DNA from: a virus
Strand: one strand, 5' to 3'
DNA: 64,000 nt
IMG/VR virus record: IMGVR_UViG_3300043172_001413
In this document: one piece after another, positions 1-64,000 of the stretch
How the letters are laid out: every line of letters starts with the position of its first letter
Numbering within the stretch: the stretch's first letter is position 1
Notes under the pieces: model-generated
Seen by the model: the letters and a program-made list of their open reading frames with translations, nothing else
Database searches by the model: none
What the model was told of the DNA's origin: nothing
Made by a program: the position numbers and the translations under genes

Positions 1-2
1 TA

Positions 3-155
3 GTGACAAAATCCTGGATGGCTATGGTGGGAAGAACAACGGTGATTCAACCGGGTCAATACTATATATGGAAAGAAGGTCAGAAAAAAAGAACAACTTT
101 TGCAGTCATAGAAATTGCCGGCTGTAAAGTTGAGGCAGAAAGATTTGAAATTTAA
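3..155 (+). CDS. 3' end of an upstream gene (partial, hypothetical)
   Basis: Frame-3 ORF runs off the window start and ends at TAA 153-155. Protein-like C-terminus ...WMAMVGRTTVIQPGQYYIWKEGQKKRTTFAVIEIAGCKVEAERFEI. Confidence 0.35.
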   Translation: MTKSWMAMVGRTTVIQPGQYYIWKEGQKKRTTFAVIEIAGCKVEAERFEI

Positions 156-167
156 TTTATTTTTCTG

Positions 168-196
168 TTGACACAGCCCAATTTTTGAAGTATTAT
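168..196 (+). promoter_or_regulatory. near-consensus sigma70 promoter (TTGACA-17nt-TATTAT)
   Basis: ttgaca at 168-173, a 17-nt spacer, tattat at 191-196. Lies upstream of a short transcript and the tRNA array. Confidence 0.6.
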
Positions 197-204
197 ATAA
201 GTAT

Positions 205-470
205 TAATCTGTAAATTGAAGTTTGAAAAGAATTCAAAATTTAATGGGAAGAAAGATTATGACTCGGGAAACGAAGGCTCCACAAAACAGCACATTCAGG
301 TTTAAGCTATCGGTTAGCCTTAAACAGTTGTGTTTATCCTTTAGTATGCTCTATTCAGGAATTAGACTGCATACAGAGGCGGGGTCTATGGTGACTTAAA
401 GAGTCAGTAGTACATAAAAGGAAACCAGAAACCCTCGCCTCGAAAGAAGTGAGGGTTTTTTTATTATGGT
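205..470 (+). ncRNA. short promoter-to-terminator transcript, a candidate sRNA or a ~50-aa leader ORF
   Basis: Bounded by the promoter at 168-196 and a hairpin plus T-run (accctc...gagggttttttt) at about 431-462. Contains only a ~50-codon ORF starting at ATG 241. Confidence 0.3.
431..462 (+). terminator. intrinsic terminator (hairpin plus T-run)
   Basis: aaccctc gcctcgaaagaagt gagggtt followed by ttttttt. Confidence 0.5.
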
Positions 471-535
471 AACATTAACTCTATCGAAAGGACAGTCTGA
501 TTATGGATGAAGATGGTTTTGTAGACTTTACAAAT

Positions 536-607
536 GGCTGTCTAGCTGAGACGGATTAGCAGTGGACCGAAAATCCACGGAGGGCAGTTCGATACTGTCG
601 GCAGCCA
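536..607 (+). tRNA. tRNA-like, possibly a degenerate tRNA-Phe(GAA) copy with C33
   Basis: Acceptor ggctgtc pairs with ggcagcc. A T-arm ggcag-ttcgata-ctgtc is present. The anticodon arm tgga-ccgaaaa-tcca resembles the next Phe gene but carries C33. D-arm is irregular. Confidence 0.35.
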
Positions 608-611
608 CCTT

Positions 612-684
<73 letters not shown>

Positions 685-698
685 TCTTTGAAATTTAC

Positions 699-782
699 GC
701 TGTTGTGGCGGAATTGGTATACGCGCTAGGTTCAGGACCTAGTGGGAGCAATCCCATGCTGGTTCAAGTCCAGTCAACAGCA
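699..782 (+). tRNA. tRNA-Leu (CAG), long variable arm
   Basis: Acceptor gctgttg pairs with caacagc. Anticodon arm ctagg-ttcagga-cctag. Long variable arm. T-arm ggttcaagtcc. Confidence 0.8.
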
Positions 783-851
783 TTAAAATAAACTGTTCAT
801 TAAATTAAGCTGTTTGTTAATAATGAACAAAGGAGAAAAGTGAACAAATAA

Positions 852-929
852 GGCGCTGTAACTCAGTCCGGTGAGAGTGACTCTCTGATAAGGAGTTGGT
901 CGAAAGTTCAAATCTTTCCAGCGCCACCA
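852..929 (+). tRNA. tRNA-Ile (GAU)
   Basis: ggcgctgtaactcagtccggt...actct-ctgataa-ggagt...cagcgcc a cca. CCA is encoded. Confidence 0.8.
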
Positions 930-954
930 GAAAGTAAAGTTCTTTTAAATAAAT

Positions 955-1041
955 GCGGATGTGGTGGAATTGGTATACACGCAAGGTTAAGGACCTTGTG
1001 GGAGCAATCTCGTGCTGGTTCAAGTCCAGTCATCCGCACCA
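955..1041 (+). tRNA. tRNA-Leu, anticodon reads AAG (unusual A34), long variable arm
   Basis: Paralog of the 699-782 gene. Acceptor gcggatg pairs with catccgc. Anticodon arm caagg-ttaagga-ccttg. CCA is encoded. Confidence 0.65.
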
Positions 1042-1042
1042 T

Positions 1043-1119
1043 GCGCCCTTAGCTCAGTTGGTAGCAGCAACGCCCTTTTAAGGCGTAGGTCATTGGTTCG
1101 ATCCCAATAGGGCGTACCA
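1043..1119 (+). tRNA. tRNA-Lys (UUU)
   Basis: gcgcccttagctcagttggtagcagca acgcc-cttttaa-ggcgt aggtc attgg-ttcgatc-ccaat agggcgt a cca. Confidence 0.75.
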
Positions 1120-1196
1120 TTTAATTTTGAAAGAAAAGAGGTTCAAGGTGAGGTTGAACTCATCGTTTTTTAAACGTTTCCGGTTTAAAAGTTTTC

Positions 1197-1268
1197 GGGT
1201 CTGTAGCCAAGTGGTAAGGCTTCCGGCTTTTAACCGGAATATCGCAAGTTCGATCCTTGCCAGGCCCA
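1197..1268 (+). tRNA. tRNA-Lys (UUU), second copy on a different scaffold
   Basis: gggtctgtagccaagtggtaaggc t tccgg-cttttaa-ccgga atatc gcaag-ttcgatc-cttgc caggccc a. Confidence 0.65.
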
Positions 1269-1278
1269 TTTTGTAAAC

Positions 1279-1355
1279 GCCTCCGTAGCTCAGTTGGTAG
1301 CAGCATCTGCCTCTTAAGCAGGGGGTCGTAGGTTCGAAACCTACCGGGGGTACCA
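1279..1355 (+). tRNA. tRNA-Lys (CUU)
   Basis: Paralog of the 1043-1119 gene. Anticodon arm tctgc-ctcttaa-gcagg. CCA is encoded. Confidence 0.7.
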
Positions 1356-1388
1356 TAAATTTGGACAGATTGACAAATAATAAAATAC

Positions 1389-1474
1389 GGAGAGATAGGT
1401 TAATTGGTAAATCAGCACCCTGCTAAGGTGCCGTCCGAAAGGACTTCCGAGTTCGAGTCTCGGTCTCTCCGCCA
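1389..1474 (+). tRNA. tRNA-Ser (GCU), long variable arm
   Basis: ggagagataggttaattggtaa...gcacc-ctgctaa-ggtgc, variable arm cgtccgaaaggact, T-arm tccgagttcgagtctcgg, tctctcc g cca. Confidence 0.8.
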
Positions 1475-1682
1475 TAAAGGATAAAAAGATGGACGCAACA
1501 AGTAAAGCAAAAGAGTGGCACACAAAAGAACAGGAACGGATCGCAAAACAAGGTTTCCGTAAAGAGAATGGCGGTCAGCTTGTAGGAGTAGTAACAGGAT
1601 GGGGAAGAAAAAAAAGACGAATAAACAGAAAGCCCTGGTTAAAAGGAAACCTTGTAACAGAGATTGCAAGAACTGTAACAGG

Positions 1683-1988
1683 TTAAGATGTTAAACGGAT
1701 GTCTTGGAGACCGGTCATATCTATCATGTCTTGTTCTTCATCCCATTCAAAAAGAAAAGAAGGAGGTTCTGGAATAGCTCGTTGTTTAAGTTCCCATATA
1801 AGGCGATGGACTTTTTGAGCTATGTACTCTATGTTAGGTTCGGAATAACCTTCGTCTGTGATAGTATTGTCTCTAACTCCAGGACCGTAAAGCATAAAAC
1901 CTCCTTTATATAAAGATAGTATGAAATTGATTGTTTGTCTGTGACGGTAGTCACATATGTTATAAAAAGTTAAGGGCGGTATGGCCAA
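1683..1988 (-). CDS. hypothetical protein encoded inside the tRNA array
   Basis: 101-aa ORF on the opposite strand, lying between tRNA-Ser and tRNA-Cys. Its annotated start overlaps the first nucleotides of the tRNA-Cys gene. Confidence 0.3.
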   Translation of the reverse strand: MAIPPLTFYNICDYRHRQTINFILSLYKGGFMLYGPGVRDNTITDEGYSEPNIEYIAQKVHRLIWELKQRAIPEPPSFLFEWDEEQDMIDMTGLQDIRLTS

Positions 1989-2048
1989 GTGGTAAGGCAG
2001 AAGTCTGCAAAACTTCTATCTCCAGTTCAAATCTGGATACCGCCTCCA
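1975..2048 (+). tRNA. tRNA-Cys (GCA)
   Basis: ggcggtatggccaagtggtaaggca gaagt-ctgcaaa-acttc tatc tccag-ttcaaat-ctgga taccgcc t cca. Confidence 0.8.
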
Positions 2049-2059
2049 AAATTCTTTGA

Positions 2060-2277
2060 AATAGAATAGTTGAGCCGGACCTACGCGCAGGATGTTTATC
2101 CTGTGAGGAAGCTCAGGTCACTACTGCTGAAGGAAGGAGATGAGAATCGCTGGCACTTCCGAGGGTGCAACTCCGAGTTCGGTATATGCGGGTGAGCAGC
2201 GCTGTGATTACCTGGTTGGAGGCTTAGACAAATGTAGGTATTGGAACAGAAACCTGGCTATGAGCTTAACTATTTAC
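2060..2277 (+). ncRNA. unassigned ORF-free structured segment inside the tRNA array
   Basis: About 215 nt with no ORF of 60 aa or more in any frame. Has several short inverted repeats (ccgag...ttcgg, acctgg...). No T-arm, so it is not a tRNA or tmRNA. Confidence 0.25.
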
Positions 2278-2363
2278 GGAGGGTTAGTATAATTGATAAT
2301 GCAGCGGTTTTGAAAGCCGCCGTCCGCAAGGGCTTACAGGTTTGAGTCCTGTACCCTCCGCCA
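2278..2363 (+). tRNA. tRNA-Ser (UGA), long variable arm
   Basis: ggagggttagtataattgataat gcggt-tttgaaa-gccgc, variable arm cgtccgcaagggctt, T-arm acaggtttgagtcctgt, accctcc g cca. Confidence 0.75.
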
Positions 2364-2437
2364 TAAATTAATGTTCTTTGAAATTTCTATTGTTATGAAG
2401 TCAGCACATTTTATTTGTAAAAGATTGTGAAGGTTAC

Positions 2438-2513
2438 GGTGTAGGTCGTCCAGTGGTCAGGGCCCCGGATTGTGGTTCCGGAGACGGGAGTTCAACTCTC
2501 CTCCTTCACCCCA
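2438..2513 (+). tRNA. tRNA-His (GUG) with G-1
   Basis: An extra 5' G precedes gtgtagg. Anticodon arm ccgga-ttgtggt-tccgg. T-arm gggag-ttcaact-ctcct. Acceptor 3' strand ccttcac, discriminator c, then cca. One acceptor-stem mismatch. Confidence 0.7.
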
Positions 2514-2539
2514 TCTTCTTTCAAATAAATGAGTTACAA

Positions 2540-2621
2540 GGGAGTACTGGGCATTGGTGAGCCCCCTTGACTGTAGATCAAACGCCTTCGGGCTGTGGTG
2601 GTTCAACTCCATCTGCTCCCA
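2540..2621 (+). tRNA. tRNA-Tyr (GUA), long variable arm
   Basis: gggagtactgggcattggtgagccc, anticodon arm cttga-ctgtaga-tcaaa, variable arm cgccttcgggctg, T-arm tggtggttcaactccatc, tgctccc a. Confidence 0.7.
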
Positions 2622-2715
2622 TTTGTCAATTATAACCGAGAGGCTACGGCTACGGAAAGAAATTGCCCATTTACGACCGTCCGGGGGGAAGAACCTGGTC
2701 TCGGTTTCCTTATCG

Positions 2716-2758
2716 ATTTGTAGAGGATTATAAATTATATCAAAATCCTCTACAAATC
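2716..2758 (+). other. perfect 14-bp stem-loop between tRNA-Tyr and tRNA-Ser
   Basis: atttgtagaggatt ataaattatatcaaa aatcctctacaaat. No trailing T-run, so it may be a processing or regulatory hairpin rather than a terminator. Confidence 0.5.
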
Positions 2759-2767
2759 AACTTTTCT

Positions 2768-2853
2768 GGAGGGTTAGTATAATCGCTAATACAGCAGTTT
2801 CGAAAGCTGCCGCCTGAAAGGGCTTATAGGTTGGAGTCCTATACCCTCCGCCA
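2768..2853 (+). tRNA. tRNA-Ser (CGA), long variable arm
   Basis: Paralog of the 2278-2363 gene. Anticodon arm gcagt-ttcgaaa-gctgc. accctcc g cca. Confidence 0.75.
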
Positions 2854-2854
2854 T

Positions 2855-2939
2855 GGAGGAGATCCCGAACGGTTAGGGAGCCGGTTGGAATCCGGTGGGC
2901 TGAAAGGCTCGGCAGGTTCGACTCCTGTCTCCTCCGCCA
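2855..2939 (+). tRNA. tRNA-Ser (GGA), long variable arm
   Basis: ggaggagatcccgaacggttaggga, anticodon arm gccgg-ttggaat-ccggt, variable arm gggctgaaaggctcg, T-arm gcaggttcgactcctgt, ctcctcc g cca. Confidence 0.75.
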
Positions 2940-3003
2940 TTTTTCTTAAAAAATAAGTTTAACAAGAGACTGATATTTCCGTACCATATTATAACACTAA
3001 TGA

Positions 3004-4125
3004 TTGGAACTATTTATGGATATGGAAATTTATAATACCTGGAAGGGAATTAACGAATCACTCTCTTCTTATAAAAATTTCACTGCAATGCTCGATGAAA
3101 GACATACAGCCGGTTATACCCGGGGGGAAAGATTGAATACTTTCTATGTCTTGGGAAGATTCCTACTGGACGGCCACGGTAACTGCGGTTATGCTACTGA
3201 TTTTATCCCTGCAGAAAATATACCTGAATTTCCTAAAGTTGCTATGCATGATGTCTTCTGGCAAGTTATAAAAGACTGGCAGAAGAAAAAACAACCAGAT
3301 GTTTTAACAGATAAAGATATGAGAGCCTCGGATTTCAGCTATAGCAAGAATAAGCGACCTTTTCCGATCAGCATTAGTTTCGGGATGGAGAATATTATTC
3401 CTCCAGTTTCACTCCGATGTCCTCATTGTCAGAAAGGGTGGGCTATAGAAAACTGCCATGACGTAAAAAAAGTCAGCGGTGGGCGCTTAATCACTGAAGA
3501 CAGCCCTTTTATCGGGATAACCCTTGGGGAGCTACGTGAGGAATTCGGAAAGAGATCTGATGCAATGTATTATACCCATAATTTTATATACAATAATGGT
3601 GTAAAAAAGGATAATGTCAAGGAAGATTATGTTCTTATTGAGGGTGATAAGATCTCTTATGGAAAAGTTTACTACTATCACAGCGAGTGTCTTAGAGCCA
3701 GGCAAACCCTGGAATGTGAAGAGCACCGACATAATAATGGTGAAAATTATGAACAGTTAAACCTCGCTGGGAATATAGCTTGCGATGAATTTATTAAGTT
3801 GGAGCTTGAACTCACTGGAATAAATATTGTAGAGAAGAAAGGAAAGGGAGAAGTTCCCTATAATTATGAGGGCAGGCTTGGCGATTTCACTTTCAGGAGA
3901 GCCTGGTCTTACTGGGTAGTGCATGGAGATGTTCCTTTAAAACTTGCGAAAGAAATGTATTATGAAAGTGAGATTGGTCAAAAAACAGTGCGAGTAGCAG
4001 GTCATTGCGGTTGTCCTCGTCCGGAAGAGTGGGCACACGGTGGTTATGTTACTTCTTACCATATAGATAGCTGGAAAGGCTTGAAATTATTTGCAGACAC
4101 AATTAAGAATAATATGCTGGTGTAG
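3004..4125 (+). CDS. hypothetical Cys/His-rich protein (373 aa)
   Basis: Long uninterrupted ORF. The stop codon TAG overlaps the first nucleotides of the tRNA-Met gene. No recognisable domain. Confidence 0.5.
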   Translation: MELFMDMEIYNTWKGINESLSSYKNFTAMLDERHTAGYTRGERLNTFYVLGRFLLDGHGNCGYATDFIPAENIPEFPKVAMHDVFWQVIKDWQKKKQPDVLTDKDMRASDFSYSKNKRPFPISISFGMENIIPPVSLRCPHCQKGWAIENCHDVKKVSGGRLITEDSPFIGITLGELREEFGKRSDAMYYTHNFIYNNGVKKDNVKEDYVLIEGDKISYGKVYYYHSECLRARQTLECEEHRHNNGENYEQLNLAGNIACDEFIKLELELTGINIVEKKGKGEVPYNYEGRLGDFTFRRAWSYWVVHGDVPLKLAKEMYYESEIGQKTVRVAGHCGCPRPEEWAHGGYVTSYHIDSWKGLKLFADTIKNNMLV

Positions 4126-4191
4126 TTCAGTTGGCAGAACGTTGGAATCATAATCCAAAAGTCGGAGGTTCGATCCCTCTCACCAGCACCA
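4116..4191 (+). tRNA. tRNA-Met (CAU); a lysidine-modified Ile2 species cannot be excluded
   Basis: gctggtgtagttcagttggcagaacg ttgga-atcataa-tccaa aagtc ggagg-ttcgatc-cctct caccagc a cca. Confidence 0.8.
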
Positions 4192-4497
4192 TTTTTTAAA
4201 GGAGTACATTTTTTTAAGGAGTTCTGACAAAGAGGGGTAAACTATGAAGAATGAAAAGCAGAAAGAAATAGAAGTGAGAATATCTGCTAAACAATTAATA
4301 GATCATAAAAGATATGATGTATTTGAGAAAGGCGTATTTCATTTAAAGAAAAACAATCCAAATTTTAACTCAGATGATTATGATGTAATAATCAGGAAAA
4401 AAGAAATTAAATAATGCTGTAAGTTCAGTTGAATGAGAGTTTTTAAGATTTAACAAAGGAGGAAGCTATGCTATAATTACCTTAACAAGGAGTTATA

Positions 4498-4737
4498 GTG
4501 AGCAGATCTTACAGGAAGCCTTGGGTTACAGATGGATACAAAGGATCCAAGAATAAACAATATCAAAAGAACCAAGCAAACCGGAGGATACGGAGGGCCA
4601 AAAGCGTTCCAGATGGGATGCTCTATAAAAGATATTATGATCCATGGAATATCTGTGATTACAAATGGTTCGCTAATGTCAAAGACAAAGATGATCCCTG
4701 GTATGAAGAGGAGTTCTGGAAAGTTACTCGAAAATGA
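4498..4737 (+). CDS. hypothetical basic protein (79 aa, GTG start)
   Basis: ORF preceded by aaggag. K/R/W-rich. Confidence 0.4.
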   Translation: MSRSYRKPWVTDGYKGSKNKQYQKNQANRRIRRAKSVPDGMLYKRYYDPWNICDYKWFANVKDKDDPWYEEEFWKVTRK

Positions 4738-4742
4738 GAAAG

Positions 4743-4852
4743 TTTCCCCATTACGGGGATGGACCTACGTCCGAGAGAGTATGAGGGTTTTAGTCTCTAA
4801 TTTCCCCCGCATAGACGGGGATAAACTAACGTCCGAGAGAGCAGGGGGATAG
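4743..4852 (+). repeat. tandem imperfect ~58-nt repeat, each unit with a CCCC-N5-8-GGGG hairpin and an acgtccgagagag box
   Basis: Unit 1 at 4743-4800 (tttccccattacggggat ... ctacgtccgagagagtatgagggtttt). Unit 2 at 4801-4852 (tttcccccgcatagacggggat ... ctaacgtccgagagagcagggggat). Related gcatagac/gcatagcg motifs recur at about 4862 and 5053. Confidence 0.6.
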
Positions 4853-5190
4853 TAGTCCCTGCATAGCGACTACCGGACGGCAAGGATGTGGTCGCTGTGG
4901 GTCGAGGAAGAATGCTACCGAGCATGCAGAATGCATTCATACTACCGACCGCGGACGTTTTTAATTATGAACCGATACCAAATTCTAATTAAAAAACCGG
5001 ATCAGTATGTATCTGTAGACAGGCAGACATCAAGATTTGGAGAATGCTCCTGCATAGACGGTTGTTGGAGAATGAATTTTTGTCCAGCGTGCCTTTATCT
5101 TCCGGATTTTATAAAACCTTTAATTGCCTGGGATGAGATAGATTCGGTTCAAATAGTATTACCAAATAAAAGATCGGAATCAAAAGAAAC

Positions 5191-5841
5191 ATGCACGACA
5201 GCAAAGATAGAATCGAGAGCTTTCGTGGCGAATATCGATTTCTCTCAAATTTCTGGTATGCAAAGACCGTCTACAAAGGAATTGAATTCCCTACGTCAGA
5301 GCATGCGTTTCAGGCTGCAAAATCTAATGATGAGCGCATACGGCGACTTTTCCTGACCTACGAGACACCGGGAGAGGCAAAACGACAGGGTCAGCTGATA
5401 GAGTGCCGGCCGAACTGGGATCTTATAAAAGTGGATGTCATGAACGCTATCTTATTTTCTAAGTTCTCAGATAATCACTTGATGGGGAAGCTTCTGGCAA
5501 CCGAGTATGTCGAATTAATCGAGGGCAATAACTGGGGCGATACCTTCTTCGGTGTCTGCAACGGTGAGGGTGAAAACTGGCTTGGTAGATTATTGATGAA
5601 TCTCCGTGCCTGGGAGTCAGAGTTTAGAAGATTAGACGGTGTTGTTATCGTTGAAATGGTACGGGATTTCCAGGTTAACGATGAAGAAATTATTACAGAG
5701 GGTGCCATAGGGACAATAAGATACGGAAACACTATTTATTTTCCTAAAGGAGTAATAAATCTACCCGAGGGAATAGCCCCTGAGTTTGTGCGCTATGATT
5801 TTGATAAGGATAATTGGAAGGGTCTGGTAAAGATAATATAA
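5191..5841 (+). CDS. NADAR (YbiA/DUF1768) domain protein, a predicted ADP-ribose-processing N-glycosidase
   Basis: N-terminal FRGEYRFLSNFW ... FPTSEHAFQAAK ... WDLIKVDVM matches the YbiA/NADAR signature. An extra ~70-aa C-terminal extension follows. Confidence 0.7.
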   Translation: MHDSKDRIESFRGEYRFLSNFWYAKTVYKGIEFPTSEHAFQAAKSNDERIRRLFLTYETPGEAKRQGQLIECRPNWDLIKVDVMNAILFSKFSDNHLMGKLLATEYVELIEGNNWGDTFFGVCNGEGENWLGRLLMNLRAWESEFRRLDGVVIVEMVRDFQVNDEEIITEGAIGTIRYGNTIYFPKGVINLPEGIAPEFVRYDFDKDNWKGLVKII

Positions 5842-5872
5842 AGATAATATCTAAATAAAATAGGGAGGTGAG

Positions 5873-6457
5873 ATGGAGAGATTTGATTTTAATGGTATGG
5901 AACTGCTTGAATTCGGACATAATATCCTGATTGGTGGTGTGATTTATTCAGGGAAAGGTAAGAATTATGTCTGTCTCCTTCCGGATGACGCGGATTTCGA
6001 TGACGAATTCTGTTTCCTTCAACTCAGTATGGAAGAGTGGAAGAAAGTTATTCGACAGACTGATCTGATGGAGACTGAAATCCTGCAAAAAGCCGCAGAT
6101 GGAACCATGGTTAAAGCTCTTGTAAGAAAGACGGCCCGGATGATTGAACAGGGAATCTCTTGGAGAGTCTATAAGCGGGACGGTTATAAGTGCCGGTACT
6201 GTGGTAAAGATGGCCCTTTAACTGTTGACCATCTGATTCTCTGGGAAGAAGGTGGACCCAGCATCGAGGAGAACTTGGTGACAGCCTGCAAGCGGTGTAA
6301 TAAGACCCGTGGGAGCATTCCTTATAAAGACTGGCTGGAGCATCCTTATTATCTGAAGGTGTCTAAGAAACTGGATCAGGACGGTCTGGACGCAAATATC
6401 GATCTGGTAGATACCTTGGTTGATATCCCTATAAGAATTCATGTCAGGAGCAGGTAA
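5873..6457 (+). CDS. HNH endonuclease
   Basis: C-terminal motif CRYCG...LTVDHLILWEEGGPSIEENLVTACKRCNKTRG, the HNH ββα-metal motif. Confidence 0.7.
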   Translation: MERFDFNGMELLEFGHNILIGGVIYSGKGKNYVCLLPDDADFDDEFCFLQLSMEEWKKVIRQTDLMETEILQKAADGTMVKALVRKTARMIEQGISWRVYKRDGYKCRYCGKDGPLTVDHLILWEEGGPSIEENLVTACKRCNKTRGSIPYKDWLEHPYYLKVSKKLDQDGLDANIDLVDTLVDIPIRIHVRSR

Positions 6458-6532
6458 CTGCGACTGTTATAAAGGCCTTTGGAGAATGTTAAAACGCGGT
6501 GGATGGATAGACTGAAGTAAAAGAGAGGTAAA

Positions 6533-6748
6533 ATGATATTAATAAGAAAGATAAAACTAAAGGAAATAAAGTATTGTACTCACTGCGACGCTAGAGCAAG
6601 ATTTGTAATTTCTATAGACAATCCTGAAATTATACAGCATTCTCCAGTTGCGTGTTTATGTGAAAGATGCATGACAATTTTTAAAGAGAAAGTAAATACT
6701 ATTTCTCCTGGGACACTAGTACATGAAGAGAAAATATCACCGTTATAA
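6533..6748 (+). CDS. hypothetical zinc-ribbon protein (71 aa)
   Basis: Motifs CTHCDARARF and CLCERC. Confidence 0.35.
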   Translation: MILIRKIKLKEIKYCTHCDARARFVISIDNPEIIQHSPVACLCERCMTIFKEKVNTISPGTLVHEEKISPL

Positions 6749-6792
6749 ACTCATTGTTTATCCTAATTATATGAAAAAGATTTAGAGGCCAA

Positions 6793-6853
6793 GTAACGGC
6801 CTGCAGGCGTTGTAATAAGACCCGTGGCTGTAAGAATCCACGTTAGAAGCAGG
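6793..6853 (+). pseudogene. remnant copy of the 3' end of the HNH gene at 5873-6457
   Basis: cctgcaggcgttgtaataagacccgtgg...gtaagaatccacgttagaagcaggtaa matches cctgcaagcggtgtaataagacccgtgg...ataagaattcatgtcaggagcaggtaa at about 6285-6457, with an internal deletion. Confidence 0.55.
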
Positions 6854-6942
6854 TAAAAGAGATGCATAATATTATAAATCATTAACCATCGCCTCCGGGA
6901 GACCGGATGACTTTCAGGCGAATATTCCTGTAAGGAGGAAAT

Positions 6943-7272
6943 ATGAAAGTGGCAGACACCAAAACAATAAAAGCGGTAAAGGGATTTCTTTCCAAAATTG
7001 TTTCTAAATATTCAGAATTGAGGTTCTCTGCAAATAATACTCTTAAAAACAGGGACCAGAAAACAGGGTCTTTAAATTTTAATATTAAGGTATCCCCGGA
7101 AGAGTTCCCAGATATTCTTGATAAAGACGATTATTTAGAGCTTATTAAAAAAATGTTGAAAGACCAATTTAAAAAAGATGTAAGGTATTTGAATATTAAT
7201 TGGTCATGTACGGATTTAGAAGATTCTTGTTGTGATTCTTGTTGTATATCTTTTGATATGAAATTGTCATAA
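6943..7272 (+). CDS. hypothetical protein (109 aa)
   Basis: ORF with an upstream aaggagg. Cys cluster CCDSCC at the C-terminus. Confidence 0.4.
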   Translation: MKVADTKTIKAVKGFLSKIVSKYSELRFSANNTLKNRDQKTGSLNFNIKVSPEEFPDILDKDDYLELIKKMLKDQFKKDVRYLNINWSCTDLEDSCCDSCCISFDMKLS

Positions 7273-7285
7273 TATAAGGAATATT

Positions 7286-7705
7286 ATGCATCTCTTTACA
7301 AAAAAATATGAATATGAAGGTCAGATGGATAAGGAAGTCATAGATTTATGTAATGCTATGAATGCCTTACCCGGTATTAAAACAACAGATAGCTGTTGTG
7401 GTCACAGCTCGAGCTCTTTTATGGTATTTTTTAGGGTAACTTCTGATAAAGGCTTGTTCTTTTTAACACGTTGCGTTGATCGTAGATACTGGAAATATGG
7501 CTATCTTTGGAAGATTGAGCTCTCTGTTGGAGATAGATATATTGATGGTATATTACCCATAACCTATTTGCTTACCAGTAGTCCAATTGTTGGAGAGGAT
7601 GCCTATGAGCAAGCAAAGTCGTTAATAGGAAACATGAATCATCATTTGAATTATGTTAATTTTTTGAAGGGTTATGGTTTAAATATAAAAGATTTTGATA
7701 TTTGA
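7286..7705 (+). CDS. hypothetical protein (139 aa)
   Basis: ORF. Its stop lies immediately before tRNA-Leu. Confidence 0.4.
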   Translation: MHLFTKKYEYEGQMDKEVIDLCNAMNALPGIKTTDSCCGHSSSSFMVFFRVTSDKGLFFLTRCVDRRYWKYGYLWKIELSVGDRYIDGILPITYLLTSSPIVGEDAYEQAKSLIGNMNHHLNYVNFLKGYGLNIKDFDI

Positions 7706-7706
7706 G

Positions 7707-7788
7707 AGCCAAGTGGCGGAATAGGTAGACGCGCATGGTTTAGGTTCATGTGGAGAGATCCGTAGGAGTTCGATTCTCCTCTTGGCTA
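7707..7788 (+). tRNA. tRNA-Leu (UAG), long variable arm
   Basis: agccaagtggcggaataggtagacgc g catgg-tttaggt-tcatg, variable arm tggagagatccgt, T-arm aggag-ttcgatt-ctcct, cttggct a. Confidence 0.75.
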
Positions 7789-7813
7789 TAAAACCATAAG
7801 ATAGGAATAAAAG

Positions 7814-8386
7814 ATGAGACCTGAAGACATCGCTTTATATGACATGGATGGTACTCTGTGTGATTACGACCTTGCTCTGAAAAAGAGTATGGAAGAATTA
7901 CGATTTCCCGGAGAGCCTCCCTATACCGGAGTACCAAGAGACAATGCTCCGGCATACTTGAGAGCTCGGTCTGATTTGATACGTTCAAAGACAGACTGGT
8001 GGGCAAAACTCCCTAAATTTCAGCTGGGTTTTGATCTCTGGGAATTAACTCAGTCCATGGGATACCAGCACATGATTCTGACTCAGGGTCCGAAAAGGAA
8101 CCCGAAGGCCTGGATGGGAAAGAAGATGTGGATCGACAAAAATCTCGGAACGGATGTCGATATCACCATTACCCGTAAAAAGGAAGCTGTTTACGGCAAA
8201 ATCCTTGTTGATGATTGGCCTGAATATGTTCTACAGTGGCTAGAGTGGAGACCGCGGGGATTGGTCATTATGCCGGTTCAGAAACACAATATCTCTTTTA
8301 ATCATCCACAGGCTATCCATTATGATGGCAGTAATATTGGATTAGTAAAGGAACACATATTACGTTTCCAGCAGGGTCAAAGATGA
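7814..8386 (+). CDS. HAD-superfamily hydrolase, 5'(3')-deoxyribonucleotidase-like
   Basis: N-terminal HAD motif I LYDMDGTLCDYD. Later ILVDD. Resembles phage/NT5C-type nucleotidases. Confidence 0.5.
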   Translation: MRPEDIALYDMDGTLCDYDLALKKSMEELRFPGEPPYTGVPRDNAPAYLRARSDLIRSKTDWWAKLPKFQLGFDLWELTQSMGYQHMILTQGPKRNPKAWMGKKMWIDKNLGTDVDITITRKKEAVYGKILVDDWPEYVLQWLEWRPRGLVIMPVQKHNISFNHPQAIHYDGSNIGLVKEHILRFQQGQR

Positions 8387-8592
8387 AATACAATGTACAA
8401 GCTATTGAATTTAGAGAGGAAATGCTGAGAAATCTGGGTGATCGTTTCACAAAGATGGCAGAAGAAATCGCATCCAAGGATAAGAGGGAAATCGTCTCTA
8501 AAGAAGACATGGCCAGAGCAGCTCTTCTCATATGCAAAGGATATGATCGAGAAAAGGATGTAAAATATCTAGTGAAAACAGGGCTTTTATGA
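8383..8592 (+). CDS. hypothetical protein (69 aa)
   Basis: ORF whose start overlaps the upstream stop (atga). Confidence 0.3.
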   Translation: MKYNVQAIEFREEMLRNLGDRFTKMAEEIASKDKREIVSKEDMARAALLICKGYDREKDVKYLVKTGLL

Positions 8593-8742
8593 TTGATTCT
8601 AAAAAGGGTATTCCGGGGCAAACTATTATTTTCTGCTCGATATGTGAAAAACAGGATCTCTTGCTTAATTGGATGCCCTGTGACATGTGGAATGGTGTTG
8701 TCAGGGAATTTAAAGAGGAACATAAAAACTGTGGAGAAGTAA

Positions 8743-9048
8743 ATGGGCAAACATCTCTGTGAAGTCTGTCATAAGAATGAAATTGTTGGGGTAGCATGTG
8801 TTCCGGGAATACCCTACAGTGCCGGGTACTGTGTTGAGTGCCTAAGAGCAAACGCTCATCCCTGGGATATTCTTGTAGGGCAGGTTGCCTGCATAGGGGG
8901 TTTGGATAAAGTTCATGGAGAGTTTGTGCAAATGGTTGAATGTACCTGTAAGCATCTTGATAAAACGCTGGAGCAGTTCAACGCAGAGGTCCAGCAGTCA
9001 ATAAAATCACTTGAGAAATATGAGGATTATGAAGACCCAGAAGAATAA
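8743..9048 (+). CDS. hypothetical Cys-rich protein (101 aa)
   Basis: ORF with CEVCH ... CVEC motifs. Confidence 0.4.
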   Translation: MGKHLCEVCHKNEIVGVACVPGIPYSAGYCVECLRANAHPWDILVGQVACIGGLDKVHGEFVQMVECTCKHLDKTLEQFNAEVQQSIKSLEKYEDYEDPEE

Positions 9049-9610
9049 AATAGAGATTACCAAGGTTAATCCCGATTTTTGGAAATTATCCGATGGAGTC
9101 GATAAAGTCTATTTTGAAAAGAAAACTGATCTCTTGCGATTAAAGCGGGAAATGAAAGACCAAGGATTTACGACATTAAAACCTTTTCTGAAAAAGACAA
9201 AAAACCGTTATTGGAAGGACTGGGGAATTGGTGCGGTTAATTACCTTAAAGGCCCTCCCATCGACGTTGAAGAATGGGAAGAAAAATACGCTCAAGATTA
9301 TAAACCGCCTGAGAAAAAGGAACCGGAACCAGAAAAAGAAAAGTTAAAATTAGTATATAGCGTTTATGACTTGTCAGAAAAGCAGTTTGAATGGTTTGAA
9401 AAGAATGGCCTTCTCTGCGAGGATCTTAAAAGTTGCTGGTTATCGAAAGATGGGATTTTAGATATTATCTATGACAGCGGTCACGGGCCTGATTTAGAAG
9501 AAATTCCCAGGAAATGGTGGGTAGGGTCGAGGTTTAAACAGACAGAGATAGCTCGTTTTGAAGAGCATTGGAAGGAAAACCAAGAAAATGAGGTTTTATG
9601 GGAAGCATAA
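9011..9610 (+). CDS. hypothetical protein (199 aa)
   Basis: ORF. K/E-rich. No recognisable domain. Confidence 0.4.
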   Translation: MRNMRIMKTQKNKIEITKVNPDFWKLSDGVDKVYFEKKTDLLRLKREMKDQGFTTLKPFLKKTKNRYWKDWGIGAVNYLKGPPIDVEEWEEKYAQDYKPPEKKEPEPEKEKLKLVYSVYDLSEKQFEWFEKNGLLCEDLKSCWLSKDGILDIIYDSGHGPDLEEIPRKWWVGSRFKQTEIARFEEHWKENQENEVLWEA

Positions 9611-9703
9611 GCAGTATTTAAGGCACAGAGGATAAAATGATTGAAGATATAATTTATTGGATAAAATGGTTTATAAAAACTTTATGGAAGTGCTTTTTTT
9701 AAT

Positions 9704-9789
9704 GGCCAGGTGGCGGAATTGGTAGACGCTACAGATTTAAGATCTGTTATCCGTAGGGTGTCCGAGTTCGAGTCTCGGTCTGGCTACCA
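9704..9789 (+). tRNA. tRNA-Leu (UAA), long variable arm
   Basis: ggccaggtggcggaattggtagacgc t acaga-tttaaga-tctgt, variable arm tatccgtagggtgt, T-arm ccgag-ttcgagt-ctcgg, tctggct a cca. Confidence 0.75.
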
Positions 9790-9803
9790 TTAAGGAAATA
9801 ACA

Positions 9804-10049
9804 ATGACTGAAGCAGATAGACTGGTTGAAGTAACAAATGAATTAGCTGATATCAATGATTCTTTCGAGTTTTTCAAATATCTTGATATTAGAATAATTT
9901 TGATAGAATTTCTGTTCCTCTGGTTTGTAGTCACTGCAATGTTTTGCCTTTATGAAGGTGATATAAGTGATGTTCTTATGAGCCAGGTAATGTTTTTTGT
10001 AAATACAGTTGAGTCTATTAAAGACTCGATATCTAATTTAAAGTGGTGA
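9804..10049 (+). CDS. hypothetical membrane protein (81 aa)
   Basis: ORF with a hydrophobic segment ILIEFLFLWFVVTAMFCL. Confidence 0.3.
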   Translation: MTEADRLVEVTNELADINDSFEFFKYLDIRIILIEFLFLWFVVTAMFCLYEGDISDVLMSQVMFFVNTVESIKDSISNLKW

Positions 10050-10050
10050 T

Positions 10051-10320
10051 ATGAAACGAAGAGGATTTTTAAAACTTCTGGCTGCAGTCCCGGTAGCTTT
10101 GGCAATCATGCCGGAAGAGCGTCCGAAAAAATTAACTCAAAAAGATAAAGAGCGCATAATTGGAGAATTATTACGTACTTCCGAAGGAAGAAAGAAACTT
10201 ACTGAAGCTATGAGGCAGCCTTTACGTAGGGCTATTGACTATAAAAATGTGTCCCGTAAAGTTCTATCAGTACAACCTTTACCAGTACAACATACAAATT
10301 TACTGGCAGAAATAAAATGA
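10051..10320 (+). CDS. small protein with a twin-arginine (Tat)-type signal peptide
   Basis: MKRRGFLKLLAAVPVALA matches the S/T-R-R-x-F-L-K Tat consensus followed by an AxA site. Confidence 0.5.
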   Translation: MKRRGFLKLLAAVPVALAIMPEERPKKLTQKDKERIIGELLRTSEGRKKLTEAMRQPLRRAIDYKNVSRKVLSVQPLPVQHTNLLAEIK

Positions 10321-10541
10321 AACGAAGAGGATTTCTAAAATTTCTGGCTGTAGCTCCGGTGGCTCTGGCTGTTAAACCGAAGAAGAAGAAAAAATATGTG
10401 CATCGTGCGCCTAAGATATCTAATGAAGATATCATAAATAGGCATTATGAAATAATAGATAAAATGCAGCAAAGAGCAATGGCTGAAATAGTAGCTGAAG
10501 AAGATCGGCACATGTTTGAATTAATGAGAAAAGCAGCATAA
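10317..10541 (+). CDS. tandem paralog of 10051-10320 with a Tat-type signal peptide
   Basis: MKRRGFLKFLAVAPVALAVKPKKKKK. The 5' 50 nt are about 85% identical to the upstream gene. Confidence 0.5.
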   Translation: MKRRGFLKFLAVAPVALAVKPKKKKKYVHRAPKISNEDIINRHYEIIDKMQQRAMAEIVAEEDRHMFELMRKAA

Positions 10542-10729
10542 TGTTAAATTTTTTATTTACTCTAATTTTCAGACCAAAAACTGCTGAAGATGCTCTTATG
10601 CTCGGTAAAGATTATTATAATTGGTGGTGTGAGCAAAGGGGTATAGTTGAGTTACCGGTTAACCCTGACAAATACGCTAATCCGTTTCTCACAAAGGAGC
10701 AGGTGAAAAGATTAAAAGAGAATGAGTAA
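10541..10729 (+). CDS. hypothetical protein (62 aa)
   Basis: ORF. Weak support. Confidence 0.25.
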   Translation: MLNFLFTLIFRPKTAEDALMLGKDYYNWWCEQRGIVELPVNPDKYANPFLTKEQVKRLKENE

Positions 10730-10895
10730 ATATTACTGTGAGAATCCTGACTGTGATAATGAGATACCGGAACCTGTAATGTGTTGTAGCGGGAGAGATT
10801 GCGGATGCATGGGTTTACCTATATATCCTCCGGTGTGCTCACAGGAATGTTACGATAAAATGTACGGGAAAAAAGATGTTTCACATGAAACATAG

Positions 10896-10982
10896 GGCCA
10901 AATGGCGGAATTGGTAGACGCACTGGACTCAAAATCCAGCGGGGGAAACTCTGTGAGGGTTCAAGTCCCTCTTTGGCCACCA
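10896..10982 (+). tRNA. tRNA-Leu (CAA), long variable arm
   Basis: ggccaaatggcggaattggtagacgc a ctgga-ctcaaaa-tccag, variable arm cgggggaaactctgt, T-arm gaggg-ttcaagt-ccctc, tttggcc a cca. Confidence 0.75.
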
Positions 10983-11025
10983 TTAATACGCTCCGGTAGC
11001 TCAGTCAGAACAGAGCAACGGTCTT

Positions 11026-11630
11026 TTAAAATGGAGCCTTCTGTGTGGAAGATTAGGAAGATTGTTTCTAAAGGTGATTATAATTATGCTGTTGTTCCAG
11101 AACATCCTTTTGCTATAAAAAATGGCTATGTATTGGAACATCGTATAGTTATGGAAAATCATCTGGGTAGGCTTCTTAATCCCAATGAGCTGGTTCATCA
11201 TAAAGATGAACAAACTAAACATAATGATATCTTAAATCTCGAAATTAAGATAAAGGGCGAGCATGAAAGATACCATCAATTGCAGAAAGGACGGTTATGG
11301 GTAAGTCTTAAGTGCCCTCAGTGTAAAAAGATTTTTGAGAGGGAAAGAAGACTGACTTTTCTTTCAAAAGGAGATTCTTGTACATGTTGTTCTCACAGAT
11401 GTAAGGGTCTTTTTAATAGGAAAATACAGCTCAAAGGAAGAACTGCAGAAGTGGAGCAGGCTATATCGGAGAACGTCGTAAGAGAGTACCGTAGGTATTC
11501 ACACGATAATTCCGAGCAAACCTTAAACAAGGGGATGCGTAGAGGCCATACGCCTGCCGTCTGAAATGATGAAGAAATGGTCCAGCCAGCAAGCCTATAA
11601 TAGGTGGTTATGGAAACATGATGCTGGATG
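11026..11630 (+). mobile_element. group I intron (605 nt) with an HNH homing-endonuclease ORF, inserted in the tRNA anticodon loop
   Basis: The 3' portion (gataattccgagcaaacc ... gaaatggtccagcc ... g) parallels the 3' core of the ORF-less intron at 23189-23385 (gaattcaggggaacc ... gagatagtccaggcc). Ends in G before the 3' exon. I could not assign the P1 pairing confidently. Confidence 0.55.
11031..11564 (+). CDS. intron-encoded HNH homing endonuclease
   Basis: YVLEHRIVMENHLGRLLNPNELVHHKDEQTKHNDILNLEIKIKGEHERYH. Homologous to the ORFs at 22562-23164 and 13944-14627. The six-frame ORF call from 10902 is an artefact that runs through two tRNA sequences. Confidence 0.6.
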   Translation: MEPSVWKIRKIVSKGDYNYAVVPEHPFAIKNGYVLEHRIVMENHLGRLLNPNELVHHKDEQTKHNDILNLEIKIKGEHERYHQLQKGRLWVSLKCPQCKKIFERERRLTFLSKGDSCTCCSHRCKGLFNRKIQLKGRTAEVEQAISENVVREYRRYSHDNSEQTLNKGMRRGHTPAV

Positions 11631-11666
11631 CTAAACCGTAGGTCCCAGGTTTAAATCCTGGCCGGA

Positions 11667-11921
11667 GTGCCATATTTTAATAATCTATTGATAAGGGGTA
11701 AATCAGAAATGGTTTTAATACTCTTTATTAAAGGTTTTTTCATGGAAAATTTAAAGCGCGAACTACGGCAGGAAGCCGAAAAAAAACACGGGAAGATTTA
11801 CCCCTCAGGTAAAAGAGATAAACTGGATGACTGCTATACTGAAGATGGTGGCCAATTAATGTTTTGGTTTAATCTCGAGGACCAGTCTACGAAAATGTTA
11901 GCACGGGAGATACATAACTAA
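11667..11921 (+). CDS. hypothetical protein (84 aa)
   Basis: ORF. Confidence 0.3.
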   Translation: MPYFNNLLIRGKSEMVLILFIKGFFMENLKRELRQEAEKKHGKIYPSGKRDKLDDCYTEDGGQLMFWFNLEDQSTKMLAREIHN

Positions 11922-12130
11922 TGCGAGTAGATATAGAGCGTGTACGGAAAATCCAGGAAGAACGCACGAAGATCAATAAAGCGGATCTTGAAGATATCGA
12001 ATGGTATGAGGATGGGAAGAAGCTTGAGATCAGTCCTAAAGTGATAGAGGATTTTAAATTTATCGGGTTAAATAATACTGATTTTATCATATCAAATTAT
12101 TATTTAGAAAAAGAGTTCCGGATTTGGTGA
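11921..12130 (+). CDS. hypothetical protein (69 aa)
   Basis: ORF with an atga start/stop overlap. Confidence 0.3.
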   Translation: MRVDIERVRKIQEERTKINKADLEDIEWYEDGKKLEISPKVIEDFKFIGLNNTDFIISNYYLEKEFRIW

Positions 12131-12161
12131 CTTCATAACAGTGGATGATTCAAGGATTTAC

Positions 12162-12235
12162 GTCCCTGTAGCTCAGTTGGATAGAGCGCAAGTTTCCTAA
12201 ACTTGAGGTCGAAGGTTCGATTCCTTTCAGGGATA
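12162..12235 (+). tRNA. tRNA-Arg (CCU)
   Basis: gtccctgtagctcagttggatagagcg caagt-ttcctaa-acttg aggtc gaagg-ttcgatt-ccttt cagggat a. No encoded CCA. Confidence 0.75.
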
Positions 12236-12240
12236 TTTTT

Positions 12241-12435
12241 ATGAAAACAGTAAGTGATATAATAATAGAAACCCGGCGCAGAGCTTTACGCCATGTAACC
12301 CTTGCACCAACAAGGATATATGATATTCGTAAGGACTATAAAACCGGGAAACTTATAATTAAACCGAAGGAGCGCGTTATGCCAGCACTTCGTAACACCA
12401 ATTATCTGCAGTATGATACCCGAAGTGTAACATAA
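12241..12435 (+). CDS. hypothetical protein (64 aa)
   Basis: ORF. Confidence 0.3.
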   Translation: MKTVSDIIIETRRRALRHVTLAPTRIYDIRKDYKTGKLIIKPKERVMPALRNTNYLQYDTRSVT

Positions 12436-12455
12436 AACAGAGAGGAGGATAATCT

Positions 12456-13073
12456 ATGACTTCAATAGTTGTTTTAACAAAAAACTTTCAGTTTCACACT
12501 GAAGTCGGAATTGAAAAATTCTGGAGTTGGTTAGTAAAGGAAAAAATCCATGTTGTTGTATCACATGACGGCGTACAGACCTATGTTGATTATAATCGTC
12601 AGAAGATGTCGGTCGATCAGGCTATATCAACATTTAAGGTCAGGCGACCAATGGTAGTACAACTATTGAAATTCGCGGGTTATTGTCCAAAGACTGAAGA
12701 GATTGGTTTTAATAAAGCTGCAGTCTTTGATCGTGATGATAATTACTGCCAATACTGGCATTACAATGAATTAAATCGTAAGTTTAAGTATAAATGTAAG
12801 CCAAGTGAGAGGACTATGGATCATATTATTCCAAAGATTCAGGGTGGTGAGCCCCATTCTTTCACCAACTGTGTATGTTCATGCCGGCATTGTAATATTG
12901 ATATCAAGAAAGGTCGCACTCCGAAGGAAGCTGGTCTGAAATTGATTCGGGAACCGTTTATTCCGAAAAGGAACAAACGTAGTTTTGTTCAGTTTAAGTT
13001 CCCGTATGATGAGAGTAAACTTTCACATAGGATTTACGTGAAACATATCTTAAAAGCAGAGAAGGTGTCCTAA
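12456..13073 (+). CDS. HNH endonuclease
   Basis: C-terminal half: NYCQYWHYNEL...TMDHIIPKIQGGEPHSFTNCVCSCRHCNIDIKKG. Confidence 0.65.
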   Translation: MTSIVVLTKNFQFHTEVGIEKFWSWLVKEKIHVVVSHDGVQTYVDYNRQKMSVDQAISTFKVRRPMVVQLLKFAGYCPKTEEIGFNKAAVFDRDDNYCQYWHYNELNRKFKYKCKPSERTMDHIIPKIQGGEPHSFTNCVCSCRHCNIDIKKGRTPKEAGLKLIREPFIPKRNKRSFVQFKFPYDESKLSHRIYVKHILKAEKVS

Positions 13074-13088
13074 CGGGCACCTTTTTTA
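13064..13088 (+). terminator. intrinsic terminator
   Basis: ggtgtcc taac gggcacc followed by tttttt. Overlaps the stop of the 12456-13073 gene. Confidence 0.6.
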
Positions 13089-13102
13089 ATGGAGGAGAGA
13101 TT

Positions 13103-13387
13103 TTGAACTGTTACCATTGTGGTGGAGAAGCCGAGCAAGTCCCGTTCAACGAAATCGCTCAAAAGTCAAAAGAGATAGTAGACGAGAATTTTGCTGAAGC
13201 AGATGAAGACGATAGAGCTTTTATTGCAGGTGTTTCAATTTTGTTAGCATCAGGTCCTTATGGACGTTTTCGATGTAAAGAGTGTAAGAAGTCTTTGAGT
13301 GCTATGGAACTTATAGGCAGAAGTCTATGTAAAGTTGAGCCTTTACCACCGGGAGCGTTAGCACGTTATGCCGAAAAGCAAAAGTAG
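13103..13387 (+). CDS. hypothetical Cys-containing protein (94 aa)
   Basis: ORF with CYHCGG and CKECKK motifs. Confidence 0.35.
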   Translation: MNCYHCGGEAEQVPFNEIAQKSKEIVDENFAEADEDDRAFIAGVSILLASGPYGRFRCKECKKSLSAMELIGRSLCKVEPLPPGALARYAEKQK

Positions 13388-13662
13388 CAAAAAAAGAAAC
13401 AAGCGTATCTCGACAAGACGGGCTTTGAGAACGACAAGTGTTGATACCAAGCAGGACTCTATACGGGCCGGGAGGAGAGGTTACGGACTTGGGATAGGTA
13501 AGTGATTTAATAATTTATGGAGGTTAGCATAATGGAGGATACAATGAATAATATGGCAGAAGAGAAATTGAAATACGAGAAACCAGTATTTGAGAAAGAA
13601 GAAGAACTTACTTTTCCCGTGGAAATTATTGAACAGTTTAATGGAGGCCGATTCTGTGTCCA

Positions 13663-13923
13663 GTGCTCTGGTTGTCATGGGTGCCGATAATGACCCATAT
13701 GCGAACTGAAAAAAAAAGAGCTGATATGGGATATACTTGCGAGAACTCCCGTAGAAACCATACCTGCAGAGGTCCTCTTTACGTGGTTAGAGATAATAAA
13801 AAGGAAAGAGTTCTCTGTTTTGATACCGTTAAACATTTAATTCTTACCGGACACGAAGTCCAGATCATAAAGAATGTCCCCCGGAAAGCCTTTGAGGAAA
13901 AGAAAAGACTGGTCAATTTTTAA
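13663..13923 (+). CDS. hypothetical protein (86 aa)
   Basis: ORF. Confidence 0.3.
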   Translation: MLWLSWVPIMTHMRTEKKRADMGYTCENSRRNHTCRGPLYVVRDNKKERVLCFDTVKHLILTGHEVQIIKNVPRKAFEEKKRLVNF

Positions 13924-13943
13924 TAATGAATTAATATCTATTT

Positions 13944-14627
13944 ATGGGTATGGCAAAGAAGAAGCTCTTCGAGATTGATAAAGATAGCATTGTTAAGGCC
14001 ACAAAAGGTGGCTATTATTATTGCACGACTACTCCTCCACATCCCTATGGTGAAAAGCGCGATGATAGAAAAAAGAAATACATTTATTATCATAGAGCAC
14101 TTTTAGAGCAGAAGCTGGGCAGATATCTGAAATCTGAGGAGCAAGCAGACCATAAAGACGGTAATAAAGAGCACAATACCTCTTCAAATCTTGTATTATT
14201 AGTCCGCGGGCCGCATCAGAAGAGTCACGCTGAAAGAGGAAATCATTTCTGGAAGAAATCTCCTCGAAATAAACCTGGCAGGAAAGGTGCACGGAATGTC
14301 TTGGCAAAGTTTATTGAAGGTAGTGGTATTTTCATAGAAAAATGGATCCCAGTGAAAAAACTCCGAGAACCAAAGAAAAAACAAGCTCAGCGTGTAATAG
14401 CAAAATTTTCAGAAGAAAAGACTGCTGAGATATTATACCAGGCTTTTGTTAGCGGGCGTGAAGATCCGGCATATAAAAAGATGCCTAAATTGTTTCCTGA
14501 TTATAATAGTAATCAGGCGGATGATGCCACAGATTATTTAATGAGAGCTTTTCAGAAGAAACATTTTAATTTAAGTAAGGGGATTTTAAAAAGAGTCCAA
14601 AATAAAATTTTAGCAGGGATTACATAA
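13944..14627 (+). CDS. HNH endonuclease (homing-endonuclease family)
   Basis: YYHRALLEQKLGRYLKSEEQADHKDGNKEHNTSSNLVLLVRGPHQKSHAE. Homologous to the ORFs at 11031-11564 and 22562-23164. Confidence 0.6.
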   Translation: MGMAKKKLFEIDKDSIVKATKGGYYYCTTTPPHPYGEKRDDRKKKYIYYHRALLEQKLGRYLKSEEQADHKDGNKEHNTSSNLVLLVRGPHQKSHAERGNHFWKKSPRNKPGRKGARNVLAKFIEGSGIFIEKWIPVKKLREPKKKQAQRVIAKFSEEKTAEILYQAFVSGREDPAYKKMPKLFPDYNSNQADDATDYLMRAFQKKHFNLSKGILKRVQNKILAGIT

Positions 14628-14877
14628 AGGAGGCGTTTTATGCCGGCAGAAGAGACCTTTCAAAATTCAGACATATACAAAATCAACAGAACTAATGATA
14701 TTGATCTGGGTTCTCAGAATGATTCTACTAACGCTTACGTGCCTGCCGATTATATAGGCACTGTTGGAGTAATAAAACAGAGTATAAATTTACCCGAATG
14801 ATTTATGAAATTTCTCTCTAATATCTTTTCGTAAAATAGTTAGATTGAGCACTTTTGTAATATTTGTGAAACCATAA

Positions 14878-15132
14878 TTATTTCTCCTGTTTTAATTCTT
14901 TTATGATTTCTGGAATGTCTACTTTAGTAGATTTAAATCCACATTTACATAATGCATTAATACCTTTTGATGGTAATGGAATACCTTTACGATACCAATA
15001 AGAAAGACAATCTTTTATAGAAGCCTTACTTACAAATTGTTTTTTTCCACATACTACACAAATAAATTGTACATCTGTAATACTATAACAAGTATTCCTA
15101 CCATTAAAACCACCGTCATAATCTTTACTCAT
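14878..15132 (-). CDS. hypothetical Cys-rich protein (84 aa)
   Basis: First gene of a minus-strand block. CVVCGKK and CKCGF motifs. Confidence 0.4.
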   Translation of the reverse strand: MSKDYDGGFNGRNTCYSITDVQFICVVCGKKQFVSKASIKDCLSYWYRKGIPLPSKGINALCKCGFKSTKVDIPEIIKELKQEK

Positions 15133-15154
15133 ACTATTACCTTACCTGCAGATT

Positions 15155-15382
15155 CTACGCTTTGCCTATCCATCCACCGCGTTTAAGTTCAAGTTGTGAT
15201 TCCAGTCTCTCTGGAAACAGTCTGAGACCTGATACAACTTCGATATATTTCCCATTTTTGAGACGAATTCCAACAGAATCTGGATGCTTTTTATTTCCGA
15301 AAAATCGAATGCTCTTTATAGCATCCCCCTCATATACTTCTGGGACTGGCATTTCTTCTGCTCTTGCTTCATTTTGACACAT
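15155..15382 (-). CDS. hypothetical protein (75 aa)
   Basis: ORF. Confidence 0.35.
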   Translation of the reverse strand: MCQNEARAEEMPVPEVYEGDAIKSIRFFGNKKHPDSVGIRLKNGKYIEVVSGLRLFPERLESQLELKRGGWIGKA

Positions 15383-15396
15383 ATCTTTCTCCTATT

Positions 15397-15738
15397 TTAT
15401 TTTTTGTCCTTTTCCAGAAAAAATTCTCTTGGATCGATTGTCCAGTCAACCTTATCTATTAATTCATGTACCGGAAAGTTAAATATTTTGTTGTAAGGGG
15501 GTAATTTCGGATAATATTTTTTTATAACTACTTCAAAATCTGTAGGGATCTCACTAGGTGGAGTACCTGAAAGGAGCTCTCTGGCCATAATTTTGGCTTT
15601 AAAGTCAATTATCAAGATATCGAGAAATTCTTTAATAGGTTTAATTTTCTTCATCATCCTCTTTTTTGAGAGAGGAGCAAGTACGAAAATACCTATTAAG
15701 AGTCCTATAATTGGACCAATTAAAATTAAATAATTCAT
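15397..15738 (-). CDS. hypothetical membrane protein (113 aa)
   Basis: N-terminal TM helix LILIGPIIGLLIGIFVLAPL. Confidence 0.4.
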   Translation of the reverse strand: MNYLILIGPIIGLLIGIFVLAPLSKKRMMKKIKPIKEFLDILIIDFKAKIMARELLSGTPPSEIPTDFEVVIKKYYPKLPPYNKIFNFPVHELIDKVDWTIDPREFFLEKDKK

Positions 15739-16376
15739 ACTTTTTTATCCACTCCTGTCATTAACATTTTATCGACACAGACATCTTTGAAATTATCTTC
15801 ACTGTTGCCGTAGAAATGCTCTTCAAAATTTGCCCACCCTCTGGGTTCATCTAATACATCGGACACCATCATAGGTCTCTCAAGGCCCCTCTGAGCCCTT
15901 TTAAGATACCGGTCGTACAGGGTGATATAAACTGAGGCAGCGAGATTTGCACAGTGAGCCATAGGAATAAATACAAACCGGTGGCAAAAGCTTCTGGCTA
16001 TTTTTGGGAGACCTCCGTCTTCCGGGCCAAATACATAGAGAGCATTCTCTGGATGGTCAAATGTTGTCAGCATCTCAGCACCTTCCATTACTTCAATTCC
16101 TATCGGAGTAACATCAGGGAATTGCTCAAAGAAATAATCGAACTGGATGATATCAACTTTACTGTAACCCTTCATCCGTTCTTCCCGGGGCATCCGAGAT
16201 CGGCTGGTCAGTTCCATCTGAACCCGATTACCGGTGAACCAGCACTGCTCTATTCCAAAACAACTGCAGGCACGTACAACTTGGCTCACATTCCTGGAAT
16301 ATTTTGGATTAATGAGGGATACAGCCGGAGCTTTCCCTATTGTTTGTTTTCCTTTACCAAATATTGCTCTATTCAT
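15735..16376 (-). CDS. SPOUT-class (SpoU/TrmH-like) RNA 2'-O-methyltransferase
   Basis: VSLINPKYSRNVSQVVRACSCFG ... ALYVFGPEDGGLP ... IPMAHCANLAASVYITLYD match the SpoU motifs. Confidence 0.6.
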   Translation of the reverse strand: MNRAIFGKGKQTIGKAPAVSLINPKYSRNVSQVVRACSCFGIEQCWFTGNRVQMELTSRSRMPREERMKGYSKVDIIQFDYFFEQFPDVTPIGIEVMEGAEMLTTFDHPENALYVFGPEDGGLPKIARSFCHRFVFIPMAHCANLAASVYITLYDRYLKRAQRGLERPMMVSDVLDEPRGWANFEEHFYGNSEDNFKDVCVDKMLMTGVDKKV

Positions 16377-16489
16377 TTCAAAAATCCTTTATAAGACAAA
16401 TTGTGAAATAATACTGAGCATGAATTTCTATTGAAATAGAGTTTTGCCCTTTATTTTAATTGATTTTTTTGATAAATCAGAAAGAATAT

Positions 16490-16792
16490 TCATTTTCCAC
16501 ATTCTATACCATCCTTTTTGTCTCGTTCTTTAAGAGCCCATGGATGGCCCGGCAGGGGGCTTTGTTCACAAACAGGTATCCCGAATTCACAAGCAGGACA
16601 TTCCGGTTTTTGTTTCATTTTCTCCACTGGAATGGACGGCTTTTCATATCCTTCTAAATAGTCCATGTAAATTTTTACAGCTATTACCTTTTTACCACAA
16701 ACACGACATTTTGCAGGATTTAGCCGTTTTAGACCACTGATATCTCGATTTTCTTCACACCTCGGACAAACATAGGTATAATAAAATTCCAT
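16490..16792 (-). CDS. hypothetical multi-Cys zinc-finger protein (100 aa)
   Basis: CPRCEEN, CRVCGKK and CPACEFG motifs. Confidence 0.4.
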   Translation of the reverse strand: MEFYYTYVCPRCEENRDISGLKRLNPAKCRVCGKKVIAVKIYMDYLEGYEKPSIPVEKMKQKPECPACEFGIPVCEQSPLPGHPWALKERDKKDGIECGK

Positions 16793-16957
16793 TATATTAC
16801 TCTCCGAAATCTTTAACTTCTAATATTTGCTTGCAATCCATACAGATTTTTATTTTAATTGTGGTTGTTTTATAGGTTTCATTGCCTGGCATTAAATTTC
16901 TGTGTATGTGGCATTCTGCTGGGAAAAATTCTACGTAATTTTCATGTGAACATTTTT

Positions 16958-17212
16958 TCATAACAATTCCTTCGTTTCTATTTTTTCAAACCAGTCTTTT
17001 CTGGGTTTAAAAAAAGATTTTGAATAAAGTTGCACCCTATGATCCTTGTTTGTCTTTACTCTTCCTGTGGGTGTTAGAAAAAAGACATTCCCATTGAAAT
17101 GCTGGTTTCCTTTTGGTATATAGACAGGACTTCCTTTCCGGTGAATATCTTCTCCCCCATTAAATGTCCTCTTCAACCGGTGTGTTGCTTCAAAATATTC
17201 GTCAGCCATCAT
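16958..17212 (-). CDS. hypothetical protein (84 aa)
   Basis: ORF. Confidence 0.35.
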   Translation of the reverse strand: MMADEYFEATHRLKRTFNGGEDIHRKGSPVYIPKGNQHFNGNVFFLTPTGRVKTNKDHRVQLYSKSFFKPRKDWFEKIETKELL

Positions 17213-17427
17213 TCCTCCCAGGTAGAAATGACTTCACCATTCCGGATCTGTCGGATATTTGGATTGGCTACTCTCATTTGCTGATTACGGGTGTAATAAC
17301 CATAAGCCTTTTTCTTGGCTAACCGCCGTTCCTTGAGTTCTTTTTTCGTGTATTTATTAGTTGCAATTTTGTATCTGCTGCTCATTTTTTGCCTTTCTTT
17401 CTCAGACGACCCTTCCTTGCCAGCCAA
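17209..17427 (-). CDS. hypothetical highly basic protein (72 aa)
   Basis: K/R-rich. Confidence 0.35.
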   Translation of the reverse strand: MAGKEGSSEKERQKMSSRYKIATNKYTKKELKERRLAKKKAYGYYTRNQQMRVANPNIRQIRNGEVISTWEE

Positions 17428-17735
17428 CCGCTTATGGAAATAGGTATACGTCTCTTTATTAAAGGTTTATGTTCAGATGGATTTCGATATCTTGATTTCT
17501 TTCTTGATTCTCTCCTCCACAGCCGCAGTGTCTCGTTATCAAAGGGTTCCCAACGTATATCTCTTCCTGTAGGCTCAGGTAAATATAAAGGTTCATTACA
17601 GGTCCGTAATGATGCTGTCCGGCGACCTTCTACATATATGACACTGATTGTACAGGTCATTGTACAGTCACGGCAATTTTCATTACATGCTGTGCCGGTG
17701 GTGGTCGAGCCGTAGAAATCAACAATTGCTATCAT
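17382..17735 (-). CDS. hypothetical protein (117 aa)
   Basis: ORF with a basic C-terminus. Confidence 0.35.
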   Translation of the reverse strand: MIAIVDFYGSTTTGTACNENCRDCTMTCTISVIYVEGRRTASLRTCNEPLYLPEPTGRDIRWEPFDNETLRLWRRESRKKSRYRNPSEHKPLIKRRIPISISGWLARKGRLRKKGKK

Positions 17736-18022
17736 ACAGGTTGTAAAAATGCCGTTAACATAAGTTCACGATAATGAGCCTCACACGCTTTAACTGCTTC
17801 TTCTCTGGAGTCAAAATAGGTTTCTGTATAACTTTCATGTTTTGATTTGAGTTTATGTTTTTTAGATAATTTGGTACAACAAGTAAGTTCAAATGTAGCT
17901 TCCCATTGATCATTATTGGTATCATTTACACTATAGAGGAGTATCCAATCCTCTCCGCAATGTAAGTATCCCTCTTGGCAAGGACCCCATTGGATAGGTT
18001 TTAATTCAAGATTCACTTCCAT
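17732..18022 (-). CDS. hypothetical protein (96 aa)
   Basis: ORF. Confidence 0.35.
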   Translation of the reverse strand: MEVNLELKPIQWGPCQEGYLHCGEDWILLYSVNDTNNDQWEATFELTCCTKLSKKHKLKSKHESYTETYFDSREEAVKACEAHYRELMLTAFLQPV

Positions 18023-18324
18023 TATTTTTTTCTTTCTGCAACAGGTACATATTTAAACGGTTTTACATGCTTTGAACAGCGACTCTGTGCCCCCGAATTT
18101 TTTTCAAATATAATATCACATCCGGGATGGGTACATTTTCCTGGGCCATATTTCGGTTTTTTCACTTTTTTTTGTGCCGGAAGACCCATATCTTGCCTCG
18201 CTTTTCGATGTTCGCCCTGTGTTCTTTTTTTTGGTATTACGTCATAGAATTCATCAATGTAATTAAGATGTTTTTTTACAATATCATCAATTCTCTGTTG
18301 TTGTTCCTTATGGAGTTCAGACAT
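18022..18324 (-). CDS. hypothetical protein (100 aa)
   Basis: ORF with CTHPGC. Confidence 0.35.
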   Translation of the reverse strand: MSELHKEQQQRIDDIVKKHLNYIDEFYDVIPKKRTQGEHRKARQDMGLPAQKKVKKPKYGPGKCTHPGCDIIFEKNSGAQSRCSKHVKPFKYVPVAERKK

Positions 18325-18685
18325 TATTCCATTCCTGTTTATATTTTTCTACGGCTTCATCAGCTTCCCGTGGGGAAATGAAATCAGGAACAGCGTTAGA
18401 GCAGGCTTTGGCAAACTCAATGGGAGTTCCGTGTTTTTCTTTTAATATCCTTCTTCTTTCAGTGATGATTTTATTCCGACAGGTGTTCCCGAGCGTTGAG
18501 CTACAACCAGTCCCAAAAGCTGGGTTCATTTCAGCATCAGGAAGATCCTTTATTTCATAATATTTTTGACAAAGATTATCCTCCAGGAGAAAAGCGCACT
18601 GTTTTTTCTTAGGGTCCCAGAGCCCGAAACCGCATGTCCCTACTGTACAACAATAACCGCATTGAACACATTTAGCCATTAACAA
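18317..18685 (-). CDS. CxxCxxCC zinc/iron-chelating domain protein (YkgJ/UPF0153-like)
   Basis: N-terminal CVQCGYCCTVGTC matches the CxxCxxCC motif. Confidence 0.45.
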   Translation of the reverse strand: MLMAKCVQCGYCCTVGTCGFGLWDPKKKQCAFLLEDNLCQKYYEIKDLPDAEMNPAFGTGCSSTLGNTCRNKIITERRRILKEKHGTPIEFAKACSNAVPDFISPREADEAVEKYKQEWNNV

Positions 18686-19299
18686 ATACCTACATTTTCA
18701 CTTTTATAAACACAGTATTTTTCTTTATCCCAGTTAGACATGATAATATTAAAAAATTCTATAGCTTTTTCTTTTGTAGCGTGGATTCCCTGGAAACCGC
18801 AAGGAGTAAATTGGCGACTGTACTTTCCTTCCGGATTAAGACGGTACTTGCCCTCTTTTCCCTTATGAATCTCCGAGCCATCACCTATGATGGAGACAAA
18901 TATTTTTCCATTCATAATTATTGGCCCGATAGTCATTAAAATTCTTCCTGCGGTATACATTGAAAGAAGAGCAATATCTTCGTGGGTGAAGCGAAGACAT
19001 GTCCAGATTGATTTATCATTTTTCTTTTTTATATCAGGCCAACAGACTTTATTAAATTCTTCAACTTTAGCCTCAATAGCATGAAGATCCTCGTATGCTT
19101 GTTTCCAGTCAGCAGCATCCTCGGGAGTAGCGCCCATTGCGATAATTCTTTGCACTGCTCTCTCGTCAACAGGAACTGGTTTAAGGAGTTCCTCCATAAA
19201 AACCATTGTAGTATTAAGAGTAACGGATGAAGTTAAATAGCCGTTTTCTTTATAATATCTTAAATTTTCTGTGTATTCTGGAGGTATATTTTTTAACAA
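18679..19299 (-). CDS. hypothetical protein (206 aa)
   Basis: ORF. Confidence 0.4.
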   Translation of the reverse strand: MLKNIPPEYTENLRYYKENGYLTSSVTLNTTMVFMEELLKPVPVDERAVQRIIAMGATPEDAADWKQAYEDLHAIEAKVEEFNKVCWPDIKKKNDKSIWTCLRFTHEDIALLSMYTAGRILMTIGPIIMNGKIFVSIIGDGSEIHKGKEGKYRLNPEGKYSRQFTPCGFQGIHATKEKAIEFFNIIMSNWDKEKYCVYKSENVGIC

Positions 19300-19309
19300 A
19301 TCTCTCTCC

Positions 19310-20356
19310 TTATTTTACAAGATATTTTGAGCTGATTGTTTCTGCGAATTCTGGCCCTTTTTCATAATCATCAATAAAGATTTGCTTATTATGCCTCGTA
19401 CCGTCTTTATCGCTCCCATACCACTGTGTACGCCAGTAACCCGCCACTCTTATTTTATTTTTTAATTTCCATAGACCGACTCCTCCAGCTTTGCGGATTT
19501 GTTCCATGTCATTGTTTTTATCTTGGATACCGTCACCTATAACGATGATTCTATGTGTATTTGCTTTTTTTGCCCGTTTTTCTAATTTCCTTCTCTTTGA
19601 AGATGAGGTAATATTTTTAAGTCTTTCCCTGTAGTTTATAGGTTCATAGTTTGTCAAGTGGGGTCTTTTACTAGTAATATATAACAGGACATTGAAAGCG
19701 TAAGCAGTAAATTCTTCCAGATAATCAATATTATTTGCAGCATCGTAATTTGCCAGTTCTTCTAATTCCGGTTCAATTTTAGTTTTCATATAGTACCGGA
19801 GCTGGCTCTGTAATTTTCCGGGATTGATCTCTACGTGGAAATAGAAACTTGTGTCATTGAACGGTATTGCCGGAGTAGGTTTAAGAAGTGAACAAGCCAT
19901 CACCCTTATTTGTTTATAATCACCGAAATCACGGAGGTATATATAGAACCCCTGCACTGGGACTCTTATACCGCTGATATCATTGATAGAGAACAACCCG
20001 GGATCTATCGCTACGTAGATTTCTCTGAAGGGTGATTTCAGGAAATAAGAATCGATGTTTAATGAAGTCTGAGCCAACCGGGCTGATAATTCAGGTGTGA
20101 CATAATAAATTTTCTCACAGCTCTGTTTCATGTGATAAAGATGAAACAGGATGTTCGTGTAACTTACAATGTTAACATTATCGAGATTAAACGCGGAATC
20201 TATTATCTTGGTAAAGAATTCATCGTAAGTTGGATCAGGGCCAGAGCTGCGTATTTCTGGTGTGAATACACCAGGGCACCTTGCGTCGAGATATCTCCAC
20301 GCACTTTCATAATGGGTTTTATTAAACATCTTTTCTTTTGCCATAATTACTTCCAT
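19310..20356 (-). CDS. hypothetical protein (348 aa)
   Basis: Long ORF with no recognisable domain. An AT-rich divergent promoter region follows at 20357-20540. Confidence 0.5.
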   Translation of the reverse strand: MEVIMAKEKMFNKTHYESAWRYLDARCPGVFTPEIRSSGPDPTYDEFFTKIIDSAFNLDNVNIVSYTNILFHLYHMKQSCEKIYYVTPELSARLAQTSLNIDSYFLKSPFREIYVAIDPGLFSINDISGIRVPVQGFYIYLRDFGDYKQIRVMACSLLKPTPAIPFNDTSFYFHVEINPGKLQSQLRYYMKTKIEPELEELANYDAANNIDYLEEFTAYAFNVLLYITSKRPHLTNYEPINYRERLKNITSSSKRRKLEKRAKKANTHRIIVIGDGIQDKNNDMEQIRKAGGVGLWKLKNKIRVAGYWRTQWYGSDKDGTRHNKQIFIDDYEKGPEFAETISSKYLVK

Positions 20357-20540
20357 ATCTATTATACGAAGTTTTGAGTATGAATTTATAAAAAAAAAAT
20401 AAAAAATGAATTAACCGTTTAACTAATAATCAATCAATATTTCTATTATTAGTATGGCACATGCAAAAAGAGTTATTTCTTACTATTTGATTAAAAATAA
20501 GAGTAATTATTTTAAGATTTAAATAAAATCCAAATAAGAT

Positions 20541-21167
20541 ATGATTGAACCACTGTTTTTCTTCTGTTATTACGCCTATTTATTGGGCGACCTCGAAAAA
20601 GCTCGGATGTATTTTTCTGTGATCCGAGAAGAATACTCTGCTGTCGGAACTCCAAATTCTTTAAAAGAACACCAGTTTCTTGAATTGAAAAAAATCAAAG
20701 AAGCTATCACTACTGGTAATATTTCCCGAAGCAAATGGCTGGATGAAACTGCTCCCGGACCACCCCGGTCATCTGATATAAAGATAAAGCAAGCTGAGCT
20801 GGTCAAGAGAATCCATACAGAGGGCTTAGAGCAGCTTAAGGAGATCCTGCAAGATGATATCTATCTCTACAATATAGAGCATCCTTGTGGCTCCTACGGG
20901 ACTGTAGACATGGTTTATATGGGTAAGAATACTATTTATCCTCTGGAAGTGAAAAGAGGCCGCGGAGAGCATGATTTGATTGGTCAGATCAGCAAGTATG
21001 ACCTGCATCACCGGTTACAGTTGCATTATAAGCACTATGAGTATGTCCGATCCGTAACGATATGCAATTCTTATGACCCGTTCACGATTCAGGAATTGCG
21101 AACCATGGGTGTTCTTCCTTTGAATTACTCCCTGAATAAGGAAGATATCAGGATTGAAGCTTTATGA
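20541..21167 (+). CDS. hypothetical protein, possibly a PD-(D/E)xK-fold nuclease
   Basis: GTVDMVYMGKNTIYPLEVKRGRG contains a D...E.K arrangement. Weak. Confidence 0.35.
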   Translation: MIEPLFFFCYYAYLLGDLEKARMYFSVIREEYSAVGTPNSLKEHQFLELKKIKEAITTGNISRSKWLDETAPGPPRSSDIKIKQAELVKRIHTEGLEQLKEILQDDIYLYNIEHPCGSYGTVDMVYMGKNTIYPLEVKRGRGEHDLIGQISKYDLHHRLQLHYKHYEYVRSVTICNSYDPFTIQELRTMGVLPLNYSLNKEDIRIEAL

Positions 21168-21250
21168 GAAATTATGGCTTTCTCCGAAGTCCCCAATTTT
21201 ATTAAAGTGGTGGATCGGTGAATTTAAAGCTTAAGTAATAAAAATAAAAG

Positions 21251-21279
21251 TTGACTTTTGTAACTTTTGGTGGTATATT
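21251..21279 (+). promoter_or_regulatory. near-consensus sigma70 promoter (TTGACT-17nt-TATATT)
   Basis: ttgact at 21251-21256, a 17-nt spacer, tatatt at 21274-21279. Confidence 0.6.
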
Positions 21280-21285
21280 ATTATT

Positions 21286-21471
21286 ACCTTTCAAATACAA
21301 ATAGATAAAATAGGATATTAAAAATGTTAACAATACTCAGCCTTCGTTCCCCCATTCTTTTTGGGGATAACCCGCAGCCAAGGAACTATAATTCGTTGGG
21401 GGACTGAGTATTGTCCAAAAACTAATCAGAAACCAAAACCCCGGCGAACGAAAGTTTACCGGGGTTTTTTT
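21286..21471 (+). ncRNA. candidate ~185-nt sRNA with its own promoter and terminator
   Basis: Long-range stem caatactcag (21331-21340) pairs with ctgagtattg (21404-21413), enclosing ccccc/ggggg hairpins. Ends at the terminator ccccgg cgaacgaaagttta ccgggg ttttttt (21439-21471). Only a ~27-codon ORF. Confidence 0.45.
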
Positions 21472-21475
21472 ATAC

Positions 21476-21550
21476 TGGGGTGTAGCCCAGCGGTAAGGCG
21501 CTTGATTCTGGTTCAAGAGATCGTAGGTTCGACCCCTACCACCCCAGCCA
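21476..21550 (+). tRNA. tRNA-Gln (CUG)
   Basis: tggggtgtagcccagcggtaaggc g cttga-ttctggt-tcaag agatc gtagg-ttcgacc-cctac cacccca g cca. U1-A72 and G73 as in bacterial tRNA-Gln. Confidence 0.75.
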
Positions 21551-21566
21551 TAAAATTGGAGTAGAT

Positions 21567-21767
21567 ATGGACAAATTTGAAAAAGTAATCGAAGATTTAA
21601 AAGAACAACTCAGTAAAATAACTTACAACGGTGGTGATTTATCAGATGTCGGAAATGAGATCGGTTTAGTTATCGGTAAACATTTAAAAGAGGAGTCAGG
21701 ATACGAGAAAGAAGATTTTATTAGTGGACTTAACCATGGCCTTTCTTTGATTGATGGGACTCATTAA
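21567..21767 (+). CDS. hypothetical protein (66 aa)
   Basis: ORF between two tRNAs, with an upstream ggag. Confidence 0.3.
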   Translation: MDKFEKVIEDLKEQLSKITYNGGDLSDVGNEIGLVIGKHLKEESGYEKEDFISGLNHGLSLIDGTH

Positions 21768-21772
21768 CATAT

Positions 21773-21849
21773 CGGGATGTAGCGCAGTCTGGTAGCGCAC
21801 CTCGTTCGGGGCGAGGGGGTCGCTGGTTCAATTCCAGTCATCCCGACCA
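21773..21849 (+). tRNA. tRNA-Pro (CGG)
   Basis: cgggatgtagcgcagtctggtagcgca cctcg-ttcgggg-cgagg gggtc gctgg-ttcaatt-ccagt catcccg a cca. Confidence 0.8.
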
Positions 21850-21864
21850 TAAAAGGAAATTATT

Positions 21865-22158
21865 ATGTTACGAAGAAATAGATATAGAAAAATACCGCCC
21901 AACCCGAATAAAAGAAAAAGGGAACGGCGATCAGTACCACTGGAAAGATCAGTACATATTGACGGAGAGCGCTGGGGCTGGGAATATGTTGAAGGATTTA
22001 ATCATGAAGACGGTATAGATAGAAGTAAAATAAAAGTACTTTCTCCTGATAATAAATTCTTTGTAAAAGAAATAAAAGATACTCAACTTTATGGAGATGT
22101 AATTATTCCGAGTACGGTGAAACAGTTTATAATCGACAAATTGTTAGTAGGTGCATAA
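21865..22158 (+). CDS. hypothetical protein (97 aa)
   Basis: ORF. Confidence 0.35.
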   Translation: MLRRNRYRKIPPNPNKRKRERRSVPLERSVHIDGERWGWEYVEGFNHEDGIDRSKIKVLSPDNKFFVKEIKDTQLYGDVIIPSTVKQFIIDKLLVGA

Positions 22159-22258
22159 TGAAATTAATAGACATGATAAGGGATAATAAAAAAGCGAGAT
22201 TCTCTTTTTACTAAGAATACATATGGAGATGATAAAAAAGGAGAAAGAAATACATGAA

Positions 22259-22337
22259 CGGGGTGTGGCCTAGTGTGGCTTAAGGCGCTTGGCTGGGGGC
22301 CAAGAGATCGGGGATTCAAATTCCTCCACCCCGACCA
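22259..22337 (+). tRNA. tRNA-Pro (GGG)
   Basis: cggggtg tg gcct-agtgtggctta-aggc g cttgg-ctggggg-ccaag agatc gggga-ttcaaat-tcctc caccccg a cca. Confidence 0.7.
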
Positions 22338-22433
22338 ATTCTTTGAAATACGGTGGAGATGATTTTTCCCACAGTAGTGGGGCTGATCCAGAGCGTCAAG
22401 AAGTGCTATATCTTATTTTCATCTCCACCATAC

Positions 22434-22507
22434 AGATAGGTACGCAAGAGGCACGCGGACGGTCTGTTAAACCGTTGATCTGGGTTCGAGTCCCAGCCTA
22501 TCTGCCA
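22434..22507 (+). tRNA. tRNA-Asn (GUU)
   Basis: agataggtacgcaagaggcacgcg g acggt-ctgttaa-accgt tgat ctggg-ttcgagt-cccag cctatct g cca. Confidence 0.75.
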
Positions 22508-22561
22508 AAAATACTTGCTCTGTCGAACACTATGTGTTAATTTATAACACGGAGGTTCGAT

Positions 22562-23164
22562 ATGAATAGAAAAGAGGAAGCAAGACAATTAAGGAGAGCT
22601 GGAAAATCTCTAAATGATATAGCTCGATCAGTCGGGGCAGCAAAGAGTTCTATTAGCTTGTGGGTAAGAGATATCCCTCAACCTGAAAAGTACACAACAG
22701 AATACCGGCATACACGGAAGTTAAAGAGGTTAAAGAAATTAAAGGAAGAGAGAGAAAAAAATAAAAGAGTACGGAAAGAGAGAATTATTAGCGGTGACGG
22801 AAGATGGATGGTACCCACTCCTCCGGGTTATAAGGGAAAGACTTATATAAAAGGTCTTTATGTTTATGAGCACCGTTTAATAATGGAGAAAAAACTTGGA
22901 AGACTCTTAAAAATAAATGAAATTGTACACCATAAAGATGAAGATAAATTAAACAATGATGATGAAAATCTTGAATTGAAAACTAGAGGAGGCCATACAA
23001 GTCATCATCATAAGTCAAAAGAATTTGTTGAATTAAAATGCTCTTTTTGTAAAAGAACTTTTTTGAAAGAAAAGAGGAATTATAAAGTAAAAGTGAAACA
23101 GGGTCAGAAGAAATTTTATTGTACTAGATCCTGTGTAGCAAAGTCACAAAAAATTGGAGAGTAG
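22562..23164 (+). CDS. free-standing HNH homing endonuclease
   Basis: YVYEHRLIMEKKLGRLLKINEIVHHKDEDKLNNDDENLELKTRGGHTSHHH. N-terminal HTH-like RQLRRAGKSLNDIARSVGAAKSSISLWV. The stop codon TAG overlaps the first nucleotides of the intron-containing tRNA-Asn. Confidence 0.65.
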   Translation: MNRKEEARQLRRAGKSLNDIARSVGAAKSSISLWVRDIPQPEKYTTEYRHTRKLKRLKKLKEEREKNKRVRKERIISGDGRWMVPTPPGYKGKTYIKGLYVYEHRLIMEKKLGRLLKINEIVHHKDEDKLNNDDENLELKTRGGHTSHHHKSKEFVELKCSFCKRTFLKEKRNYKVKVKQGQKKFYCTRSCVAKSQKIGE

Positions 23165-23426
23165 CTCAATGGCAGAGCAGCTGGCTGTCGGGTTGGCAGC
23201 CCTTACAGGAAACTGTAAGGTGAAAACTGGGTGAATTCAGGGGAACCTAAGTCCTTTAAGGATATGGCAATCGTGAGCGAAGCCTTGAAAGAGGAACGTG
23301 CAGAGACTTATAGCGCCCAGCACCTAAAGCGTAAAGCTATGGTGATGAGATAGTCCAGGCCTCCGGGAAATCGGGGGGATAACTGTAACCAGCGGGTTGG
23401 AGGTTCGAGCCCTCTCTCTCCAGCCA
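23155..23426 (+). tRNA. tRNA-Asn (GUU) interrupted by a group I intron
   Basis: 5' exon tggagagtagctcaatggcagagca gctgg ctgt (23155-23188). 3' exon taa ccagc gggtt ggagg-ttcgagc-cctct ctctcca g cca (23386-23426). U1-A72 and G73 as in E. coli tRNA-Asn. Spliced anticodon loop ctgttaa. Confidence 0.75.
23189..23385 (+). mobile_element. group I intron (197 nt, Azoarcus tRNA-Ile-like IC3 type), no ORF
   Basis: A candidate P1 pairs exon ggctgt with the intron guide sequence gcagcc, giving a U-G pair at the 5' splice site. The intron ends in G. The core ggaacctaag...gatatggcaatcgtgagcgaag...gtgcagagacttatagcgcccagcacctaaagcgtaaagctatgg...atagtccagg closely resembles the Azoarcus pre-tRNA-Ile intron core, as recalled from memory. 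Confidence 0.7.
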
Positions 23427-23512
23427 TTTACATCGGGGTGAGTCGGAAACTCAGATATCTCAGAATCGAAATAATTCTGGTGCATGTCTCATTTCTGAGA
23501 GACCCCGACCAT

Positions 23513-23589
23513 CGGGGCGTAGCGCAGTATGGTAGCGCACCTGGCCTGGGACCAGGGGGTCGTCTGTTCAAATCAGACCGTCCCGACCA
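23513..23589 (+). tRNA. tRNA-Pro (UGG), with an unusual C33
   Basis: cggggcgtagcgcagtatggtagcgca cctgg-cctggga-ccagg gggtc gtctg-ttcaaat-cagac cgtcccg a cca. Paralog of the 21773-21849 gene. Confidence 0.65.
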
Positions 23590-23679
23590 TTTACGGGAGA
23601 TAAGCGGGGCGGAGTTCCAGAGTGGTAATTTCCGGATAAATACTACTTTATTCTCTGCAAGCGCACTCCCACCTTTTAC

Positions 23680-23755
23680 GGGCCCGTGGCGAAGTGGTTT
23701 AACGCATGAGGTTTTGGTCCTCACATCCCTGGTTCGATTCCAGGCGGGCTTTCCA
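23680..23755 (+). tRNA. tRNA-Gln (UUG)
   Basis: gggcccgtggcgaagtggtttaacgca tgagg-ttttggt-cctca catc cctgg-ttcgatt-ccagg cgggctt t cca. Two G-U pairs at the acceptor end. Confidence 0.6.
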
Positions 23756-23765
23756 ATAAAACAAG

Positions 23766-23812
23766 AGAAGGGGTTCCGGTTTTTCAAATGTCTCCGGAAC
23801 CCCTTCTTGGCT
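23766..23812 (+). other. strong 14-bp hairpin downstream of the tRNA cluster
   Basis: agaaggggttccgg tttttcaaatgtct ccggaaccccttct. No T-run follows. Possibly a processing site or a weak terminator. Confidence 0.45.
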
Positions 23813-24009
23813 GATGTGTGTCAGTACCGACTCATAATCCCCGCCTCCACCAGCTAAGCACAGAGAATAGACCCGGTGTCTTGAATAAAGCCACTCCGCA
23901 ACATCTATAATATAATAAATTTTTCCTTCCTTTTTTAAAATTTCTCAATAATTGTATTAATTTTCTCGTATAATAAGTATGGAAGTACTTTAAAGGAGAA
24001 TGAATTAGA

Positions 24010-24567
24010 ATGTATAACAAGTATAAGAAGAAACACACATTGAGACAGATTCAGCAAATGCGTGATCTTGTTGAACAAGGATATGCTATACATTATATAG
24101 CTCGTAGATTTGGATGTTATGCAAATGCCGTGTGGTATCATGTCTATGATTTAATCTTTCCTAAAAAAGTTTCTGAAAAGAGACAAAAGATGTATTTAAG
24201 AAATACTAATCTTACTATAATTAAAGTACAAAAGATCCGAAAATTAGGGGTAGAAAAAAGAATCAATGCTGTTGTAATCAGTAAAAAATTCGATATATCA
24301 CCAACGGCTGCTCTTTCTATCATAAAGGGTAGAACTTTTAGATGGGTTCCGGGTATGACTAAAAGCGGTAAAATTGAACCCGTTGAATATGACTTTAAAC
24401 CTAAGACTGATCTGGTTCGAGGACCTAAAATAGGTTCTAAACAAAAAGTAAAAACTGGTGTTCTTATAAAATATGCTAAAATCTATAATATGAAACCGAC
24501 AACAATATGTCGATGGATAAAACAAGGGAAATTAAAATTAAAAAAGAGTGAAAAAGTTTTGTATTAA
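24010..24567 (+). CDS. hypothetical protein with a putative HTH (185 aa)
   Basis: ORF. Basic. Confidence 0.4.
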   Translation: MYNKYKKKHTLRQIQQMRDLVEQGYAIHYIARRFGCYANAVWYHVYDLIFPKKVSEKRQKMYLRNTNLTIIKVQKIRKLGVEKRINAVVISKKFDISPTAALSIIKGRTFRWVPGMTKSGKIEPVEYDFKPKTDLVRGPKIGSKQKVKTGVLIKYAKIYNMKPTTICRWIKQGKLKLKKSEKVLY

Positions 24568-25723
24568 TCAGAAGAAAGATAGAAATAAAATGTTCAGATA
24601 TCTCTTTGTAGGGGGCCATTATGGAAAAGAAGCGAAGCCATCAGGCTATGTGAAGAAATTATATGAAATTATCCATGGTATGAACCCCAACGGTTTATTA
24701 ATAAATGGAGGTAAATTTCAAGAACTGAAAAGATTGATCAATAGTTTGGTCTTTGCTAACTATGATGTGATATTCTGGATGCCTGATATACCTAATAATA
24801 AAGAAAAACTGGTACGAAAAATAAAGCCCCTTTCTCCTCACACCCTTCTGGTCACTTCAAAAAATAATATCGAAGGCAAATATCAATTTATGGAGCTGAT
24901 AGCCAGAGCACTCCAGGTAAAGGCAAATTTATTCGTAGAATTCACCCATAAACTGGAGATTGGGTATGTGGGTAATGTACTGGCAGCGTCAGTTTATGAT
25001 CCGTTGGGGAATCGTTTCTGTGAAGAATTAACTGATATAACTCAGGTAGCAATAACTCTGATGGATCGGATACAGAAACTCCTTAGATACACAAGATTGG
25101 GTAGTGAATGTCTACCGTATTCCTGGCCTGGAAAAAGGATGCCCGACCCGGAAATTCAAAAGGAATTTTATACTCTTATTCGAGACTATGCTGATATCTT
25201 TCATAAATGTATCCATAGTATGAATCAGTCCCGGTTATTGGGAAACGCCTCTTTCCGGTGTGAACGGGGATTCCCTTCGTTCAAAGACGGTAATAATCAG
25301 ATTTATGTTTCACAGAGAAATATTGATAAACGTCATATAAATCCTGATGGTTTTGTACCGGTATATCTGGTATTTAATGACTCTACAAAAGAGGTGACAG
25401 TCGGATATCGGGGGGATCATAACTATGTATGTATTAAGCCATCTGTTGATGCTCCTGTTCATTTAATGCTTTATCATTATTATCATAATATAAAATACAT
25501 GATTCATTCTCATACGTATATCCGGCATGCACCCTTCACAACGGAGAGAATACCGTGTGGAGCAATAGAAGAGTTCTATGAAATTATCAAATTATGTCCA
25601 GAGCGAGAACATAGTTATATGATATTGAATTTGAGGGGTCACGGTTCTCTGGTGATGGCTACGGAAATAAAACGTTTACGTAGCATTGAGTATTATCCGA
25701 GGAGTACACCTGAAAATGCGTGA
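24548..25723 (+). CDS. hypothetical protein with a class II aldolase/adducin-like C-terminal domain
   Basis: C-terminal IHSHTYIRHAPF ... REHSYMILNLRGHGSLVMATEI resembles the HxH...NHG motifs of class II aldolases. Confidence 0.4.
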   Translation: MKKFCINQKKDRNKMFRYLFVGGHYGKEAKPSGYVKKLYEIIHGMNPNGLLINGGKFQELKRLINSLVFANYDVIFWMPDIPNNKEKLVRKIKPLSPHTLLVTSKNNIEGKYQFMELIARALQVKANLFVEFTHKLEIGYVGNVLAASVYDPLGNRFCEELTDITQVAITLMDRIQKLLRYTRLGSECLPYSWPGKRMPDPEIQKEFYTLIRDYADIFHKCIHSMNQSRLLGNASFRCERGFPSFKDGNNQIYVSQRNIDKRHINPDGFVPVYLVFNDSTKEVTVGYRGDHNYVCIKPSVDAPVHLMLYHYYHNIKYMIHSHTYIRHAPFTTERIPCGAIEEFYEIIKLCPEREHSYMILNLRGHGSLVMATEIKRLRSIEYYPRSTPENA

Positions 25724-26189
25724 TGAAACTGAAAAATTAATGAGAGAACGGAATAATATCACAACAATAAGTGGCATGTTAATTTTTATAATGAAATTAT
25801 CATGGAAGATTTTTCTATTGGCTGTGAGATGGGTAATTGATTCTTTTGTTTTATTTGTTGTGAAATCCTATTATCATTGGATAAGAAAGAAGGTATGAGA
25901 AATGGATGATAATGCCCATATATTCTGTAAATGGTGTAAGACAAACAAGTACTCAGAGAAATAAAATTGTTTTTTTGAATTAGTTCGCGAAAGAGTGTTA
26001 TATGGAAAATGTTCTTTTATTACCGGTGGGAATTTATTCCTTGCTATGGTTTACAATCTATGTAATTATGTGTCCGGAGGAATTATTCAACTCATTGGCA
26101 TTTCGCTATTGTGATGCGATTGTTGATTATCTTGCTTCAGTCGTTCTTTGGGTCTTTGTATTCGGGACGACCTTTGCCTTGATTAAGCT

Positions 26190-35661: not shown

Positions 35662-36498
35662 ATGGCTGATAAGCCTAAAATATGTTTGTTGGTTATTGAT
35701 CCACAGAATGATTTCTGTGAGAAAGATGGCCGTCTTTCTGTTCCCGGTGCGAACGAAGACATGGCTCGACTGGGTACTATGGTGAGAAAATTTGGTGGAG
35801 ATATTGATGATATCCAGATCACCATGGATTCACATTATTTAATTCATATAGCCCACTCACGTTGCTGGGTTGACAAAAAGGGCAGACACCCCGATCCATT
35901 TTTCTTGCATTCCGGTAATAAGGTACCGACCCCTATCTCTCTTGACATGGTAAAAAACGGGGAATATAGAGCATATAATGCTAAATGGCAACAGCGCTAT
36001 GTTGATTATGTGACAGCTCTTAAAGCCAACGACCGCTATAAATTAATGATCTGGCCTGATCACTGTATCATTGGACATTCTGGTCAACTTATTTTTAATC
36101 CCTTTTTTGAAGCTGTAAATGATTGGGAGGATCGCTTTTTTGCGACAGCTCAACGGCATACAAAAGGCTCGAATCCTTTCACTGAACATTACAGTGCGGT
36201 GAGGGCTGATGTTGAAGACCCGGAGGATCCGAAGACTCGTCTGAATACAAAGCTCATTGATTTGTTGAAAACATATGATATGATTATCCCCGGAGGTGAG
36301 GCTCTTTCTCACTGTCTCGCTTTTACGTTGAGGGATGTTTTTAAAGAATTCGGTGTAGATCAGATACAGAAATTTACCTTGATGCTGGATGCCTGTTCAA
36401 GTGTTCCTGGTTGTGAGCAGATGGGTGAAGATTTTATTAAGGAATTTACTGCAGCTCCTTATTATATGAAGACTGCAAAAACTACTGATTTCTTTTAA
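35662..36498 (+). CDS. pncA: isochorismatase-family hydrolase, a probable nicotinamidase
   Basis: ICLLVIDPQNDFC matches the PncA motif. The genes are adjacent to pncB. Extra inserts are present. Confidence 0.6.
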   Translation: MADKPKICLLVIDPQNDFCEKDGRLSVPGANEDMARLGTMVRKFGGDIDDIQITMDSHYLIHIAHSRCWVDKKGRHPDPFFLHSGNKVPTPISLDMVKNGEYRAYNAKWQQRYVDYVTALKANDRYKLMIWPDHCIIGHSGQLIFNPFFEAVNDWEDRFFATAQRHTKGSNPFTEHYSAVRADVEDPEDPKTRLNTKLIDLLKTYDMIIPGGEALSHCLAFTLRDVFKEFGVDQIQKFTLMLDACSSVPGCEQMGEDFIKEFTAAPYYMKTAKTTDFF

Positions 36499-36567
36499 AA
36501 TTTGAGAGAAGTAGAGAAAAATTTTAAAAAATAGAGAAAAATCCTAAAATAAAAAAAGGGGTTACAT

Positions 36568-37335
36568 ATGCCTAAATTATTTGGTGTCGAGGCCAGTGTG
36601 GCAGCAAAAACAATGCACGGCTTCGATTATACGAGTATAGCAGTAGAGAAGCTCGGTGCAACGGAATATACTGTCGTCGGGATTGTGACAGACAAAACGA
36701 GTTCTGTCCGTGATTTCAAAGACAATCTCGAAAAAATGATGAGTGACAGTGTGGGTTCCTGCAGGAGTTCTGCGAGAGCCTTAAATCTCCTCATCCGTAC
36801 TACAGCCTTTAATAGTAACGGGATCGAGGAACTACATGGTTTCACTCTTTTAAATACCATTGATCCGGATGCTTATATAGACACTATTCATCCCGGAGGT
36901 TATACTAATCTTTATGAGGCCACTTTAGATTCGATTGAAGCTACCGATGAGTATGTGCAGGGTCTTTTTGATGCTGAAAGAATATGTAATGCTAACAGTA
37001 TCATCTTTATCATTACAGATGGAGAAGATAATGATTCGCCTCCTGATATAAATCCACAGGCAATAAAAGAAGCAATTGCTAAAGTAAAGCGCTCTGAAGT
37101 TATGGAATCTATCCGGACAATCCTTATTGGTATCAATGATACTAACCCTCATTTCAAACAGAAACTTGAGGAGTTCCGGCAGGAAGCGGCTCTTGATGAA
37201 TATTTGTCAATGGGTGATGTTACTGAAAAGAAATTGGCAAAATTGGCCCAGTTTGTGAGTCAGAGTATTTCTTCTACTTCACAGGCTCTGGGTACCGGTC
37301 AGCCATCACAACCAATTGATGATTTCAAATTCTAA
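36568..37335 (+). CDS. von Willebrand factor A (vWA) domain protein, TerY-like
   Basis: MIDAS-like residues VTDKTSSV, GYTNLYEA and IIFIITDGEDND. Confidence 0.6.
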   Translation: MPKLFGVEASVAAKTMHGFDYTSIAVEKLGATEYTVVGIVTDKTSSVRDFKDNLEKMMSDSVGSCRSSARALNLLIRTTAFNSNGIEELHGFTLLNTIDPDAYIDTIHPGGYTNLYEATLDSIEATDEYVQGLFDAERICNANSIIFIITDGEDNDSPPDINPQAIKEAIAKVKRSEVMESIRTILIGINDTNPHFKQKLEEFRQEAALDEYLSMGDVTEKKLAKLAQFVSQSISSTSQALGTGQPSQPIDDFKF

Positions 37336-37368
37336 CACTCTTAACGCACAAGGAGGGATTTAACATAT

Positions 37369-38259
37369 ATGTCTTGTGATTCTTTCTACAGTATCGGTGA
37401 TAAACATCAGGTTTGCCAGGATTATGCACTTCACGGTGAACTGGCTCCTGATCTGCAGTATGCTATTGTAGCTGATGGATGTTCCTCTGCGGAGCATTCA
37501 GAAATAGGTGCGCAGATTCTCTGTCATGCTGCAAAATATCAAATAGCGCTGTCTTATCAATCGGGACTGTTTCATGAATGTTCTCTGAAGTCCCTTTCCT
37601 GTATGCTGAGTAATAGTATTCTGAAAAGGATTCAAGAGGTCAGACTAAGTTATCCTATCAGTAGTAAGGCTCTGGAAGCAACTCTTTTTATAGCGCTGTA
37701 TGCACCATCCAAAGTGTTTGTATTTGGGTGGGGCGATGGAGTTATTATAGAGCACTATCGATTAGAAGGTCTTTACAATGGAACGGAGTTTGATGCTGTC
37801 ACTGAGATCGATTTTTCGGGTAATGCTCCGTTCTATCTGGTCTGTGACCGGGAACATTATTTGAAGGATTTACAGGGAAAAGGTTATGATGATCCACAAA
37901 CAACACTTACACATCATTACCAGAATGTGGTAGAGGGTAAAAGAGGTGAAATTGACTTAATTTCCCGGGATAAGCCCACTGACGGTTCTCCTTATAGATG
38001 GTGCCTTGATATGAATAACCGTGTTCATCCGGATAGGAAACTCATTTCCGTTACAGTATGTTCTGATGGTGTGAAATCATTTCAAGATATGGATAAGAAG
38101 CCCGTAAAGTTGATGGATATTGTACCGGAAGTTATAGGGTACAAATCAACCGAGGGGGAATTCGTGAAGAAACGAATGTTTTTCTTAAAGAGAAAAGCTC
38201 AAAAAAATAACTGGTCGCATTTTGATGATATAGGTTGCGGCACAATTTTCATTAATTAA
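37369..38259 (+). CDS. PP2C-like Ser/Thr phosphatase (putative)
   Basis: AIVADGCSSAEHSEIGAQI resembles the bacterial PP2C ADGMGG motif region. Its position right after a vWA gene fits the TerY-P triad layout. Confidence 0.4.
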   Translation: MSCDSFYSIGDKHQVCQDYALHGELAPDLQYAIVADGCSSAEHSEIGAQILCHAAKYQIALSYQSGLFHECSLKSLSCMLSNSILKRIQEVRLSYPISSKALEATLFIALYAPSKVFVFGWGDGVIIEHYRLEGLYNGTEFDAVTEIDFSGNAPFYLVCDREHYLKDLQGKGYDDPQTTLTHHYQNVVEGKRGEIDLISRDKPTDGSPYRWCLDMNNRVHPDRKLISVTVCSDGVKSFQDMDKKPVKLMDIVPEVIGYKSTEGEFVKKRMFFLKRKAQKNNWSHFDDIGCGTIFIN

Positions 38260-38269
38260 AGGAGGGACT

Positions 38270-38545
38270 GTGGATCCTAAAGCTATAGCTGAAATAAGTA
38301 CGTCTGCTGTCGGTATTGTAACAACCCTTCTCTCATGGGGTGGCGTTATAATACTGTTTTTAGTTTTTCGGAATTTTATTATTGCTGGAATTTCGAGAGC
38401 ATTTATCCAGGTCTTTGAATCGGGTGATCCGAGAACCCGGGAAATGCTGATTCGATTTATGGTGGATAAGAACATGGCTTATCCGGAAATATATGCGAGT
38501 ATGAAGCAGGAACTTGAGGGTCCCGGGCGACCGGAAGGGAGTTAA
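38270..38545 (+). CDS. small membrane protein, possibly a NfeD-like partner of the SPFH protein
   Basis: TM helix VGIVTTLLSWGGVIILFLVF. The gene sits directly upstream of an SPFH gene. Confidence 0.3.
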   Translation: MDPKAIAEISTSAVGIVTTLLSWGGVIILFLVFRNFIIAGISRAFIQVFESGDPRTREMLIRFMVDKNMAYPEIYASMKQELEGPGRPEGS

Positions 38546-38547
38546 TC

Positions 38548-38913
38548 ATGGCTCTATGGTTTATTCTTCAACCGTTATTTATTCTCGCTGTTGCTATCTT
38601 TTTAATGCAACAGTGGATTTATCCAGTAATAATGTCGAAACCTGTTTTTCCTCTTTTCAGGAGAAAAAAGAAAAAAATATTGGAAATAAAAGAGGAAAAG
38701 AAGGAGGAAATGTCTGCTGACAAAGCCCTTGAAATGGTGAATTTTCATTGTACCAAAGCGCTACATTTTATTGCAGTAGCTGAATCCTATGCAGAAAATG
38801 AAGAGAGATATGCTAAAGAGACTTTGGAAAAAACTATTCAAACGATGGAGTCAGTCAAAGAAAGGGCAGAAAAAATTAAAATTATTAATCCTAATAAAAA
38901 GGGAGGTGTTTAA
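38548..38913 (+). CDS. small membrane protein (121 aa)
   Basis: N-terminal TM helix, then a K/E-rich coiled segment. Confidence 0.35.
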   Translation: MALWFILQPLFILAVAIFLMQQWIYPVIMSKPVFPLFRRKKKKILEIKEEKKEEMSADKALEMVNFHCTKALHFIAVAESYAENEERYAKETLEKTIQTMESVKERAEKIKIINPNKKGGV

Positions 38914-40154
38914 TGAATTACAATCAAGATCAAAAGGGACTGAGTTTTCTGAAAGCGCTCTCTATTGCATTATGTGTGGTTGCAGTTCTGGTTCTAATTG
39001 TTTTTTCAGGCAAGATATGGCAGAATGTGAATGCGGATCAGATAGTAGTGACTCAAGATCCTATTGACGGTGATCTACACTGGCATATTACTGCCGGATT
39101 AAAATTCCAGAAATGGGGTCGGGTAACTGAATATATCAAATCATCACAGTATTGGTTCTCAAAACAAGAAGATCAGGGCGATGACGTTGATCAGAGCATA
39201 AGAATCCGTTTTAATGATGGTGGTCATGCCCGAATTTCCGGTTCTTATCGTTGGGAATTACCGCTTGGGGATTCAATATTAACGATGTTACACTCTAAAT
39301 TCGGCTCTATGAGAGCTGTTGAACAGGAATTGATTCGTCCAGTACTTGAAAAATCTGTTTATATGACTGGTCCGTTAATGTCCTCAAAACAGAGTTATGC
39401 TGAGACAAGAAATGATTTGATTTTATTTATAGAAGATCAGGCTAAATACGGCATATATAGAACTGAATCCAACGAAATAACAGGAAAGGATCAAATGACC
39501 GGGGCAGAAAAAACAATTACTGTTGTGGAGAGAATTAAGGATAGTAATGCACCAGGTGGCTTTGCTCGGCAGGAAGAATCTCCTTTCCAAACTTTCGGTA
39601 TAAAGACATATAACCTCAGTCTAAATGCCATCGATTATGACTCTACCGTTGAAAGACAGATAGAGTCTCAGCAAAGTGCCATCATGGAAGTTCAGACAGC
39701 TATTGCTGAAGCGAAGAAAGCCGAACAGAAAGCAATTACAGCTGAAAAGAATGGTCAAGCTGAAGCTGCCAAGGCTAAGTGGTTACAGGAAGTTGAAAAA
39801 GCAAAGTTTGTTACTCTGGCTGAACAGCAAAGAGACGTAGCCAGATTAGAAAAGGAAGCTGCTACCTTCACAAAACAGAAAGATATCCTTCTGGGCCAAG
39901 GTGAAGCCGAAAGAAAAAGACTGGTCATGAAGGCTGACGGTGCTCTGAAGCAGAAATTAGCGACTTGGTTAGAGTCTCAGAAAGCTTGGGCGGCTGCTGT
40001 TGGGGCCTATCAAGGAGATTGGGTACCTAAGACACAGTTTAATGGCACAGGTGCTAAAGGTGGAGTAAGTCAACCCCAACTTTTCATGGATATATTTAAT
40101 GCAAGGAATGCCCAGGCATTATCTCTCGATATGTCTGTTCCAAAAGGTAAATAA
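38913..40154 (+). CDS. SPFH/band-7 (flotillin/HflKC-like) domain membrane protein
   Basis: N-terminal TM anchor, then an SPFH-like region, then a long A/E/K-rich coiled coil (AIAEAKKAEQKAITAEKNGQAEAAKAKWLQEVEKAK) like the flotillin EA repeats. Confidence 0.55.
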   Translation: MNYNQDQKGLSFLKALSIALCVVAVLVLIVFSGKIWQNVNADQIVVTQDPIDGDLHWHITAGLKFQKWGRVTEYIKSSQYWFSKQEDQGDDVDQSIRIRFNDGGHARISGSYRWELPLGDSILTMLHSKFGSMRAVEQELIRPVLEKSVYMTGPLMSSKQSYAETRNDLILFIEDQAKYGIYRTESNEITGKDQMTGAEKTITVVERIKDSNAPGGFARQEESPFQTFGIKTYNLSLNAIDYDSTVERQIESQQSAIMEVQTAIAEAKKAEQKAITAEKNGQAEAAKAKWLQEVEKAKFVTLAEQQRDVARLEKEAATFTKQKDILLGQGEAERKRLVMKADGALKQKLATWLESQKAWAAAVGAYQGDWVPKTQFNGTGAKGGVSQPQLFMDIFNARNAQALSLDMSVPKGK

Positions 40155-40543
40155 TGAGTCCTGAAGGCGATCAACATTTATCTGGCTGGGACACCCAACT
40201 GTGGCGTATGGTTTATCACATACTCTTCAAGTTTGGGGTTCCAGTCCTTTTCAAAGAATTTCCGGGTGACGCAAGGGAAGGCAGTCACAGGGATTCCTTT
40301 CTACAGTGGTTTGTTCCAGAAGGACTGCACTATGAAGCAGTTGAACATTTTATCCTGGATGAATTGGAAAAAGATATAAAAAAAGGGAAATTTCTGAAAT
40401 TTGACGAACAGAGAGTTTGGGCTATAGGGCTTTCAGTTAAGATTTACCCTTTCTCAGGAATCGAGCCCTATCTGGAAAGAAAGTATCTGGAACCTTTGGT
40501 TGAAAATTTAGCCAAAAACTTTTTAGAAAATTTTAAAAAATGA
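40154..40543 (+). CDS. hypothetical protein (129 aa)
   Basis: ORF. Its start and stop are coupled to the neighbouring genes. Confidence 0.35.
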   Translation: MSPEGDQHLSGWDTQLWRMVYHILFKFGVPVLFKEFPGDAREGSHRDSFLQWFVPEGLHYEAVEHFILDELEKDIKKGKFLKFDEQRVWAIGLSVKIYPFSGIEPYLERKYLEPLVENLAKNFLENFKK

Positions 40544-42249
40544 ACAACAAAAAAACATATAAAGTCAGCACCACAAAGAATACTACGACTCTGACTGATA
40601 AAGATTATCTAGCAGTTGGTGGGCAGGCAATGGTATTCGCTAAAAAGAAACAAGGTCTGGCTTACAAGATTTACCATGATCCGAAACAGATGATCCCAGT
40701 CGCTAAAATTCAGGAACTGGCTGAACTGAAACACGACAACATACTGGCACCCATAGAGCCTCTTTATGATACTGTTACAAGAGTCCCTGTTGGTTTCACT
40801 ATGAGATATGTGCAGGGTATAGAGTTTCTATGTAAAATTTTTACCCGTACATTCCGGGATGAGAAGAATATTTCTCCTATGGAAATTGTGGGTCTTGTTA
40901 CTCAGAAACAAAACACACTGCGGTATATCCATACGCAGAGTAATCACACTATTCTGGGAGTTGACCTAAATGAGATGAATTTTCTGCTTGATAAAGACAT
41001 TAAAAATGTGTACTTCATCGATGTAGATAATTATCAGACAAAGAATTTTCCTTGTGTAGCCATTATGGAAAGTATTCGGGATAGAACGACAAAACGGGGG
41101 GAGTTTTCTGAACTCACTGACTGGTTTTCATGGGCTGTAGTGACCTTCCAGATGTATATCGGGATGCACCCATATAAAGGTTTTTGCAAGGGCTTCAAAC
41201 CGGCTGAGTGGAGCAAAAGAATGGATCAGGGAGTATCCTGTTTTCATCCGGATGCCTCTTTACCCACAACATGTCAGGATTTTTCAGTTATCCCAAAGAA
41301 ACACCGGGATTGGTATGAAGCAGTCTTCCAGCACGGTGAGAGATCAATACCGCCGTTTGCCGATGGTGTGGTGATTGCTGCTGCTATTGTCCGTACCATA
41401 GGAAGTAAGGGTGATTTTGTGGTGAGAGAACTTCTTGAAACACCTGAACCAATTATGAATGTTTATGTATCTAACGGAAAGCGCTTCATAGTCACTTCCG
41501 GGGGTGTGTATGACAATCAAAAGAAAAAGGTAGTTACCTTCCAGAAACCTTATAAAAGGGCTCAGAAGGGCTTATGTGATGTCTTTGGGGAAGATCCGTT
41601 GTTTGTTTATTTAAAAGACCTGAAAGCGAAATTCTATGAGTTAAATGGTACTGAGGTCAGTTCCATAAAAGCTGAAGATATAATGGGAAGTAATGGTGCT
41701 ATCTATACCATTAATAATGGTCAGCTGATAGAGAACACTTTCGAGCGGTTTGGGAAACTACAGCACCGCACAAAAATGGTGTGTGATATAAGTATGTCTT
41801 ATAAAGTTTTTAAGGGAGTGGTTATCCAGGATGATTTCATGAAATGCCGGCTGGCTATTCCTTTTGAAATAGGTAAATGTATAAATGTAAATATAGAGGA
41901 GCTGGATGGGCAGAGAATCGTGGATGCCCGGTATGAGAAAGGCATTTGTGTGGTATTAGCTGAGAAGCAGGGAAAATATTTTAGATATATTCTCTGTTTT
42001 AATGACGCACATTCAGATTATTCGATTCTTACTGAAGATGTTATCGATTTTCATCTGGTTAACTTTACCGTTTTACCAAATAAAATGTGCTTACTTATTG
42101 ACGATGAAAAGTTATCAATGTTCAAAAATAACAAGGGCAGGAAAGAAATCACAAATTTACCCTTTGATGTTTCAATGAGATTGTACCATGACAACATGCA
42201 AGTTTTATTTGTAGATGATAGGAAGTTATACTCAGTTACAATGAAATAG
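40540..42249 (+). CDS. Ser/Thr protein-kinase-like protein (569 aa)
   Basis: Glycine loop AVGGQAMVF. The VAIK-equivalent is LAYKIY. A catalytic-loop-like segment is ILGVDLNEMNFLL, and DVD replaces DFG. Long C-terminal extension. Confidence 0.45.
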   Translation: MNNKKTYKVSTTKNTTTLTDKDYLAVGGQAMVFAKKKQGLAYKIYHDPKQMIPVAKIQELAELKHDNILAPIEPLYDTVTRVPVGFTMRYVQGIEFLCKIFTRTFRDEKNISPMEIVGLVTQKQNTLRYIHTQSNHTILGVDLNEMNFLLDKDIKNVYFIDVDNYQTKNFPCVAIMESIRDRTTKRGEFSELTDWFSWAVVTFQMYIGMHPYKGFCKGFKPAEWSKRMDQGVSCFHPDASLPTTCQDFSVIPKKHRDWYEAVFQHGERSIPPFADGVVIAAAIVRTIGSKGDFVVRELLETPEPIMNVYVSNGKRFIVTSGGVYDNQKKKVVTFQKPYKRAQKGLCDVFGEDPLFVYLKDLKAKFYELNGTEVSSIKAEDIMGSNGAIYTINNGQLIENTFERFGKLQHRTKMVCDISMSYKVFKGVVIQDDFMKCRLAIPFEIGKCINVNIEELDGQRIVDARYEKGICVVLAEKQGKYFRYILCFNDAHSDYSILTEDVIDFHLVNFTVLPNKMCLLIDDEKLSMFKNNKGRKEITNLPFDVSMRLYHDNMQVLFVDDRKLYSVTMK

Positions 42250-42429
42250 AGGGTAAAGTGAATCAGATAGTAGCACGTCGTAATGGCGAATATACGTGCT
42301 TAGACTGTCAGGAACAGTGCACCAATGTTTGTCTGAGGTGCTATAACTGGGATAAGTTCAAGCTGGACGAAGAGATACATAGGCTCCCTTATGTGGAGCG
42401 GTCTAAAAGAAATGGAAGGAAATGGAAAA

Positions 42430-43314
42430 ATGGATTGCGAAAAGGTTAAGAAAAACATTAGAACAGGATTAAAGAATTATATCATAGAGAACGGAATTAA
42501 AAGTCTTGTTATAGGTGTCAGTGGTGGGGTTGACAGTGCCCTTTGCTGTGCGTTGGCGCGGCCTGTTTGTGATGAGCTGGGCATTTCTCTCATTGGTAGG
42601 AGTATTTCTATAGATTCGAATAAGCCTGATGAGATTGCCCGGGCACGGGATGTAGGTAGATTTTTCTGTCACGAATTCATAGAGGTTGATTACACAGATC
42701 TCTACAACTGTATGGTTGACTTTTTTGAGTCACCGGAGGGACCTCTTGATAAAATAGCTCGGGGAAATATCAAAGCGCGGTTACGCATGCAGAACCTCTA
42801 CTGTATTGCTGGAAAAACAAAAGGGATGGTTCTTTCCACTGATAATCTTACAGAACATTTTTTAGGTTTCTGGACGCTCTGCGGCGATGTCGGAGATTTC
42901 GGATTTATTCAAAATCTTTGGAAACAGGAAGTCTATGAGTTAACTGAGTACATAGCTTCTTATGATATCACTCTTGATAATCAGGAAGCCCGTAGAGCGC
43001 TTCTTGAGTGTATAAATGCTGTCCCGACTGATGGTCTGGGTATTTCCGAAACGGATCTGGATCAGATCGGTGCTGCAAATTACGGTGAGGTAGATATTAT
43101 CCTTAAAACATGGCTGACAAAAGACAGTGATAATTTCTACTGGGATAACTGGTTGAATTATGAAGAAAGAGAAGATAAGTATGAGGATTTTGTAGCATAC
43201 CGTGAGACTTTGAAGAATCATCCGGTGGTACTAAGACATGAGAGGACTCATTTTAAAAGAAAATGGCCTATCTATCTCGAAAGAAGTAAACTTTTTAACA
43301 ATCATTCACTTTAA
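42430..43314 (+). CDS. nadE: NH3-dependent NAD+ synthetase
   Basis: SLVIGVSGGVDSALCCAL is the PP-loop SGGxDS motif. Length and layout match NadE. The six-frame ORF starts at 42391; MDCEK at 42430 is the more likely start. Confidence 0.7.
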   Translation: MDCEKVKKNIRTGLKNYIIENGIKSLVIGVSGGVDSALCCALARPVCDELGISLIGRSISIDSNKPDEIARARDVGRFFCHEFIEVDYTDLYNCMVDFFESPEGPLDKIARGNIKARLRMQNLYCIAGKTKGMVLSTDNLTEHFLGFWTLCGDVGDFGFIQNLWKQEVYELTEYIASYDITLDNQEARRALLECINAVPTDGLGISETDLDQIGAANYGEVDIILKTWLTKDSDNFYWDNWLNYEEREDKYEDFVAYRETLKNHPVVLRHERTHFKRKWPIYLERSKLFNNHSL

Positions 43315-43329
43315 AGAAGGAGGTCTCAT

Positions 43330-44031
43330 ATGAGACGATTATTTGTAGTATTATTTGCTGTTCTCTTAATGGTAGGGGGAGGCGAGGATATTTTTGCGAA
43401 GAGTAGAGGTGGCGGTTCTAGGAAGAGTTCTTTTAAATTATCAAAACCAAAACCGAGACCAAAGCCTGCTCCGACGAAAAAAATAGTTAAGCCGAAGAAA
43501 ACCCGGACAGACCAAAAGAGTACTATTAAGAAGACTACAACCAGTACAAAGCCTAAAGCAGTGTCCTCGAATAAAATGGACAGAAGACAGACAAAGGCCA
43601 TGAAGACAAAAAATAAAGCTGCCGGTAAAAAGTACGGGAACAAAGCGAATGCGTCAAAGGCGTATAAGGGTGACATGGCGAAAAAGCATACTTCTTATAA
43701 AAGTGCCACTCCACCTGCAACACGGCCGGCAAGTGTTCCTCGGACTGTTGTTGTGGTCGCAGGGCAACCAGGTTATGCTGTAGGGTACCATCCTTTTGGT
43801 GGAGGATTTTACGGATATGGCTATATGGACCCCGTAACAAATATGTATGTCCGTCTGGCAGCTGCGCAGATGATTGCAAATGACATGGCTCTGCAAAATG
43901 CTGGTTACGGGCACTATGGTGCTAATGGTGCTCCAGTCGTTTACCGGAATAATGGGCTAATCATTTTCTTGTCTATTTTCGGGTTTATTTGTCTTATCGT
44001 TATCATTGTTGCTGTTGTCAAGAGAAATTAA
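43330..44031 (+). CDS. secreted/membrane-anchored basic low-complexity protein
   Basis: N-terminal signal peptide, a K/P/T-rich basic region, a G/Y-rich segment and a C-terminal TM helix LIIFLSIFGFICLIVIIVAVV. Confidence 0.45.
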   Translation: MRRLFVVLFAVLLMVGGGEDIFAKSRGGGSRKSSFKLSKPKPRPKPAPTKKIVKPKKTRTDQKSTIKKTTTSTKPKAVSSNKMDRRQTKAMKTKNKAAGKKYGNKANASKAYKGDMAKKHTSYKSATPPATRPASVPRTVVVVAGQPGYAVGYHPFGGGFYGYGYMDPVTNMYVRLAAAQMIANDMALQNAGYGHYGANGAPVVYRNNGLIIFLSIFGFICLIVIIVAVVKRN

Positions 44032-44743
44032 TATGAAAGACGTATCGAACTTTAAGAATTTCAGAAAGGGTGACATTGCCACCCTTTCTGATATCCAGAC
44101 TCAAAAGGAGTTTGGAGAGTTGACCGCTGACTTCAAAATCATTGAAATACGTACTTACCGTGAACCGGGTGGTTTCTTTCACTATACCGGATATGTCTGT
44201 GAATATCAGGGAAAAGGTGAAGAGGATGAATCACAGCAGATCATGATTCTCTTACGGGAGATGGGTGAGATGTACGATCTCTTTGTCTATTACATGGATC
44301 AGGAAGGTGATGTAACTGAATATCCTTTCTTAATTGAGGAAAAGGCAGTAGAGGATGAAAAAGATAGCGGAGAAAAACCAGTAGAGGATGAAGTTTCTGA
44401 TTTTGATGATAACGATGATGAGGATGAAGAAGAGGATGAGGACTCAGGGACAACGGAAGACCTTGTGGAACGCTTTGAAGTGACCCTGAATTTCGATGAA
44501 GGTGAATCTGATGTAACCTGGGACAAGAAGGAAGCAGGGAGCACTTTCGGTGTTGAAACTACTTCTACTGAAACGGAAAGCGACACAAAAACTCTTGCTG
44601 AATATTTCACCAATGATGAGACTCACGGTAATCCATATTGTTTCATCGAGTGGACCGGTGATAGTAAAAAGGGTTGGATTGAGATCTGGTATGGCTGTGA
44701 GATCCAGCCGGAGGATCTTGAGATGTTTCGCACAAAAAAATAA
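44006..44743 (+). CDS. highly acidic protein (D/E-rich)
   Basis: DEDEEEDEDSG tract. Overall strongly acidic. Confidence 0.45.
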   Translation: MLLLSREINMKDVSNFKNFRKGDIATLSDIQTQKEFGELTADFKIIEIRTYREPGGFFHYTGYVCEYQGKGEEDESQQIMILLREMGEMYDLFVYYMDQEGDVTEYPFLIEEKAVEDEKDSGEKPVEDEVSDFDDNDDEDEEEDEDSGTTEDLVERFEVTLNFDEGESDVTWDKKEAGSTFGVETTSTETESDTKTLAEYFTNDETHGNPYCFIEWTGDSKKGWIEIWYGCEIQPEDLEMFRTKK

Positions 44744-44774
44744 TTAATTAAATAACATTTTTTATGGAGGTATT

Positions 44775-45473
44775 ATGAGTAACGAACAACCTTCGGCAAT
44801 TGAAGTCCAGAATGCAAAGAGAATACTGGATTTTTTGTCTGAAACAAAAGGTGTCTCATACGAGACTTTGAGAGAAGACATCTTTGCAGTTAAAAACGCT
44901 GAAACGGGTGTGACCTGCATAGTAGATGTAGAACCTACCCTTGTCTTTCTCTCTGTTGAAATCTGTGACGTGCCCGAAGAAAATCAGGCAGAGCTGAATG
45001 ACTTTATGATGGAATTAAACGGCAAAGCGATTCACGGTAAGTTCTGCAAACTTGCCGGTAAATACTTTTTCAGGGATTACCTGGAATTCGCAAATCTTGA
45101 TTTCAATGAACTGGAAGCATCATTGAAATGGGCCTTTTTAATGGTTGGTGCCAATGTCCAGAAGATTGCTAGTATTCATGCTACTGGAGAAATTGGTGAT
45201 GATATTGATCTTGAGAGTGATGATATCGATCTTGAGGATCTGATGGAAACCGGTGAAGTAGTTGCAGATCTCCTCATCAATACTGTGGCAGAAATGGGAG
45301 ACAAAGAAGTTCAAAGGGATGAGCAGGTAGCTCCGGTTGAAGTTGTTGAGAAACAATCTGTCTCAGTGGGACCCTCATCAGCGCCAGATACATTTGACTC
45401 CGTTGGTGGTGACTCCGGTGGTGGTGACTCCGGTGATGACTCCGGTGGTGATGACTCCGGTGGTGATGATTAA
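44775..45473 (+). CDS. acidic protein with C-terminal (GGDS/GDDS) repeats
   Basis: Ends with the SGGGDSGDDSGGDDSGGDD repeat. Confidence 0.45.
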   Translation: MSNEQPSAIEVQNAKRILDFLSETKGVSYETLREDIFAVKNAETGVTCIVDVEPTLVFLSVEICDVPEENQAELNDFMMELNGKAIHGKFCKLAGKYFFRDYLEFANLDFNELEASLKWAFLMVGANVQKIASIHATGEIGDDIDLESDDIDLEDLMETGEVVADLLINTVAEMGDKEVQRDEQVAPVEVVEKQSVSVGPSSAPDTFDSVGGDSGGGDSGDDSGGDDSGGDD

Positions 45474-45483
45474 GACGACTAAA

Positions 45484-45515
45484 CTGAAAATCTGAAAATC
45501 TGAAAATCTGAAAAC
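45484..45515 (+). repeat. 4x tandem 8-mer (ctgaaaat)
   Basis: ctgaaaatctgaaaatctgaaaatctgaaaac in the intergenic region upstream of the pspA-like gene. Confidence 0.8.
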
Positions 45516-45562
45516 ACAGATATTTAATTAACAGATTAATCCATCTAATTAAGGAGAAGACA

Positions 45563-46255
45563 ATGAAGGGTATTTTAAACGTGTTCAAAAACATGGGCAG
45601 AGTTGCCGATGGGAAAGCCCAAGACAAAGCAGATAAAATTGAGTCTGAAAACTCAGTTACATTTGGCAAACAGGATGTTGCAAAGATGAATGTCGAACTC
45701 GGAAAAGTCAATGAAAATATTGGCACAATGAAGGGTGAAATAGCCGTTCTTGAAGATAAGGTAAAGGGTATCAAACTGGAGATAAAGAAACATGAATCCG
45801 ATGCGACAGAATTGGCTGAAGACAATGAAGCTCTTGCACTAAAGCACTGTGAAGCCGCTGAGAGACTTGAAAGTCAGTTGGAACCTTTACAGGCAGCTCT
45901 TACGGTTCAAAAGGAAACTCTTGCTGAACAGCAATCTGCAAAGGAGCAGTTGAAGAGTAATGTAATGCAAGCTGAGTCTGACCTTGTTACTCTGAAAGCT
46001 ATGGCTGATGCCGCGAGTGCCAATGAGAAACTGGTTACTGTCAATACCAGCGGTAGCACCAGTGCTGTAGCTGATTTTGCTAAACGTAAGGAAGATATGA
46101 AAAAGAGGCTTATAAAAAGTCGGGCCATGAAAGATGAAGGTAGCGGTGACGACGACCTGGCTAAAGAGACCGCTGCAGCTCTCGGTACTGGCGGAGGGGC
46201 ATCTCGTCTTGAGATGTTAAAGGCTAAAAATAAGGGTAGCGGTAAGAAAAAATAA
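45563..46255 (+). CDS. PspA/IM30 (Vipp1/ESCRT-III-like) family protein
   Basis: N-terminus MKGILNVFKNMGRVADGKAQDKADKIE parallels PspA [27 protein letters not shown]. All-helical coiled coil of about 230 aa. Confidence 0.6.
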   Translation: MKGILNVFKNMGRVADGKAQDKADKIESENSVTFGKQDVAKMNVELGKVNENIGTMKGEIAVLEDKVKGIKLEIKKHESDATELAEDNEALALKHCEAAERLESQLEPLQAALTVQKETLAEQQSAKEQLKSNVMQAESDLVTLKAMADAASANEKLVTVNTSGSTSAVADFAKRKEDMKKRLIKSRAMKDEGSGDDDLAKETAAALGTGGGASRLEMLKAKNKGSGKKK

Positions 46256-46281
46256 TTGGATATTCCGATAAATACTGAAAA

Positions 46282-46306
46282 GGGGGAGTTTTCTCCTCCT
46301 TTTTTA
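46282..46306 (+). terminator. intrinsic terminator
   Basis: gggggag tttt ctcctcc followed by tttttt, after the pspA-like gene. Confidence 0.55.
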
Positions 46307-46324
46307 TCAAGTAAGGAGTAATCA

Positions 46325-47503
46325 GTGAAAAAATCCATATCTATATTCATATTGATATTGATGTTTGTGCCCGTCTCTTTTGCTGTTACTGGTTCTCCCG
46401 GAGCTGGGACTAAGAGCGTAAAGTCTTGGCCGAAAGAACCTGTCGAGAAAACTCTGATTGTTGATGTCCATGAATTTAAACCTATGGTAGTAGTGGAACA
46501 TCTGAAAGAATTGGAAGAATATAAATCCCGGTGGGGGTCTGCTGTACAACCTGTCAGCCTTGAAGGTCATGATATCGATCTCTGGGAAAGAATTCGTAAA
46601 GACCTGAATCTGGATAAATTCAACTACTATTATCTTGACAGTTTCAGTAAGGTTATGCCTCGTTTAAAAGGTGGCGCTGATGTATCTCTCGGAGGAATAA
46701 CTATTACAGCGGTTCGGGAAGAAGATGCTGATTTCGTTCCGTACATGCGTTCTGGTGCAGGGGTACTCGTACTGAAAGAAATAAGATGGTGGGTAAAAAT
46801 CTGGCTCGAAATAGTATTTTATGCGCTGTTACCAATAACTTTAGCCCCTTTCTTTTTGGGTTGGGCTATATATGTATGTTTTTCAGCGTTAATAATGTGG
46901 CTATTAGAAAAAGGTAATCCAGATTTCAATGATAAATTTGGTCCTGGTTTTCCTGATGCCCGGTTCTTTGTACATGTAGTTATATCGTCCACAGGTTTTG
47001 GTAATCAGATACCTATGTCAAAGTGGGGTAGAAGAGTTGCCGTGATTTTGATGTACTCCGGTATTGGCTTTATGTTTCCTCTTATAACTGGACAGATCAC
47101 ATCAGAGATCAGCAAGAAGAATTTAATGTATATATCCTGTAAAGAGGATTTAAAGGATAAAAGAGTGGCTGTAAAGGACGGGACAGTGACATCAAAATCA
47201 GTAACTCTCCAGAATCTTGGAGCAGAGTTATTCCCATGTGAGAGCGTAGATAGCGGTATTATGCTTCTTAAAGATGGAAAGGTTGATGCAGTTGTACATG
47301 ATAAGCCGGCACTGGAATATGCTGCCAAAGATGATCATGAATTAACCGTTGTGGATGAGCTTTTCGATATCCAGATATACGGTATTGCATTAAAACAGGG
47401 TAGCCCGTTAAGAGAAAAAATAAGTCGCCTCGTCCTTGAGTACGAAGAAAGTGGCTTTCTCGATGAATTATCCATTAAATGGCTGGGGAGTACCAGTGAC
47501 TAA
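46325..47503 (+). CDS. prokaryotic ionotropic-glutamate-receptor-like ligand-gated channel (SBP lobe, pore, SBP lobe)
   Basis: Signal peptide. Two TM helices flank a pore-loop-like VISSTGFGNQIP. The C-terminal lobe (RVAVKDGTVTSKS...VDAVVHDKPALEYA...IALKQGSPLREKISRLVLEYEESGFLDEL) is typical of SBP_bac_3, giving the GluR0-like S1-M1-P-M2-S2 layout. Confidence 0.5.
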   Translation: MKKSISIFILILMFVPVSFAVTGSPGAGTKSVKSWPKEPVEKTLIVDVHEFKPMVVVEHLKELEEYKSRWGSAVQPVSLEGHDIDLWERIRKDLNLDKFNYYYLDSFSKVMPRLKGGADVSLGGITITAVREEDADFVPYMRSGAGVLVLKEIRWWVKIWLEIVFYALLPITLAPFFLGWAIYVCFSALIMWLLEKGNPDFNDKFGPGFPDARFFVHVVISSTGFGNQIPMSKWGRRVAVILMYSGIGFMFPLITGQITSEISKKNLMYISCKEDLKDKRVAVKDGTVTSKSVTLQNLGAELFPCESVDSGIMLLKDGKVDAVVHDKPALEYAAKDDHELTVVDELFDIQIYGIALKQGSPLREKISRLVLEYEESGFLDELSIKWLGSTSD

Positions 47504-47693
47504 TAAAACAAAGGAATTAAAAAAGGAAGCATTCAAAGCTTTGTCATGTCTCTTTATAGAAGTGCATGAAAGTATTGCTAATGATGTTAGGAATAAAGTC
47601 AGTGATCTTGTGACTGCTCTTGAAGTGGAATTAGAAGTTGCTGATACTACTGATAAGAAAATGGACATAATCTTGAAAGCTTTGAAAAAATGA
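47436..47693 (+). CDS. hypothetical protein (85 aa); start uncertain
   Basis: ORF overlapping the 3' end of the channel gene in another frame. Confidence 0.25.
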   Translation: MSTKKVAFSMNYPLNGWGVPVTNKTKELKKEAFKALSCLFIEVHESIANDVRNKVSDLVTALEVELEVADTTDKKMDIILKALKK

Positions 47694-48577
47694 ATAAGAA
47701 ATATCCTGAAGAATTACTGCAGCAAATAAAGCAGGTTTATGTGGGCACTTTTGGCCGTACTTCCATGGCAGCCCGTTTGGATGATATTCAGAAAGAGGCC
47801 TTTGAATTGACCCGGGCTCGGGATATGGAGAGCCTGAAGGACGAGACAAGCGATTTACTGGGTACCCTGTTTCAATGGATAAATGAAGCAGGGTACAGTA
47901 TCGAAGAGTTGGTACAGATGAACTGTGATAAAATTAATAACCGTTCTCTGTATCGGCAGCTCGGAAGAAAAGTTTCGGTTGCTCTCATAGGAGGGGCCTT
48001 TGATCCTATACATAATGGACACATAGCGATGGCAGAGTTTCTTTTAAATGAGACAAAGAGTTTTGATGAAGTCTGGTTTGTGCCCTGTTATCGCCATTTG
48101 TACGGGAAATTAATGGCTCCTGCTAAACTGCGCCTTGAAATGTGTAGAATGGCAGCCAGTTCTGACAAAAGGATTAAAGTCTGTGATTATGAGATTGTCA
48201 ATGAATTGGCAGGGGAAACCTATTATTTCTTGAATAAATTTTTAGAGGAACCTTTTGCTAAAGATGAGTACCGGTTCAGCTATGCCATAGGACTTGATAA
48301 TGCAAATACTTTTCATAAATGGAAAAGTTACGAGTATCTGGAAAAACTTACCTCTTTTATTGTGGTCTCCCGCCAGGGTGAAGTACCGGAGCAGGGTGTT
48401 GATTGGTACCATAAAGAACCCCATAAATTTTTTGAGGCAGGAGGCTTAATTCCTGACATATCCTCTACTGAAGTACGTAATATGATTCGTGAAAATGCTG
48501 TCCCGGGAGCTATCCGGTCAAAGTTACCTGAGAAAGAAATATTCAATTTAATAGAAAAAGAGGGACTTTACAGCTAA
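47690..48577 (+). CDS. nadD: MazG-like NTP pyrophosphohydrolase domain fused to nicotinate-mononucleotide adenylyltransferase (NadD)
   Basis: C-terminal domain VALIGGAFDPIHNGHIAMAE is the (H/T)xGH nucleotidyltransferase motif of NadD. The N-terminal ~90 aa (LDDIQKEAFELTRA...ETSDLLGTLFQW) resemble MazG. Confidence 0.7.
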   Translation: MNKKYPEELLQQIKQVYVGTFGRTSMAARLDDIQKEAFELTRARDMESLKDETSDLLGTLFQWINEAGYSIEELVQMNCDKINNRSLYRQLGRKVSVALIGGAFDPIHNGHIAMAEFLLNETKSFDEVWFVPCYRHLYGKLMAPAKLRLEMCRMAASSDKRIKVCDYEIVNELAGETYYFLNKFLEEPFAKDEYRFSYAIGLDNANTFHKWKSYEYLEKLTSFIVVSRQGEVPEQGVDWYHKEPHKFFEAGGLIPDISSTEVRNMIRENAVPGAIRSKLPEKEIFNLIEKEGLYS

Positions 48578-48662
48578 TCTAACTGCTCTGGCTTTCCTCC
48601 ATCCTACAGCTTAAAGACTTAAGAAAAGGGTAGAAGAGGGATGGCAGAAATTGCCAGGATTT

Positions 48663-49064
48663 CTATTTTGAATTACAGAATTCTTTAATAACCTTGAGAT
48701 TACTTTTTGCCTCGTTGCTAATATTCCGATCAAATTCATATTGGTTATATCGTGCAGTCCATGATATATTTTTCAAACTTTTATAACACCCAGCAATGTT
48801 TTCAGGAGTTGCATTTACTAACAAATTAAAATGATGATGTTTTTTATTTACAATGTGATTAACAATACAATATCGATTAAAATCAGGTATTGTATCTTTG
48901 AGATTATCTACTGTTTTCAATGGAAATATTTTATGCTGCAAAAAGTGATAAGCAGAATAAAAAGCAGTAGTTATAACCCAATCAGTGTAGGAAGGCTTTT
49001 TATCAAGATATTTACATGTTCTTTCATTATGTAAAGCGTGATCAATACTCCTATTTTTGGCCAT
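48663..49064 (-). CDS. hypothetical protein (133 aa) in an AT-rich island
   Basis: ORF. Local AT content is higher than in the flanks. Confidence 0.4.
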   Translation of the reverse strand: MAKNRSIDHALHNERTCKYLDKKPSYTDWVITTAFYSAYHFLQHKIFPLKTVDNLKDTIPDFNRYCIVNHIVNKKHHHFNLLVNATPENIAGCYKSLKNISWTARYNQYEFDRNISNEAKSNLKVIKEFCNSK

Positions 49065-49530
49065 ATGTTAATATATATCCATCGGTAAGTAAACGTTGTT
49101 TATTTAAATGTTTAGTTAACGGCATAAAAATAAATTCAAAGTCAAAATTTTCCTTAACTATCTGTTTTTCTTCTTTTACAGCATTTTTATTAACTTTCAT
49201 AAAATCAGGTGACATAAAATCATTTTTTTCTATTAAAAATATAGCATCGAAATAGTTCAATGAAAGCGCACGAAGATATATTCTTTGACAAGAAATTTTT
49301 TCTTTTATTAAATAGTAAAAGAAATTAACACATAGTGATTGTACTTTTCTAAGATTTATAGAAAATTCGTTTTCTAATATTTGTCGTTGTTTATTTTTTT
49401 CGTCTTCTTTACCTTTAAAATAAGCATTTATCATACTATCAGCGGAATAGATTTTTTCTTTTCTATTTTTTATAATTGGCTCGGTTTGCCAATCTATTAC
49501 TGGAACACCTATTTTAGTTGTTTTTTCCAT
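49051..49530 (-). CDS. hypothetical protein (159 aa) in an AT-rich island
   Basis: ORF. K/N/F-rich. Confidence 0.4.
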   Translation of the reverse strand: MEKTTKIGVPVIDWQTEPIIKNRKEKIYSADSMINAYFKGKEDEKNKQRQILENEFSINLRKVQSLCVNFFYYLIKEKISCQRIYLRALSLNYFDAIFLIEKNDFMSPDFMKVNKNAVKEEKQIVKENFDFEFIFMPLTKHLNKQRLLTDGYILTYGQK

Positions 49531-50067
49531 ATATAATCTTATATCTGAAAAGTATTTTGCATAATGGATAGAATTCTGAATTGTTTATTATTTATAATAT
49601 ATATGATGTTTTACAGAATGAAATAGTTTTTTATTGGCTTCTTAAGGTAATTATCTTGGATGTTACTAGGTGATTACCTTAGTATTATTTTATGGTTATT
49701 AATAGATTATTAAAATCGCTCTCGAATGATAATCTGTATGCTTCAGGTGGTGTTATTAAACATTGGCCATTCTTGTAAATCAAGGTATGCTTCTTTTAAA
49801 AACTCAGAACCACCCATTGTGCCTCGTTTAGATAAACTTGTGCGTTCCTTTTTTCAAATTGGTTAATGTCGGAACTAATTTATTGCTAACGTTGTAATAA
49901 TAATTCACCAATTTATTGCCATAGGGTAATTTAAACACTATGTTTCTAGTTTGACGTAAACTATTCAGCAATAAAGCTGAGCTAATAAACAATGTTATTA
50001 TACATGGACCTTGTGTCTGAGGACGGGCACTCATCGTTCTACACCCTTTACTAGCCATAATTTCCTC

Positions 50068-50802
50068 CTATACCGCCATTCTCATATTGTACACATTCCC
50101 TAATTTTTTAAAGTCTTCCTCAGAACTTTCGATGAGAATTTTGAAGGCAATAACGTTATCAGTAGGAGGAATTTTTCTATCTTTTATTCGTACACAGACT
50201 TCTTCTACTACTTCATCCTTCTCCCTAACTATTGTATGAGATTTATTTCTAAATACCTGGTAGATTTTTCCACTTTGTCCTCGAACAAGTATGAAACCGT
50301 ATTTCATATATTTTCTGAATTCCGCTTCAGTTATCATTTCCCTCAGAGTATCGATTGCACGCCATTCGTTTTTTGGTGCGTTCCTGTAATCGTCAGCTCT
50401 TGACTTTACGAGTATTGATACAAGGTTATTTTTTATTTTATGTTCTCTTACCAATCTAAGAGAATATTCAAACGGGACTTTATTGTCACCAAACTGGGAG
50501 CCAGAGTGAAGGTAGCATACGCCCTTCGGGGATTCTTTATCAGGAATAATTTTAATACGTATTCCCATAAACATAGGAATATCAAAATTCAGAGGATTAT
50601 GTTTTGAATTCCATAATCTTCTTTTCCAATCATCATGGTTATCAAACATTTGTTGATAATGTAATGTATTCTTAAAATGATTAAAAGTTGTTTGAGGAAC
50701 AGTCATACTTTCTGGGTGAATATGAAGGTCACGCATTTTGTGTGAAGCAGTTACGAGGCCGTTTACAAAGACATCCTGATCATATTGAACATCAACAAGC
50801 AT
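50068..50802 (-). CDS. member 1 of a four-paralog family with a conserved C-terminal domain
   Basis: C-terminus NNLVSILVKSRADDYRNAPKNEWRAIDTLREMITEAEFRKYMKYGFILVRGQSGKIYQVFRNKSHTIVREKDEVVEEVCVRIKDRKIPPTDNVIAFKILIESSEEDFKKLGNVYNM. Confidence 0.55.
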   Translation of the reverse strand: MLVDVQYDQDVFVNGLVTASHKMRDLHIHPESMTVPQTTFNHFKNTLHYQQMFDNHDDWKRRLWNSKHNPLNFDIPMFMGIRIKIIPDKESPKGVCYLHSGSQFGDNKVPFEYSLRLVREHKIKNNLVSILVKSRADDYRNAPKNEWRAIDTLREMITEAEFRKYMKYGFILVRGQSGKIYQVFRNKSHTIVREKDEVVEEVCVRIKDRKIPPTDNVIAFKILIESSEEDFKKLGNVYNMRMAV

Positions 50803-51647
50803 TACGCCGCCATGTTATAAACGTTACCTAATTTTTTGAACTCATTTTCGCTGGTTTCAATCAAAATCTTGAAGGCGATCACGTTATCAGTAGGAGGTAT
50901 TTTTCTGTCCTTTATACGCACACAGACTTCCTCTACTATTTCGCCTTTTTCCCAGACAATAGTATGTGCCCGGCTCCGGAAGATCTGATAGACACGGCCA
51001 CTCTCTCCTTTTACAAGAATAAATCCGTGCGCCATGTATTTCCGGAAATCAGCTTCTGTAATCATTTCTCTCAAGGTCTCTATAGCAGTCATTTCATTTT
51101 TTTCGGCTATACGGAAAGGCCGCGCCCGTGAATGGACAATAATTGTCATATTGTTTTTTAATTTCTGTAGTTTTCGTTGAAATCGTAGTGTTTCAGCAAC
51201 AGCAGCCTCACGCTCCTTTGTCATTGGTGTATCGAATTTAATCTCTACTTCCATGTATACATCAGTGGGCGAAAATACTTTTACCATTGGATTGTTAATA
51301 TAATTGTCAGGTCCGGAAGGTATAAAGCCTCTTTCCCCGTATACTTTAGATTCCTTACCTATTTCAAGCTGCGCTCCCCATAAGGCACCTATAAGCACCT
51401 GTTCTTCTGTTATCTCAAGGCCGTGGTTATTTTGGCAGAGATAATTTAAACTACCTTTTTTGGTTATTAATTCTTCATATCTCGCTTTTTCCAGTGTAAC
51501 TTTCTCGACCCTGAGATCTTGCTTTTCTATTTCAGCGAAAGCATCGGCAATGGAATTTAAGATACCAGAATTAGCGATATTGTTTATAGGATTGACAGCT
51601 GATATGTTCACACAAATTCTCCGATTTTTATTACTGCAGCTATCCAT
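50802..51647 (-). CDS. member 2 of the paralog family
   Basis: C-terminus ...AIETLREMITEADFRKYMAHGFILVKGESGRVYQIFRSRAHTIVWEKGEIVEEVCVRIKDRKIPPTDNVIAFKILIETSENEFKKLGNVYNMAA. Different N-terminal half. Confidence 0.55.
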   Translation of the reverse strand: MDSCSNKNRRICVNISAVNPINNIANSGILNSIADAFAEIEKQDLRVEKVTLEKARYEELITKKGSLNYLCQNNHGLEITEEQVLIGALWGAQLEIGKESKVYGERGFIPSGPDNYINNPMVKVFSPTDVYMEVEIKFDTPMTKEREAAVAETLRFQRKLQKLKNNMTIIVHSRARPFRIAEKNEMTAIETLREMITEADFRKYMAHGFILVKGESGRVYQIFRSRAHTIVWEKGEIVEEVCVRIKDRKIPPTDNVIAFKILIETSENEFKKLGNVYNMAA

Positions 51648-51973
51648 AAAATATGAAGAATATTATCAATGAGAATGATTGACCAGGGTGCAAACGGTGG
51701 TTCTGCAAATTTTTTACTTCCTTTAATTCTCATAAACCATATCACAAAATTGGTTCTATCTTGAAGGAAATGCTGTATTCCAATAGCAAGTAATTGCCAC
51801 CCTTTCAAGACTATTCCAGAAACATGTATGTTTAAAAGCATGCAATAGAAAAAAAGTGACATGTAGAGGAGAACATGGATTAGGCAAATCCAGCTACTCT
51901 CTTTTTTCTTAGCAGCCATCCAGTCATTTTGGAGAAGATAATCTCCGATGAAATGTGCGTATAACCAATGCAT
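51608..51973 (-). CDS. hypothetical multi-pass membrane protein (121 aa)
   Basis: Several hydrophobic helices. Preceded by the 28-nt repeat. Confidence 0.4.
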   Translation of the reverse strand: MHWLYAHFIGDYLLQNDWMAAKKKESSWICLIHVLLYMSLFFYCMLLNIHVSGIVLKGWQLLAIGIQHFLQDRTNFVIWFMRIKGSKKFAEPPFAPWSIILIDNILHILWIAAVIKIGEFV

Positions 51974-52052
51974 AATTGCCCTTTTTACACCTTCCTCGGA
52001 AATCCTAATGCTTCCCGTTCGGATGATAACTGGACGTGAAGAATATTATCAT

Positions 52053-52256
52053 CTAACGTCCCTTTTTCGCTCTTATCGAGGTATTTGTTTCACTTCTTCC
52101 TAAAACTACGATTCGATAAGCATCAGCAACATCAGTTACAATCACTGTATCTCTTTTCTCTTTTTGTGCCATCTCTTCTGCCTTCTTAGTCATCTTTTCT
52201 CTTATATCGTTTAAGAACGCTTCTATGTACTTAGTGGCTTTTGGGTCATGTTTCAT
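52053..52256 (-). CDS. hypothetical protein (67 aa)
   Basis: ORF. K/E-rich. Confidence 0.35.
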   Translation of the reverse strand: MKHDPKATKYIEAFLNDIREKMTKKAEEMAQKEKRDTVIVTDVADAYRIVVLGRSETNTSIRAKKGR

Positions 52257-52273
52257 ACCACTCGTCCTCCAAA

Positions 52274-52495
52274 TTAAAGGCCAGTTTTTTGTTTTCTACC
52301 TTCATTTAAATGGCTGAAAAATCTACTTCTAATGAACTCTGCTGTAATTGATAAGAAGGTGAAAATGGAAATGATTAATAGGAATGCAACAACCGGTCCT
52401 AAAATACTACCGCTTTGGAAATATCCAAAGAGAGACCCGGCTGCTGAAACAGGTAACGCCGTTCTTAAACCTTTAAAAACTCGGAACCATTCCAT
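52274..52495 (-). CDS. hypothetical membrane protein (73 aa)
   Basis: TM helix. Preceded by the 28-nt repeat. Confidence 0.35.
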   Translation of the reverse strand: MEWFRVFKGLRTALPVSAAGSLFGYFQSGSILGPVVAFLLIISIFTFLSITAEFIRSRFFSHLNEGRKQKTGL

Positions 52496-52755
52496 TAAAT
52501 TCTCCTCGGAAATCCTAATGCTTCCCGTTCGTCTGGTGTTAACTTTTTTAATGCCTGCTTTCGTAAAGCTTCTTTTCCACTCTTTCCATTGAGACGGTAT
52601 ACATTACCATTAACGATGACTCGCCCGTTACTGATTTCTTCACCGCTTGTTTTTTCGGGATGATAACTGGTCCACTCTTCTTTTTTATTTTCACAAAAGA
52701 GAGAAGCTGCCTGTAAATCAATATACGCCTCTTTTAAAAACTCAGAGCCACCCAT
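52495..52755 (-). CDS. hypothetical protein starting MGGSEFLKEAY (start placed at an internal Met)
   Basis: The ORF call runs to 52854, but the conserved MGGSEFLKEAY start is duplicated at 49747-49821 as a truncated copy. A related MGGSKEE start occurs in 54952-55245. Confidence 0.4.
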   Translation of the reverse strand: MGGSEFLKEAYIDLQAASLFCENKKEEWTSYHPEKTSGEEISNGRVIVNGNVYRLNGKSGKEALRKQALKKLTPDEREALGFPRRI

Positions 52756-52786
52756 TGTGCTTTTTTTAATTAGGTATACTATCATT

Positions 52787-53200
52787 TTATCCCTTATGTA
52801 TATAAAAGACATTATTCTGTGCAAATCTTGAAACCATAATGATAAATCCGGCATAACCGTCTTCGTATCTTTTTGAGGCTATTCTAAAGAAGCCTGCTGA
52901 AGTGGCCTCAGAAACAGGTTTAATGGTTCTGTAGCAGTCTCCAAAGTGCACTTTTAAAAGATGATCTTGTTCTTTAAACTCTATCCAATTATCTATATGC
53001 ATATAGATAAATAGCATATCCATAAAATCTACGTTTTTTATTAAATATTGAATGAATCCGTCTGTCGTAGCATCTAATTGCTTTGACTGTTTTATCCTTT
53101 CTGTCATACCTAATTCATAAACTCTTAACCTATGAAGATTTGTGCAGAGATCAGCTACGTTCATTATTGCTACATTAGAATTATCACTCATTGCATTCAT
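52787..53200 (-). CDS. hypothetical protein (137 aa)
   Basis: ORF. Confidence 0.4.
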   Translation of the reverse strand: MNAMSDNSNVAIMNVADLCTNLHRLRVYELGMTERIKQSKQLDATTDGFIQYLIKNVDFMDMLFIYMHIDNWIEFKEQDHLLKVHFGDCYRTIKPVSEATSAGFFRIASKRYEDGYAGFIIMVSRFAQNNVFYIHKG

Positions 53201-54195
53201 TATGCCGCCATTTTATATACGTTGCCTAATTTCTTGAATTCTCCCTCATCGCAGAGAACCATGGTCCGGAAGGCAATGACATTGTCAGTGGGAGGAACTT
53301 TTAGATTTCTCTTTATACGCACACAGACCTCCTCTACGAGCTTCCCTTTCTCCCAGACCTTAGTATGTTCTTTGTTTCTAAAGATCTGATAGACACGCCC
53401 GCTGAGCCCTCTGACAAGAATAAAGCCGTGTTTTATATATTTACGGAACTCTGTCTCTGTAATCATCTCTCTAAGGGTCTCTATAGCTGCCAGTTCATTT
53501 TTCGGGACATTGCAAATAGGATTGGCCCGGGATTTCACAATAATGGTTAGATTATTCCTTATTTGATTTTTCTTTAAATCTACTATTGCAACAAGATTGG
53601 CAGGACTTGCCATATAAGGGTAATCGGAATAGGTAAAATGGCACGTCTCCAGATCAATATCTATTCTTCCGCTTGTAGGATCATACTCCATACTTCTTAT
53701 AAAGGATTCTTCTTTCGGTTGGTATGGTGTATAATTCCAAGAGGTCCTTTTATTATATTCTTCTTTAAATGATGAGAAATAATCGTGGTCATTTTCTATA
53801 ATGAATTTGTCTGAAAAAGTGTCCTTTTTTATTGAACCCATATCAAAATAGCTCTTTTTTGGTTTTCTTCTTATATTCAGGCCTCTGCCCTCTCCTTCCT
53901 CAAAATAGGAGCGAAGCATCTCATCAGCAATTTTTGTTTTGTGTTCCAGGTCCTCTTGGAGAGATGGGCAGTCCCGGATATAGGGATTCCTGTGGAAATT
54001 TGGAGGTAATTGAAGTCCCAATCTTTTATGGGTTGTTCTTTCTACCTCTGTTATTGTGTGGGATATTATTTCTTCGGCAGTAAGGGGACCTCTTTCAACA
54101 GCGCTGAAAACTTCGGGTTTAAGAGCCATCCATCGATAAGGATAGCGAAATTCCTCAGTTTTATAACCTGTAGTTTGGTGGGTATAGCTAGGCAT
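53200..54195 (-). CDS. member 3 of the paralog family
   Basis: C-terminus NNLTIIVKSRANPICNVPKNELAAIETLREMITETEFRKYIKHGFILVRGLSGRVYQIFRNKEHTKVWEKGKLVEEVCVRIKRNLKVPPTDNVIAFRTMV. About 210-aa unique N-terminal region. Confidence 0.55.
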   Translation of the reverse strand: MPSYTHQTTGYKTEEFRYPYRWMALKPEVFSAVERGPLTAEEIISHTITEVERTTHKRLGLQLPPNFHRNPYIRDCPSLQEDLEHKTKIADEMLRSYFEEGEGRGLNIRRKPKKSYFDMGSIKKDTFSDKFIIENDHDYFSSFKEEYNKRTSWNYTPYQPKEESFIRSMEYDPTSGRIDIDLETCHFTYSDYPYMASPANLVAIVDLKKNQIRNNLTIIVKSRANPICNVPKNELAAIETLREMITETEFRKYIKHGFILVRGLSGRVYQIFRNKEHTKVWEKGKLVEEVCVRIKRNLKVPPTDNVIAFRTMVLCDEGEFKKLGNVYKMAA

Positions 54196-54950
54196 TACGC
54201 CGCTCTTTCCATTTTATAGACATTCCCCAATTTATAGAAATCTTCTTCTGATGCCTGAATCATCGTACGGAAAGCTATAACCGAATCGGTAGGAGGTACT
54301 TTACGATCCTTAATATTTACACAGATTTCATCAATGACACGACCACCCTTCCATACTTTTGTATGGGATCTGTTTCTGAAAATTTGATATATCTTTCCAG
54401 TCAGGCCTTCAACACAGATAAAACCAAATCTGAGATATTTCCGGAATTCAGTTTCTGTGACATATTCCCTGAGAGTTTCCATGGCGAGCTGTTCATTTTC
54501 AGGTATGTACTTATGAGAAGTTCCTCTTGATCTAATTTTAATCAGAAGATTGCTCTTTATCTTTTGTTGCTTAAGGTATCTCTGATGTTCTTTCTCTCGT
54601 TTTCTGATTTCTTCCTCAGACTCAGCGAAATTAACCCTGATATTAAGTGAGTTATCGAGAGAATTAAAATTAGAATCAGTTATCCAATTGCCAGCTGTTC
54701 CTGTACCAGAATCGGCGATTCCTCGTCGTGCAGAATAATAACTAACGGTGGCCCCTGTTGTCATGTATTGATTTATGGTATCTTGGATACTATGATAGGT
54801 TGCAGTATTCGCAGGAGTGTAGAGATAGTTCTCAAGATCAAGTGTCGAGGTTGTTGTCCCAGAAGTCGCTGTAATTGAGGCTGTACAACTACTTTTACTG
54901 TATCTTATAATATCAGATCCAGCTGTCGCTCCAGAATAAATTACTGCCAT
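54195..54950 (-). CDS. member 4 of the paralog family, with a Thr/Ser-rich N-terminus
   Basis: C-terminus ...AMETLREYVTETEFRKYLRFGFICVEGLTGKIYQIFRNRSHTKVWKGGRVIDEICVNIKDRKVPPTDSVIAFRTMIQ. N-terminus TASITATSGTTTSTLDLENYLYTPANTATY. Confidence 0.55.
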   Translation of the reverse strand: MAVIYSGATAGSDIIRYSKSSCTASITATSGTTTSTLDLENYLYTPANTATYHSIQDTINQYMTTGATVSYYSARRGIADSGTGTAGNWITDSNFNSLDNSLNIRVNFAESEEEIRKREKEHQRYLKQQKIKSNLLIKIRSRGTSHKYIPENEQLAMETLREYVTETEFRKYLRFGFICVEGLTGKIYQIFRNRSHTKVWKGGRVIDEICVNIKDRKVPPTDSVIAFRTMIQASEEDFYKLGNVYKMERAA

Positions 54951-54951
54951 A

Positions 54952-55245
54952 TTAACAGTTCCTTAAAAAGGATTGAAACTTTTGTTTAATACTGACACTA
55001 TCCTTTACAAATACAGAGATAGTGCGCCCGCTCCTCATAATGCAAAGGCTGTCTTTTCCATCACCTGGAATTTCAACAATGCCATCAGATTTTTTCAGCA
55101 TATCAAGAGCATCCTCAGCTTCTTTTTTGAATGCTGTACTTTCCATTTTGAACTTAAGACCTTTTGCATCGTCATGCATATGTGCTTCGCCATTACTCAG
55201 ATGCCATCTAAGCCCAGAAACTCTTTCCTCTTTTGAGCCACCCAT
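54952..55245 (-). CDS. hypothetical protein starting MGGSKEE (97 aa)
   Basis: ORF. Shares the MGGS N-terminus with the 52495-52755 gene. Confidence 0.4.
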   Translation of the reverse strand: MGGSKEERVSGLRWHLSNGEAHMHDDAKGLKFKMESTAFKKEAEDALDMLKKSDGIVEIPGDGKDSLCIMRSGRTISVFVKDSVSIKQKFQSFLRNC

Positions 55246-55541
55246 GATTACCTCCTTTAATTATAATCATCAAACCAATATGCAGATTTGTTTCTTTTTT
55301 TCTTGAATAATTTTCCCATCGAGCAATTAAGAAAAAAGAGACAACATATTAAAATCATCCAGTTCACATCGGTAATTCCTTACTTCGACAACTATCATTT
55401 TTTGCGAACGGGCAGAGTATGCGTTTTTCATCTTCTCCTATTTCTTCATTATAACAGGCATATATTGATTCATTGTAATGCACTCCATATATAGACATGA
55501 AGGCTTCTTCGCAGGTATTAAATTGTATAGCTATTTCATAT

Positions 55542-55829
55542 CTAGTCATAAACACATATCATTCTGTAGAATTTCAGAATATTTTCTTTTTTCCATGCTA
55601 TAAAAGCTGTCTTCTGCCATGCCCCTAGAGCAATAAACGCTATAACATAGCTAAAGATTCCAATAGCAGGATAAATAAAGACCGTAGCTATGAGCCCAAG
55701 GATAAAGAGATCGGTTGCCATCATAAAGAGCTGTATTATAATAAAAATACTAAAACAAGGACCGGAATGAATGTAGCGGAATGTCCTTGAATATTTAGGC
55801 TTTCCGATGGCTATGGCATATCTGCTCAT
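55542..55829 (-). CDS. hypothetical membrane protein (95 aa)
   Basis: Two TM helices. Confidence 0.35.
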   Translation of the reverse strand: MSRYAIAIGKPKYSRTFRYIHSGPCFSIFIIIQLFMMATDLFILGLIATVFIYPAIGIFSYVIAFIALGAWQKTAFIAWKKENILKFYRMICVYD

Positions 55830-55851
55830 TAATCTCTCTTTTCAGAGAATT

Positions 55852-56268
55852 TTATCCTTTAACAATTTCAGGTACCATCAGAATTTCTTCTGCGTCAATG
55901 TCAAATTCCTTGATTTTTCTGTTTTTCTCGCTGACGTGATCAACGCTGAATGCTGTGTATCCCTCTGCCAGAAGTTCAAGGAATTTTCTCTTAGCCTGCT
56001 TTGCTTCCCTACCGTTATCTTTATCCCAGACAAGGCGTTCATCGCCCTTCTCAGTGAGGATCATCATGACACTCTTGGCTACTTTACGGGCTTTCACGAT
56101 AACTTCTTCGAGAAGGGGACTGAACTTTTCCATGAGAGACCCATCAGACTTCTGTATTTCATAACCCTGCCGTTTAAAACCTATGATCATTCTCTTTGCC
56201 TGTTCAATCTCTTTCATTCTGGATTTGTTCCAGATAATTCTTTGATCCAATACTAATTCATTTGACAT
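55852..56268 (-). CDS. hypothetical protein (138 aa)
   Basis: ORF. Charged. Confidence 0.4.
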   Translation of the reverse strand: MSNELVLDQRIIWNKSRMKEIEQAKRMIIGFKRQGYEIQKSDGSLMEKFSPLLEEVIVKARKVAKSVMMILTEKGDERLVWDKDNGREAKQAKRKFLELLAEGYTAFSVDHVSEKNRKIKEFDIDAEEILMVPEIVKG

Positions 56269-56278
56269 ACAACCTCCT

Positions 56279-56656
56279 TTATTTTTTCTTTCCGCTGTTA
56301 AGGATTTTTTTTAGTTTTGAGAGCATTCCATATGAGCGCCTGTTTAATTCGATCTCGATATCACCCTTTGAACAGGAAAAAATGAGTGTATCGTTATCAC
56401 CCGAGCCCTCAATTTTTTTGTTTTCTCCGTCTTTGAGATCATTCAATTTCAATTTGTCAATTTCGCTTTCAAAGACATCACAATCTTTTTTGAAAAGTAA
56501 CGTCTCAGTACTGTTGAAAATATGAATGACACCTCTTTTGAATACTCTGTATTTTAATTTTCCCAGAGTACCCTCATCAAGTATCGGACCATTTGCCGGA
56601 CTGCTCTTCCGACCAGAGCTTTTTTTTGATTTAAACTCAAGTATTTTTGAAGGCAT
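56279..56656 (-). CDS. hypothetical protein (125 aa)
   Basis: ORF. Confidence 0.4.
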   Translation of the reverse strand: MPSKILEFKSKKSSGRKSSPANGPILDEGTLGKLKYRVFKRGVIHIFNSTETLLFKKDCDVFESEIDKLKLNDLKDGENKKIEGSGDNDTLIFSCSKGDIEIELNRRSYGMLSKLKKILNSGKKK

Positions 56657-56674
56657 TTCAGCACTCCTTTCTGT

Positions 56675-56995
56675 TTATACACGGATTGAAAATGTTTCTG
56701 ACCATAAGCGTTTTAAAAATCCGGCTCCTGTAGGAGCTATATCTTCAAAAGTCTCTCTCTGATAATCTCTGCATGAAGCTTCCATAGGACGAAGATCGTC
56801 TACGATAATTTCATCATAACTGTTTTCAGTAAATCTCTGACCTGTTATTTCTCCGTTTTTTATTTGCCGGAAATGGATATGTCCGCACTTAGGATTAGGG
56901 CAATGCACACGATGGTTTCCATTAAGGGACATGTTAAGTTTTACATCAAAATATTTACCACAACTTGAGCAATAGAATTCAATTAATTGGCGCAT
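56675..56995 (-). CDS. hypothetical zinc-ribbon protein (106 aa)
   Basis: CSSCGK ... CPNPKCGH. Confidence 0.4.
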   Translation of the reverse strand: MRQLIEFYCSSCGKYFDVKLNMSLNGNHRVHCPNPKCGHIHFRQIKNGEITGQRFTENSYDEIIVDDLRPMEASCRDYQRETFEDIAPTGAGFLKRLWSETFSIRV

Positions 56996-57213
56996 ATTCT
57001 CGGATCTCTTTCTGCTTCTGTTAATGAGCTACGCTACCACACCTATAAATGGTACAAGAAATACAGTCCGGAATTAAAGAAAAAAATATATTATTTTGGT
57101 CGAAATGTGTAAGTTATTGGTTTTTTTCTTGTTTAAGAGAGGTTTTTTCTTTAAAAAACTCCAGGATTAATCTATTAATATCTTGTAGAAGAGTAATATA
57201 CAGGGAGTTTTAG

Positions 57214-57858
57214 GTGAAAAATTTAGGAAAAACAATCGACTCTTTGATCCGTATAGATCCGGATTTCGAGGAGAAACTAAAGCCCATTAAAAATAAATGG
57301 AGGCGGTGGCCTTATAAAACAATGGAGTACTGGGCTGAACTACTCGAAATTTTGAATACCAATACTATGGTGAATCATCCTCAACGGGAAGAAATAAGAG
57401 ACGCGATAAATACAAAAACAAAAAGAAAACATAAATTATATTCCTTTGATACAATATTACCAGGTGATAAAATTATCGGTAACATACCCGATAACATAGC
57501 TGATAAAATAAGAAGGCAGGATCACCGGTCTATTGATATAGCAAAGCTCCGTGTGGAGGCTGATTTAACACGGAACTTGGATTTAATGGCTGATTTGGTA
57601 CGAAGAGACTTTCTCCTTGAAATTGAGACAAAAAAAGTATGGGTCATTCTGAGGGACCATTTCAAACTATGGAAAAGGGCAGGCAGTTATAACATTAGAA
57701 GTAAAGATGGTGTTCTCTTTCTGGTAATGCCTCAGGTTAATCAGCAGGCCAAATATGTAAAACCCGGTGTTTTAAACGTAAATCCTGAATTGTTAAAAAG
57801 ATTTTTTCGTTATATGGGGCTCGATCTTCCTCCGGATCTTCAAGAAGGAGATAAATGA
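57214..57858 (+). CDS. hypothetical protein (214 aa)
   Basis: ORF. Confidence 0.4.
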   Translation: MKNLGKTIDSLIRIDPDFEEKLKPIKNKWRRWPYKTMEYWAELLEILNTNTMVNHPQREEIRDAINTKTKRKHKLYSFDTILPGDKIIGNIPDNIADKIRRQDHRSIDIAKLRVEADLTRNLDLMADLVRRDFLLEIETKKVWVILRDHFKLWKRAGSYNIRSKDGVLFLVMPQVNQQAKYVKPGVLNVNPELLKRFFRYMGLDLPPDLQEGDK

Positions 57859-58562
57859 AAAAGAGAGTAGTAAAAGCTTTTCTGAAGAGTGCCTATGATT
57901 TCAGTTCTGTCCAGATGGGTTTTCCAGATGAGATAGCAGAGGAAATCAGAGCATGGGGGATGGAAAACATACCTTCCTATATTTTAGCCGCTGATGGTCG
58001 CGAGGATGATATACATGTAACAGTAAAATATGGTATCCATATAATAGATTTCACAGAAATCCGGGAAATATTTAATGATGTGAAACCAGTTGAAGTGAAA
58101 TTGGGAAAAATAACACTTTTTGAAATTTCCGATGATTTTGATGTAGTAAAGATTGATCTTTATTCACCAGAACTGCATCAATTAAACAGCACTATCAGTA
58201 AAAAATTTGAAGTAACAGATACGTATCCTGAATACCATCCCCATTGTACTTTAGCGTATGTGAAAAAGGGCTGTGGTACCCCTTATAACGGAAATACCTC
58301 TTTCGAGGGGAGAAAAATAATACTGGATTCAGTGTTTTTTTCTGGTAAAGATAATCGAAAGACTGAATTTAAAATAAAGAAGGCCTATTTTAACCAAGCA
58401 ACGTGGCTCCCCGGGCGCAGTACAAAAGAATATCCAAATTTCCAGAAGGTACAATACAGAGAAAAGTCAGCACTTTATATCTGTATCTCCTGTCATTTAC
58501 GTAGGTTTATGCCAACAGCCGCGAGGTGTCCGCGATGTGGGCATTCCATGAAACGATTTTAA
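57855..58562 (+). CDS. 2H phosphoesterase superfamily protein (LigT/CPDase-like) with a C-terminal zinc ribbon
   Basis: Two H-x-T/S-x motifs (DDIHVTVKYG and YHPHCTLAYV) about 85 aa apart. C-terminal CISCH...CPRCGH. Confidence 0.5.
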   Translation: MKKRVVKAFLKSAYDFSSVQMGFPDEIAEEIRAWGMENIPSYILAADGREDDIHVTVKYGIHIIDFTEIREIFNDVKPVEVKLGKITLFEISDDFDVVKIDLYSPELHQLNSTISKKFEVTDTYPEYHPHCTLAYVKKGCGTPYNGNTSFEGRKIILDSVFFSGKDNRKTEFKIKKAYFNQATWLPGRSTKEYPNFQKVQYREKSALYICISCHLRRFMPTAARCPRCGHSMKRF

Positions 58563-58822
58563 AAAGTTCTGGGTTTTCTGTCTCGGGCAGCGTTGATTTT
58601 TAAGGTACGTCCTCGAAGTTCTGTACCATGAAGTTCTTTCATAGCGGTTTCTGCTGCTTCATCGTCTTCCATTTCTACAAATCCGAAGCCCTTAGATTTA
58701 CCACTAACGTGGTCCTTAATAATCTGGGCAATACGGACAGTTCCGTAAGATGCAAATAACTCTTCTAACTCTTGATCAGTTGTATTCCATTCGACATTTC
58801 CAACATAAATACTTTTTGACAC
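58559..58822 (-). CDS. RRM-domain RNA-binding protein
   Basis: RNP2 is IYVGNV. RNP1 is KGFGFVEM. 87 aa. Confidence 0.7.
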   Translation of the reverse strand: MSKSIYVGNVEWNTTDQELEELFASYGTVRIAQIIKDHVSGKSKGFGFVEMEDDEAAETAMKELHGTELRGRTLKINAARDRKPRTF

Positions 58823-59335
58823 TTATTTATCCTCCTCAATTTGTTTAAAATATAATAATGCATCCGTAAATTGTCTAATACATTCTACGGTGCTTCCCAT
58901 TTGTTTTCTACCGGCTTTCACAGTGAATTTTTTTACTACAGGGGGATCTTCATTTATATATCGGGTTATGATTGAAGCAGTTTTCTTTGAGACGCTCTTA
59001 TATTCATCTGCAAAAGCATCAAATATTCGGATAGCTTTTTCTACTTCAGATTCTTTTACATCTGGAATCGATATAGCAGTAATTACAGGATCAGTTTTTA
59101 AGTCTCTTTGAAAATCTAATCCTGTTTTGTGGGCTGCTTTTATTGCTCTTCTTGAGGGATTTCCTTTAAAAACGAATCCCCAGCGTTCTTTGGGGAACTG
59201 TGTGTTCCATCCCAGACTGAGAGGTTTCTCAGAAATGAGTGCCTTTGCGGCTTTGATCATAGGACCCTCAAGATGTATATGAACTATTTTATCCATGGAC
59301 AGGTTCCTTAATTTCAGTCCATTTTCCATGTTCAT
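58823..59335 (-). CDS. hypothetical protein (170 aa)
   Basis: ORF. Confidence 0.4.
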   Translation of the reverse strand: MNMENGLKLRNLSMDKIVHIHLEGPMIKAAKALISEKPLSLGWNTQFPKERWGFVFKGNPSRRAIKAAHKTGLDFQRDLKTDPVITAISIPDVKESEVEKAIRIFDAFADEYKSVSKKTASIITRYINEDPPVVKKFTVKAGRKQMGSTVECIRQFTDALLYFKQIEEDK

Positions 59336-59699
59336 AGTTTTTCATGACCCATTTCCCGTTTTCAAAAAACTCTTTTTGGTCACCTTCTTTAGGTTTCGGC
59401 TCTCTTGTTTCTTTGGAAGGAAGTGCGTGTGGGCCCTCTCCTCTTTCTCTCTGTAAACCTCTCTCAATTAATCTTGGAGTTTTTTTTGGATCAATCCAGA
59501 CACCGCTTTCTTTATCTATTGCTTCGAGAAAAGAAGCAACAATTTTGCGTGCTGATTTTTTATCTTTATCGCGCCACATATTTAAACAAATAGCAACACT
59601 CTGGTCTTGGTCCTCATCTTTTTTTTCTACTGTCTTTCTCTGATGCATACAAGCGTCCATCCAATCCTTTTGATTATCAAATTCTTTAGGATTTGGCAT
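59289..59699 (-). CDS. hypothetical protein (136 aa)
   Basis: ORF. Charged. Confidence 0.35.
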   Translation of the reverse strand: MPNPKEFDNQKDWMDACMHQRKTVEKKDEDQDQSVAICLNMWRDKDKKSARKIVASFLEAIDKESGVWIDPKKTPRLIERGLQRERGEGPHALPSKETREPKPKEGDQKEFFENGKWVMKNYEHGKWTEIKEPVHG

Positions 59700-59712
59700 T
59701 TCATTTCTCCGT

Positions 59713-60069
59713 CTATCTGTTAACTGTTTTCAGATAATCTTTCCACTCTATATTTGCATTTTTTTCTGAAAGCTCATCTTCTATGTCTTCCTCTTCCATT
59801 ATTAAACTTGATTCCTCATCGGCAGCATTACTGAAAATTTCTTTAATTTCTTGCAAGTGAGAGTTGATACTTCCTGTCATATCATTTTGATAATAAGGAT
59901 TTTTGCGGTCCTTCATGTTAAGAATAAAAGGTTTTTGCTCAATTTTTCCCAGAAATTCCTCCATTGTCTTTATTGAAAATTTGATATCAGAGAGCCATTC
60001 TCTTTTTTTTCGTTTAAATGCCTCTTTTTTCTTTTCAAGTTCTTTTCTTTTTTTTTCTAAGTTAGACAT
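59713..60069 (-). CDS. hypothetical protein (118 aa)
   Basis: ORF. K/E-rich. Confidence 0.35.
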   Translation of the reverse strand: MSNLEKKRKELEKKKEAFKRKKREWLSDIKFSIKTMEEFLGKIEQKPFILNMKDRKNPYYQNDMTGSINSHLQEIKEIFSNAADEESSLIMEEEDIEDELSEKNANIEWKDYLKTVNR

Positions 60070-60836
60070 TATTCGTCCTTTTCAATAGGTTTTTCTTCTA
60101 TGGATAATTCTAACCTCTGTATGATGGCAGGTTCTTTTCTATGTGAATTACCGAACACGCCTCTAAACATTCTATTCAGGCTACTCTGTTCCTGTTGTAC
60201 TATTTGTTCTCTTACTTTAATTTTTATCGTTATTTTTTTATTTCCAGTGTTTTTATCCAGATAGAAATGTACTGCGTCTCCTTCACCTATAATTTCAAGA
60301 GAATCCCCTGCCGGCACTTTTACTACTGTTGTATCTCTTAACAAAATGCCCCTTCTACTGTTGAGAGGTTTTATTTCCAGCACTTTATAGGTACCCTCTA
60401 CAATAGTAGTAATTTCAAGGCTGTCAAGTACAGGAATGGTATCACCCTGTGCGTATGCGGTTCCTATGGGTGCTGTAAGAAGGGCTACAACTGTGGGTCC
60501 TACTTTGGTAAGACTGCCTAGAACTTGGGGAGCTGCTATTCCTGCAGCAATCGCTCCTCCAATATCCTTTACTTGAGATACAAGCAATCCAATAATTCCT
60601 ATAACACCGGCAATTAACATTCCTCCATAGAAATAGGGATCAAGGACATTTTCACGGCTGACGAACATATTCATTAATTCTAATAAAGGTACAACTATGC
60701 CCCCAAGAAAGGCGCAAATTATGATTTCTTTGGAAGGGAATTTAATTTCAGGCATAACAGCTCCTTTAAACAACGCCAGGTTCTTCACCTTCTGGTACAC
60801 CTTCTTCAGCGGGCGGTGCATAAGGTCCCCATACAT
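60069..60836 (-). CDS. membrane protein with a C-terminal beta-rich domain (possibly NfeD-like)
   Basis: N-terminal TM helices (GGMLIAGVIGIIGLLVSQ). C-terminal GTYKVLEIKPLNSRRGILLRDTTVVKVPAGDSLEIIGEGDAVHFYL resembles the NfeD OB-fold. Confidence 0.35.
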   Translation of the reverse strand: MYGDLMHRPLKKVYQKVKNLALFKGAVMPEIKFPSKEIIICAFLGGIVVPLLELMNMFVSRENVLDPYFYGGMLIAGVIGIIGLLVSQVKDIGGAIAAGIAAPQVLGSLTKVGPTVVALLTAPIGTAYAQGDTIPVLDSLEITTIVEGTYKVLEIKPLNSRRGILLRDTTVVKVPAGDSLEIIGEGDAVHFYLDKNTGNKKITIKIKVREQIVQQEQSSLNRMFRGVFGNSHRKEPAIIQRLELSIEEKPIEKDE

Positions 60837-61317
60837 AAGCTTCCATACCCTTCGCTGTCCATATTATTGATTCAAAACTTTTGGTATTTCTGTTTATATC
60901 CGCTGCGGTGGATCCAGTTATTTCAGCGGTACGTCGGAGTAATATTTTGTACATGTTATCTTTTTGGGCATTTGTTTTTCCTATTACAAGTTCAGTTTTA
61001 TTTCTTTCAATCTTTGTTGCTTCTAAGCCCAGTTTATTGAGAGTTGGGCTGATCTGGGCGTAAAGACCCATAGGATTATCATTGGGATTAGGCTGAGCAA
61101 TTTTGAGAAAAGACCTTATAACATTTCCAGCTTGTTTTTGTTTCTGGATTCGTTCAAGTCTCTTATTTATCTGCTCTTGTTGCCGTAAAAGGCTCGTTTC
61201 TTGTGGAGTGGGTTTTCTTTCTTCTTCTTCTTCTTGCCCTGGTCTCTTTGGCTTTGCTGACTGTCCTGGCGGTGTTCCCGGCTGTGTTTGCGTGATCATA
61301 AAGAAATAACCCTCCAT
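60766..61317 (-). CDS. hypothetical protein (183 aa)
   Basis: ORF. P/Q/E-rich. Confidence 0.3.
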   Translation of the reverse strand: MEGYFFMITQTQPGTPPGQSAKPKRPGQEEEEERKPTPQETSLLRQQEQINKRLERIQKQKQAGNVIRSFLKIAQPNPNDNPMGLYAQISPTLNKLGLEATKIERNKTELVIGKTNAQKDNMYKILLRRTAEITGSTAADINRNTKSFESIIWTAKGMEAYVWGPYAPPAEEGVPEGEEPGVV

Positions 61318-61353
61318 TTAAGATAAGAATTATAATAAGATATTAAAACATTA

Positions 61354-62568
61354 TTACGAGATCCAAAAATGATACATAGCGCGTTTTTCATTCTCAGGGA
61401 AGGATCGACCTATTCTGGACTCTCCGAGGAGCTTGTGTTGGATGAATCCTATATCTTTGAAAATTGTAATCACATCTCTATCTAAATCATGGGCTTCAAG
61501 AATGATATTTTTGAAATTTGACAGATATTTTAAAAATCTTTCTTTATTTGTGACCCATCGCAGGAAACTGAGACAGAAAATGACATTATAGTCATAGCCC
61601 AGAATGTCCTCATAAGCTGAGTTATTAAGATCGATATCAATAATTCTCATTCTTTCCTCTGGGATCCGAAAAGCCCTTTTCACTAAATTAGTAGCTTCTA
61701 TGTGATGAGGATTACAATCAATAGCCGTAGCCGAGTGGAGTTCATAGTATTTAAGGAGAAACGCTGGCACCATACCCATGCAGGTGCCCAGATCTAGGAT
61801 TTTGAGGCCTTTCCAATCCATCGCTTCTTTAAATTTTGTCCATCTTAAGTTCCAAGCTCTTTCTCCTTTAAAACTTTTTCCGTTTATAACAACACTATAA
61901 TACGGTTTTCTGTCCATTCCTCCTGTTGACATCGTCCAAGCCTGCTCTATAAGTTGCATGTTAATTCCGGAGCTACTAAGGGATACTTTTTTCTTATATA
62001 AATTCTGTAGGAACTCAAAATAATCCACCGGAATGCACTCCAAATGATACTTTGGGATTTTATACAAATCTCTGATATGAGCTATTGATTCAATATCTAT
62101 AATACAATACCTGTCATCCAGATCCGCTATATTTGACTGGACCAAATCGTAGAAGAAAAAACCGGTTTTTTCGGCATTTTCAGTTAAAATAGCATAAAAT
62201 CGCTGGTATTTCCCGTCTTGTTCTGGTGCATCATTAAAAATATTGAAATCATGTCTATTTTTGTGTCTGAGAATATTACCCTGGATTATACCATCGGTAT
62301 CTTTCATGGGGCAGCTGAAAGCTCTCATGGCGTATCCCACACAAGTTCCATTATCTGATATTAAAACTGCTTCAAACTGCGCCAAGCCATCATAAAACCC
62401 GGAATTTATGGCAAGAAGGAATAGATCTCCTAATTTTCTGTCCCAGAGGATAGCCCCTTCTTCCCAGAGTTTATAGTAAATCTGTTCAGAGGGGTCGAAA
62501 AAGAGTTTATTTTCCTTTAAAAGGTCGCAGGCAGAGAAATCGATGGTATCTATATGAATATAGTCCAT
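61354..62568 (-). CDS. class I SAM-dependent methyltransferase
   Basis: KILDLGTCMGMVPAFL is motif I. Later AIDCNPHHIE and IDIDLNNS. Confidence 0.5.
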   Translation of the reverse strand: MDYIHIDTIDFSACDLLKENKLFFDPSEQIYYKLWEEGAILWDRKLGDLFLLAINSGFYDGLAQFEAVLISDNGTCVGYAMRAFSCPMKDTDGIIQGNILRHKNRHDFNIFNDAPEQDGKYQRFYAILTENAEKTGFFFYDLVQSNIADLDDRYCIIDIESIAHIRDLYKIPKYHLECIPVDYFEFLQNLYKKKVSLSSSGINMQLIEQAWTMSTGGMDRKPYYSVVINGKSFKGERAWNLRWTKFKEAMDWKGLKILDLGTCMGMVPAFLLKYYELHSATAIDCNPHHIEATNLVKRAFRIPEERMRIIDIDLNNSAYEDILGYDYNVIFCLSFLRWVTNKERFLKYLSNFKNIILEAHDLDRDVITIFKDIGFIQHKLLGESRIGRSFPENEKRAMYHFWIS

Positions 62569-63959
62569 TAATAATTTTTTCGCGCTACTACTGAAAAGGA
62601 CTTGATAGTGGGATCAAAGTAAGAATACATAATAACGAACTCCTCCCCAATATCTCTTTTTACTTCGTTAAAGAACTCTTCAGTGCCTTTATCTATCATA
62701 TGAACGATAAAATGACCTCCAGGTCGGATAAGTCCCTTACAACTATCATAGACAGATTTATTTTCTGCTTTAAAGCCTATTGGTCCGAGATACACAACGA
62801 AAGGATAAGCTTCTCTTTTGAATTCTGAGTTTATATCTGAAATGTCTGGCATGAAGAAAGGATTGGGGTCAACCATAATGGCGTTGGAATGCTTGTAATA
62901 ACCACCGAAGAAACAAAGGCCTTTATCAGCTGATAACATATATTTTTCAATTTCGGACAGATCTGGAACTCTTAGCATGTCCACCATGTAATTAAAATGC
63001 TGGCCGGTAAATTTGTGTCTCATATAATCGATAGCCTGCAGAAGGTCATCCGGTTTTATTTGTGTGAAACAGGGGCTCGGGTGGCCCTTCACACATGTTC
63101 TGAAATCATGTTTGAAACACGGGCTACACACGACACTCGGATCGAGTCCTATGGCATTTTTGAAATATTTCATACGGACTTCACTTGGGAATGGGCCGTA
63201 TATGCCTATTAGAGGCTTTTCTAAGGCTCCTGCTACTTGGACCATGAAAGTATCGGGGGAAATGATTAAGTTATATCTGGTAGCCAGTATGATAGACTCT
63301 CGAACGTTGTAACTGGTGGCGAGAATGATTTTCTCATTACCGCCTCTGAGATAGTGGCCTATAATGTTATGTGATTCAGTACCTATAAGCATAATTTTTA
63401 CATTGTCTTCTTTAATGACAGTGTCAACTACTATTTTCAATTTTTCTTTTGGAAAATTACGGAGAGGTGCAGATGTTTCCATCTGAATCCCTATCACATA
63501 ATCATTTTTATCTATTTTCAAGTCTGCGATAGTTTTTTCACACCATTCAGTCTCTTCTTTTTTGAAAAAAAGGCGAGGTTTCTTTTCTTCATTAGGGAAA
63601 TGAATGCTATCAATACTGAAATAACTGAAGAACATATCAACAGCATGTGTCTTTTTTGATGTCTCACTGGATCCTTCGATGATGCCTTGGAACATGAGAT
63701 GGAAATCCATTTCTGTCAACAATTCTGCATCAAAAGGCATGTCATAGAGTTCATCTATTTCTGGAAGATTTTCGAGAGGTTGTTTACAGCCAGACGCTAC
63801 TCTGATAAAACAGTTCGGATATTTCTTTTTAAGGTGCCTGAAGACAGGGCTCAGGAACATCATGTCACCGATTCCACCCGTACGAAATGCCATGAGTTTC
63901 TTACCGCTGAGGTCTTCACCTTTGTAGGGCTTGTAAATGGTTTCAAAGGGATAAGACAT
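62568..63959 (-). CDS. glycosyltransferase family 9 (heptosyltransferase)-like protein with an extra C-terminal domain
   Basis: LMAFRTGGIGDMMFLSPVFRHLKKKYP is a GT9-type N-terminal motif. 463 aa. Confidence 0.45.
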   Translation of the reverse strand: MSYPFETIYKPYKGEDLSGKKLMAFRTGGIGDMMFLSPVFRHLKKKYPNCFIRVASGCKQPLENLPEIDELYDMPFDAELLTEMDFHLMFQGIIEGSSETSKKTHAVDMFFSYFSIDSIHFPNEEKKPRLFFKKEETEWCEKTIADLKIDKNDYVIGIQMETSAPLRNFPKEKLKIVVDTVIKEDNVKIMLIGTESHNIIGHYLRGGNEKIILATSYNVRESIILATRYNLIISPDTFMVQVAGALEKPLIGIYGPFPSEVRMKYFKNAIGLDPSVVCSPCFKHDFRTCVKGHPSPCFTQIKPDDLLQAIDYMRHKFTGQHFNYMVDMLRVPDLSEIEKYMLSADKGLCFFGGYYKHSNAIMVDPNPFFMPDISDINSEFKREAYPFVVYLGPIGFKAENKSVYDSCKGLIRPGGHFIVHMIDKGTEEFFNEVKRDIGEEFVIMYSYFDPTIKSFSVVARKNY

Positions 63960-64000
63960 ACCAATTTTTTCTTTATAGAGACTTCGATACTGACTTTCAA

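Follow-up and report, generated by a model that had tools for sequence, protein, structure and literature searches.

At positions 10990-11672 of the window, the whole 64,000-nt stretch of viral DNA analysed here (IMG/VR record IMGVR_UViG_3300043172_001413), two halves of a tRNA gene are parted by a 605-nt insert with a reading frame for an HNH protein. The question raised by this locus is whether the insert is an intron removed from a functional tRNA or whether it has disrupted the gene, and which tRNA would be restored. Judged from its sequence, 10990-11672 is very probably a functional phage gene for tRNA-Arg(UCU), the phage probably being a huge one, with a mobile HNH-bearing group I intron between U34 and C35.

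Split tRNA gene and its spliced product

The two halves and the insert have the boundaries given in the original prediction (Table 1). The 5' exon reads GCTCCGG TA GCTC AGTCAGAACA GAGC A ACGGT CTT and comprises the 5' strand of the acceptor stem, the D arm, the 5' strand of the anticodon stem (ACGGT, 11018-11022) and the loop bases C32, U33 and U34 (11023-11025). The 3' exon, CTAA ACCGT AGGTC CCAGG TTTAAAT CCTGG CCGGAGT G CCA, contributes C35, U36, A37 and A38, the 3' strand of the anticodon stem (ACCGT), the variable loop, the T arm and the 3' strand of the acceptor stem, and ends with discriminator G and an encoded CCA. Once position 11025 was joined to 11631, ARAGORN recognised a complete cloverleaf, a 78-nt tRNA-Arg(tct) whose 7-nt anticodon loop reads UCU. 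On the unspliced window, no tRNA was called at 10990-11672 under default settings, and nothing was returned at this locus in intron mode. The tRNA of intron B is miscalled as Thr(tgt) in that mode.

With regard to arginine identity positions, C35 is set by the junction, the D-loop (AGUCAGAACA) offers an A at about position 20, and the discriminator base is a G. The spliced tRNA resembled GenBank phage genes annotated as tRNA-Arg (blastn; about 83% identity over 91% of the length, 287 records matching). It had no blastn match in E. coli genomes, and the likeness of the 5' exon to E. coli tRNA-Arg(UCU) claimed earlier was not recovered.

Table 1. Predicted features of the split tRNA locus (window positions)
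Feature	Position	Strand	Basis or remark
5' exon, tRNA-Arg(UCU)	10990-11025	+	direct reading; cloverleaf by ARAGORN once joined
Group I intron, IC3-type family, 605 nt, tRNA positions 34/35	11026-11630	+	Rfam, covariation, alignment to published introns
P1 hairpin	11023-11036	+	exon C-U-U plus U11026 with guide GGAG 11033-11036; loop 11027-11032
HNH homing-endonuclease ORF, in P2 loop	11031-11564	+	ATG 11031 or GTG 11043; stop TGA 11562-11564 in L8
P2 5' strand, CUUCUGUG	11038-11045	+	fixed-register pairing with 11444-11451; includes GTG 11043-11045
P2 3' strand, UGCAGAAG	11444-11451	+	closes ~400-nt ORF-bearing loop; covariation, RNAalifold
P3	11456-11461 / 11552-11557	+	Rfam alignment, covariation; encloses P4, P5, P5a, P6
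P4	11466-11471 / 11510-11515	+	Rfam alignment; 98.2% of cells paired
P5	11475-11479 / 11503-11507	+	Rfam alignment
P5a	11484-11500	+	Rfam alignment
P6	11516-11538	+	Rfam alignment; covaries
P7 pseudoknot, guanosine-binding	GAGGCC 11542-11547 (A11543 bulged) / GGUCC 11579-11583	+	100% of cells paired
P8, loop UGAAAU	11558-11571	+	within P7, with J7/3 and P3'
P9	CCAGCA 11586-11591 / UGCUGG 11622-11627	+	3/6 pairs covarying
P9a	11594-11604	+	
P9b, GAAA tetraloop	11608-11621	+	5/5 pairs covarying, 100% of cells paired
3' exon, tRNA-Arg(UCU)	11631-11672	+	direct reading; ARAGORN on joined halves

Group I intron architecture of the insert

The Infernal check proposed with the original prediction gave a divided result: with the 241-nt core searched alone, Rfam Intron_gpI (RF00028) matched 11401-11603 at 30.4 bits (E 2.9e-6), whereas no group I match was returned at the gathering threshold (50 bits) or in an E-value search of 951 nt. 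A relative without the ORF (L015) scored 45.1 bits, also under the gathering score, and no family member tested in the gathering-threshold scan reached the Rfam cut-off. The whole family falls just short of the curated cut-off for RF00028, and the score of the window copy is lowered further by the 400-nt insert in P2.

Further evidence was seen in an alignment of 28 family members. Across 64 pairs, 92.0% of cells were paired, compared with 38-42% when the partners were slid, and the covariation score was 0.564 against 0.07-0.11 for slid partners, a value reached by none of 500 shuffles. The helices supported by this test were the anticodon stem, P1, P2, P3, P4, P6, P7, P8, P9 and P9b; RNAalifold independently found the same set with P5 in place of P7. 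All eight pairs of P2 covaried (95.5% of cells paired), as did four of the six in P3 (98.8%). Twelve of the 28 members have the P7 variant of the window, GGCC/GGUC; relative to GACU/AGUC it is a compensatory change (UA 16 : CG 12). As the loci had been collected with a pattern drawn from P7/J8-7, conservation of that region is partly by construction. All helices of the window copy are intact, and P9 is followed by A-U-G, ending in omega-G 11630. With covariation in P3, P4, P6, P7 and P8, the earlier claim of a group I core stands, and the identification of 11026-11630 as a group I intron, for which guanosine-dependent self-splicing is predicted, is supported.

A clean P1 for the ctt/ctaa junction had been missed in the original prediction. 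The helix is only 4 bp long, pairing CUU/U with GGAG, and is invariant in the family (CG in 27/28 members, UA in 28/28 and UG in 28/28, with U or C as the +1 base opposite G). The wobble at the splice site, U11025.G11034, is U.G in all 28. Covariation cannot prove an invariant helix, and support for this predicted P1 comes from its conservation and position, from its independent recovery by RNAalifold and from Rfam placement of P1 at the same bases in the ORF-less L015. In addition, a P10 pairing is possible between G11033 and C11631 in the 3' exon. A short, invariant P1 is also a feature of other tRNA introns whose exons are held by the anticodon stem.

Several other candidate elements were rejected. 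Within the intron, GGTCTTTTTAATAGG at 11406-11420 looks like a copy of the exon/intron junction (GGTCTTTTAAAATGG at 11020-11034); it was considered as a duplicated 5' splice site or internal processing site and ruled out, as its apparent counterpart in L001 lies at another alignment position and the closest relative (L198) has GGTGTTTTTGTTAG. The repeat ACCGTAGGT, found in the P5a loop (11488-11496) and the 3' exon (11635-11643), was dismissed as a guide or exon mimic, since neither L198 nor the other family members have it. Neither a guide just upstream of P2' or P3 (CAGCUC, at the position of GGCAGCC in intron B) nor the repeated AAGAUU at 11051-11066 showed exon pairing across the family.

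HNH reading frame within the ribozyme

The open frame within the insert, and its assignment to the HNH proteins, agree with the original prediction; PHROG HNH endonuclease families were matched at E 1.9e-18. The product would be 177 aa from the ATG or 173 aa from the family-typical GTG, starting 5 or 17 nt into the intron, respectively. GGAG 11033-11036 lies at Shine-Dalgarno distance from GTG 11043 (the spacing from GGAG to the start codon is 5-7 nt in most family members), while ATG 11031 has no ribosome-binding site. At the other end, the last ~120 nt of the ORF overlap P2', P3, P4, P5, P6, P7 and P3' as far as L8, such that the final ~40 codons are ribozyme core sequence and the HNH gene is not a separate cassette.

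The protein shares 47% identity over 103 aa (E 3e-23) with the free-standing HNH protein encoded at 22562-23164, a homology that had also been proposed, and near-full-length homologues form 455 clusters, most with a precomputed match to Pfam HNH_3 (PF13392). The window protein itself scored 20.3 bits against PF13392 (E 4e-4), below the cut-off of 24.8 bits. A PDB sequence search with it returned nothing significant; in Foldseek, the structure closest to the predicted protein was I-HmuI, at 16% identity and with a match that was not significant. Across 54 homologues of 53-92% identity, the residues of the motif ...VHH...N...NL...H...H (H52, H53, N61, N65, H74 and H78) and four cysteines are invariant. 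The ORF is read as an HNH homing endonuclease, with cleavage predicted from motif conservation and homology.

It was also considered that the ribozyme is real and passes only by vertical descent, the ORF being a maturase-like or DNA-binding remnant or untranslated. This would accommodate the sub-threshold Pfam score, the ambiguous start (one codon without a ribosome-binding site, the other inside P2) and an ORF end whose offset from P7 ranges between -102 and +39 nt among family members. However, the invariance of the HNH residues at such identities argues for selection on the catalytic motif, near-full-length homologues are numerous, and the ORF is present in some copies of the same intron and missing from others while the tRNA backbone differs as well, which is the pattern expected of an active mobile element. 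Loss of endonuclease function is consequently regarded as unlikely.

Family of split loci and state of the window copy

The same split gene recurs at 61 further loci from metagenomes or viruses, among which 47 different introns were distinguished, which argues against a chance insertion. Family members include some with the ORF, some with a truncated ORF (L024, L064 and L029) and some with none. Within the window, the 3' 200 nt of the insert align with an intron at 23189-23385, which has no ORF and adjoins the free-standing HNH gene at 22562-23164. The window thus holds both states, an internal and a neighbouring endonuclease, with homologous introns and HNH proteins, as had been claimed from the sequence. 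When intron-less alleles were sought, as the original prediction had proposed, the exact 26-nt junction without the intron was present in at least 120 IMG/VR viral stretches, and these intron-less tRNA-Arg(UCU) genes are possible homing targets.

If the tRNA gene were dead, disrupted by the HNH gene and intron remnants, the window copy would yield no mature tRNA. Splicing of this copy is deduced from sequence, its Rfam score is below threshold, and truncated ORFs mark degenerate relatives (L024, L064, L029). Its acceptor stem also opens with a G.U pair, and both its D-loop (AGUCAGAACA) and its T-loop (UUUAAAU) are unusual. The loop changes, however, are coupled: GA in the D-loop accompanies UUU in the T-loop in the window and five other loci, against GG with UUC in all other loci, so that the odd loops are a compensated tertiary pair 19-56, A-U for G-C. 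Relative to L198, a close relative of 79% identity with the canonical D-/T-loop form, the window copy has compensatory changes in P3, P8 and the T stem as well. All five pairs of the anticodon stem covary (100% of cells paired in the 28 members), and with the paired D-/T-loop changes, the exons look selected as tRNA. No helix is broken in the window copy, its P7 and P8 variants are common to many members and compensated, and its ORF is open with all invariant residues in place. A dead gene is therefore held to be improbable, slightly more so than the loss of endonuclease function, and a working split tRNA gene is preferred.

Splice junction and anticodon

All 47 distinct introns have a terminal G and lie between a 5' exon ending CTT and a 3' exon beginning CTAA, as the original prediction had it for the window. 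The five bases flanking each side are complementary within each locus, although they differ between loci. These junction rules, together with the family, fix the predicted anticodon as UCU and not UUU. A junction one or two bases further 3' (CTTT/.../TAA or CTTTT/.../AA), giving tRNA-Lys(UUU), is very improbable: although ARAGORN accepts both shifted junctions as tRNA-Lys(ttt), one relative (L019) has this intron, HNH gene included, ahead of G/TTAA, a Lys(UUU) 3' exon, and bacterial Lys(TTT) 34/35 introns with an identical GGAG guide exist, the shift would leave an intron ending in C or U against the universal G, the window lacks the TTAA of the true Lys variant, any possible junction gives UCU in two relatives whose introns begin with C (L015 and L024), and ARAGORN already finds two tRNA-Lys(UUU) and one tRNA-Lys(CUU) in the window but no second tRNA-Arg(UCU).

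Proposed splicing and homing

In the precursor, exogenous guanosine held in P7 would attack after U11025. Omega-G 11630 would then replace it in P7, and the free 3' OH of U11025 would attack before C11631, joining the exons as CUUCUAA in a normal tRNA (predicted ligated exons ACGGUCUU-CUAAACCGU). The anticodon stem, built from the two exons, brackets the intron. The HNH protein is predicted to behave like I-HmuI, cutting or nicking the intron-less tRNA-Arg(UCU) gene (junction GAGCAACGGTCTTCTAAACCGTAGGT) of a relative that infects the same cell, close to the anticodon, and repair of the cut would copy the intron in.

Since GGAG lies at Shine-Dalgarno distance and the start codon is inside P2, folding of P1/P2 and translation should exclude each other. 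GGAG would serve the ribozyme as the guide choosing its 5' splice site and the endonuclease gene as its ribosome-binding site, and about 57 nt of the ribozyme (P2' to P5, 11442-11498) would double as coding sequence for a folded helix and strand at the C-terminus of the enzyme. That self-splicing introns of phage tRNA genes are here described as a family for the first time, and a widespread one (47 distinct introns and 455 clusters of endonuclease homologues), with an RNA put to three uses and folding and translation mutually exclusive, is suggested only tentatively, and we lean against the full claim. If true, a switch between folding and translation would time homing against tRNA production. 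A guide that doubles as a ribosome-binding site, with an ORF running into the core, would offer a small system for the conflict between translation and ribozyme folding.

Probable phage setting

The assignment of the window to a phage, probably a huge phage, is inferred from its dense tRNA array, some PHROG matches and one protein with 41-43% identity to huge uncultured phages. In a blastn search of the region against GenBank phages, the tRNA-Leu next to the locus was the sole match, and megablast with 24 kb gave none. According to a 2014 review on group I introns of bacteria, all phage introns then known were in protein-coding genes, despite the many phage tRNA genes (PMC3984707), and a 2026 survey of tRNA introns dealt with bacterial genomes only (PMC13011429). 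The literature searched, in which subscription journals were thinly covered, contained no description of a phage tRNA gene split by a group I intron. Introns of this type have already been catalogued in bacteria, and what is notable here is the location in a tRNA gene of a phage. As ARAGORN and Rfam miss the gene at their defaults, tRNA-Arg(UCU) would be scored as absent from such phages and the endonuclease as a free-standing 'hypothetical protein'. If the contigs are truly phages, phage tRNA arrays would be a substantial, overlooked home of mobile introns.

Comparison with known systems

Group I introns at position 34/35 of tRNA-Arg(UCU), labelled IC3, are known from Bacillota and Bacteroidota (mSystems 2026, PMC13011429, supplementary file 2). 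Three of these published Arg(TCT) introns were aligned block by block with the window intron, which has the same host gene, insertion site (CTT/...G/CTAA) and G-terminal end, as well as the GGAGCC guide region, the position of the P2 hairpin and the blocks GCTRTATCGG, CCGAGGAAAC, CCGTAGAGACTAYACG and CACCTGAAATGGTGAAGATATAGTCCAG. By this homology and site, the window intron is placed in the IC3-type family. The bacterial introns are chromosomal and mostly 213-338 nt long without an ORF, whereas the window copy lies in a phage-like tRNA array and has an HNH gene in P2. The homing-endonuclease genes found in bacterial tRNA-Arg(UCU) introns are of the PD-(D/E)XK family (PMC13011429), and in one example of 639 nt (GCF_009740285.1), the extra sequence is downstream of P4, in contrast to P2 in the window.

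A small IC3 core in the anticodon loop is also seen in the cyanobacterial and plastid tRNA-Leu(UAA) and Azoarcus tRNA-Ile introns, which differ from the window intron in their tRNA and in having no ORF; the tRNA-Leu(UAA) intron is likewise at 34/35, after CUU. A GNRA loop in L9 is common to the classic IC3 tRNA introns and the window intron. Classic IC3 tRNA introns have a short P1 and depend for splicing on the anticodon stem, in which their exons are paired (Zaug, McEvoy & Cech 1993, in PMC3984707).

The window protein differs from I-HmuI in having a Cys4 zinc-finger-like module and in taking its C-terminal segment from ribozyme core sequence. I-HmuI is an HNH nicking homing endonuclease from a group I intron that interrupts the DNA polymerase gene of phage SPO1 (PDB 1U3E), and its host gene is thus a protein gene, as opposed to a tRNA gene in the window. 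Homing-endonuclease genes in anticodon-loop group I introns, as here, have been described in bacteria, with a PD-(D/E)XK enzyme of the tRNA-fMet/I-SspI type (Bonocora & Shub 2001, in PMC3984707) and HNH enzymes in tRNA-Asn(GUU) 35/36 of Patescibacteria and tRNA-Leu(UAA) of Bacteroidota (PMC13011429). The HNH class is common to the window and the latter two, but these endonuclease-bearing bacterial introns occupy another tRNA and site, their HNH family is PF01844 where that of the window is PF13392-like, and none has been reported from a phage. In the trans homing of T4 mobE and I-TevIII, a free-standing endonuclease lies beside an ORF-less intron (PMC2790892). The intron at 23189-23385 repeats that arrangement next to its free-standing HNH gene, whereas the split tRNA-Arg(UCU) gene carries its HNH gene inside the intron.

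A split tRNA gene and its intron family

Direct reading of the sequence confirmed the split tRNA, with its 605-nt insert and ORF, at the coordinates originally predicted, a locus that was invisible to ARAGORN, to ARAGORN in intron mode and to Rfam at gathering threshold. When 11025 was joined to 11631, ARAGORN recognised a 78-nt tRNA-Arg(tct) with a regular cloverleaf.

Features of the window discussed in the text
Feature	Coordinates	Remarks
NADAR-domain ORF	5191-5841	
HNH-type ORFs among tRNA genes	5873-6457, 12456-13073, 13944-14627	PF01844 E 5e-12 and E 2.5e-7; HNH_3 E 7.6e-5 (below cut-off)
tRNA-Leu(CAA)	10896-10982	Read in 10700-11900; next tRNA starts seven bases later
5' half of tRNA	10990-11025	GCTCCGG-TA-GCTC-AGTCAGAACA-GAGC-A-ACGGT-CTT
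ORF in insert	ATG 11031 or GTG 11043 to TGA 11562-11564	
3' half of tRNA	11631-11672	CTAA-ACCGT-AGGTC-CCAGG-TTTAAAT-CCTGG-CCGGAGT-G-CCA
Free-standing HNH gene	22562-23164	Stop at 23162-23164
tRNA-Asn(GUU)	23155-23430	Intron 23189-23385, at 35/36
826-aa protein	30755-33232 (-)	

The Rfam model Intron_gpI gave no match in scans of the whole window or of 951 nt, whereas 11400-11640 alone matched at 11401-11603 (30.4 bits, E 2.9e-6); the posterior probability was high across P3, P4, P6, J6/7-P7, P3', P8 and J8/7-P7'. As this score lay below the gathering score of 50 bits, relatives of the intron were sought. Seven IMG/VR loci were found by a protein-guided scan together with a pattern search based on conserved sequence from P7 to P7', and 63 metagenome loci by the same kind of pattern. 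A script listed all junctions with U before the first splice site and G before the second that restored a loop of 7 nt on a 5-bp stem; the joined sequences were then submitted to ARAGORN. tRNA-Arg(UCU) was restored in 61 loci, representing 47 distinct introns with that of the window included, always at the junction CTT/intron...G/CTAA (slashes mark splice sites); the loci that the script left unresolved were mostly cut at the locus end, and their available 3' exons were of the same form. The exception was locus L019, in which G/TTAA, a tRNA-Lys(UUU) exon, follows the intron. This locus (240-350) shares its intron core and HNH gene with the others, and these lead into G/TTAATCCGT..., the tRNA-Lys(UUU) 3' exon; its upstream part is cut and the 5' exon is not visible. 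The element therefore appears to have settled also in a second tRNA sharing the CUU/ end of the 5' exon.

Introns in the family measured 206-282 nt without an ORF, 392-443 nt with ORF remnants and 593-657 nt with a full ORF, the class to which the window's 605-nt intron belongs. The minimal 206-nt relative, L015, scored 45.1 bits against Rfam, which placed P1 on the same bases, and all ORF-less relatives stayed below 50 bits when scanned at gathering threshold. The family thus lies just under the Rfam cut-off, and the P2 insert lowers the window's score further.

Junction and anticodon

Three junctions yield a 7-nt anticodon loop, namely CTT+CTAA (UCU), CTTT+TAA (UUU) and CTTTT+AA (UUU), and by either of the latter two the mature product would be tRNA-Lys(UUU). 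This is very improbable, as neither would leave G as the last base of the intron, the sole true Lys variant has another 3' exon than the window, and the window already holds three tRNA-Lys genes and, besides these, a tRNA-Arg(CCU) but no second tRNA-Arg(UCU) gene (ARAGORN). UCU is further favoured because G/CTAA recurs throughout the tRNA-Arg(UCU) family, because members with C as the first intron base give UCU from every junction, and because the spliced sequence resembles intron-less genes annotated as tRNA-Arg in GenBank phages (83% identity over 91% of the length; 287 matching records). The predicted anticodon is UCU and the predicted insertion site 34/35, and the ctt/ctaa junction preferred in the original prediction stands.

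Two features of the window tRNA look odd, the D-loop AGUCAGAACA (11003-11012) and the T-loop UUUAAAU (11650-11656). In the family comparison, D-loop GA was always paired with T-loop UUU (the window, L027, L041, L061, L062 and L071), and D-loop GG always with T-loop UUC. On this sequence comparison, the pattern is best read as a tertiary 19-56 pair switched from G-C to A-U, a compensated change in six loci. The closest relative of the window, L198 (protein 79% identical), has the canonical GG/UUC form, and its differences from the window in P3, P8 and the T stem are compensatory, as expected if both the tRNA and the ribozyme were under selection to remain functional. The window copy is likely to splice to tRNA-Arg(UCU).

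Covariation of the ribozyme helices

Covariation was assessed in an alignment of 28 members, in which the ORF interior was replaced by NNNN, the helices were written from the window sequence and pairs were counted. A standard pair was found in 92.0% of cells, against 38-42% when partners were slid by 1-3 columns, and the covariation score was 0.564, against 0.07-0.11 when slid; 0/500 shuffles reached 0.564. Pairs changed on both sides in the anticodon stem (5/5), P2 (8/8), P3 (4/6) and P9b (5/5). In P7, 100% of cells were paired; U-A there alternates with C-G (16:12), a switch to which the GGCC/GGUC variant of the window belongs. RNAalifold, blind to the proposed helices, returned the same anticodon stem, P1, P2, P3, P4, P5, P6, P8, P9 and P9b, the P7 pseudoknot being beyond what it can draw. 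The group I core expected in the insert was supported by the family as well as by the Rfam match, and the interpretation as a group I intron with an HNH ORF in a tRNA proved right.

The register of P2 was set from two anchors picked regardless of pairing: the GGAG close to the intron's 5' end, and ATATCGG, a motif of P4. Two 8-nt segments at fixed register from these were complementary in almost all members despite differing sequences (window, CUUCUGUG / UGCAGAAG; relatives L001, UUUCAUUG / CAAUGAAA; L007, CUUGCUUU / AGAGCAAG; L026, CGUUAACU / AGUUAACG) and are assigned to P2 from this complementarity. In ORF-bearing introns the P2 loop is ~400 nt and contains the ORF. L039, L048 and L025 (introns of 654-657 nt) belong to the same family and have a short P2 hairpin, with the ORF further downstream and ending at P7; the ORF insertion point therefore differs.

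No clean P1 had been found for the ctt/ctaa junction. The junction held, and a 4-bp P1 does exist, C11023-U-U/U11026 with G11033-G-A-G11036, in agreement with RNAalifold. The first intron base, U or C, faces G. Across the 28 members, C-G was present in 27/28, U-A in 28/28 and the splice-site U.G in 28/28; being invariant, P1 is supported by conservation and position, not by covariation. GGAG was retained in members without an adjacent ATG (ACGGAG, AAGGAG, UAGGAG), and G11033 could form a P10 with C11631, the base with which the 3' exon begins. Short P1 helices are usual among tRNA introns. Splicing of the Anabaena tRNA-Leu intron needs exon pairing in the anticodon stem, according to Zaug et al. 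1993 as cited in PMC3984707.

The HNH protein and its overlap with the ribozyme

The ORF product matched HNH-endonuclease families of PHROG (E 1.9e-18) and, weakly, Pfam HNH_3 (20.3 bits, below the cut-off of 24.8). Its proposed homology to the free-standing HNH was borne out (47% identity over 103 aa). A database search gave 455 homologous clusters at E <= 1e-5, nearly all without a name; the best 120 of the 455 were 53-92% identical, with 86-100% query coverage in nearly all. H52, H53, N61, N65, H74, H78 and four cysteines were invariant in 54 homologues. An AlphaFold model built from the homologue alignment had a mean pLDDT of 87.7, with a helix and strand at residues 134-152 (encoded by 11442-11498; pLDDT above 90) and disorder at residues 153-173. 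Since neither Foldseek nor a PDB sequence search gave a significant match, the fold assignment is suggestive only.

In most members ATG, GTG or TTG lies 5-7 nt past GGAG, just ahead of a conserved Trp codon, and in several the sequence upstream of GGAG either is interrupted by a stop in frame or lacks a start codon. GGAG likely doubles as the ribosome-binding site of the ORF. From start positions across members, GTG 11043, within the 5' strand of P2, is the family-typical start in the window; ATG 11031 may be an alternative. The frame is open through P2', P3, P4, P5 and P6, and the stops come from conserved RNA motifs (UAG in P7 GUAGAG, UGA in the P8 loop as in the window, UAG in AUAGUCC); measured from P7, their positions across the family span -102 to +39 nt. 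Judging from the layout of GGAG, start codon, P2 and core, ribozyme folding and ORF translation would be mutually exclusive.

Genomic setting and mobility

Besides the two intron-bearing tRNAs, the window contains 26 found by ARAGORN, together with many small ORFs and at least three further HNH-type ORFs in the tRNA region; endonuclease genes are densely packed in its tRNA array. The second intron-bearing tRNA is assigned as tRNA-Asn(GUU), 35/36, because of P1 GGCUGU/GCAGCC with U.G at 23188, omega-G 23385, U1-A72 and G73. In intron mode ARAGORN gives Thr(tgt) instead, with an intron whose last base is not G; the same miscall has been reported for Asn 35/36 introns (PMC13011429). This intron is ORF-less, and the free-standing HNH, which has an HTH-like region at its N-terminus, overlaps the start of the tRNA-Asn gene by 10 nt.

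None of the GenBank phage records had DNA like the window. The 826-aa protein matched nothing in PHROG. Along almost all of its length it shows 41-43% identity to proteins of the uncultured huge phages LR756500/501/503 (462-735 kb) and, by this similarity, is the best clue to the window's origin. The contigs of several ORF-bearing relatives are 50-143 kb (IMG/VR) or 100-630 kb (metagenomes) in size, and scattered tRNA genes often surround the locus; at least one ORF-less member adjoins a 16S rRNA gene, a bacterial context. Comparison with intron-less alleles found the exact 26-nt junction without an intron in at least 120 IMG/VR stretches, so homing targets are plentiful.

Other elements were seen near intron-bearing tRNAs. 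L198 (NCBI metagenome contig VAPA010948999.1) has two more HNH_3 ORFs (1955-2575 and 5079-5540) within 6 kb of its tRNA-Arg, and L064 has a HEARO RNA at 4056-4252 (Rfam RF02033, 97.7 bits), 2.6 kb downstream of its tRNA-Arg in a tRNA gene run. On the large contigs of L033 (10728-11067), L045 (7621-7960) and L049 (10597-10956), tmRNA genes (ARAGORN) lie within a few kb.

Comparison with known tRNA introns

Hausner, Hafez and Edgell 2014 noted that all phage introns known at the time interrupted protein-coding genes, even though tRNA genes are numerous in phages (PMC3984707); in the literature searched, the coverage of which was incomplete, no intron in a phage tRNA has been described since. A 2026 survey of tRNA introns in bacteria (PMC13011429) includes in its supplement Arg(TCT) 34/35 introns from Bacillota and Bacteroidota that bear the label IC3 and align block by block with the window core. 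This alignment places the ribozyme in a family, and at an insertion site, that were already known. In that survey only 12/333 bacterial tRNA introns carried an endonuclease gene of any kind, those of tRNA-Arg(UCU) introns being of the PD-(D/E)XK family and HNH genes being found in tRNA-Asn(GUU) 35/36 and tRNA-Leu(UAA) introns (PMC13011429). The novelty lies in where the intron sits, within a phage tRNA array, in the HNH gene housed by P2 and in the apparent threefold use of the 5' region and core.

Follow-up and report, generated by a model that had tools for sequence, protein, structure and literature searches.

A probable leader-peptide attenuator before a tRNA operon of a huge phage, predicted from sequence comparison and RNA folding

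The viral record IMGVR_UViG_3300043172_001413 carries, at positions 21251-21471 and immediately before a tRNA-Gln gene, a short stretch with the outline of a complete transcription unit. This raises the question of whether the unit produces an independent small RNA or serves to control the tRNA genes that follow it. An earlier note on the 64,000 nucleotides analysed (the window) had favoured the former and described a self-contained non-coding RNA. In our study, the sequence comparisons and the folding models indicate that the stretch is probably a ribosome-mediated leader-peptide attenuator, which would gate the phage tRNA operon by sensing the decoding capacity which that operon supplies.

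The outline of the unit was largely borne out. The TTGACT-17-TATATT promoter is present and carries an extended -10 TG at 21271-21272 (TGgTATATT); all 18 related versions of the element have a near-consensus promoter of their own (9.5-11.5 of 12), 17 of them with the 17-bp spacer. Promoter-like matches in the window number 66 against 53.6 ± 6.1 in shuffled sequences and are thus not above chance on their own. From the predicted transcription start at about 21286 the unit would measure about 186 nt, close to the 185 nt first proposed, and tRNA-Gln(CUG) does begin directly after it, 4 nt past the T-run. The unit folds at -54 kcal/mol (z = -4.19), and none of 200 shuffled sequences folds as well. 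The C5 and G5 runs are found as described, and so is a GC-rich terminator with a T-run (-19.1 kcal/mol, GAAA loop), which a simple terminator scan missed because of an internal mismatch. The long-range stem is real and perfect but comprises 11 bp (21330-21340 with 21404-21414) and not 10, and it gains three further pairs past a bulge. The coordinates are collected in Table 1.

Table 1. Positions of the features of the two candidate attenuators and of the adjoining tRNA genes in the window.
Feature	Position	Strand	Details
Sigma-70-type promoter	21251-21279	+	TTGACT 21251-21256, 17 nt, TATATT 21274-21279
Shine-Dalgarno AGGA	21312-21315	+	8 nt before ATG of leader ORF
Leader-peptide ORF	21324-21407	+	27 codons, MLTILSLRSPILFGDNPQPRNYNSLGD, stop TGA; ORF kept in 18 versions
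Region 1, 5' arm of long-range stem	21330-21343	+	pairs with 21400-21414 (MFE fold)
G/C runs	21350-21354; 21363-21366; 21398-21402		C5; G4; G5
Putative regulatory codon run	21369-21392	+	AAC CCG CAG CCA AGG AAC TAT AAT (N P Q P R N Y N)
Local partner CCAAGGAA	21378-21385	+	Pro-Arg-Asn codons; pairs with 21392-21399 in ribosome-free fold
Region 2	21392-21414	+	antiterminator strand TTCGTTGGGG 21392-21401; CTGAGTATTGT 21404-21414
Region 3, terminator 5' arm	21439-21449	+	CCCCGGCGAAC; pairs with region 2 or region 4
Region 4, terminator 3' arm and T-run	21454-21471	+	GTTTACCGGGG 21454-21464; T7 21465-21471
Putatively controlled operon	21476-23755	+	seven tRNAs, small ORFs and HNH ORF interspersed
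Element 2	168-462	+	non-homologous candidate attenuator of same design, upstream of 15-tRNA cluster 536-2939
Element 2 promoter	168-196	+	TTGACA-17-TATTAT
Element 2 leader ORF	259-399	+	MTRETKAPQNSTFRFKLSVSLKQLCLSFSMLYSGIRLHTEAGSMVT
Element 2 region 2	376-389	+	
Element 2 terminator	432-462	+	432-455; T7 456-462

What did not hold is the statement that the unit has no coding sequence and leaves little room for a protein. A 27-codon ATG ORF preceded by AGGA spans the structured part and is kept as an ORF in every relative. A short ORF with start signals thus lies between the promoter and the downstream genes, and its codons are enriched for those cognate to the downstream tRNAs; both features are expected of the attenuator class. 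The downstream operon encodes tRNAs Gln(CUG), Pro(CGG), Pro(GGG), Asn(GUU), an intron-containing Thr(UGU), Pro(UGG) and Gln(UUG). Default tRNA calling recognised six of these genes, every one for Gln, Pro or Asn; that the operon also contains the intron-containing tRNA-Thr and small ORFs counts against the attenuator reading. The codon run of the leader, together with CCC at 21351-21353, contains codons for all six Gln/Pro/Asn anticodons encoded downstream. A further point against the attenuator reading is that the window's own leader is poorer in N/P/Q codons (7 of 27) than its relatives, which reach 7-10 N/P/Q per 10 residues against a background N+P+Q of 11.9%. Its best 10 residues nevertheless hold six, a number attained in only 8 of 12,432 such stretches of the phage's long ORFs (12.9k codons), none of which has more than seven.

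The earlier note had also held that a lack of conservation would speak against its reading; in fact 18 distinct versions of the element were found in related huge-phage contigs from metagenomes, falling into 7-9 groups at 70-80% identity. Three contigs with an identical neighbour protein were uninformative because they are 100% identical over the element. Each version has a sigma-70 promoter, a short ORF with an SD sequence or a leaderless start, an N/P/Q run and a strong terminator, and the ORF is intact at 20-35 codons. Close relatives keep AGGA, GAGG or AAGG at the same distance from the ATG, and in five divergent relatives the ATG lies 6-7 nt past the -10 box, which is the arrangement of a leaderless mRNA. 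Arg is written as AGG, AGA, CGG or CGT, and synonymous exchanges occur for Pro, Gln and Asn as well. N, P and Q stand in varying order while the composition is kept (NNPNQPNQP, NPNNPQPNQP, PNNNNPQQP, NNPNPQPQP, NNNQPNNPQP). A Gln/Pro/Asn tRNA cluster follows the element in every relative that carries it. The tRNA begins 4-22 nt past the T-run in 15 of the 18 versions; in the other three the space before the tRNAs is taken up by a short ORF or by a duplicate of the element. The ORF found between attenuator and tRNAs in some relatives (L005, L027/L145 and L021a) is a point against the model. Since a gap of 4-22 nt leaves no room for a promoter, the tRNAs would have to be products of read-through. 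The earlier note had named transcription into the tRNA as an argument against an sRNA, and a cis-acting attenuator fits this arrangement better.

The RNA can form mutually exclusive pairings of the kind that attenuators use. An intrinsic terminator stands between the leader ORF and the downstream genes in all 18 versions, and its helix covaries: 88.5% of the alignment cells are paired, five pairs are changed on both sides, and none of 500 shuffles reaches the observed score. In every version the 3'-terminal part of the ORF shows complementarity to the terminator's 5' arm (-13 to -23 kcal/mol), which in 13 of the 18 exceeds that of every control window of the same locus. Where the terminator differs (L028, L037, L040 and L024), region 2 differs too and is still complementary, with the C-terminal residues of the peptide following. 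On alignment A3, 88.4% of the cells of the 2:3 helix are paired, against 33-55% with the partner slid. On the MAFFT alignment, in which the divergent versions are out of register, the covariation of this helix is modest: a single pair shows changes in both strands, and shuffled alignments attain the observed paired fraction in 7 of 500 cases. CTGAGTATTGT, the 3' arm of the long stem, contains the leader stop codon. Region 1, by pairing with 21400-21414, would act as an anti-antiterminator and possibly as a pause hairpin; a pairing of this type, which joins the early part of the ORF to the surroundings of the stop codon, is seen in 16 of the 18 versions, the divergent ones with different sequences. 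The CCAAGGAA helix helps to sequester region 2 but is weakly conserved (63.5% of alignment cells paired).

When the full transcript was folded with a masked ribosome, the terminator was always the thermodynamic minimum; the model therefore depends on co-transcriptional kinetics, as classical attenuators do. Ribosome-position folding was done on the nascent RNA lacking region 4, in place of the whole-transcript MFE. In the window, the ribosome-free nascent fold leaves region 3 unpaired. With the ribosomal A-site at codons 10-19 the 2:3 helix is predicted to form in full (10 bp, predicted fold -16.5 kcal/mol), at codon 20 it is partial (8 pairs), and from codon 22 to the stop region 2 is covered. 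In each of the 18 versions the predicted switch point lies where the N/P/Q run ends. The antiterminator is likewise predicted to be exposed or covered according to ribosome position in element 2 and in its divergent copy L149. In 11 of 18 relatives the ribosome-free fold without region 4 already favours the 2:3 antiterminator, so that the default of the untranslated leader may differ between relatives.

On this basis the following course of events is proposed. Transcription would start at the sigma-70 promoter and a ribosome would translate the 27-codon leader. If the Asn, Pro and Gln codons are decoded fast, the ribosome at the last codons or the stop would cover region 2, region 3 would pair with region 4 to give the terminator, and a leader RNA of about 186 nt would be released. 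If aminoacyl-tRNA-Asn, -Pro or -Gln is scarce, the ribosome would stall in or before the N/P/Q run, covering region 1 and exposing region 2; the exposed TTCGTTGGGG would then pair with CCCCGGCGAA in the terminator 5' arm. The terminator would thereby be blocked and RNA polymerase would run on into the Gln/Pro/Asn cluster, starting with tRNA-Gln. In an untranslated leader, region 1 would sequester region 2 through the long stem and termination would be the default. The net effect would probably be a demand-driven, homeostatic expression of the phage tRNAs.

A second unit of the same design and of non-homologous sequence was found in the window. This element 2 precedes a cluster of 15 tRNAs (Phe, Phe, Leu, Ile, Leu, Lys x3, Ser, Cys, Ser, His, Tyr, Ser, Ser), and a 26-codon run of its leader covers all 13 anticodons of the cluster, which only 0.04% of background windows do. 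In the divergent copy L149, region 2 and the terminator change in a compensatory manner and 12 of 13 anticodons are covered; L084 is a near-identical copy. Element 2 has a conserved spacer of 66-73 nt which could hide an internal promoter. Only L084 and L149 were useful for this unit: most homologues of ORF 3004-4125 are non-syntenic and have no tRNAs nearby, and for ORF 9011-9607 hardly any homologues exist. Before the window start there is a protein gene and no further tRNA. An unbiased scan for terminators within 160 nt upstream of any tRNA, covering the window and a set of neighbour-gene loci, returned the two element types and one leaderless weak hairpin.

The rival explanation which survives best, though it is unlikely, is that an Asn/Pro/Gln-rich micropeptide is itself the functional product, the terminator being an ordinary leaky one through which the tRNAs are made by constitutive read-through. 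Conservation of the ORF and its start signals agrees with such a peptide, as does the Q-P-R-N..S-L-G motif that recurs in the leaders of closer relatives, whereas the shuffled order of N, P and Q between lineages with unchanged composition does not. A different terminator sequence is always accompanied by different C-terminal residues, which therefore follow RNA complementarity and not peptide function. In the L021a copy the C-terminus is frameshifted yet the nucleotide motif TTCGTTGGGG is retained. Moreover, the peptide of element 2 is unrelated, whereas its RNA logic is the same and its codons match its own tRNA cluster.

The reading of the earlier note, in which a self-contained sRNA of about 186 nt base-pairs with other transcripts and the adjacent tRNA is incidental, appears very improbable. 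It correctly recognised a discrete promoter-to-terminator unit with a stable RNA structure that is conserved in relatives, but a conserved, translatable ORF with an SD or leaderless start lies inside. For an sRNA one would look for the absence of a translated ORF and for a conserved accessible seed. The covariation analysis across related contigs that the note had proposed did reveal a covarying terminator; conservation otherwise tracks codon composition and the pairing that competes with the terminator, and no conserved single-stranded seed emerged, the unpaired linker between stop and terminator (21415-21438) being the least conserved part. The closeness of the tRNA to the T-run in most versions and the second unit, with another codon set that matches another tRNA cluster, also argue against this reading, and no Rfam sRNA family matched above threshold. 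Attenuator RNAs can act in trans elsewhere: rnTrpL of Sinorhizobium is an attenuator-derived sRNA with a demonstrated trans-acting role (PMC6614838), and the leader RNA predicted here would, like it, be a discrete small transcript formed by termination. Nothing in the phage element points to such a role, which by analogy might conceivably exist as a secondary function of the released leader besides attenuation in cis. Equally improbable is a translation-independent RNA element, in which a protein or uncharged tRNA binds the leader in a TRAP-like or T-box-like manner and selects between terminator and antiterminator, or the hairpins serve only tRNA-precursor processing and stability. The alternative pairings exist whatever reads them, and a site 5' of a tRNA could suit processing. 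Against this, conservation extends to the ORF, to its reading frame and to its start signals, every version has its switch point where the codon run ends, no T-box or other riboswitch matched in Rfam at E <= 10, and the codon-anticodon match in two independent units would be left unexplained.

The leader-peptide attenuator proposed here was further compared with known families. In Rfam, at gathering thresholds and at E <= 10, no family was found for either element. The best sub-threshold matches were themselves amino-acid leaders: for element 1, His_leader (RF00514, 21.1 bits against a gathering threshold of 49), Trp_leader (RF00513, 16.0 against 41) and Thr_leader (RF00506, 13.7 against 55), and for element 2, Phe_leader (RF01859, 22.4 against 55). 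With scores of 13.7-22.4 bits against thresholds of 41-55, membership of the phage elements in these sequence families was rejected. Among GenBank phage records no relative of the locus was found, and only the tRNA-Gln itself matches. IMG/VR gave no relatives through the neighbour protein or the exact stem pattern; a degenerate region 2/region 3 pattern gave 52 matches, about the number expected by chance, none of which fits the profile of the element. By sequence there is no paralogous copy elsewhere in the window, and the GTDB genomes yielded only three short mis-binned contigs and no clue to the host.

Attenuators of amino-acid operons are classically known from trpL, hisL, thrL, ilvL/ivbL, pheL and leuL, and the thr and ilv leaders mix several amino acids. 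Like the phage element, these enterobacterial systems have a promoter-proximal short ORF enriched in regulatory codons, four regions with 1:2, 2:3 and 3:4 pairings, a terminator just before the regulated genes, regulatory codons placed so that a stalled ribosome frees region 2, and a leader transcript of 140-190 nt. They regulate biosynthetic enzymes, whereas the phage element is virus-encoded and would regulate tRNA genes, so that the sensed molecule and the product would be of the same class. It differs further in a codon set that is dictated by the anticodons in the tRNA array behind it. In E. coli, the pheM leader of pheST (Phe-tRNA synthetase) attenuates a translation component in response to the cognate charged tRNA. 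Here too leader-peptide attenuation controls part of the translation apparatus, but the product is a synthetase and not tRNAs, a single amino acid is sensed and the system is cellular, not viral. Attenuator-like sequences may perhaps also occur near E. coli tRNA-Phe genes. T-box riboswitches resemble the phage element in sensing tRNA status and in switching between terminator and antiterminator before translation-related genes; they bind uncharged tRNA directly, without need for translation, and we know of none that regulates tRNA genes. No T-box was matched in Rfam at E <= 10 within 21100-21600. Short leaderless polycysteine ORFs of mycobacteria are described as Cys-responsive attenuators (bioRxiv 10.1101/834739). 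There the mRNA is leaderless and opens with the regulatory ORF, as it would in the five divergent versions, and the decoding of particular codons is sensed. They control Cys-related protein genes of a cell, and the abstract mentions no intrinsic terminator/antiterminator switch before tRNA genes. In our literature search, no account of leader-peptide attenuation ahead of tRNA operons came up, whether for phages or for cells.

The roles long discussed for phage tRNA genes include codon-usage compensation, the replacement of degraded host tRNAs and the evasion of anticodon nucleases. We lean slightly towards the view that huge phages may govern their tRNA arrays by 'codon test-strip' leaders which sample the codons of the tRNAs they control. 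Each tRNA set would then be transcribed only once its codons are decoded more slowly; possible causes are depletion of the host tRNAs, their cleavage by defence nucleases or a codon demand of the phage that exceeds their supply. For annotation, our study advises caution, as a promoter, a structure and a terminator without a long ORF beside tRNAs need not represent an sRNA. A genome-wide search for a short ORF followed by a terminator and a tRNA, with codon-anticodon matching, can be suggested for phage as well as cellular arrays, and the leaders, being portable and only about 190 nt long, offer a directly testable handle. If the proposal is true, the phage monitors decoding capacity and replenishes it as needed, and the molecule sensed in this feedback loop is at the same time its product. 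Viral tRNA genes would thereby gain a new layer of regulation, and leader-peptide attenuation would reach beyond amino-acid biosynthesis, to tRNA genes and into viruses.

The unit lying between a consensus promoter and tRNA-Gln (element 1, ~21286-21471) had been proposed in the earlier note as an sRNA of about 185 nt with little room for a protein. Its anatomy, as observed directly (see table), confirms the promoter, the C and G runs and the strong terminator with a T-run ahead of the tRNA. The long-range stem is perfectly paired as described, with a length of 11 bp instead of 10 bp. The absence of coding space was not upheld, since a 27-codon ORF with AGGA sits inside the unit. The unit of ~186 nt has a fold energy of -54 kcal/mol (z = -4.19), which was equalled by none of 200 shuffles. 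Element 1 is probably a ribosome-mediated attenuator, this being the simplest account of all its features; in it a leader would be translated, ribosomes would stall and read-through into the tRNA genes would be regulated. The observation underlying the sRNA interpretation is real and the interpretation itself has mostly been replaced.

Features of the two elements and of the tRNA genes behind them
Feature	Position	Strand	Basis
Element 1 promoter -35, TTGACT	21251-21256	+	sequence
Element 1 promoter spacer, 17 nt, ending TGg	between 21256 and 21274	+	sequence
Element 1 promoter -10, TATATT	21274-21279	+	sequence
AGGA	8 nt upstream of leader ATG	+	sequence
Leader ORF, 27 codons, ATG start, MLTILSLRSPILFGDNPQPRNYNSLGD	21324-21407	+	ORF calling
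Long stem, perfect 11 bp	21330-21340 with 21404-21414	+	sequence
C5 run	21350-21354	+	sequence
G runs	21363-21366 and 21398-21402	+	sequence
Terminator, GAAA loop	21439-21464	+	-19.1 kcal/mol
Seven T after terminator	21465-21471	+	sequence
tRNA-Gln(CUG)	start 21476, 4 nt past T-run	+	ARAGORN
Downstream tRNAs Gln(CUG), Pro(CGG), Pro(GGG), Asn(GUU), Pro(UGG), Gln(UUG)			ARAGORN default
tRNA-Thr(UGU), anticodon loop split by 197-nt group I intron	23155-23426	+	ARAGORN, introns allowed
Element 2	168-462	+	terminator scan
Element 2 promoter, TTGACA-17-TATTAT		+	sequence
Element 2 leader ORF, 46 codons	259-399	+	ORF reading
Element 2 terminator, GAAA loop as in element 1, then T7	432-455	+	scan
15-tRNA cluster Phe, Phe, Leu, Ile, Leu, Lys, Lys, Lys, Ser, Cys, Ser, His, Tyr, Ser, Ser	536-2939	+	behind element 2

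An alignment of homologues of the 208-aa neighbour protein retrieved 80 loci, and a profile search placed element 1 behind the neighbour gene at ~20 loci, its 3' half being the more conserved. Reading of the sequences and a scan for short N/P/Q-rich ORFs yielded 18 distinct versions in related huge-phage contigs, falling into 7-9 groups at 70-80% nucleotide identity; the region is conserved in relatives, on which the earlier proposal had also depended, and what is conserved is a coding leader. No relatives of the locus were found in GenBank phages or IMG/VR. A sigma-70 promoter close to consensus is present in all 18 versions; its spacer measures 17 bp in 17 of them. A purine-rich SD-like motif is present 6-10 nt ahead of the ATG in 11 versions and a clear SD motif is absent in two (L019, L028). 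In five divergent versions (L024, L026, L027, L037, L040) the ATG lies 6-7 nt past the -10 box, as in leaderless mRNA, which recalls the leaderless polycysteine short ORFs of mycobacteria (10.1101/834739).

The leader peptides are of 20-35 residues with an Asn/Pro/Gln run, the composition of which is kept while the order varies (NNPNQPNQP, NPNNPQPNQP, PNNNNPQQP, NNPNPQPQP, NNNQPNNPQP); between versions there are synonymous changes in the Pro, Gln and Asn codons. N, P and Q make up 11.9% of residues in the long ORFs of the phage, where none of 12,432 10-residue windows holds at least 8 of them and only 8 windows hold at least 6; the densest 10 residues of the leader hold 6 in the window and 7-10 in relatives. 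No Rfam family was assigned to element 1 at gathering thresholds. At E <= 10 the few matches spanning leader and terminator were sub-threshold ones to His, Trp and Thr leaders and some sRNAs, and they seem to owe most of their score to the terminator.

The Gln/Pro/Asn tRNA cluster is found downstream in every relative bearing the element. In 15 of the 18 versions only 4-22 nt separate the T-run from the next tRNA, leaving no space for a promoter of its own, and hence the first tRNA must come from terminator read-through; the remaining three have either a short ORF or a second element copy in between. The window leader holds codons read by all six Gln/Pro/Asn anticodons downstream. The tRNA-Thr(UGU) was missed by default tRNA calling; its intron matches Rfam Intron_gpI (23178-23377, 77.8 bits), and an HNH_3 endonuclease ORF (22562-23164) lies directly upstream of the gene, outside the intron. 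A trans-acting sRNA would account neither for the ORF with its start signals nor for the match of codons to anticodons. The leader RNA released by the attenuator may have a secondary role in trans (compare PMC6614838).

The stretch TTCGTTGGGG (21392-21401, in region 2, 21392-21414) encodes the last residues of the leader peptide and is complementary to CCCCGGCGAA (21439-21448) in the terminator 5' arm (region 3), with a duplex energy of -17.6 kcal/mol. This complementarity is present in 18/18 versions (-13 to -23 kcal/mol) and beats every same-locus control window in 13. In the MAFFT alignment of the versions (A3), 88.4% of the cells of the 2:3 helix are paired, against 33-55% with a slid partner; one pair is altered on both sides and five pairs show a compatible change on one side. 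Covariation across related contigs, suggested earlier as a check, was observed in the terminator, with 88.5% of cells paired and five covarying pairs, a score reached by none of 500 shuffles. Four versions have a different terminator (L028, with GCCCTCATCCCAG/CTGGAATGAGGGC, L037, L040 and L024); their ORF end differs too with complementarity kept (CTGGGAT vs ATCCCAG in L028), and the C-terminal residues shift along. In version L021a the C-terminus is frameshifted and TTCGTTGGGG is retained. As the ORF end tracks the terminator and survives this frameshift, the C-terminal 'SLG' appears to be dictated by the RNA, and the N/P/Q run to be kept for its codons.

A third pairing, the long stem, joins the 5' part of the ORF (including N/P codons such as CCCCAAT in relatives) with sequence around the stop codon and a portion of region 2; it occurs in 16/18 versions, with different sequences in the divergent ones. 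Whole-transcript folding always keeps the terminator, so the attenuation question is kinetic, as is the choice between terminator and antiterminator in classical attenuators. Nascent RNA ending at the terminator loop was folded while a ribosome footprint was moved along it codon by codon. In the predicted folds of the window, region 2 is sequestered by the long stem together with an inner hairpin when no ribosome is present, and region 3 is free. With A-site codons 10-19 regions 2 and 3 form the full 10-bp helix (-16.5 kcal/mol), at codon 20 eight pairs are left, and from codon 22 to the stop the ribosome covers region 2, freeing region 3 for the terminator. The last antiterminator-permitting stall position is predicted where the N/P/Q run ends in 18/18 versions, and N/P/Q codons form 54% of the permitting stall window and 18% outside it. 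A translation-independent switch would not explain the ORF or this coincidence of switch point and codon run. For the attenuator, the stop codon lies 18-32 nt ahead of the terminator stem, and thus a terminating ribosome would not block the hairpin. The ribosome-free equilibrium fold already favours the antiterminator in 11/18 versions, where the untranslated default consequently hinges on folding order. The run is followed by a conserved Arg codon (21381-21383; AGG, AGA, CGG or CGT among versions), the last stall position still permitting the antiterminator; the gene for the matching tRNA-Arg(CCU) (12162-12235) lies outside the controlled cluster.

A scan for terminators <=160 nt upstream of any tRNA, in the window and a set of neighbour-gene loci, returned the two element types and one weak hairpin without a leader. 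Element 2 is unrelated in sequence to element 1 within the window. Near its ORF end GAGGCGGGG pairs with the terminator arm CCCTCGCCTC (-18.2 kcal/mol, reached by 0.5% of control windows), and the predicted switch point is codon 37, the end of the run FRFKLSVSLKQLCLSFSMLYSGIRLH. Every one of the 13 distinct anticodons in the 15-tRNA cluster has a codon in this 26-codon run, whose boundaries were picked after inspection; such coverage is seen in 0.04% of background 26-codon windows and 0.36% of windows of the 46-codon leader length. Each of the six Leu codons occurs once in the run; the phage has genes for five tRNA-Leu species. Locus L149 holds a divergent copy (~4065-4350), which keeps the promoter, a 47-codon ORF and codons for 12/13 anticodons and whose flanking protein is only 45% identical. 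Its terminator arm is changed (GGCCTCACCTC) and region 2 is changed to match (GGGTGAGGTC), with a pairing of -18.8 kcal/mol, a value that none of the 1,479 control windows reaches. Judged from sequence, element 2 is an independent replicate of the same logic. If the product were a functional micropeptide and the terminator an ordinary one, this second unit, the shuffled residue order and the RNA-dictated C-terminus would go unexplained. The spacer from the element 2 terminator to tRNA-Phe (463-535, +; 66-73 nt) is conserved with L149 (~4350-4415) and may serve in processing or as a weak internal promoter (TTAACT-18-GATTAT).

The window comes from a very large phage-like contig, and the neighbour protein is also encoded on a 512-kb contig. 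Within the first 24 kb of the window there are 26 tRNA genes with interspersed HNH endonuclease ORFs, at least four of them among single tRNA genes (Leu x3, Arg; 5873-14627, +), which suggests heavy homing-endonuclease traffic; a NADAR-domain ORF is located at 5191-5841. The 208-aa gene (20541-21167, +) has 107 homologues (43-100% identity, nearly all metagenomic) and its product no Pfam match. D123, E136 and K138 are invariant in its alignment (A2), a pattern resembling the PD-(D/E)xK nuclease motif. Divergent to it is a 348-aa ORF (19310-20356, -) with a precomputed AcrVA2-like Pfam match (PF26125), and the same pair occurs in L144, a related huge phage (389-kb contig) whose protein is also present on a 469-kb contig. 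L144 encodes an amber-suppressor tRNA (anticodon CUA, 14353-14426), which hints at TAG recoding in relatives; the leader copy L021a of the same phage ends with TAG. In L145, a 442-kb relative, a Cas12f1-like_TNB (TnpB-like) ORF (8913-9959), preceded by an RHH ORF, adjoins the 208-aa homologue. Immediately ahead of tRNA-Gln, L145 also has a tRNA-like gene whose anticodon region carries a ~30-nt insertion (~11200-11390, = L027 ~3700-3890); ARAGORN at default settings did not call it.

Attenuation of the trp, his, thr and ilv type would be mechanistically the same, the thr and ilv leaders being multivalent like those found here, and pheM-pheST, which controls a translation component, is nearest in purpose. 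Neither element belongs to an Rfam leader family, the best match of element 2 being a sub-threshold Phe_leader. No description of such elements was found in the full texts searched, which take in a minority of subscription journals, so that absence is no proof. Compared with known attenuators, the elements would apply leader-peptide attenuation to another product, tRNAs, in a virus, and with a codon set that follows the anticodons of the downstream array. The leader codons would report the decoding capacity supplied by the downstream tRNA genes.

Follow-up and report, generated by a model that had tools for sequence, protein, structure and literature searches.

Is the 197-nt insert that splits a tRNA gene in this tRNA-rich viral DNA a group I intron, and is the endonuclease gene abutting it a partner in mobility or a neighbor by chance? 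We addressed both questions in the window, i.e., the whole 64-kb stretch of DNA analyzed, in which the two exons, the intron and its helices, the HNH gene, and the upstream tRNA-Asn gene lie on the plus strand. Group I introns between anticodon nucleotides 35 and 36 have been described for bacterial tRNA-Asn(GUU) and tRNA-Asp(GUC) ('Asn.4Ug'; Williams, 2020; bioRxiv 10.1101/2020.01.27.920355), and those of Patescibacteria tRNA-Asn self-splice in vitro (Nakagawa et al., mSystems 2026; PMC13011429). A 2014 review of bacterial group I introns noted phage-encoded tRNA genes as intron-free (PMC3984707), and our literature searches found no report of group I introns in phage tRNA genes.

A group I intron splits the anticodon of a tRNA-Asn(GUU) gene

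The interrupted gene consists of a 34-nt 5′ exon (tRNA positions 1–35; 23155–23188) and a 41-nt 3′ exon (positions 36–76; 23386–23426), the latter including the discriminator G23423 and an encoded CCA (23424–23426). Joined, the exons give a 75-nt RNA that ARAGORN calls as tRNA-Asn(GUU), with a U1-A72 pair, G73, and the anticodon loop CUGUUAA. The intron mode of the program returned identical gene limits (23155–23426); its default mode skipped the split gene altogether. The spliced tRNA carries the published bacterial Asn identity elements, i.e., the GUU anticodon, G73, and U1-A72 (PMC9976931). The insertion point lies between anticodon nucleotides U35 and U36, and this is the only junction that yields U at position −1 together with a terminal omega-G; every shifted junction breaks the U/G rule. 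An ARAGORN call of tRNA-Thr(UGU) with an intron at 33/34 was rejected, as the intron would then end in C, and the discriminator and the 1–72 pair, which match Asn, further ruled out this reading. The same misnaming, which shifts the junction by 2 nt, is documented for the bacterial introns of this class (PMC13011429).

The intervening 197 nt (23189–23385) are a group I intron without an ORF and have G23385 as omega-G. The Rfam model RF00028 (Intron_gpI) matched positions 23178–23377 over its full length (model positions 1–253) with 77.8 bits, compared to a gathering score of 50, and with an E-value of 4.6e-18 computed for the 64-kb window; this match is the sole group I intron in the window. 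An earlier note, made from the sequence alone, had proposed an Infernal scan against the Rfam group I models as the check on its claim of a 197-nt ORF-less intron, with the lack of a hit counting against it, and the above-threshold match bears that claim out. Its other readings of the gene also held: the exons assemble into a canonical tRNA-Asn with the U1-A72 pair, G73, and CUGUUAA loop, the intron ends in G, and the candidate P1 (ggctgt/gcagcc) pairs fully and ends in U·G.

The internal guide sequence (23191–23201) comprises a P10 strand, GGUUG (23191–23195), and a P1 strand, GCAGCC (23196–23201). In P1, exon GGCUGU (23183–23188) forms six of six pairs with GCAGCC, closed by the U23188·G23196 wobble; pairs 2–6 are invariant and the U·G wobble is present in all nine tRNA-Asn introns compared. 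In P10, the first five nucleotides of the 3′ exon, UAACC (23386–23390), form five of five pairs with GGUUG.

We built the remaining structure manually and evaluated it by covariation. Across the nine tRNA-Asn introns, 89.4% of cells were paired, compared to 31–47% in slid controls, and changes on both sides were found at 31 pairs; none of 500 shuffles reached the observed values. P2 (23202–23219) is a 7-bp hairpin with a GAAA tetraloop (23209–23212), in which 98% of cells are paired and all seven pairs show both-side changes across homologues. P9 (23360–23377), also 7 bp with a GAAA tetraloop (23367–23370), is 90% paired with double changes at six of seven pairs. The 5′ strand of P3 (23227–23233) pairs with 23314–23320; this helix is 96% paired with double changes at three pairs, and one pair is G-C in the window and C-G in L383, the related contig described below. 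P4 (23237–23242 with 23271–23276) encloses P5 (23246–23267), which carries CCUAAG...UAUGG, an 11-nt-type tetraloop receptor. P6 (3 bp) and P6a (4 bp, GAAA loop) follow at 23277–23299, with double changes at all four P6a pairs, and P8 (23321–23344) contains a receptor-like internal loop, CCUAAA...UAUGG. The 5′ strand of P7, GACU-U-AU (23305–23311), pairs with AUAGUC (23350–23355), and the four core pairs of this pseudoknot helix, which we take to be the one forming the guanosine-binding site, are unchanged in all nine introns; only UAU lies between P7 and J7/3 in the window intron. The predicted P3–P9 core, including the P3/P7 pseudoknot, is conserved and kept by compensatory change.

In P4, the window intron has a G·G mismatch (G23240/G23273) where each of the eight remaining tRNA-Asn introns forms a G-C pair (alignment A1). 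The predicted cost to the domain is approximately 4 kcal/mol, and the native fold remains the predicted one for P4–P6, at −14.3 kcal/mol, the same as for the L383 domain. Since P4 belongs to the catalytic core, the mismatch may lower splicing activity. Neither the mismatch (23240/23273) nor the 5-bp P10 figured in the earlier note.

The intron combines a compact architecture with a bacterial insertion site

The core had been said to strongly resemble small subgroup IC3 introns of the Azoarcus type. Like the tRNA-Ile(CAU) intron of Azoarcus sp. BH72 and compact IC3 introns, the window intron is about 200 nt long, lacks an ORF, and lies in the anticodon loop; the cyanobacterial tRNA-Leu(UAA) and tRNA-Arg(CCU) introns were the other compact IC3 bacterial tRNA introns compared. 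GAAA-capped P2 and P9 and CCUAAG/UAUGG-type receptors in P8 and P5 are common to the window and the Azoarcus type, and in the Azoarcus intron the P8 receptor element docks the P2 tetraloop (PMC2709566). Both are without P2.1, P5abc, and P7.1/7.2, and the window intron is also without P9.1/9.2, as befits an IC3 intron. The J8/7-P7 string is nearly identical between the window (GGUGAUGAGAUAGUCC) and an Azoarcus-type tRNA-Ile(CAU) intron, L266 (GGUGAAGGCAUAGUCC), to which the window intron is 62% identical globally; identity to tRNA-Leu(UAA) introns is approximately 73% over the core. In contrast, the insertion site is 35/36 in the window, compared to 36/37 for the CAU and CCU introns and 34/35 for Leu, and the P4 mismatch and the phage host further set the window intron apart. 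The architecture fits a compact, Azoarcus-like intron, with tetraloop/receptor docking predicted from the motifs. The resemblance proposed in the earlier note is thus upheld for compactness, GAAA loops, and receptor motifs; the subgroup label is less secure, given that published tRNA-Asn 35/36 introns are mostly (25 of 28) classed as IA (PMC13011429).

With the bacterial 35/36 class, the window intron shares the host tRNA, insertion after U35, and the U(−1)/omega-G rule. Its entire core can be aligned with those of six bacterial tRNA-Asn introns (L194, L199, L221, L250, L287, and L299; alignment A1), and over 191 nt it is 68% identical to L194; association with an HNH-family endonuclease is common to the window intron and this class. 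They differ in host, which is a huge-phage-like genome here and a bacterium, mostly Patescibacteria, there. The window intron is also minimal at 197 nt, being without the 15–45-nt hairpin between P7 and P3′ (at the P7.1/P7.2 position) that is present in five of the six bacterial homologues and in the related locus L738, and its neighboring endonuclease is a free-standing HNH_3 protein (PF13392), whereas that of the bacterial class is intron-encoded (PF01844). Pairwise identities among the tRNA-Asn introns vary too little to show whether the introns descended vertically or moved between phages and bacteria. In GenBank phages, the intron core is best matched within protein-coding genes, e.g., ribonucleotide reductase. 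Although the case had been treated as unusual, the intron class is already published for bacteria (Williams, 2020; Nakagawa et al., 2026), so its kind is not new. What is new here is the huge-phage host (a 512-kb contig, with an orthologue on a 470-kb IMG/VR contig) and the recurrent tie to one HNH clade.

A free-standing HNH_3 gene overlaps the 5′ exon

An HNH_3 gene encoding 200 aa (22562–23164), preceded by a strong Shine-Dalgarno sequence (GGAGG; 22551–22555), lies directly upstream of the intron. It ends, as the earlier note had described, within the first nucleotides of the 5′ exon: its TAG stop codon (23162–23164) is U8-A9-G10 of the tRNA, so that the ORF and the tRNA overlap by 10 nt, and the intron begins 25 nt past the stop codon. 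The protein matched HNH_3 (PF13392; I-HmuI-like) with 41.5 bits (cutoff 24.8; E-value 1e-10) as well as nine PHROG HNH families, and homologues were found at 59–72% identity. From N- to C-terminus, the protein comprises an HTH, the HNH core, and a cysteine cluster. The residues invariant in alignment A2 include the conserved His/Asn catalytic residues of the HNH_3 protein (H123, H124, N132, N136, H145, and H149) in addition to C160, C163, and C187. As judged from these features, the ORF is an intact HNH_3 homing endonuclease gene.

The intron and the HNH gene are linked but separable in related loci

One counterpart of the window is L383, a 469,617-bp IMG/VR contig with a syntenic array (Gln-Pro-Pro-x-Asn-Pro-Gln) and an orthologous 197-nt intron (92.8 bits; 87.7% identical to that of the window). 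The two introns show compensatory differences in P3, P5, P8, and P9, and the DNA is 84% identical over window positions 23113–23429. In L383, the spacer upstream of the intron-bearing tRNA-Asn holds a decayed HNH C-terminus (..FGCNRKCVARS-stop). A split tRNA-like gene elsewhere in L383 (1541–1819) was not counted as containing a group I intron, as Rfam does not recognize one. In L738/L739, 7 nt separate the HNH homologue P0005 (59% identity) from a downstream intron-bearing tRNA-Asn(GUU), whose intron scores 116 bits; the L738 array also holds an intron-encoded HNH_3 (L738 26–631). In L737, the HNH orthologue (P0002; 69%) overlaps by 10 nt an intron-less tRNA-Asn that shares 95% identity with the exons of L383; near the insertion site it differs only in having U32 for C32. 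L735/L736 contain the HNH gene (67%) and lack the second Asn gene, and in L740 an HNH gene (47%) abuts tRNA-Met, with no intron-bearing tRNA there. Other IMG/VR homologues adjoin intron-less Cys, His, Leu, and Glu tRNAs. HNH presence is hence patchy among syntenic relatives, with the gene intact in the window, L735, L737, and L738 and a remnant in L383. Of approximately six related loci, three have a member of the HNH clade, intact or as a remnant, together with an intron-bearing tRNA-Asn, and in a fourth its neighbor is the intron-less orthologue. Given the intron-less tRNA of L737 and the decayed HNH of L383, the intron and the HNH gene are genetically linked yet separable.

Pattern and homology searches extended this comparison. 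A scan of viral contigs for GGCTGTN{1,4}GGTTGGCAGC, which represents P1, P10, and the internal guide sequence, detected L383 and L477 only; the same pattern gave at least 120 matches in metagenome contigs, with only chance ones among the matches listed. Intron-less phage tRNA-Asn genes with the identical insertion-site sequence TGGCTGT/TAACCA (insertion point at the slash) number more than 120 in viral contigs, and none of those listed is a syntenic intron-less allele; the true intron-less orthologue, in L737, was reached through the HNH homologue P0002. Use of the neighboring 391-aa protein as a query for related loci returned one distant locus, L179, which was uninformative.

Alternative explanations for the association

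An ORF-less intron with a free-standing endonuclease gene directly beside it is the arrangement expected of a collaborative homing pair, and the earlier note had pointed to this resemblance. In its strict form, this model holds that the HNH protein cuts the uninterrupted anticodon-arm sequence at or near the insertion site, that the intron, by splitting this site, protects the genome with the HNH gene against cleavage, and that repair copies both into a naive relative. The concept is established (PMC3984707), with phage psbA and DNA-polymerase introns given as cases in that review's account (Zeng et al., 2009; Bonocora and Shub, 2009); presence/absence polymorphism among relatives is common to those systems and the present one, whereas the host gene is protein-coding there and a tRNA gene here. 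The part of the resemblance that stands is the recurrence of the HNH clade beside intron-bearing tRNA-Asn in two independent lineages (the window and L738/L739), with a remnant in a third (L383), which is far above expectation as intron-bearing tRNAs are rare; the abundant intron-less tRNA-Asn genes of identical insertion-site sequence also mean that potential targets exist. However, L737 is not predicted by the strict model: its orthologous HNH gene occupies the same overlapping position beside an intron-less orthologous tRNA-Asn with U32 for C32. Further members of the clade adjoin intron-less tRNAs with different specificities, and L383 retains the intron with a decayed HNH gene. The expectation that HNH-positive genomes should be intron-positive fails in L737, L735, and L740, so the intron is not needed to protect a genome with the HNH gene, at least in the simple form of the model. 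We consider strict collaborative homing unlikely. That the two are coincidental neighbors, the HNH gene being one of many free-standing endonucleases of tRNA arrays and unrelated to a vertically inherited intron, is possible, though we lean against it. Five HNH ORFs occur within approximately 23 kb of the tRNA region of the window, and with HNH genes this frequent, some adjacency to tRNAs is expected by chance; the closest IMG/VR homologues lie beside intron-less tRNAs, and the L383 intron is conserved without a working HNH gene. There is also precedent in SegB of T4/T6, described in PMC13096335 as a free-standing endonuclease in a phage tRNA cluster. Like SegB, the window HNH gene lies within a phage tRNA array and is patchy among relatives, and both presumably serve to favor inheritance of the tRNA region around them; in contrast, SegB is a GIY-YIG enzyme, the T4 case as described there is without an intron, and the window ORF, unlike SegB, ends on the tRNA's own U8-A9-G10. 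Against coincidence, the pairing at three of approximately six loci, with a fourth pairing the clade with the intron-less orthologue, indicates that the association with this tRNA gene is not random, and linkage within 250 bp makes co-conversion likely whatever the HNH target.

Two further explanations concern the state and the host of the gene. The intron may splice poorly, leaving a disrupted pseudo-tRNA that is tolerated thanks to an intact copy upstream. Indeed, a second, uninterrupted tRNA-Asn(GUU) is present at 22434–22507 (ARAGORN; Rfam tRNA, 58.4 bits), 54 nt before the HNH start and approximately 65% identical to the spliced downstream copy; the intron-bearing copy is thus redundant and dispensable, and its decay would be tolerable. 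The G·G mismatch, unique to this intron, breaks a P4 pair conserved in all eight other homologues, and relatives show loss of the HNH gene and of the intron. Nevertheless, no defect is seen in any other helix, in the U·G wobble, omega-G, or P10, or in either tetraloop, receptor, or exon, the predicted native P4–P6 fold equals that of L383 in energy, and the Rfam score is well over threshold; we regard decay as quite unlikely. Very improbable, finally, is that the DNA is a bacterial (e.g., Patescibacteria) or other cellular contig with an ordinary bacterial tRNA-Asn intron, even though 35/36 introns are typical of Patescibacteria (PMC13011429) and no capsid, terminase, portal, or other phage structural genes were found in the 64-kb window. 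No close GenBank phage relative of the window was found. The window HNH protein is located on a 512,380-bp contig, and 27 tRNA genes in 24 kb of the window, with duplicated isoacceptors and interspersed HNH genes, argue against a cellular origin, as do the AcrVA2-like gene, the many ORFs (most of those in the window) without a family match, and the absence of visible rRNA or ribosomal-protein genes. L383, with its syntenic array, is a 470-kb contig listed as viral in IMG/VR, and in related loci Cas Csy genes adjoin the tRNA array, an arrangement that has been reported in huge phages. We call the host genome huge-phage-like on the grounds of contig size, gene content, and how IMG/VR classifies L383.

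A probable, loosely collaborating mobile unit

We think it probable that the locus comprises a tRNA-Asn(GUU) gene that is functional, or was so until very recently, with a compact Azoarcus-like intron at 35/36 and, as a loosely collaborating mobile unit with it, a separate HNH_3 gene. This reading is based on the features of the sequence, on family assignment with a covariance model and a profile HMM, on covariation and synteny, and on which relatives have or lack each element. Splicing would proceed as follows: the tRNA array would be transcribed on the plus strand and the intron would fold through P1–P10; exogenous guanosine would attack after U35, held in the U·G wobble that closes P1; and the freed 3′-OH of U35 would attack after omega-G23385 while the 5-bp P10 holds the 3′ exon. 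Exon ligation would restore the loop CUGUUAA, and RNase P and 3′ trimming would release a tRNA with GUU, G73, and U1-A72.

Mobility would depend on the neighbor. Members of the HNH clade seem to inhabit the tRNA arrays of huge phages related to this one, where they typically lie immediately 5′ of a tRNA gene, most often this tRNA-Asn, and the intron and the HNH gene would be separate elements with separate histories. Cleavage activity and a DNA target are presumed for the HNH protein. If it triggered double-strand-break repair in a co-infecting relative, the intron would be co-converted with the HNH gene; as the two lie less than 250 bp apart, such co-conversion would make them a loosely collaborating rather than an obligate mobile unit.

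More speculatively, and with considerable doubt on our part, the HNH_3 lineage and the tRNA-Asn 35/36 intron could form a genuine trans-homing partnership in huge phages that has been caught at several stages of its life cycle. The loci may then represent HNH and intron together (the window and L738), an intron with a decayed HNH gene (L383), and an HNH gene without an intron (L737), where the U32 allele is possibly resistant to the HNH protein.

Implications for tRNA introns in phages

Our scans of IMG/VR tRNA arrays found introns in tRNA-Asn, CAU, Leu(UAA), and other tRNAs, which indicate that tRNA introns are common in uncultivated phages. An apparent 'Tyr(AUA)' intron class resulted from a wrongly placed junction in tRNA-Leu(UAA), and because many of those Leu(UAA) loci have no more than two tRNAs and could be host DNA, they were not counted as phage-encoded. 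The 'interrupted tRNA-Stop' of Vibrio phage pVa5 was likewise set aside; it comes from ARAGORN in intron mode, and no group I intron has been reported for its 2.5-kb insert. Since standard tRNA finders miss or misname the gene, tRNA repertoires of huge phages, and conclusions on codon usage and host takeover, can be wrong.

The series of HNH and intron presence and absence is usable for testing how free-standing endonucleases cooperate with ORF-less introns. If the trans-homing partnership is true, it would provide a natural series for the merging of a free-standing endonuclease and a tRNA intron into a mobile intron, and would give phage-encoded tRNA genes their first system of this kind. The mechanism itself is already known, and the finding is a genuine yet modest extension of a bacterial intron type to phages.

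Splice junctions of the tRNA-Asn gene

A covariance-model scan of the intron, as proposed in the earlier note, returned a full-length match to the Rfam group I intron model (RF00028) at 23178-23377 (+), scoring 77.8 bits (E = 4.6e-18 for the window) against a gathering score of 50 bits. No other group I match was found in the window, including at relaxed thresholds over 1-30000. When the exons 23155-23188 and 23386-23426 were joined, ARAGORN recognized the canonical tRNA-Asn(GUU) that had been claimed, with U1-A72, a discriminator G and an encoded CCA in a spliced RNA of 75 nt. The spliced tRNA carries the bacterial asparagine determinants, i.e., GUU and G73, together with U1-A72 for the amidotransferase route (PMC9976931).

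ARAGORN passed over the split gene (23155-23426) in default mode. In intron mode, it gave identical gene limits and an identical 197-nt intron, with a junction displaced by 2 nt that led to a tRNA-Thr(UGU) call. We enumerated every shift that preserves the 7-nt anticodon loop and rejected this call, since the junction first proposed is the only one with U at position -1 and a terminal intron G (G23385, the omega-G). Mis-annotation of Asn as Thr has been documented for bacterial introns, alongside precise self-splicing in vitro (Nakagawa et al., 2026; PMC13011429). The predicted P1 was recovered, with GGCUGU (23183-23188) pairing with GCAGCC (23196-23201) through six pairs that end in a U.G wobble. 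We additionally identified a P10, absent from the earlier description, in which GGUUG (23191-23195), directly 5' of the P1 guide, pairs with UAACC, at the very start of the 3' exon. The window's tRNA-Asn 35/36 intron, a compact group I intron built much like that of Azoarcus, is real and was correctly read.

Fold and subgroup of the intron

Helices P1-P10 were assigned with reference to the Rfam alignment and to the layout of the Azoarcus intron. On the plus strand, P2 (23202-23219, GAAA loop) is followed by P3 (23227-23233 with 23314-23320), P4 (23237-23242 with 23271-23276), P5 (23246-23267, with a CCUAAG..UAUGG receptor), P6/P6a (23277-23299), P7 (23305-23311 with 23350-23355), P8 (23321-23344, with a receptor-like CCUAAA..UAUGG loop) and P9 (23360-23377, GAAA loop). 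Homologues were sought by scanning bacterial genomes and IMG/VR for the P8/J8-7 signature TATGGTGANNNNATAGTCC and then correcting the junctions. Among the matches listed, six bacterial contigs and one viral contig carry a tRNA-Asn(GUU) intron at 35/36, and a second sequence pattern added the viral contig L477.

The assigned structure is strongly supported by an alignment of nine tRNA-Asn introns. In this fold, 89.4% of cells were paired, compared to 31-47% when the 3' partners were slid by 1-3 columns, and 31 of 64 pairs showed changes on both sides; none of 500 shuffles reached the observed value for any measure. Compensatory change was most frequent in P2 (7/7 pairs), P9 (6/7) and P6a (4/4). 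At 23273, the window alone has G, against C in all eight of the other introns; a P4 pair that is G-C in each of those is thereby G.G here. Native pairing of the P4-P6 domain is still predicted (-14.3 kcal/mol), at an energy about 4 kcal/mol worse than that of a repaired version and equal to that of the domain from L383, a viral relative. The identical sequence occurs in an independent Logan assembly (L001).

The label 'IC3/Azoarcus-like' is a fair description of the intron's architecture. The intron is compact, L2 and L9 are GAAA tetraloops for which P8 and P5 carry fitting receptor motifs, and P2.1, P5abc and P7.1/7.2 are all missing, a layout shared with the Azoarcus intron. A 205-nt Azoarcus-type intron in a Pseudoduganella tRNA-Ile(CAU) gene (L266) has the same helices and is 62% identical to that of the window; it is approximately 84% identical to the Azoarcus sequence. 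After L383, the closest introns are those of other tRNA-Asn genes (~68%) and ~200-nt tRNA-Leu(UAA) introns (~73%, core). The Azoarcus intron itself is 205 nt long, with a P2 tetraloop and P8 receptor, according to a source that also gives part of its sequence (PMC2709566).

An additional hairpin of 15-45 nt lies between P7 and P3' in five of six bacterial tRNA-Asn introns and in the phage intron of L738, at the position of P7.1/P7.2; it is missing from the introns of the window, L383, L477 and the archaea-binned contig L250. This hairpin is probably the reason that most published introns at 35/36 (25 of 28) were assigned to subgroup IA (Nakagawa et al., 2026; PMC13011429).

The HNH gene and its relatives

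The adjoining ORF (22562-23164, +) has a GGAGG Shine-Dalgarno sequence 6 nt 5' of its start and matches HNH_3 (PF13392, E = 1e-10), nine PHROG HNH-endonuclease families and, weakly, N-terminal HTH domains. It does end inside the 5' exon, with its stop codon formed by U8-A9-G10 of the tRNA. The protein is encoded on a 512,380-bp contig, and full-length homologues of 47-72% identity occur in metagenomes, with invariant catalytic His/Asn and C-terminal Cys cluster. Four more HNH-family ORFs lie among the tRNA genes (5873-6457, 10902-11564, 12456-13073 and 13944-14627, all +); those at 10902 and 13944 are relatives of this HNH, sharing 45-52% and 48% identity with it, respectively, in the catalytic core.

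Relatives differ in which of the two elements they hold. L383, from a 469,617-bp IMG/VR contig and syntenic with the window (Gln-Pro-Pro-x-Asn-Pro-Gln), carries an intron orthologous to that of the window, also 197 nt long and 87.7% identical to it, with an Rfam score of 92.8 bits; no HNH ORF lies upstream of the intron-bearing tRNA-Asn. Its DNA matches the window at 84% over 324 nt, starting 42 nt upstream of the tRNA, within the window's HNH ORF. The spacer translates as ..QTGKPFGCNRKCVARS* with stop codons ahead, compared to ..KQGQKKFYCTRSCVAKSQKIGE* at the window's HNH C-terminus, and is a decayed remnant of the same gene. In L738/L739, a 59% identical HNH ends 7 nt before a tRNA-Asn(GUU) with a 205-nt intron at 35/36 (116.4 bits). 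In L737, a 69% identical HNH overlaps by 10 nt, as in the window, a tRNA-Asn(GUU) that lacks an intron, shares 95% identity with the spliced gene of L383 and has U32 in place of the C32 of intron-bearing alleles. In L735/L736, where the locus has just one Asn gene, a 67% identical HNH lies between that tRNA-Asn and tRNA-Pro(UGG), and in L740/L741 a 47% identical HNH overlaps tRNA-Met. More distant IMG/VR homologues reside in tRNA arrays beside intron-less Leu, Glu, Cys and His genes. These contexts show the clade to be at home in the tRNA arrays of huge phages, 5' of tRNA genes. The clade prefers this tRNA-Asn, whether intron-bearing or not, and both HNH and intron have been gained, lost and decayed among relatives.

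Two further insertions were observed in these contigs. L738 (26-790) has another group I intron (Rfam match at 433-715, 79.5 bits), with a tRNA 3' exon after it and its 5' half overlapped by a second HNH_3 ORF (26-631). This ORF is an intron-encoded HNH_3 in the same array as the free-standing HNH and tRNA-Asn intron pair. L383 has a split tRNA-like gene (1541-1819) with a 207-nt insertion, in the slot of the window's intact tRNA-Asn. This insertion has no Rfam match, group I or other, and may be a divergent intron of the type that RF00028 misses (Nakagawa et al., 2026; PMC13011429).

Models of splicing and homing

The intron is best interpreted as a group I ribozyme that splices itself out and so restores the anticodon loop, with a chemistry predicted from family membership and from the self-splicing of bacterial homologues in vitro (PMC13011429). 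The HNH is best interpreted as a free-standing homing endonuclease. The intron begins 25 nt after its stop codon, so any repair that copies the HNH gene into a naive relative should carry the intron along by co-conversion. The earlier note likened the arrangement to collaborative homing; the likeness holds insofar as an ORF-less intron adjoins a free-standing HNH, but not for L737, where the HNH stands beside an intron-less tRNA-Asn. In its strict form, where the HNH targets the insertion site and the intron confers immunity, the model is weakened by this HNH-positive, intron-less allele and appears unlikely, although U32 of that allele could itself confer resistance.

A co-transcript cut by RNase P at the 5' end of the tRNA would lose the HNH stop codon, which is part of the tRNA sequence; we therefore speculate that HNH translation and tRNA maturation might exclude each other on any one transcript. 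Elsewhere in the window, a 373-aa ORF of unknown function (3004-4125, +) has a TAG stop at U8-A9-G10 of tRNA-Met (4116-4191), a 10-nt overlap with the geometry of the HNH/tRNA-Asn pairs of the window and L737. ORFs stopping on the conserved UAG of a tRNA may be a recurrent trait of these arrays.

Other features of the window and its relatives

Between tRNA-Cys and tRNA-Ser, ~206 nt (2067-2272, +) align with the whole of RF00373, the archaeal RNase P RNA model, at 50.8 bits (E = 1.2e-11 for 30 kb) and below the gathering score of 84. A phage tRNA array may thus encode a minimal RNA of the RNase P type here, which might prove more novel than the tRNA-Asn intron. An 826-aa protein (30752-33232, -) contains a Major Vault Protein shoulder domain (PF11978, E = 1e-28), a Vault_3 repeat and an SPFH/Band 7 match; such a vault-type protein is unusual in a phage-like genome. 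An AcrVA2-like gene (PF26125; 19310-20356, -) lies directly upstream of the tRNA block and recurs in L735 (5016-6606) and L740, and Cas Csy1/Csy2 genes adjoin the L735 tRNA array. A NAD-salvage set (NAPRTase, 33978-35153; NAD synthetase by PHROG, 42391-43314; cytidylyltransferase-like/MazG protein, 47690-48577; all +), a PP2C phosphatase (37369-38259) and a kinase-like protein (40540-42249) represent typical huge-phage auxiliary content.

Relation to known introns

Bacterial tRNA group I intron classes were raised from 4 to 21 by Williams (2020; bioRxiv 10.1101/2020.01.27.920355). Nakagawa et al. (2026; PMC13011429) name Asn.4Ug, a class for Asn, as one of these and also describe intron-encoded HNH (PF01844) genes in four introns. 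Neither study treats phages. Hausner et al. (2014; PMC3984707) stated that the phage introns seen up to then were all in protein-coding genes, though phage tRNA genes are many; none of the literature searched describes a phage tRNA gene with a group I intron. The nearest matches in 50,697 GenBank phage records are likewise intron cores of protein-coding genes. Among the matches listed, IMG/VR holds three cases of tRNA-Asn introns (the window lineage with L383, L477 and L738), as well as introns in tRNA(CAU), tRNA-Leu(UAA) and others, some within clear tRNA arrays. Intron-bearing phage tRNA genes thus appear to be widespread, yet undescribed.

The IMG/VR loci L345, L351, L344, L312 and L378 are tRNA arrays of uncultivated phages in which tRNA(CAU), tRNA-Leu(UAA) and other tRNA genes bear group I introns; each locus has 5-19 tRNAs, with 19 in L345. 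The intron signature also occurs on contigs binned as archaea (L230, L240, L250 and L269; Woesearchaeota, Methanosarcinales and Nanoarchaeota), including a tRNA-Asn(GUU) 35/36 intron in L250. Their archaeal assignment probably reflects mis-binning, which Williams (2020) suspected for a similar archaeal case.

The window's tRNA-Asn intron introduces no new mechanism. What is notable is its location in a huge-phage tRNA array and a recurrent, non-obligate partnership with one HNH_3 clade. The intron-bearing gene fills in something that annotation of phage tRNAs has lacked, and the window and its relatives form a natural series for studying the cooperation of endonucleases and introns.

Follow-up and report, generated by a model that had tools for sequence, protein, structure and literature searches.

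TerY-P triads, in which a TerY-like vWA protein, a PP2C-type phosphatase and a Ser/Thr kinase are encoded together, were proposed by Anantharaman et al. (2012) to operate as a metal-dependent phosphorylation switch (PMC11090510, PMC4978471). The kinases described have at their C-terminus a zinc ribbon or, in the defence version of Gao 2020, an OB fold; the triads are partnered with Ter genes, McrBC/CoCoNuT restriction systems or secretion genes, and TerY-P-like sets have been reported both to act alone against phages and to accompany restriction systems (PMC11090510, citing Gao 2020 and Anantharaman 2012). The E. coli operon yegL-pphC(yegK)-yegI holds the same three components, and YegI is an active, autophosphorylating kinase that is dephosphorylated by PphC (10.1101/819920, 10.1101/303594). 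A working precedent for a vWA C-terminus as phospho-acceptor is provided by ArnA/ArnB/ArnC/PP2A of Sulfolobus, where a Hanks-type kinase phosphorylates the C-terminal region of ArnB, a vWA protein with a MIDAS, and a phosphatase resets it, changing complex formation (PMC6509490, PMC12852372); the ArnB C-terminus folds as a helical bundle recognized by an FHA protein, and the switch acts on motility gene expression. In Deinococcus, DRA0331-DRA0334 likewise unite a vWA protein, a Ser/Thr kinase and a PP2C in one operon (10.64898/2026.01.23.701218).

Phages are also known to counter NADase immunity by rebuilding NAD+ (10.1101/2024.02.11.579819), the described pathways being NARP1 (Adps and Namat), NARP2 (Nampt and Nmnat) and NARP3 (PnuC and NadR) (10.1101/2024.02.11.579819, PMC13464706), and Preiss-Handler gene clusters have been reported in jumbo phages (PMC11662467). 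Neither the latter paper nor the 2020 huge-phage survey mentions a kinase or a phosphatase, and our literature search found no paper that joins kinase/phosphatase genes with NAD+ salvage genes. Here, we describe a phage locus in which the two gene sets meet. We favor the reading, with a probability of roughly 0.55, that the locus comprises two separate things, namely a four-gene, NAD+-linked module containing a TerY-P-like (YegL/PphC/YegI-like) switch and a lineage-specific SPFH insertion.

Layout of the locus and its core proteins

The window, a stretch of 64,000 nucleotides, derives from a huge phage of ~512 kb (contig 512,380 bp), which agrees with the phage-like element proposed in an earlier note on this DNA, and it contains 26 tRNA genes. 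The relevant features, in window coordinates, are as follows.

33978..35153, + strand: PncB, nicotinate phosphoribosyltransferase (Pfam NAPRTase E=9e-49, NAPRTase_N E=2e-26); context gene
35662..36498, + strand: PncA-like predicted nicotinamidase (family profile against PDB); core gene, outside the span treated in the earlier note
36568..37335, + strand: vWA protein, 255 aa (Pfam VWA E=1.8e-4), MIDAS intact
37369..38259, + strand: PP2C-type Ser/Thr phosphatase, 296 aa (PP2C_2 E=2e-16)
38270..38545, + strand: small membrane protein, 91 aa, hydrophobic segment at residues 11-46; lineage-specific insertion
38548..38913, + strand: small membrane protein, 121 aa, N-terminal hydrophobic segment at residues 1-30; lineage-specific insertion
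38913..40154, + strand: SPFH/Band 7 protein, 413 aa (Band_7 E=1.5e-5; phrog_11908 E=7e-38); membrane-anchored, inserted cargo
40154..40543, + strand: orphan ORF, 129 aa, without a library match; belongs to the insertion
40540..42249, + strand: Ser/Thr kinase with 7-bladed beta-propeller, 569 aa; Hanks catalytic residues, YegI-like
42258-42449: doubtful 63-aa ORF that overlaps the NadE gene
42391..43314, + strand: NadE, NAD+ synthetase (NAD_synthase E=4e-33); context gene
47690..48577, + strand: NMN/NaMN adenylyltransferase-like protein (NadD/NMNAT; CTP_transf_like E=1e-18), weak MazG-like N-terminus; context gene

An ORF check confirmed the seven ORFs from the vWA gene to the kinase gene, all in the same direction and translationally coupled: the first three junctions have gaps of 33, 10 and 2 nt and the last three overlap by 1, 1 and 4 nt, which bears out the start/stop coupling noticed earlier. 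The domain assignments made earlier for the vWA, PP2C, kinase and Band_7 proteins likewise hold, as do those of the MVP-like and PspA/IM30 proteins. Overlooked at that time were the nicotinamidase gene directly upstream of the vWA gene and the NAD+ salvage genes flanking the locus on either side.

All four core proteins (PncA-like, vWA, PP2C and kinase) have intact active sites as judged by residue conservation, and no membrane segment is predicted in any of them. The kinase consists of a YegI-like Hanks kinase with a helical linker (residues 1 to ~285) and a propeller (residues ~293-569; DNA ~41395-42249). Its residues G27, G28, K43, E59, D142, N147 and D161, which represent the Gly-rich loop, VAIK Lys, alphaC Glu, catalytic Asp/Asn and metal-binding Asp of Hanks kinases, do not vary among 47 homologues. 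The place of HRD is taken by G/V-V-D, a feature also of YegI, with which the phage kinase shares unusual catalytic-loop and DFG-equivalent motifs, and the profile match to YegI (hhalign 97.9%, E=4e-13) covers the kinase core together with the helical region behind it. Beta-propeller folds are generic in function. In the phosphatase, the metal-binding residues D18, D36-G37, G122-D123-G124, D233-G234 and D286-D287 are invariant and the comparison with PphC gave 82.8% (hhalign, E=9e-6); an active enzyme is predicted.

The vWA protein belongs to a discrete subfamily (727 matches among 1.84e9 representatives, all ~250 aa), and 17/34 relatives match Pfam VWA; it has no NCBIfam match, and its similarity to E. 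coli YegL is weak (hhalign 27.7%). The MIDAS residues D42, S46, T113 and D151 are invariant, and S/T44 is conserved at >=90%. Its C-terminal tail is Ser-rich and conserved (FVSxSISSxSQALGTG, with S231, S233, S235, S238 and S247 invariant), and bacterial copies retain this tail as well.

The single PncA-like sequence gave no Pfam match, Isochorismatase included. When its family profile was compared with PDB, the best match was Pnc1 (2h0r, E=3e-13), followed by 3pl1, 1ilw and 2wt9; nicotinamidases alone occupy the top of the list and account for 5/8 matches. The catalytic D13/K168/C218 and metal-site D56/H58/H65/H134 residues are invariant and a WPxHC motif is present. The protein thus has the sequence hallmarks of a nicotinamidase of the cysteine hydrolase superfamily and is a predicted enzyme, but it is very divergent, with ~60-90 additional residues; given this divergence and the lack of a single-sequence Pfam match, its substrate could be other than nicotinamide.

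Linkage with NAD+ salvage genes in phages and bacteria

The counts below refer, as stated in each case, to 87 kinase-anchored phage loci (79 kinase-anchored after dereplication), 79 vWA-anchored loci, 80 GTDB loci or 83 additional loci, mostly GTDB contigs. Across ~240 related loci, the conserved unit consists of the PncA-like, vWA, PP2C and kinase-propeller genes. Kinase-anchored loci contain PP2C in 86/87 cases, vWA in 80/87 and PncA in 79/87, and vWA-anchored loci contain PncA in 78/79, PP2C in 75/79 and the kinase in 74/79; the clustering of vWA, PP2C and kinase genes exceeds chance by far. The triad pointed out in the earlier note is real and strongly co-conserved. When every ORF in the loci was clustered all-vs-all, the four core families ranked first (86, 84, 79 and 78 loci), and the next real neighbours were NadE (23+8), PncB (22+7), NrtR-like Nudix-WHD proteins (22) and NMNAT (15), with a Thg1-like family (11) and then Macro (9), NADAR (6) and an NAD-dependent ligase (6) ranking lower.

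NAD genes other than PncA are frequent but non-obligatory neighbours. PncB lies <=10 kb from the module in 32/87 phage loci and 21/83 additional loci, NadE adjoins the kinase gene in many loci, and NMNAT homologues are near the module in 20/87 loci and between PP2C and kinase in three (L012, L051 and L079). The phage loci come mostly from related huge phages, and their synteny is consequently inherited in part; however, 11/79 dereplicated phage loci carry NAD genes within the PncA-to-kinase span in varying permutations, and this speaks against inheritance as the simple source of the synteny.

On bacterial chromosomes, too, the four genes are packed tightly into an operon, with PncB, NadE, Prs and NrtR around them. 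They are present in 80 GTDB loci with median gaps of 18, 36 and -4 nt (the PncA-to-vWA gap is 18 nt, as against 38 nt in phages), and PP2C is missing from 8 bacterial loci. One module is bordered by LeuA, LeuB and an MFS transporter on a chromosome of 4.1 Mb (L099), another is arranged as PncB-NadE-PncA-vWA-PP2C-kinase-NrtR beside a Leptospira OmpL1 porin gene (L094), and a third is preceded by Prs and followed by NadE (L154).

The window is predicted to encode a complete route from nicotinamide to NAD+ through the PncA-like protein, PncB, the NMNAT-like protein and NadE. In the Preiss-Handler pathway, PncB carries out step 2, NMNAT/NadD step 3 and NadE the last step. The NAD_synthase match of NadE begins at residue 22, and its translation probably begins at a Met further downstream. 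The pncB, nadD-type and nadE genes occur together within 33978-48577 of a phage genome >200 kb, as in the NAD-jumbo clusters that they resemble (PMC11662467). Their presumed purpose is that of the NARPs, but the enzymes differ: the phosphoribosyltransferase of the 33.5-48.6 kb region is of the PncB type and does not make up the NARP1, NARP2 or NARP3 gene pairs, and no match to PRPS-like, PnuC or NadR proteins was obtained among the genes scanned in that region.

These data bear on whether the triad could be a TerY-P-type conflict module independent of NAD metabolism, that is, a stand-alone defence, superinfection-exclusion or counter-defence switch that merely resides with NAD genes in an accessory or anti-defence island. 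The vWA-PP2C-kinase order, which is also that of the E. coli operon, and the homology of the kinase to YegI fit the triad architecture, with the PP2C gene beside the vWA gene and a Ser/Thr kinase in the cluster, and PncB, NadE or NadD is found inside the 10-kb flanks of only about half of the phage loci (40/79). PncA, however, is as constant as the triad members and nearly always directly upstream of vWA, and the bacterial operons place the same arrangement with NAD salvage and NrtR genes in a housekeeping setting. The phage kinase carries a propeller in place of the zinc ribbon or OB fold of described TerY-P kinases, and neighbour clustering of the 87 phage and 80 genome loci revealed no conserved Ter, restriction (McrBC included), nuclease or other effector gene, the partners being nicotinamidase and NAD+ salvage genes instead. 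The E. coli yegL-pphC-yegI operon, for its part, has no nicotinamidase or NAD genes alongside, and DRA0331-DRA0334 differ from the phage module in their FHA adaptor, transmembrane kinase, link to the DNA-damage response and lack of a nicotinamidase (10.64898/2026.01.23.701218). We regard an independent conflict module as unlikely, if still worth considering. PADLOC returned no matches for the locus, a result that is uninformative since E. coli YegI/PphC/YegL were missed too.

Nicotinamidase activity also removes nicotinamide, the product inhibitor of sirtuins, ADP-ribosyltransferases and NADases, and what the switch controls might accordingly be a cycle of ADP-ribosylation and not NAD+ supply as such. 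Yeast Pnc1 controls Sir2 through nicotinamide clearance, and the Macro and NADAR neighbours mentioned above, the NrtR-like Nudix proteins (22 phage and 27 bacterial loci) and the ADP-ribosylglycohydrolase-like (11) and Tpt1/KptA-like (7) neighbours of modules in MAGs, the last two labelled putatively by sequence reading rather than profile search, would all suit such a role. Yet the commonest partners are the biosynthetic PncB, NadE and NMNAT, which jointly complete the route to NAD+, NrtR regulates NAD synthesis genes, and no ADP-ribosyltransferase or sirtuin is among the conserved neighbours; we consider this explanation improbable. In our preferred reading, the linkage places the four-gene module within the NAD+ salvage gene set of the phage (PncB, NadE and NMNAT).

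A lineage-specific insertion between the phosphatase and kinase genes

The two small membrane proteins, the SPFH protein and the orphan ORF constitute an insertion of 2.3 kb that is specific to this lineage. Apart from this phage, a single relative (L088, kinase 76% identical) has the pair of small membrane proteins and SPFH between PP2C and kinase. In a relative with an 80% identical kinase (L089), a DUF723 gene occupies the slot, and in relatives with a kinase identity of 58-60%, PP2C overlaps the kinase gene directly. The PP2C/kinase junction is an insertion hot-spot in phages; sister phages have DUF723 or NAD genes there, or leave it empty. Among the fetched loci, L088 has the sole homologues of the 91-aa and 121-aa ORFs (64% and 65% identity, respectively), the former without any family match, and the 129-aa ORF has no match in any library and no homologue in the fetched loci, L088 included.

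The SPFH protein scores 25.6 bits against Band_7 (cut-off 23.6), has a membrane segment at residues 8-39 and has homologues annotated SPFH/HflC, all in keeping with an SPFH/Band 7 protein. It shares with the 91-aa and 121-aa proteins the possession of one N-terminal hydrophobic segment, but these two upstream proteins have neither an NfeD nor any other Pfam match, and there is no NfeD-type operon partner. The family is widespread (2456 matches, including proteins labelled CPR/DPANN MAGs and other huge phages), and phage LR756500 carries a 55% identical copy ~100 kb away from its triad.

The earlier note had envisaged a membrane-associated phospho-signalling or remodelling module. In such a model, the flanking kinase and phosphatase would regulate the small membrane proteins and the SPFH scaffold, which would act alongside the MVP-like and PspA/IM30 proteins. 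The translational coupling of both membrane-protein genes, the SPFH gene and the 129-aa ORF between PP2C and kinase, and the retention of three of these in the same position in L088, speak for this model, as do the SPFH-like shoulder domain of MVP and the proximity of PspA. SPFH homologues also lie <=10 kb from the module in 7/79 dereplicated kinase-anchored loci, once directly after the kinase (L080), but only 1/79 has one within the module, and the vWA-anchored loci have none (0/79); no SPFH gene is part of the module in any bacterial locus or in the other phage loci. Co-conservation thus extends to the triad and not to SPFH, a family that is widespread irrespective of the triad; unrelated genes fill the slot in sister phages, the core proteins are soluble, and the MVP, PspA, CesT-like and channel genes are common to only 4-5 close relatives. 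A module built around an SPFH scaffold appears very improbable to us, although the coupling of the cassette to the kinase gene means that a local functional tie between SPFH and kinase may exist in this phage.

A candidate switch for NAD+ salvage

Returning to the four-gene module, its gene content points to a phosphorylation switch coupled to NAD+ salvage in huge phages and some bacteria. The gene content, intact active sites, homologies and co-occurrence in phages and bacteria are observed, and on top of these we infer who phosphorylates whom, what is sensed and how NAD+ is affected. The propeller would sense a ligand or protein signal, and the kinase would autophosphorylate and also phosphorylate the vWA protein, a possible phospho-acceptor and adaptor, on its Ser-rich tail, while PP2C would reset the phosphorylated state. 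Through its MIDAS, the vWA protein might bind or scaffold the nicotinamidase or another salvage enzyme. Such a switch would resemble that of Sulfolobus, although the phage module has no FHA protein and the Arn system has no propeller or NAD link.

The switch would in this way act as a gate through which nicotinamide enters the Preiss-Handler pathway (Nam -> NA -> NaMN -> NaAD -> NAD+). In the phage, it may tune the rebuilding of NAD+ from the nicotinamide that is freed by host NADase defence systems. If this is true, the phage switch plausibly counters NAD+-depleting immunity.

The triad, its upstream gene and their carrier

The earlier note had proposed seven co-directional ORFs running from a vWA gene to a kinase-like gene, and their coordinates proved exact: all lie on the + strand with tightly spaced or overlapping starts and stops, the gaps being 33, 10 and 2 nt and the subsequent overlaps 1, 1 and 4 nt.

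Genes of the triad and of NAD+ salvage in the window
33978-35153: PncB, NAD+ salvage
35662-36498: PncA-like protein, predicted nicotinamidase
36568-37335, +: vWA protein; VWA E=1.8e-4, slightly under the gathering cut-off as a single sequence
37369-38259, +: PP2C phosphatase; PP2C_2 E=2e-16
38270-38545, +: 91-aa ORF; one N-terminal hydrophobic segment
38548-38913, +: 121-aa ORF; one N-terminal hydrophobic segment
38913-40154, +: SPFH protein; Band_7 E=1.5e-5 (over the gathering cut-off), phrog_11908 E=7e-38; one N-terminal hydrophobic segment
40154-40543, +: 129-aa ORF
40540-42249, +: Ser/Thr kinase with C-terminal beta-propeller; Pkinase E=5.5e-5, slightly under the gathering cut-off as a single sequence
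42391-43314: NadE, NAD+ salvage
47690-48577: NMNAT, NAD+ salvage; weakly MazG-like at the N-terminus (E=7e-4)

The domain assignments of that note were borne out in profile searches. PP2C_2 and Band_7 pass; VWA and Pkinase fall just under the cut-off singly, but family-level evidence, including matches of 17/34 vWA relatives to VWA and of 11/34 to VWA_2, upholds both calls and removes the doubt. Across 47 kinase homologues, the Gly-loop (G27/G28), Lys43, Glu59, catalytic Asp142 and Asn147 and metal-binding Asp161 are invariant; the PP2C keeps all of its metal-binding Asp residues (D18, D36, D123, D233, D286, D287); and the vWA protein keeps the full MIDAS site (D42-x-S/T44-x-S46, T113, D151) as well as a C-terminal tail, LAKLAxFVSxSISSxSQALGTG, which contains five invariant serines and is also kept in bacterial copies.

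The ORF upstream of the triad had no match in a single-sequence Pfam search. When its family profile was compared with the PDB, only nicotinamidases stood at the top of the list, yeast Pnc1 first (E=3e-13), followed by M. tuberculosis PncA and then the P. horikoshii and Acinetobacter enzymes. An Asp13/Lys168/Cys218 triad, a metal site made of Asp56/His58/His and the motif WPxHC are all preserved, and the protein is a predicted nicotinamidase. Together with the triad it makes up a four-gene module whose catalytic sites are, judging from these residues, intact. With PncB, NMNAT and NadE, the window is predicted to encode every step that leads from nicotinamide to NAD+. The last 59 nt of a 63-aa ORF (42258-42449) fall within NadE as annotated. 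Because the Pfam match of NadE begins only at residue 22, NadE probably starts further downstream than annotated, and it is doubtful whether the 63-aa ORF is a real gene. The phage also carries, nearby, genes for a CoaBC-like flavoprotein (26786-27526; DFP, E=8e-39) and for an acyl carrier protein (33565-33795, - strand; PP-binding, E=2e-14), and its cofactor-related genes therefore extend past NAD.

An NCBIfam search of the triad, SPFH and small ORFs returned zero matches, the PHROGs search gave SPFH as its sole informative match, and PDB searches were empty for PP2C (single sequence) and vWA (profile). The promoter and terminator scan found no enrichment and no internal terminator setting the SPFH cassette between PP2C and kinase apart.

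That the locus belongs to a phage-like element, as the earlier note suggested, can now be put more precisely. The element is a huge phage, because the kinase protein is encoded on a 512,380-bp JGI contig, the closest phages in the databases, 462-595 kb long, are themselves uncultured huge phages, and the window carries 26 tRNA genes in several clusters at 536-23755. Many clustered tRNA genes are typical of huge phages.

Conserved neighbours in phages and the SPFH cassette

The phage-side sample comprised 87 loci, 80 from IMG/VR found with the kinase profile and 7 from phage records or metagenome assemblies, annotated with iterated HMMs made from the window's own proteins. In these kinase-anchored loci, the core was nearly constant (kinase 86/87, PP2C 86/87, vWA 80/87, PncA-like 79/87), followed by PncB (32/87), NadE (32/87) and NMNAT (20/87); SPFH was present in 7/87, and PspA, CesT-like and channel genes in 4-5/87. 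Unbiased all-vs-all clustering of all ORFs placed the same four core families in the lead (86, 84, 79 and 78 loci). Once antisense shadow ORFs had been taken out, the families below them were NadE (23+8), PncB (22+7), an NrtR-like Nudix-WHD regulator (22) and NMNAT (15), and then Thg1-like (11), Macro (9), NADAR (6) and NAD-dependent ligase (6) families. The reciprocal vWA-anchored scan of 79 loci recovered PncA in 78, PP2C in 75, kinase in 74, PncB in 28, NadE in 21 and NadD in 20, and SPFH in 0/79. Conservation of the proposed operon was thus confirmed for the triad and not for SPFH.

The PP2C/kinase slot varies among relatives. PP2C directly overlaps the kinase gene, with nothing between, in two related phage loci (L004 and L008, kinases 58-60% identical). 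In L089 (kinase 80% identical), the slot is taken up by two small ORFs and by a DUF723 gene (L089 4953-6344), which we suspect to be endonuclease-like; in L088 (kinase 76% identical), it holds homologues of SPFH and of both small membrane proteins, but none of the 129-aa ORF. Insertions of >500 nt occur at 42% of vWA/PP2C, 37% of PP2C/kinase and 14% of PncA/vWA junctions in phages, and at 0-2% of each of these three junctions in bacterial loci. The SPFH family is large (2456 matches) and is found independently of the triad. A DNA-level search of the phage collection matched only the SPFH gene of LR756500, which is 55% identical, lies ~100 kb away from that phage's own triad and is without the two small membrane proteins. 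The apparent centrepiece therefore turns out to be cargo, put into an insertion hot-spot in one sub-lineage, and not the core of the system, since the slot content varies and the SPFH family occurs apart from the triad. The reading in the earlier note, a membrane module in which the triad surrounds an SPFH scaffold, keeps its triad and loses its scaffold; the vWA, PP2C, kinase and PncA-like proteins have no hydrophobic segments, and we consider an SPFH membrane module very improbable despite the SPFH genes in L088 and the window.

Several other genes of this region deserve mention. The two small membrane proteins were considered as NfeD-like SPFH partners and rejected, as no profile matched. 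Many SPFH homologues of 50-60% identity (P0130, P0131, P0135, P0157, P0174 and others) are deposited as proteins of CPR (Patescibacteria) or DPANN archaeal MAGs. Hosts, an exchange of genes or the binning of phage contigs into MAGs could be behind this. In the sister-phage locus L090, the vWA/PP2C junction carries an inosine-uridine nucleoside hydrolase gene (5735-6619), and a TnpB/Cas12f-like gene and a resolvase lie downstream (12006-14078). Five genes at 43330-47503 form a block. Its products are a membrane protein of 233 aa, an acidic protein of 245 aa, a CesT_Tir-like protein whose tail is rich in Asp and Gly, PspA/IM30 and a channel of glutamate-receptor-like type (SBP_bac_3 + Ion_trans_2). 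In whole or for the most part, the block is shared by 4-5 related phages (L004/L056, L011, L088, L089), where its position relative to the NAD genes differs. Divergent beside the NAD salvage block lies an 826-aa major-vault-protein-like ORF (30752-33232, - strand; MVP_shoulder E=1e-28, Vault_3 E=1e-6, overlapping Band_7). Because a NADase domain has been reported in the vault protein TEP1 (2026 preprint, 10.64898/2026.09.04.749371), this position may indicate a link between vaults and NAD.

The module in bacterial chromosomes

A scan of GTDB species genomes yielded 80 loci. Most belong to MAGs of Armatimonadota, Acidobacteriota, Thiotrichales, Myxococcota and Leptospirales; the median gaps between the four module genes are 18, 36 and -4 nt, and PncB often comes next. 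Three of the loci are clearly cellular, Mb-scale examples: in L099, a 4.1-Mb chromosome, the module lies between LeuB/LeuA and an FGGY kinase plus MFS transporter; L094 has the order PncB-NadE-PncA-vWA-PP2C-kinase-NrtR and adjoins a Leptospira OmpL1 porin gene; and L154 has Prs upstream of the module and NadE downstream. With such housekeeping or lineage-marker neighbours in three Mb-scale loci, we rejected the idea that the GTDB matches are merely mis-binned phage contigs.

Within phages, NAD genes sit inside the PncA-to-kinase span in 11/79 dereplicated loci, in permutations such as vWA-PncB-PP2C, PP2C-NadE-kinase, PP2C-NMNAT-kinase and vWA-PncB-NadE-PP2C-NMNAT-kinase. By these permutations, and above all by the GTDB loci, the linkage of triad and NAD genes is more than inherited synteny. 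Two independent genomic settings therefore place the triad inside NAD+ salvage operons, those of phages and of bacteria, and the PncA-vWA adjacency is constant.

Eight bacterial loci (L097, L100, L112, L141, L152, L153, L155, L171) are a phosphatase-less version of the module, PncA-vWA-kinase, with vWA-kinase gaps of 3-164 nt. In 17 GTDB loci (for example L168 1416-3638), the module has beside it a 740-aa protein whose N-terminal domain is a methyltransferase and whose C-terminal part is uncharacterised. NrtR recurs beside the module in 27, and neighbours in 11 and 7 are, by our reading of their sequences alone, presumably ADP-ribosylglycohydrolase-like and Tpt1/KptA-like, respectively. A nicotinamide clearance that controls ADP-ribosylation was also weighed, and we hold this account to be rather improbable.

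Overall, the module is discrete and widespread, with about 950 kinase homologues and about 600 vWA clusters at 50% identity. A search of 1.84e9 proteins with the window's vWA protein alone as query gave 727 representatives of the subfamily at E≤1e-3, of which 320 reach E≤1e-30.

Known triads and a possible role in NAD+ recycling

The gene order in E. coli is yegL-pphC-(yegJ)-yegI. In profile comparisons the phage kinase matched YegI at 97.9% (E=4e-13) across the kinase core and the following helical region, the phage PP2C matched PphC at 82.8%, and the vWA match to YegL was weak (27.7%). YegI is active as a kinase and is dephosphorylated by PphC (10.1101/819920, 10.1101/303594). A TerY-P triad, as described in PMC11090510, consists of a TerY-like vWA protein, a zinc-ribbon-fused kinase and a PP2C phosphatase, and a kinase-OB version is an anti-phage system. 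Architecture and part of the homology agree with our module, but its kinase carries a C-terminal propeller and its partners are NAD salvage genes; because of these differences, it is a TerY-P-like variant rather than a member. A TerY-P-type conflict module with no NAD connection, which the shared architecture would favour and the salvage partners would not, is in our estimation unlikely. PADLOC found nothing relevant among eight proteins and was discarded as a membership test because the control E. coli YegI/PphC/YegL equally went unrecognised.

Preiss-Handler clusters of jumbo phages (PMC11662467) and the phage NAD+ rebuilding pathways NARP1-3 (10.1101/2024.02.11.579819, PMC13464706) were already known. 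The former paper and the 2020 huge-phage survey mention no kinase, phosphatase or vWA partner, and within the library searched no paper joins NAD salvage genes with a vWA/PP2C/kinase triad. The real finding is that this triad is newly tied to nicotinamidase and NAD+ salvage, a functional link suggested by comparative genomics.

Depletion of NAD+ is among the chief forms of bacterial anti-phage immunity. Its phage counterpart, NAD+ rebuilding, is a young and active field of study, and the pathways described are enzyme sets for which we know of no post-translational control. We tentatively propose, with a probability of roughly 0.3, that the module is an undescribed signal-regulated gate on NAD+ recycling: the propeller would sense NAD+ breakdown products or attack on NAD+ pools and switch on Preiss-Handler reconstitution in the phage, a regulated fourth NAD+ reconstitution pathway, and the same switch would run NAD+ salvage in several bacterial phyla. 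With the propeller as input domain, the kinase would phosphorylate itself as well as the vWA tail, and PP2C would reset the system. For such a phospho-acceptor role of the Ser-rich tail there is a precedent in the archaeal vWA protein ArnB, which a Hanks kinase phosphorylates on its C-terminal domain (PMC6509490). The vWA protein's MIDAS site might then engage nicotinamidase or another salvage enzyme and thereby gate or scaffold the conversion of nicotinamide to NAD+, which in phages would match NAD+ rebuilding to how much NAD+ the host's NADase immunity destroys.

In both huge phages and bacterial chromosomes, the module joins a kinase/phosphatase/vWA switch of eukaryote-like type to the enzyme that starts nicotinamide recycling. 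Should this be confirmed, the module would be the first candidate for a regulator of a phage NAD+ rebuilding pathway, and the poorly understood TerY-P/YegI-type triads would gain an assayable output, namely nicotinamidase activity or NAD+ level.
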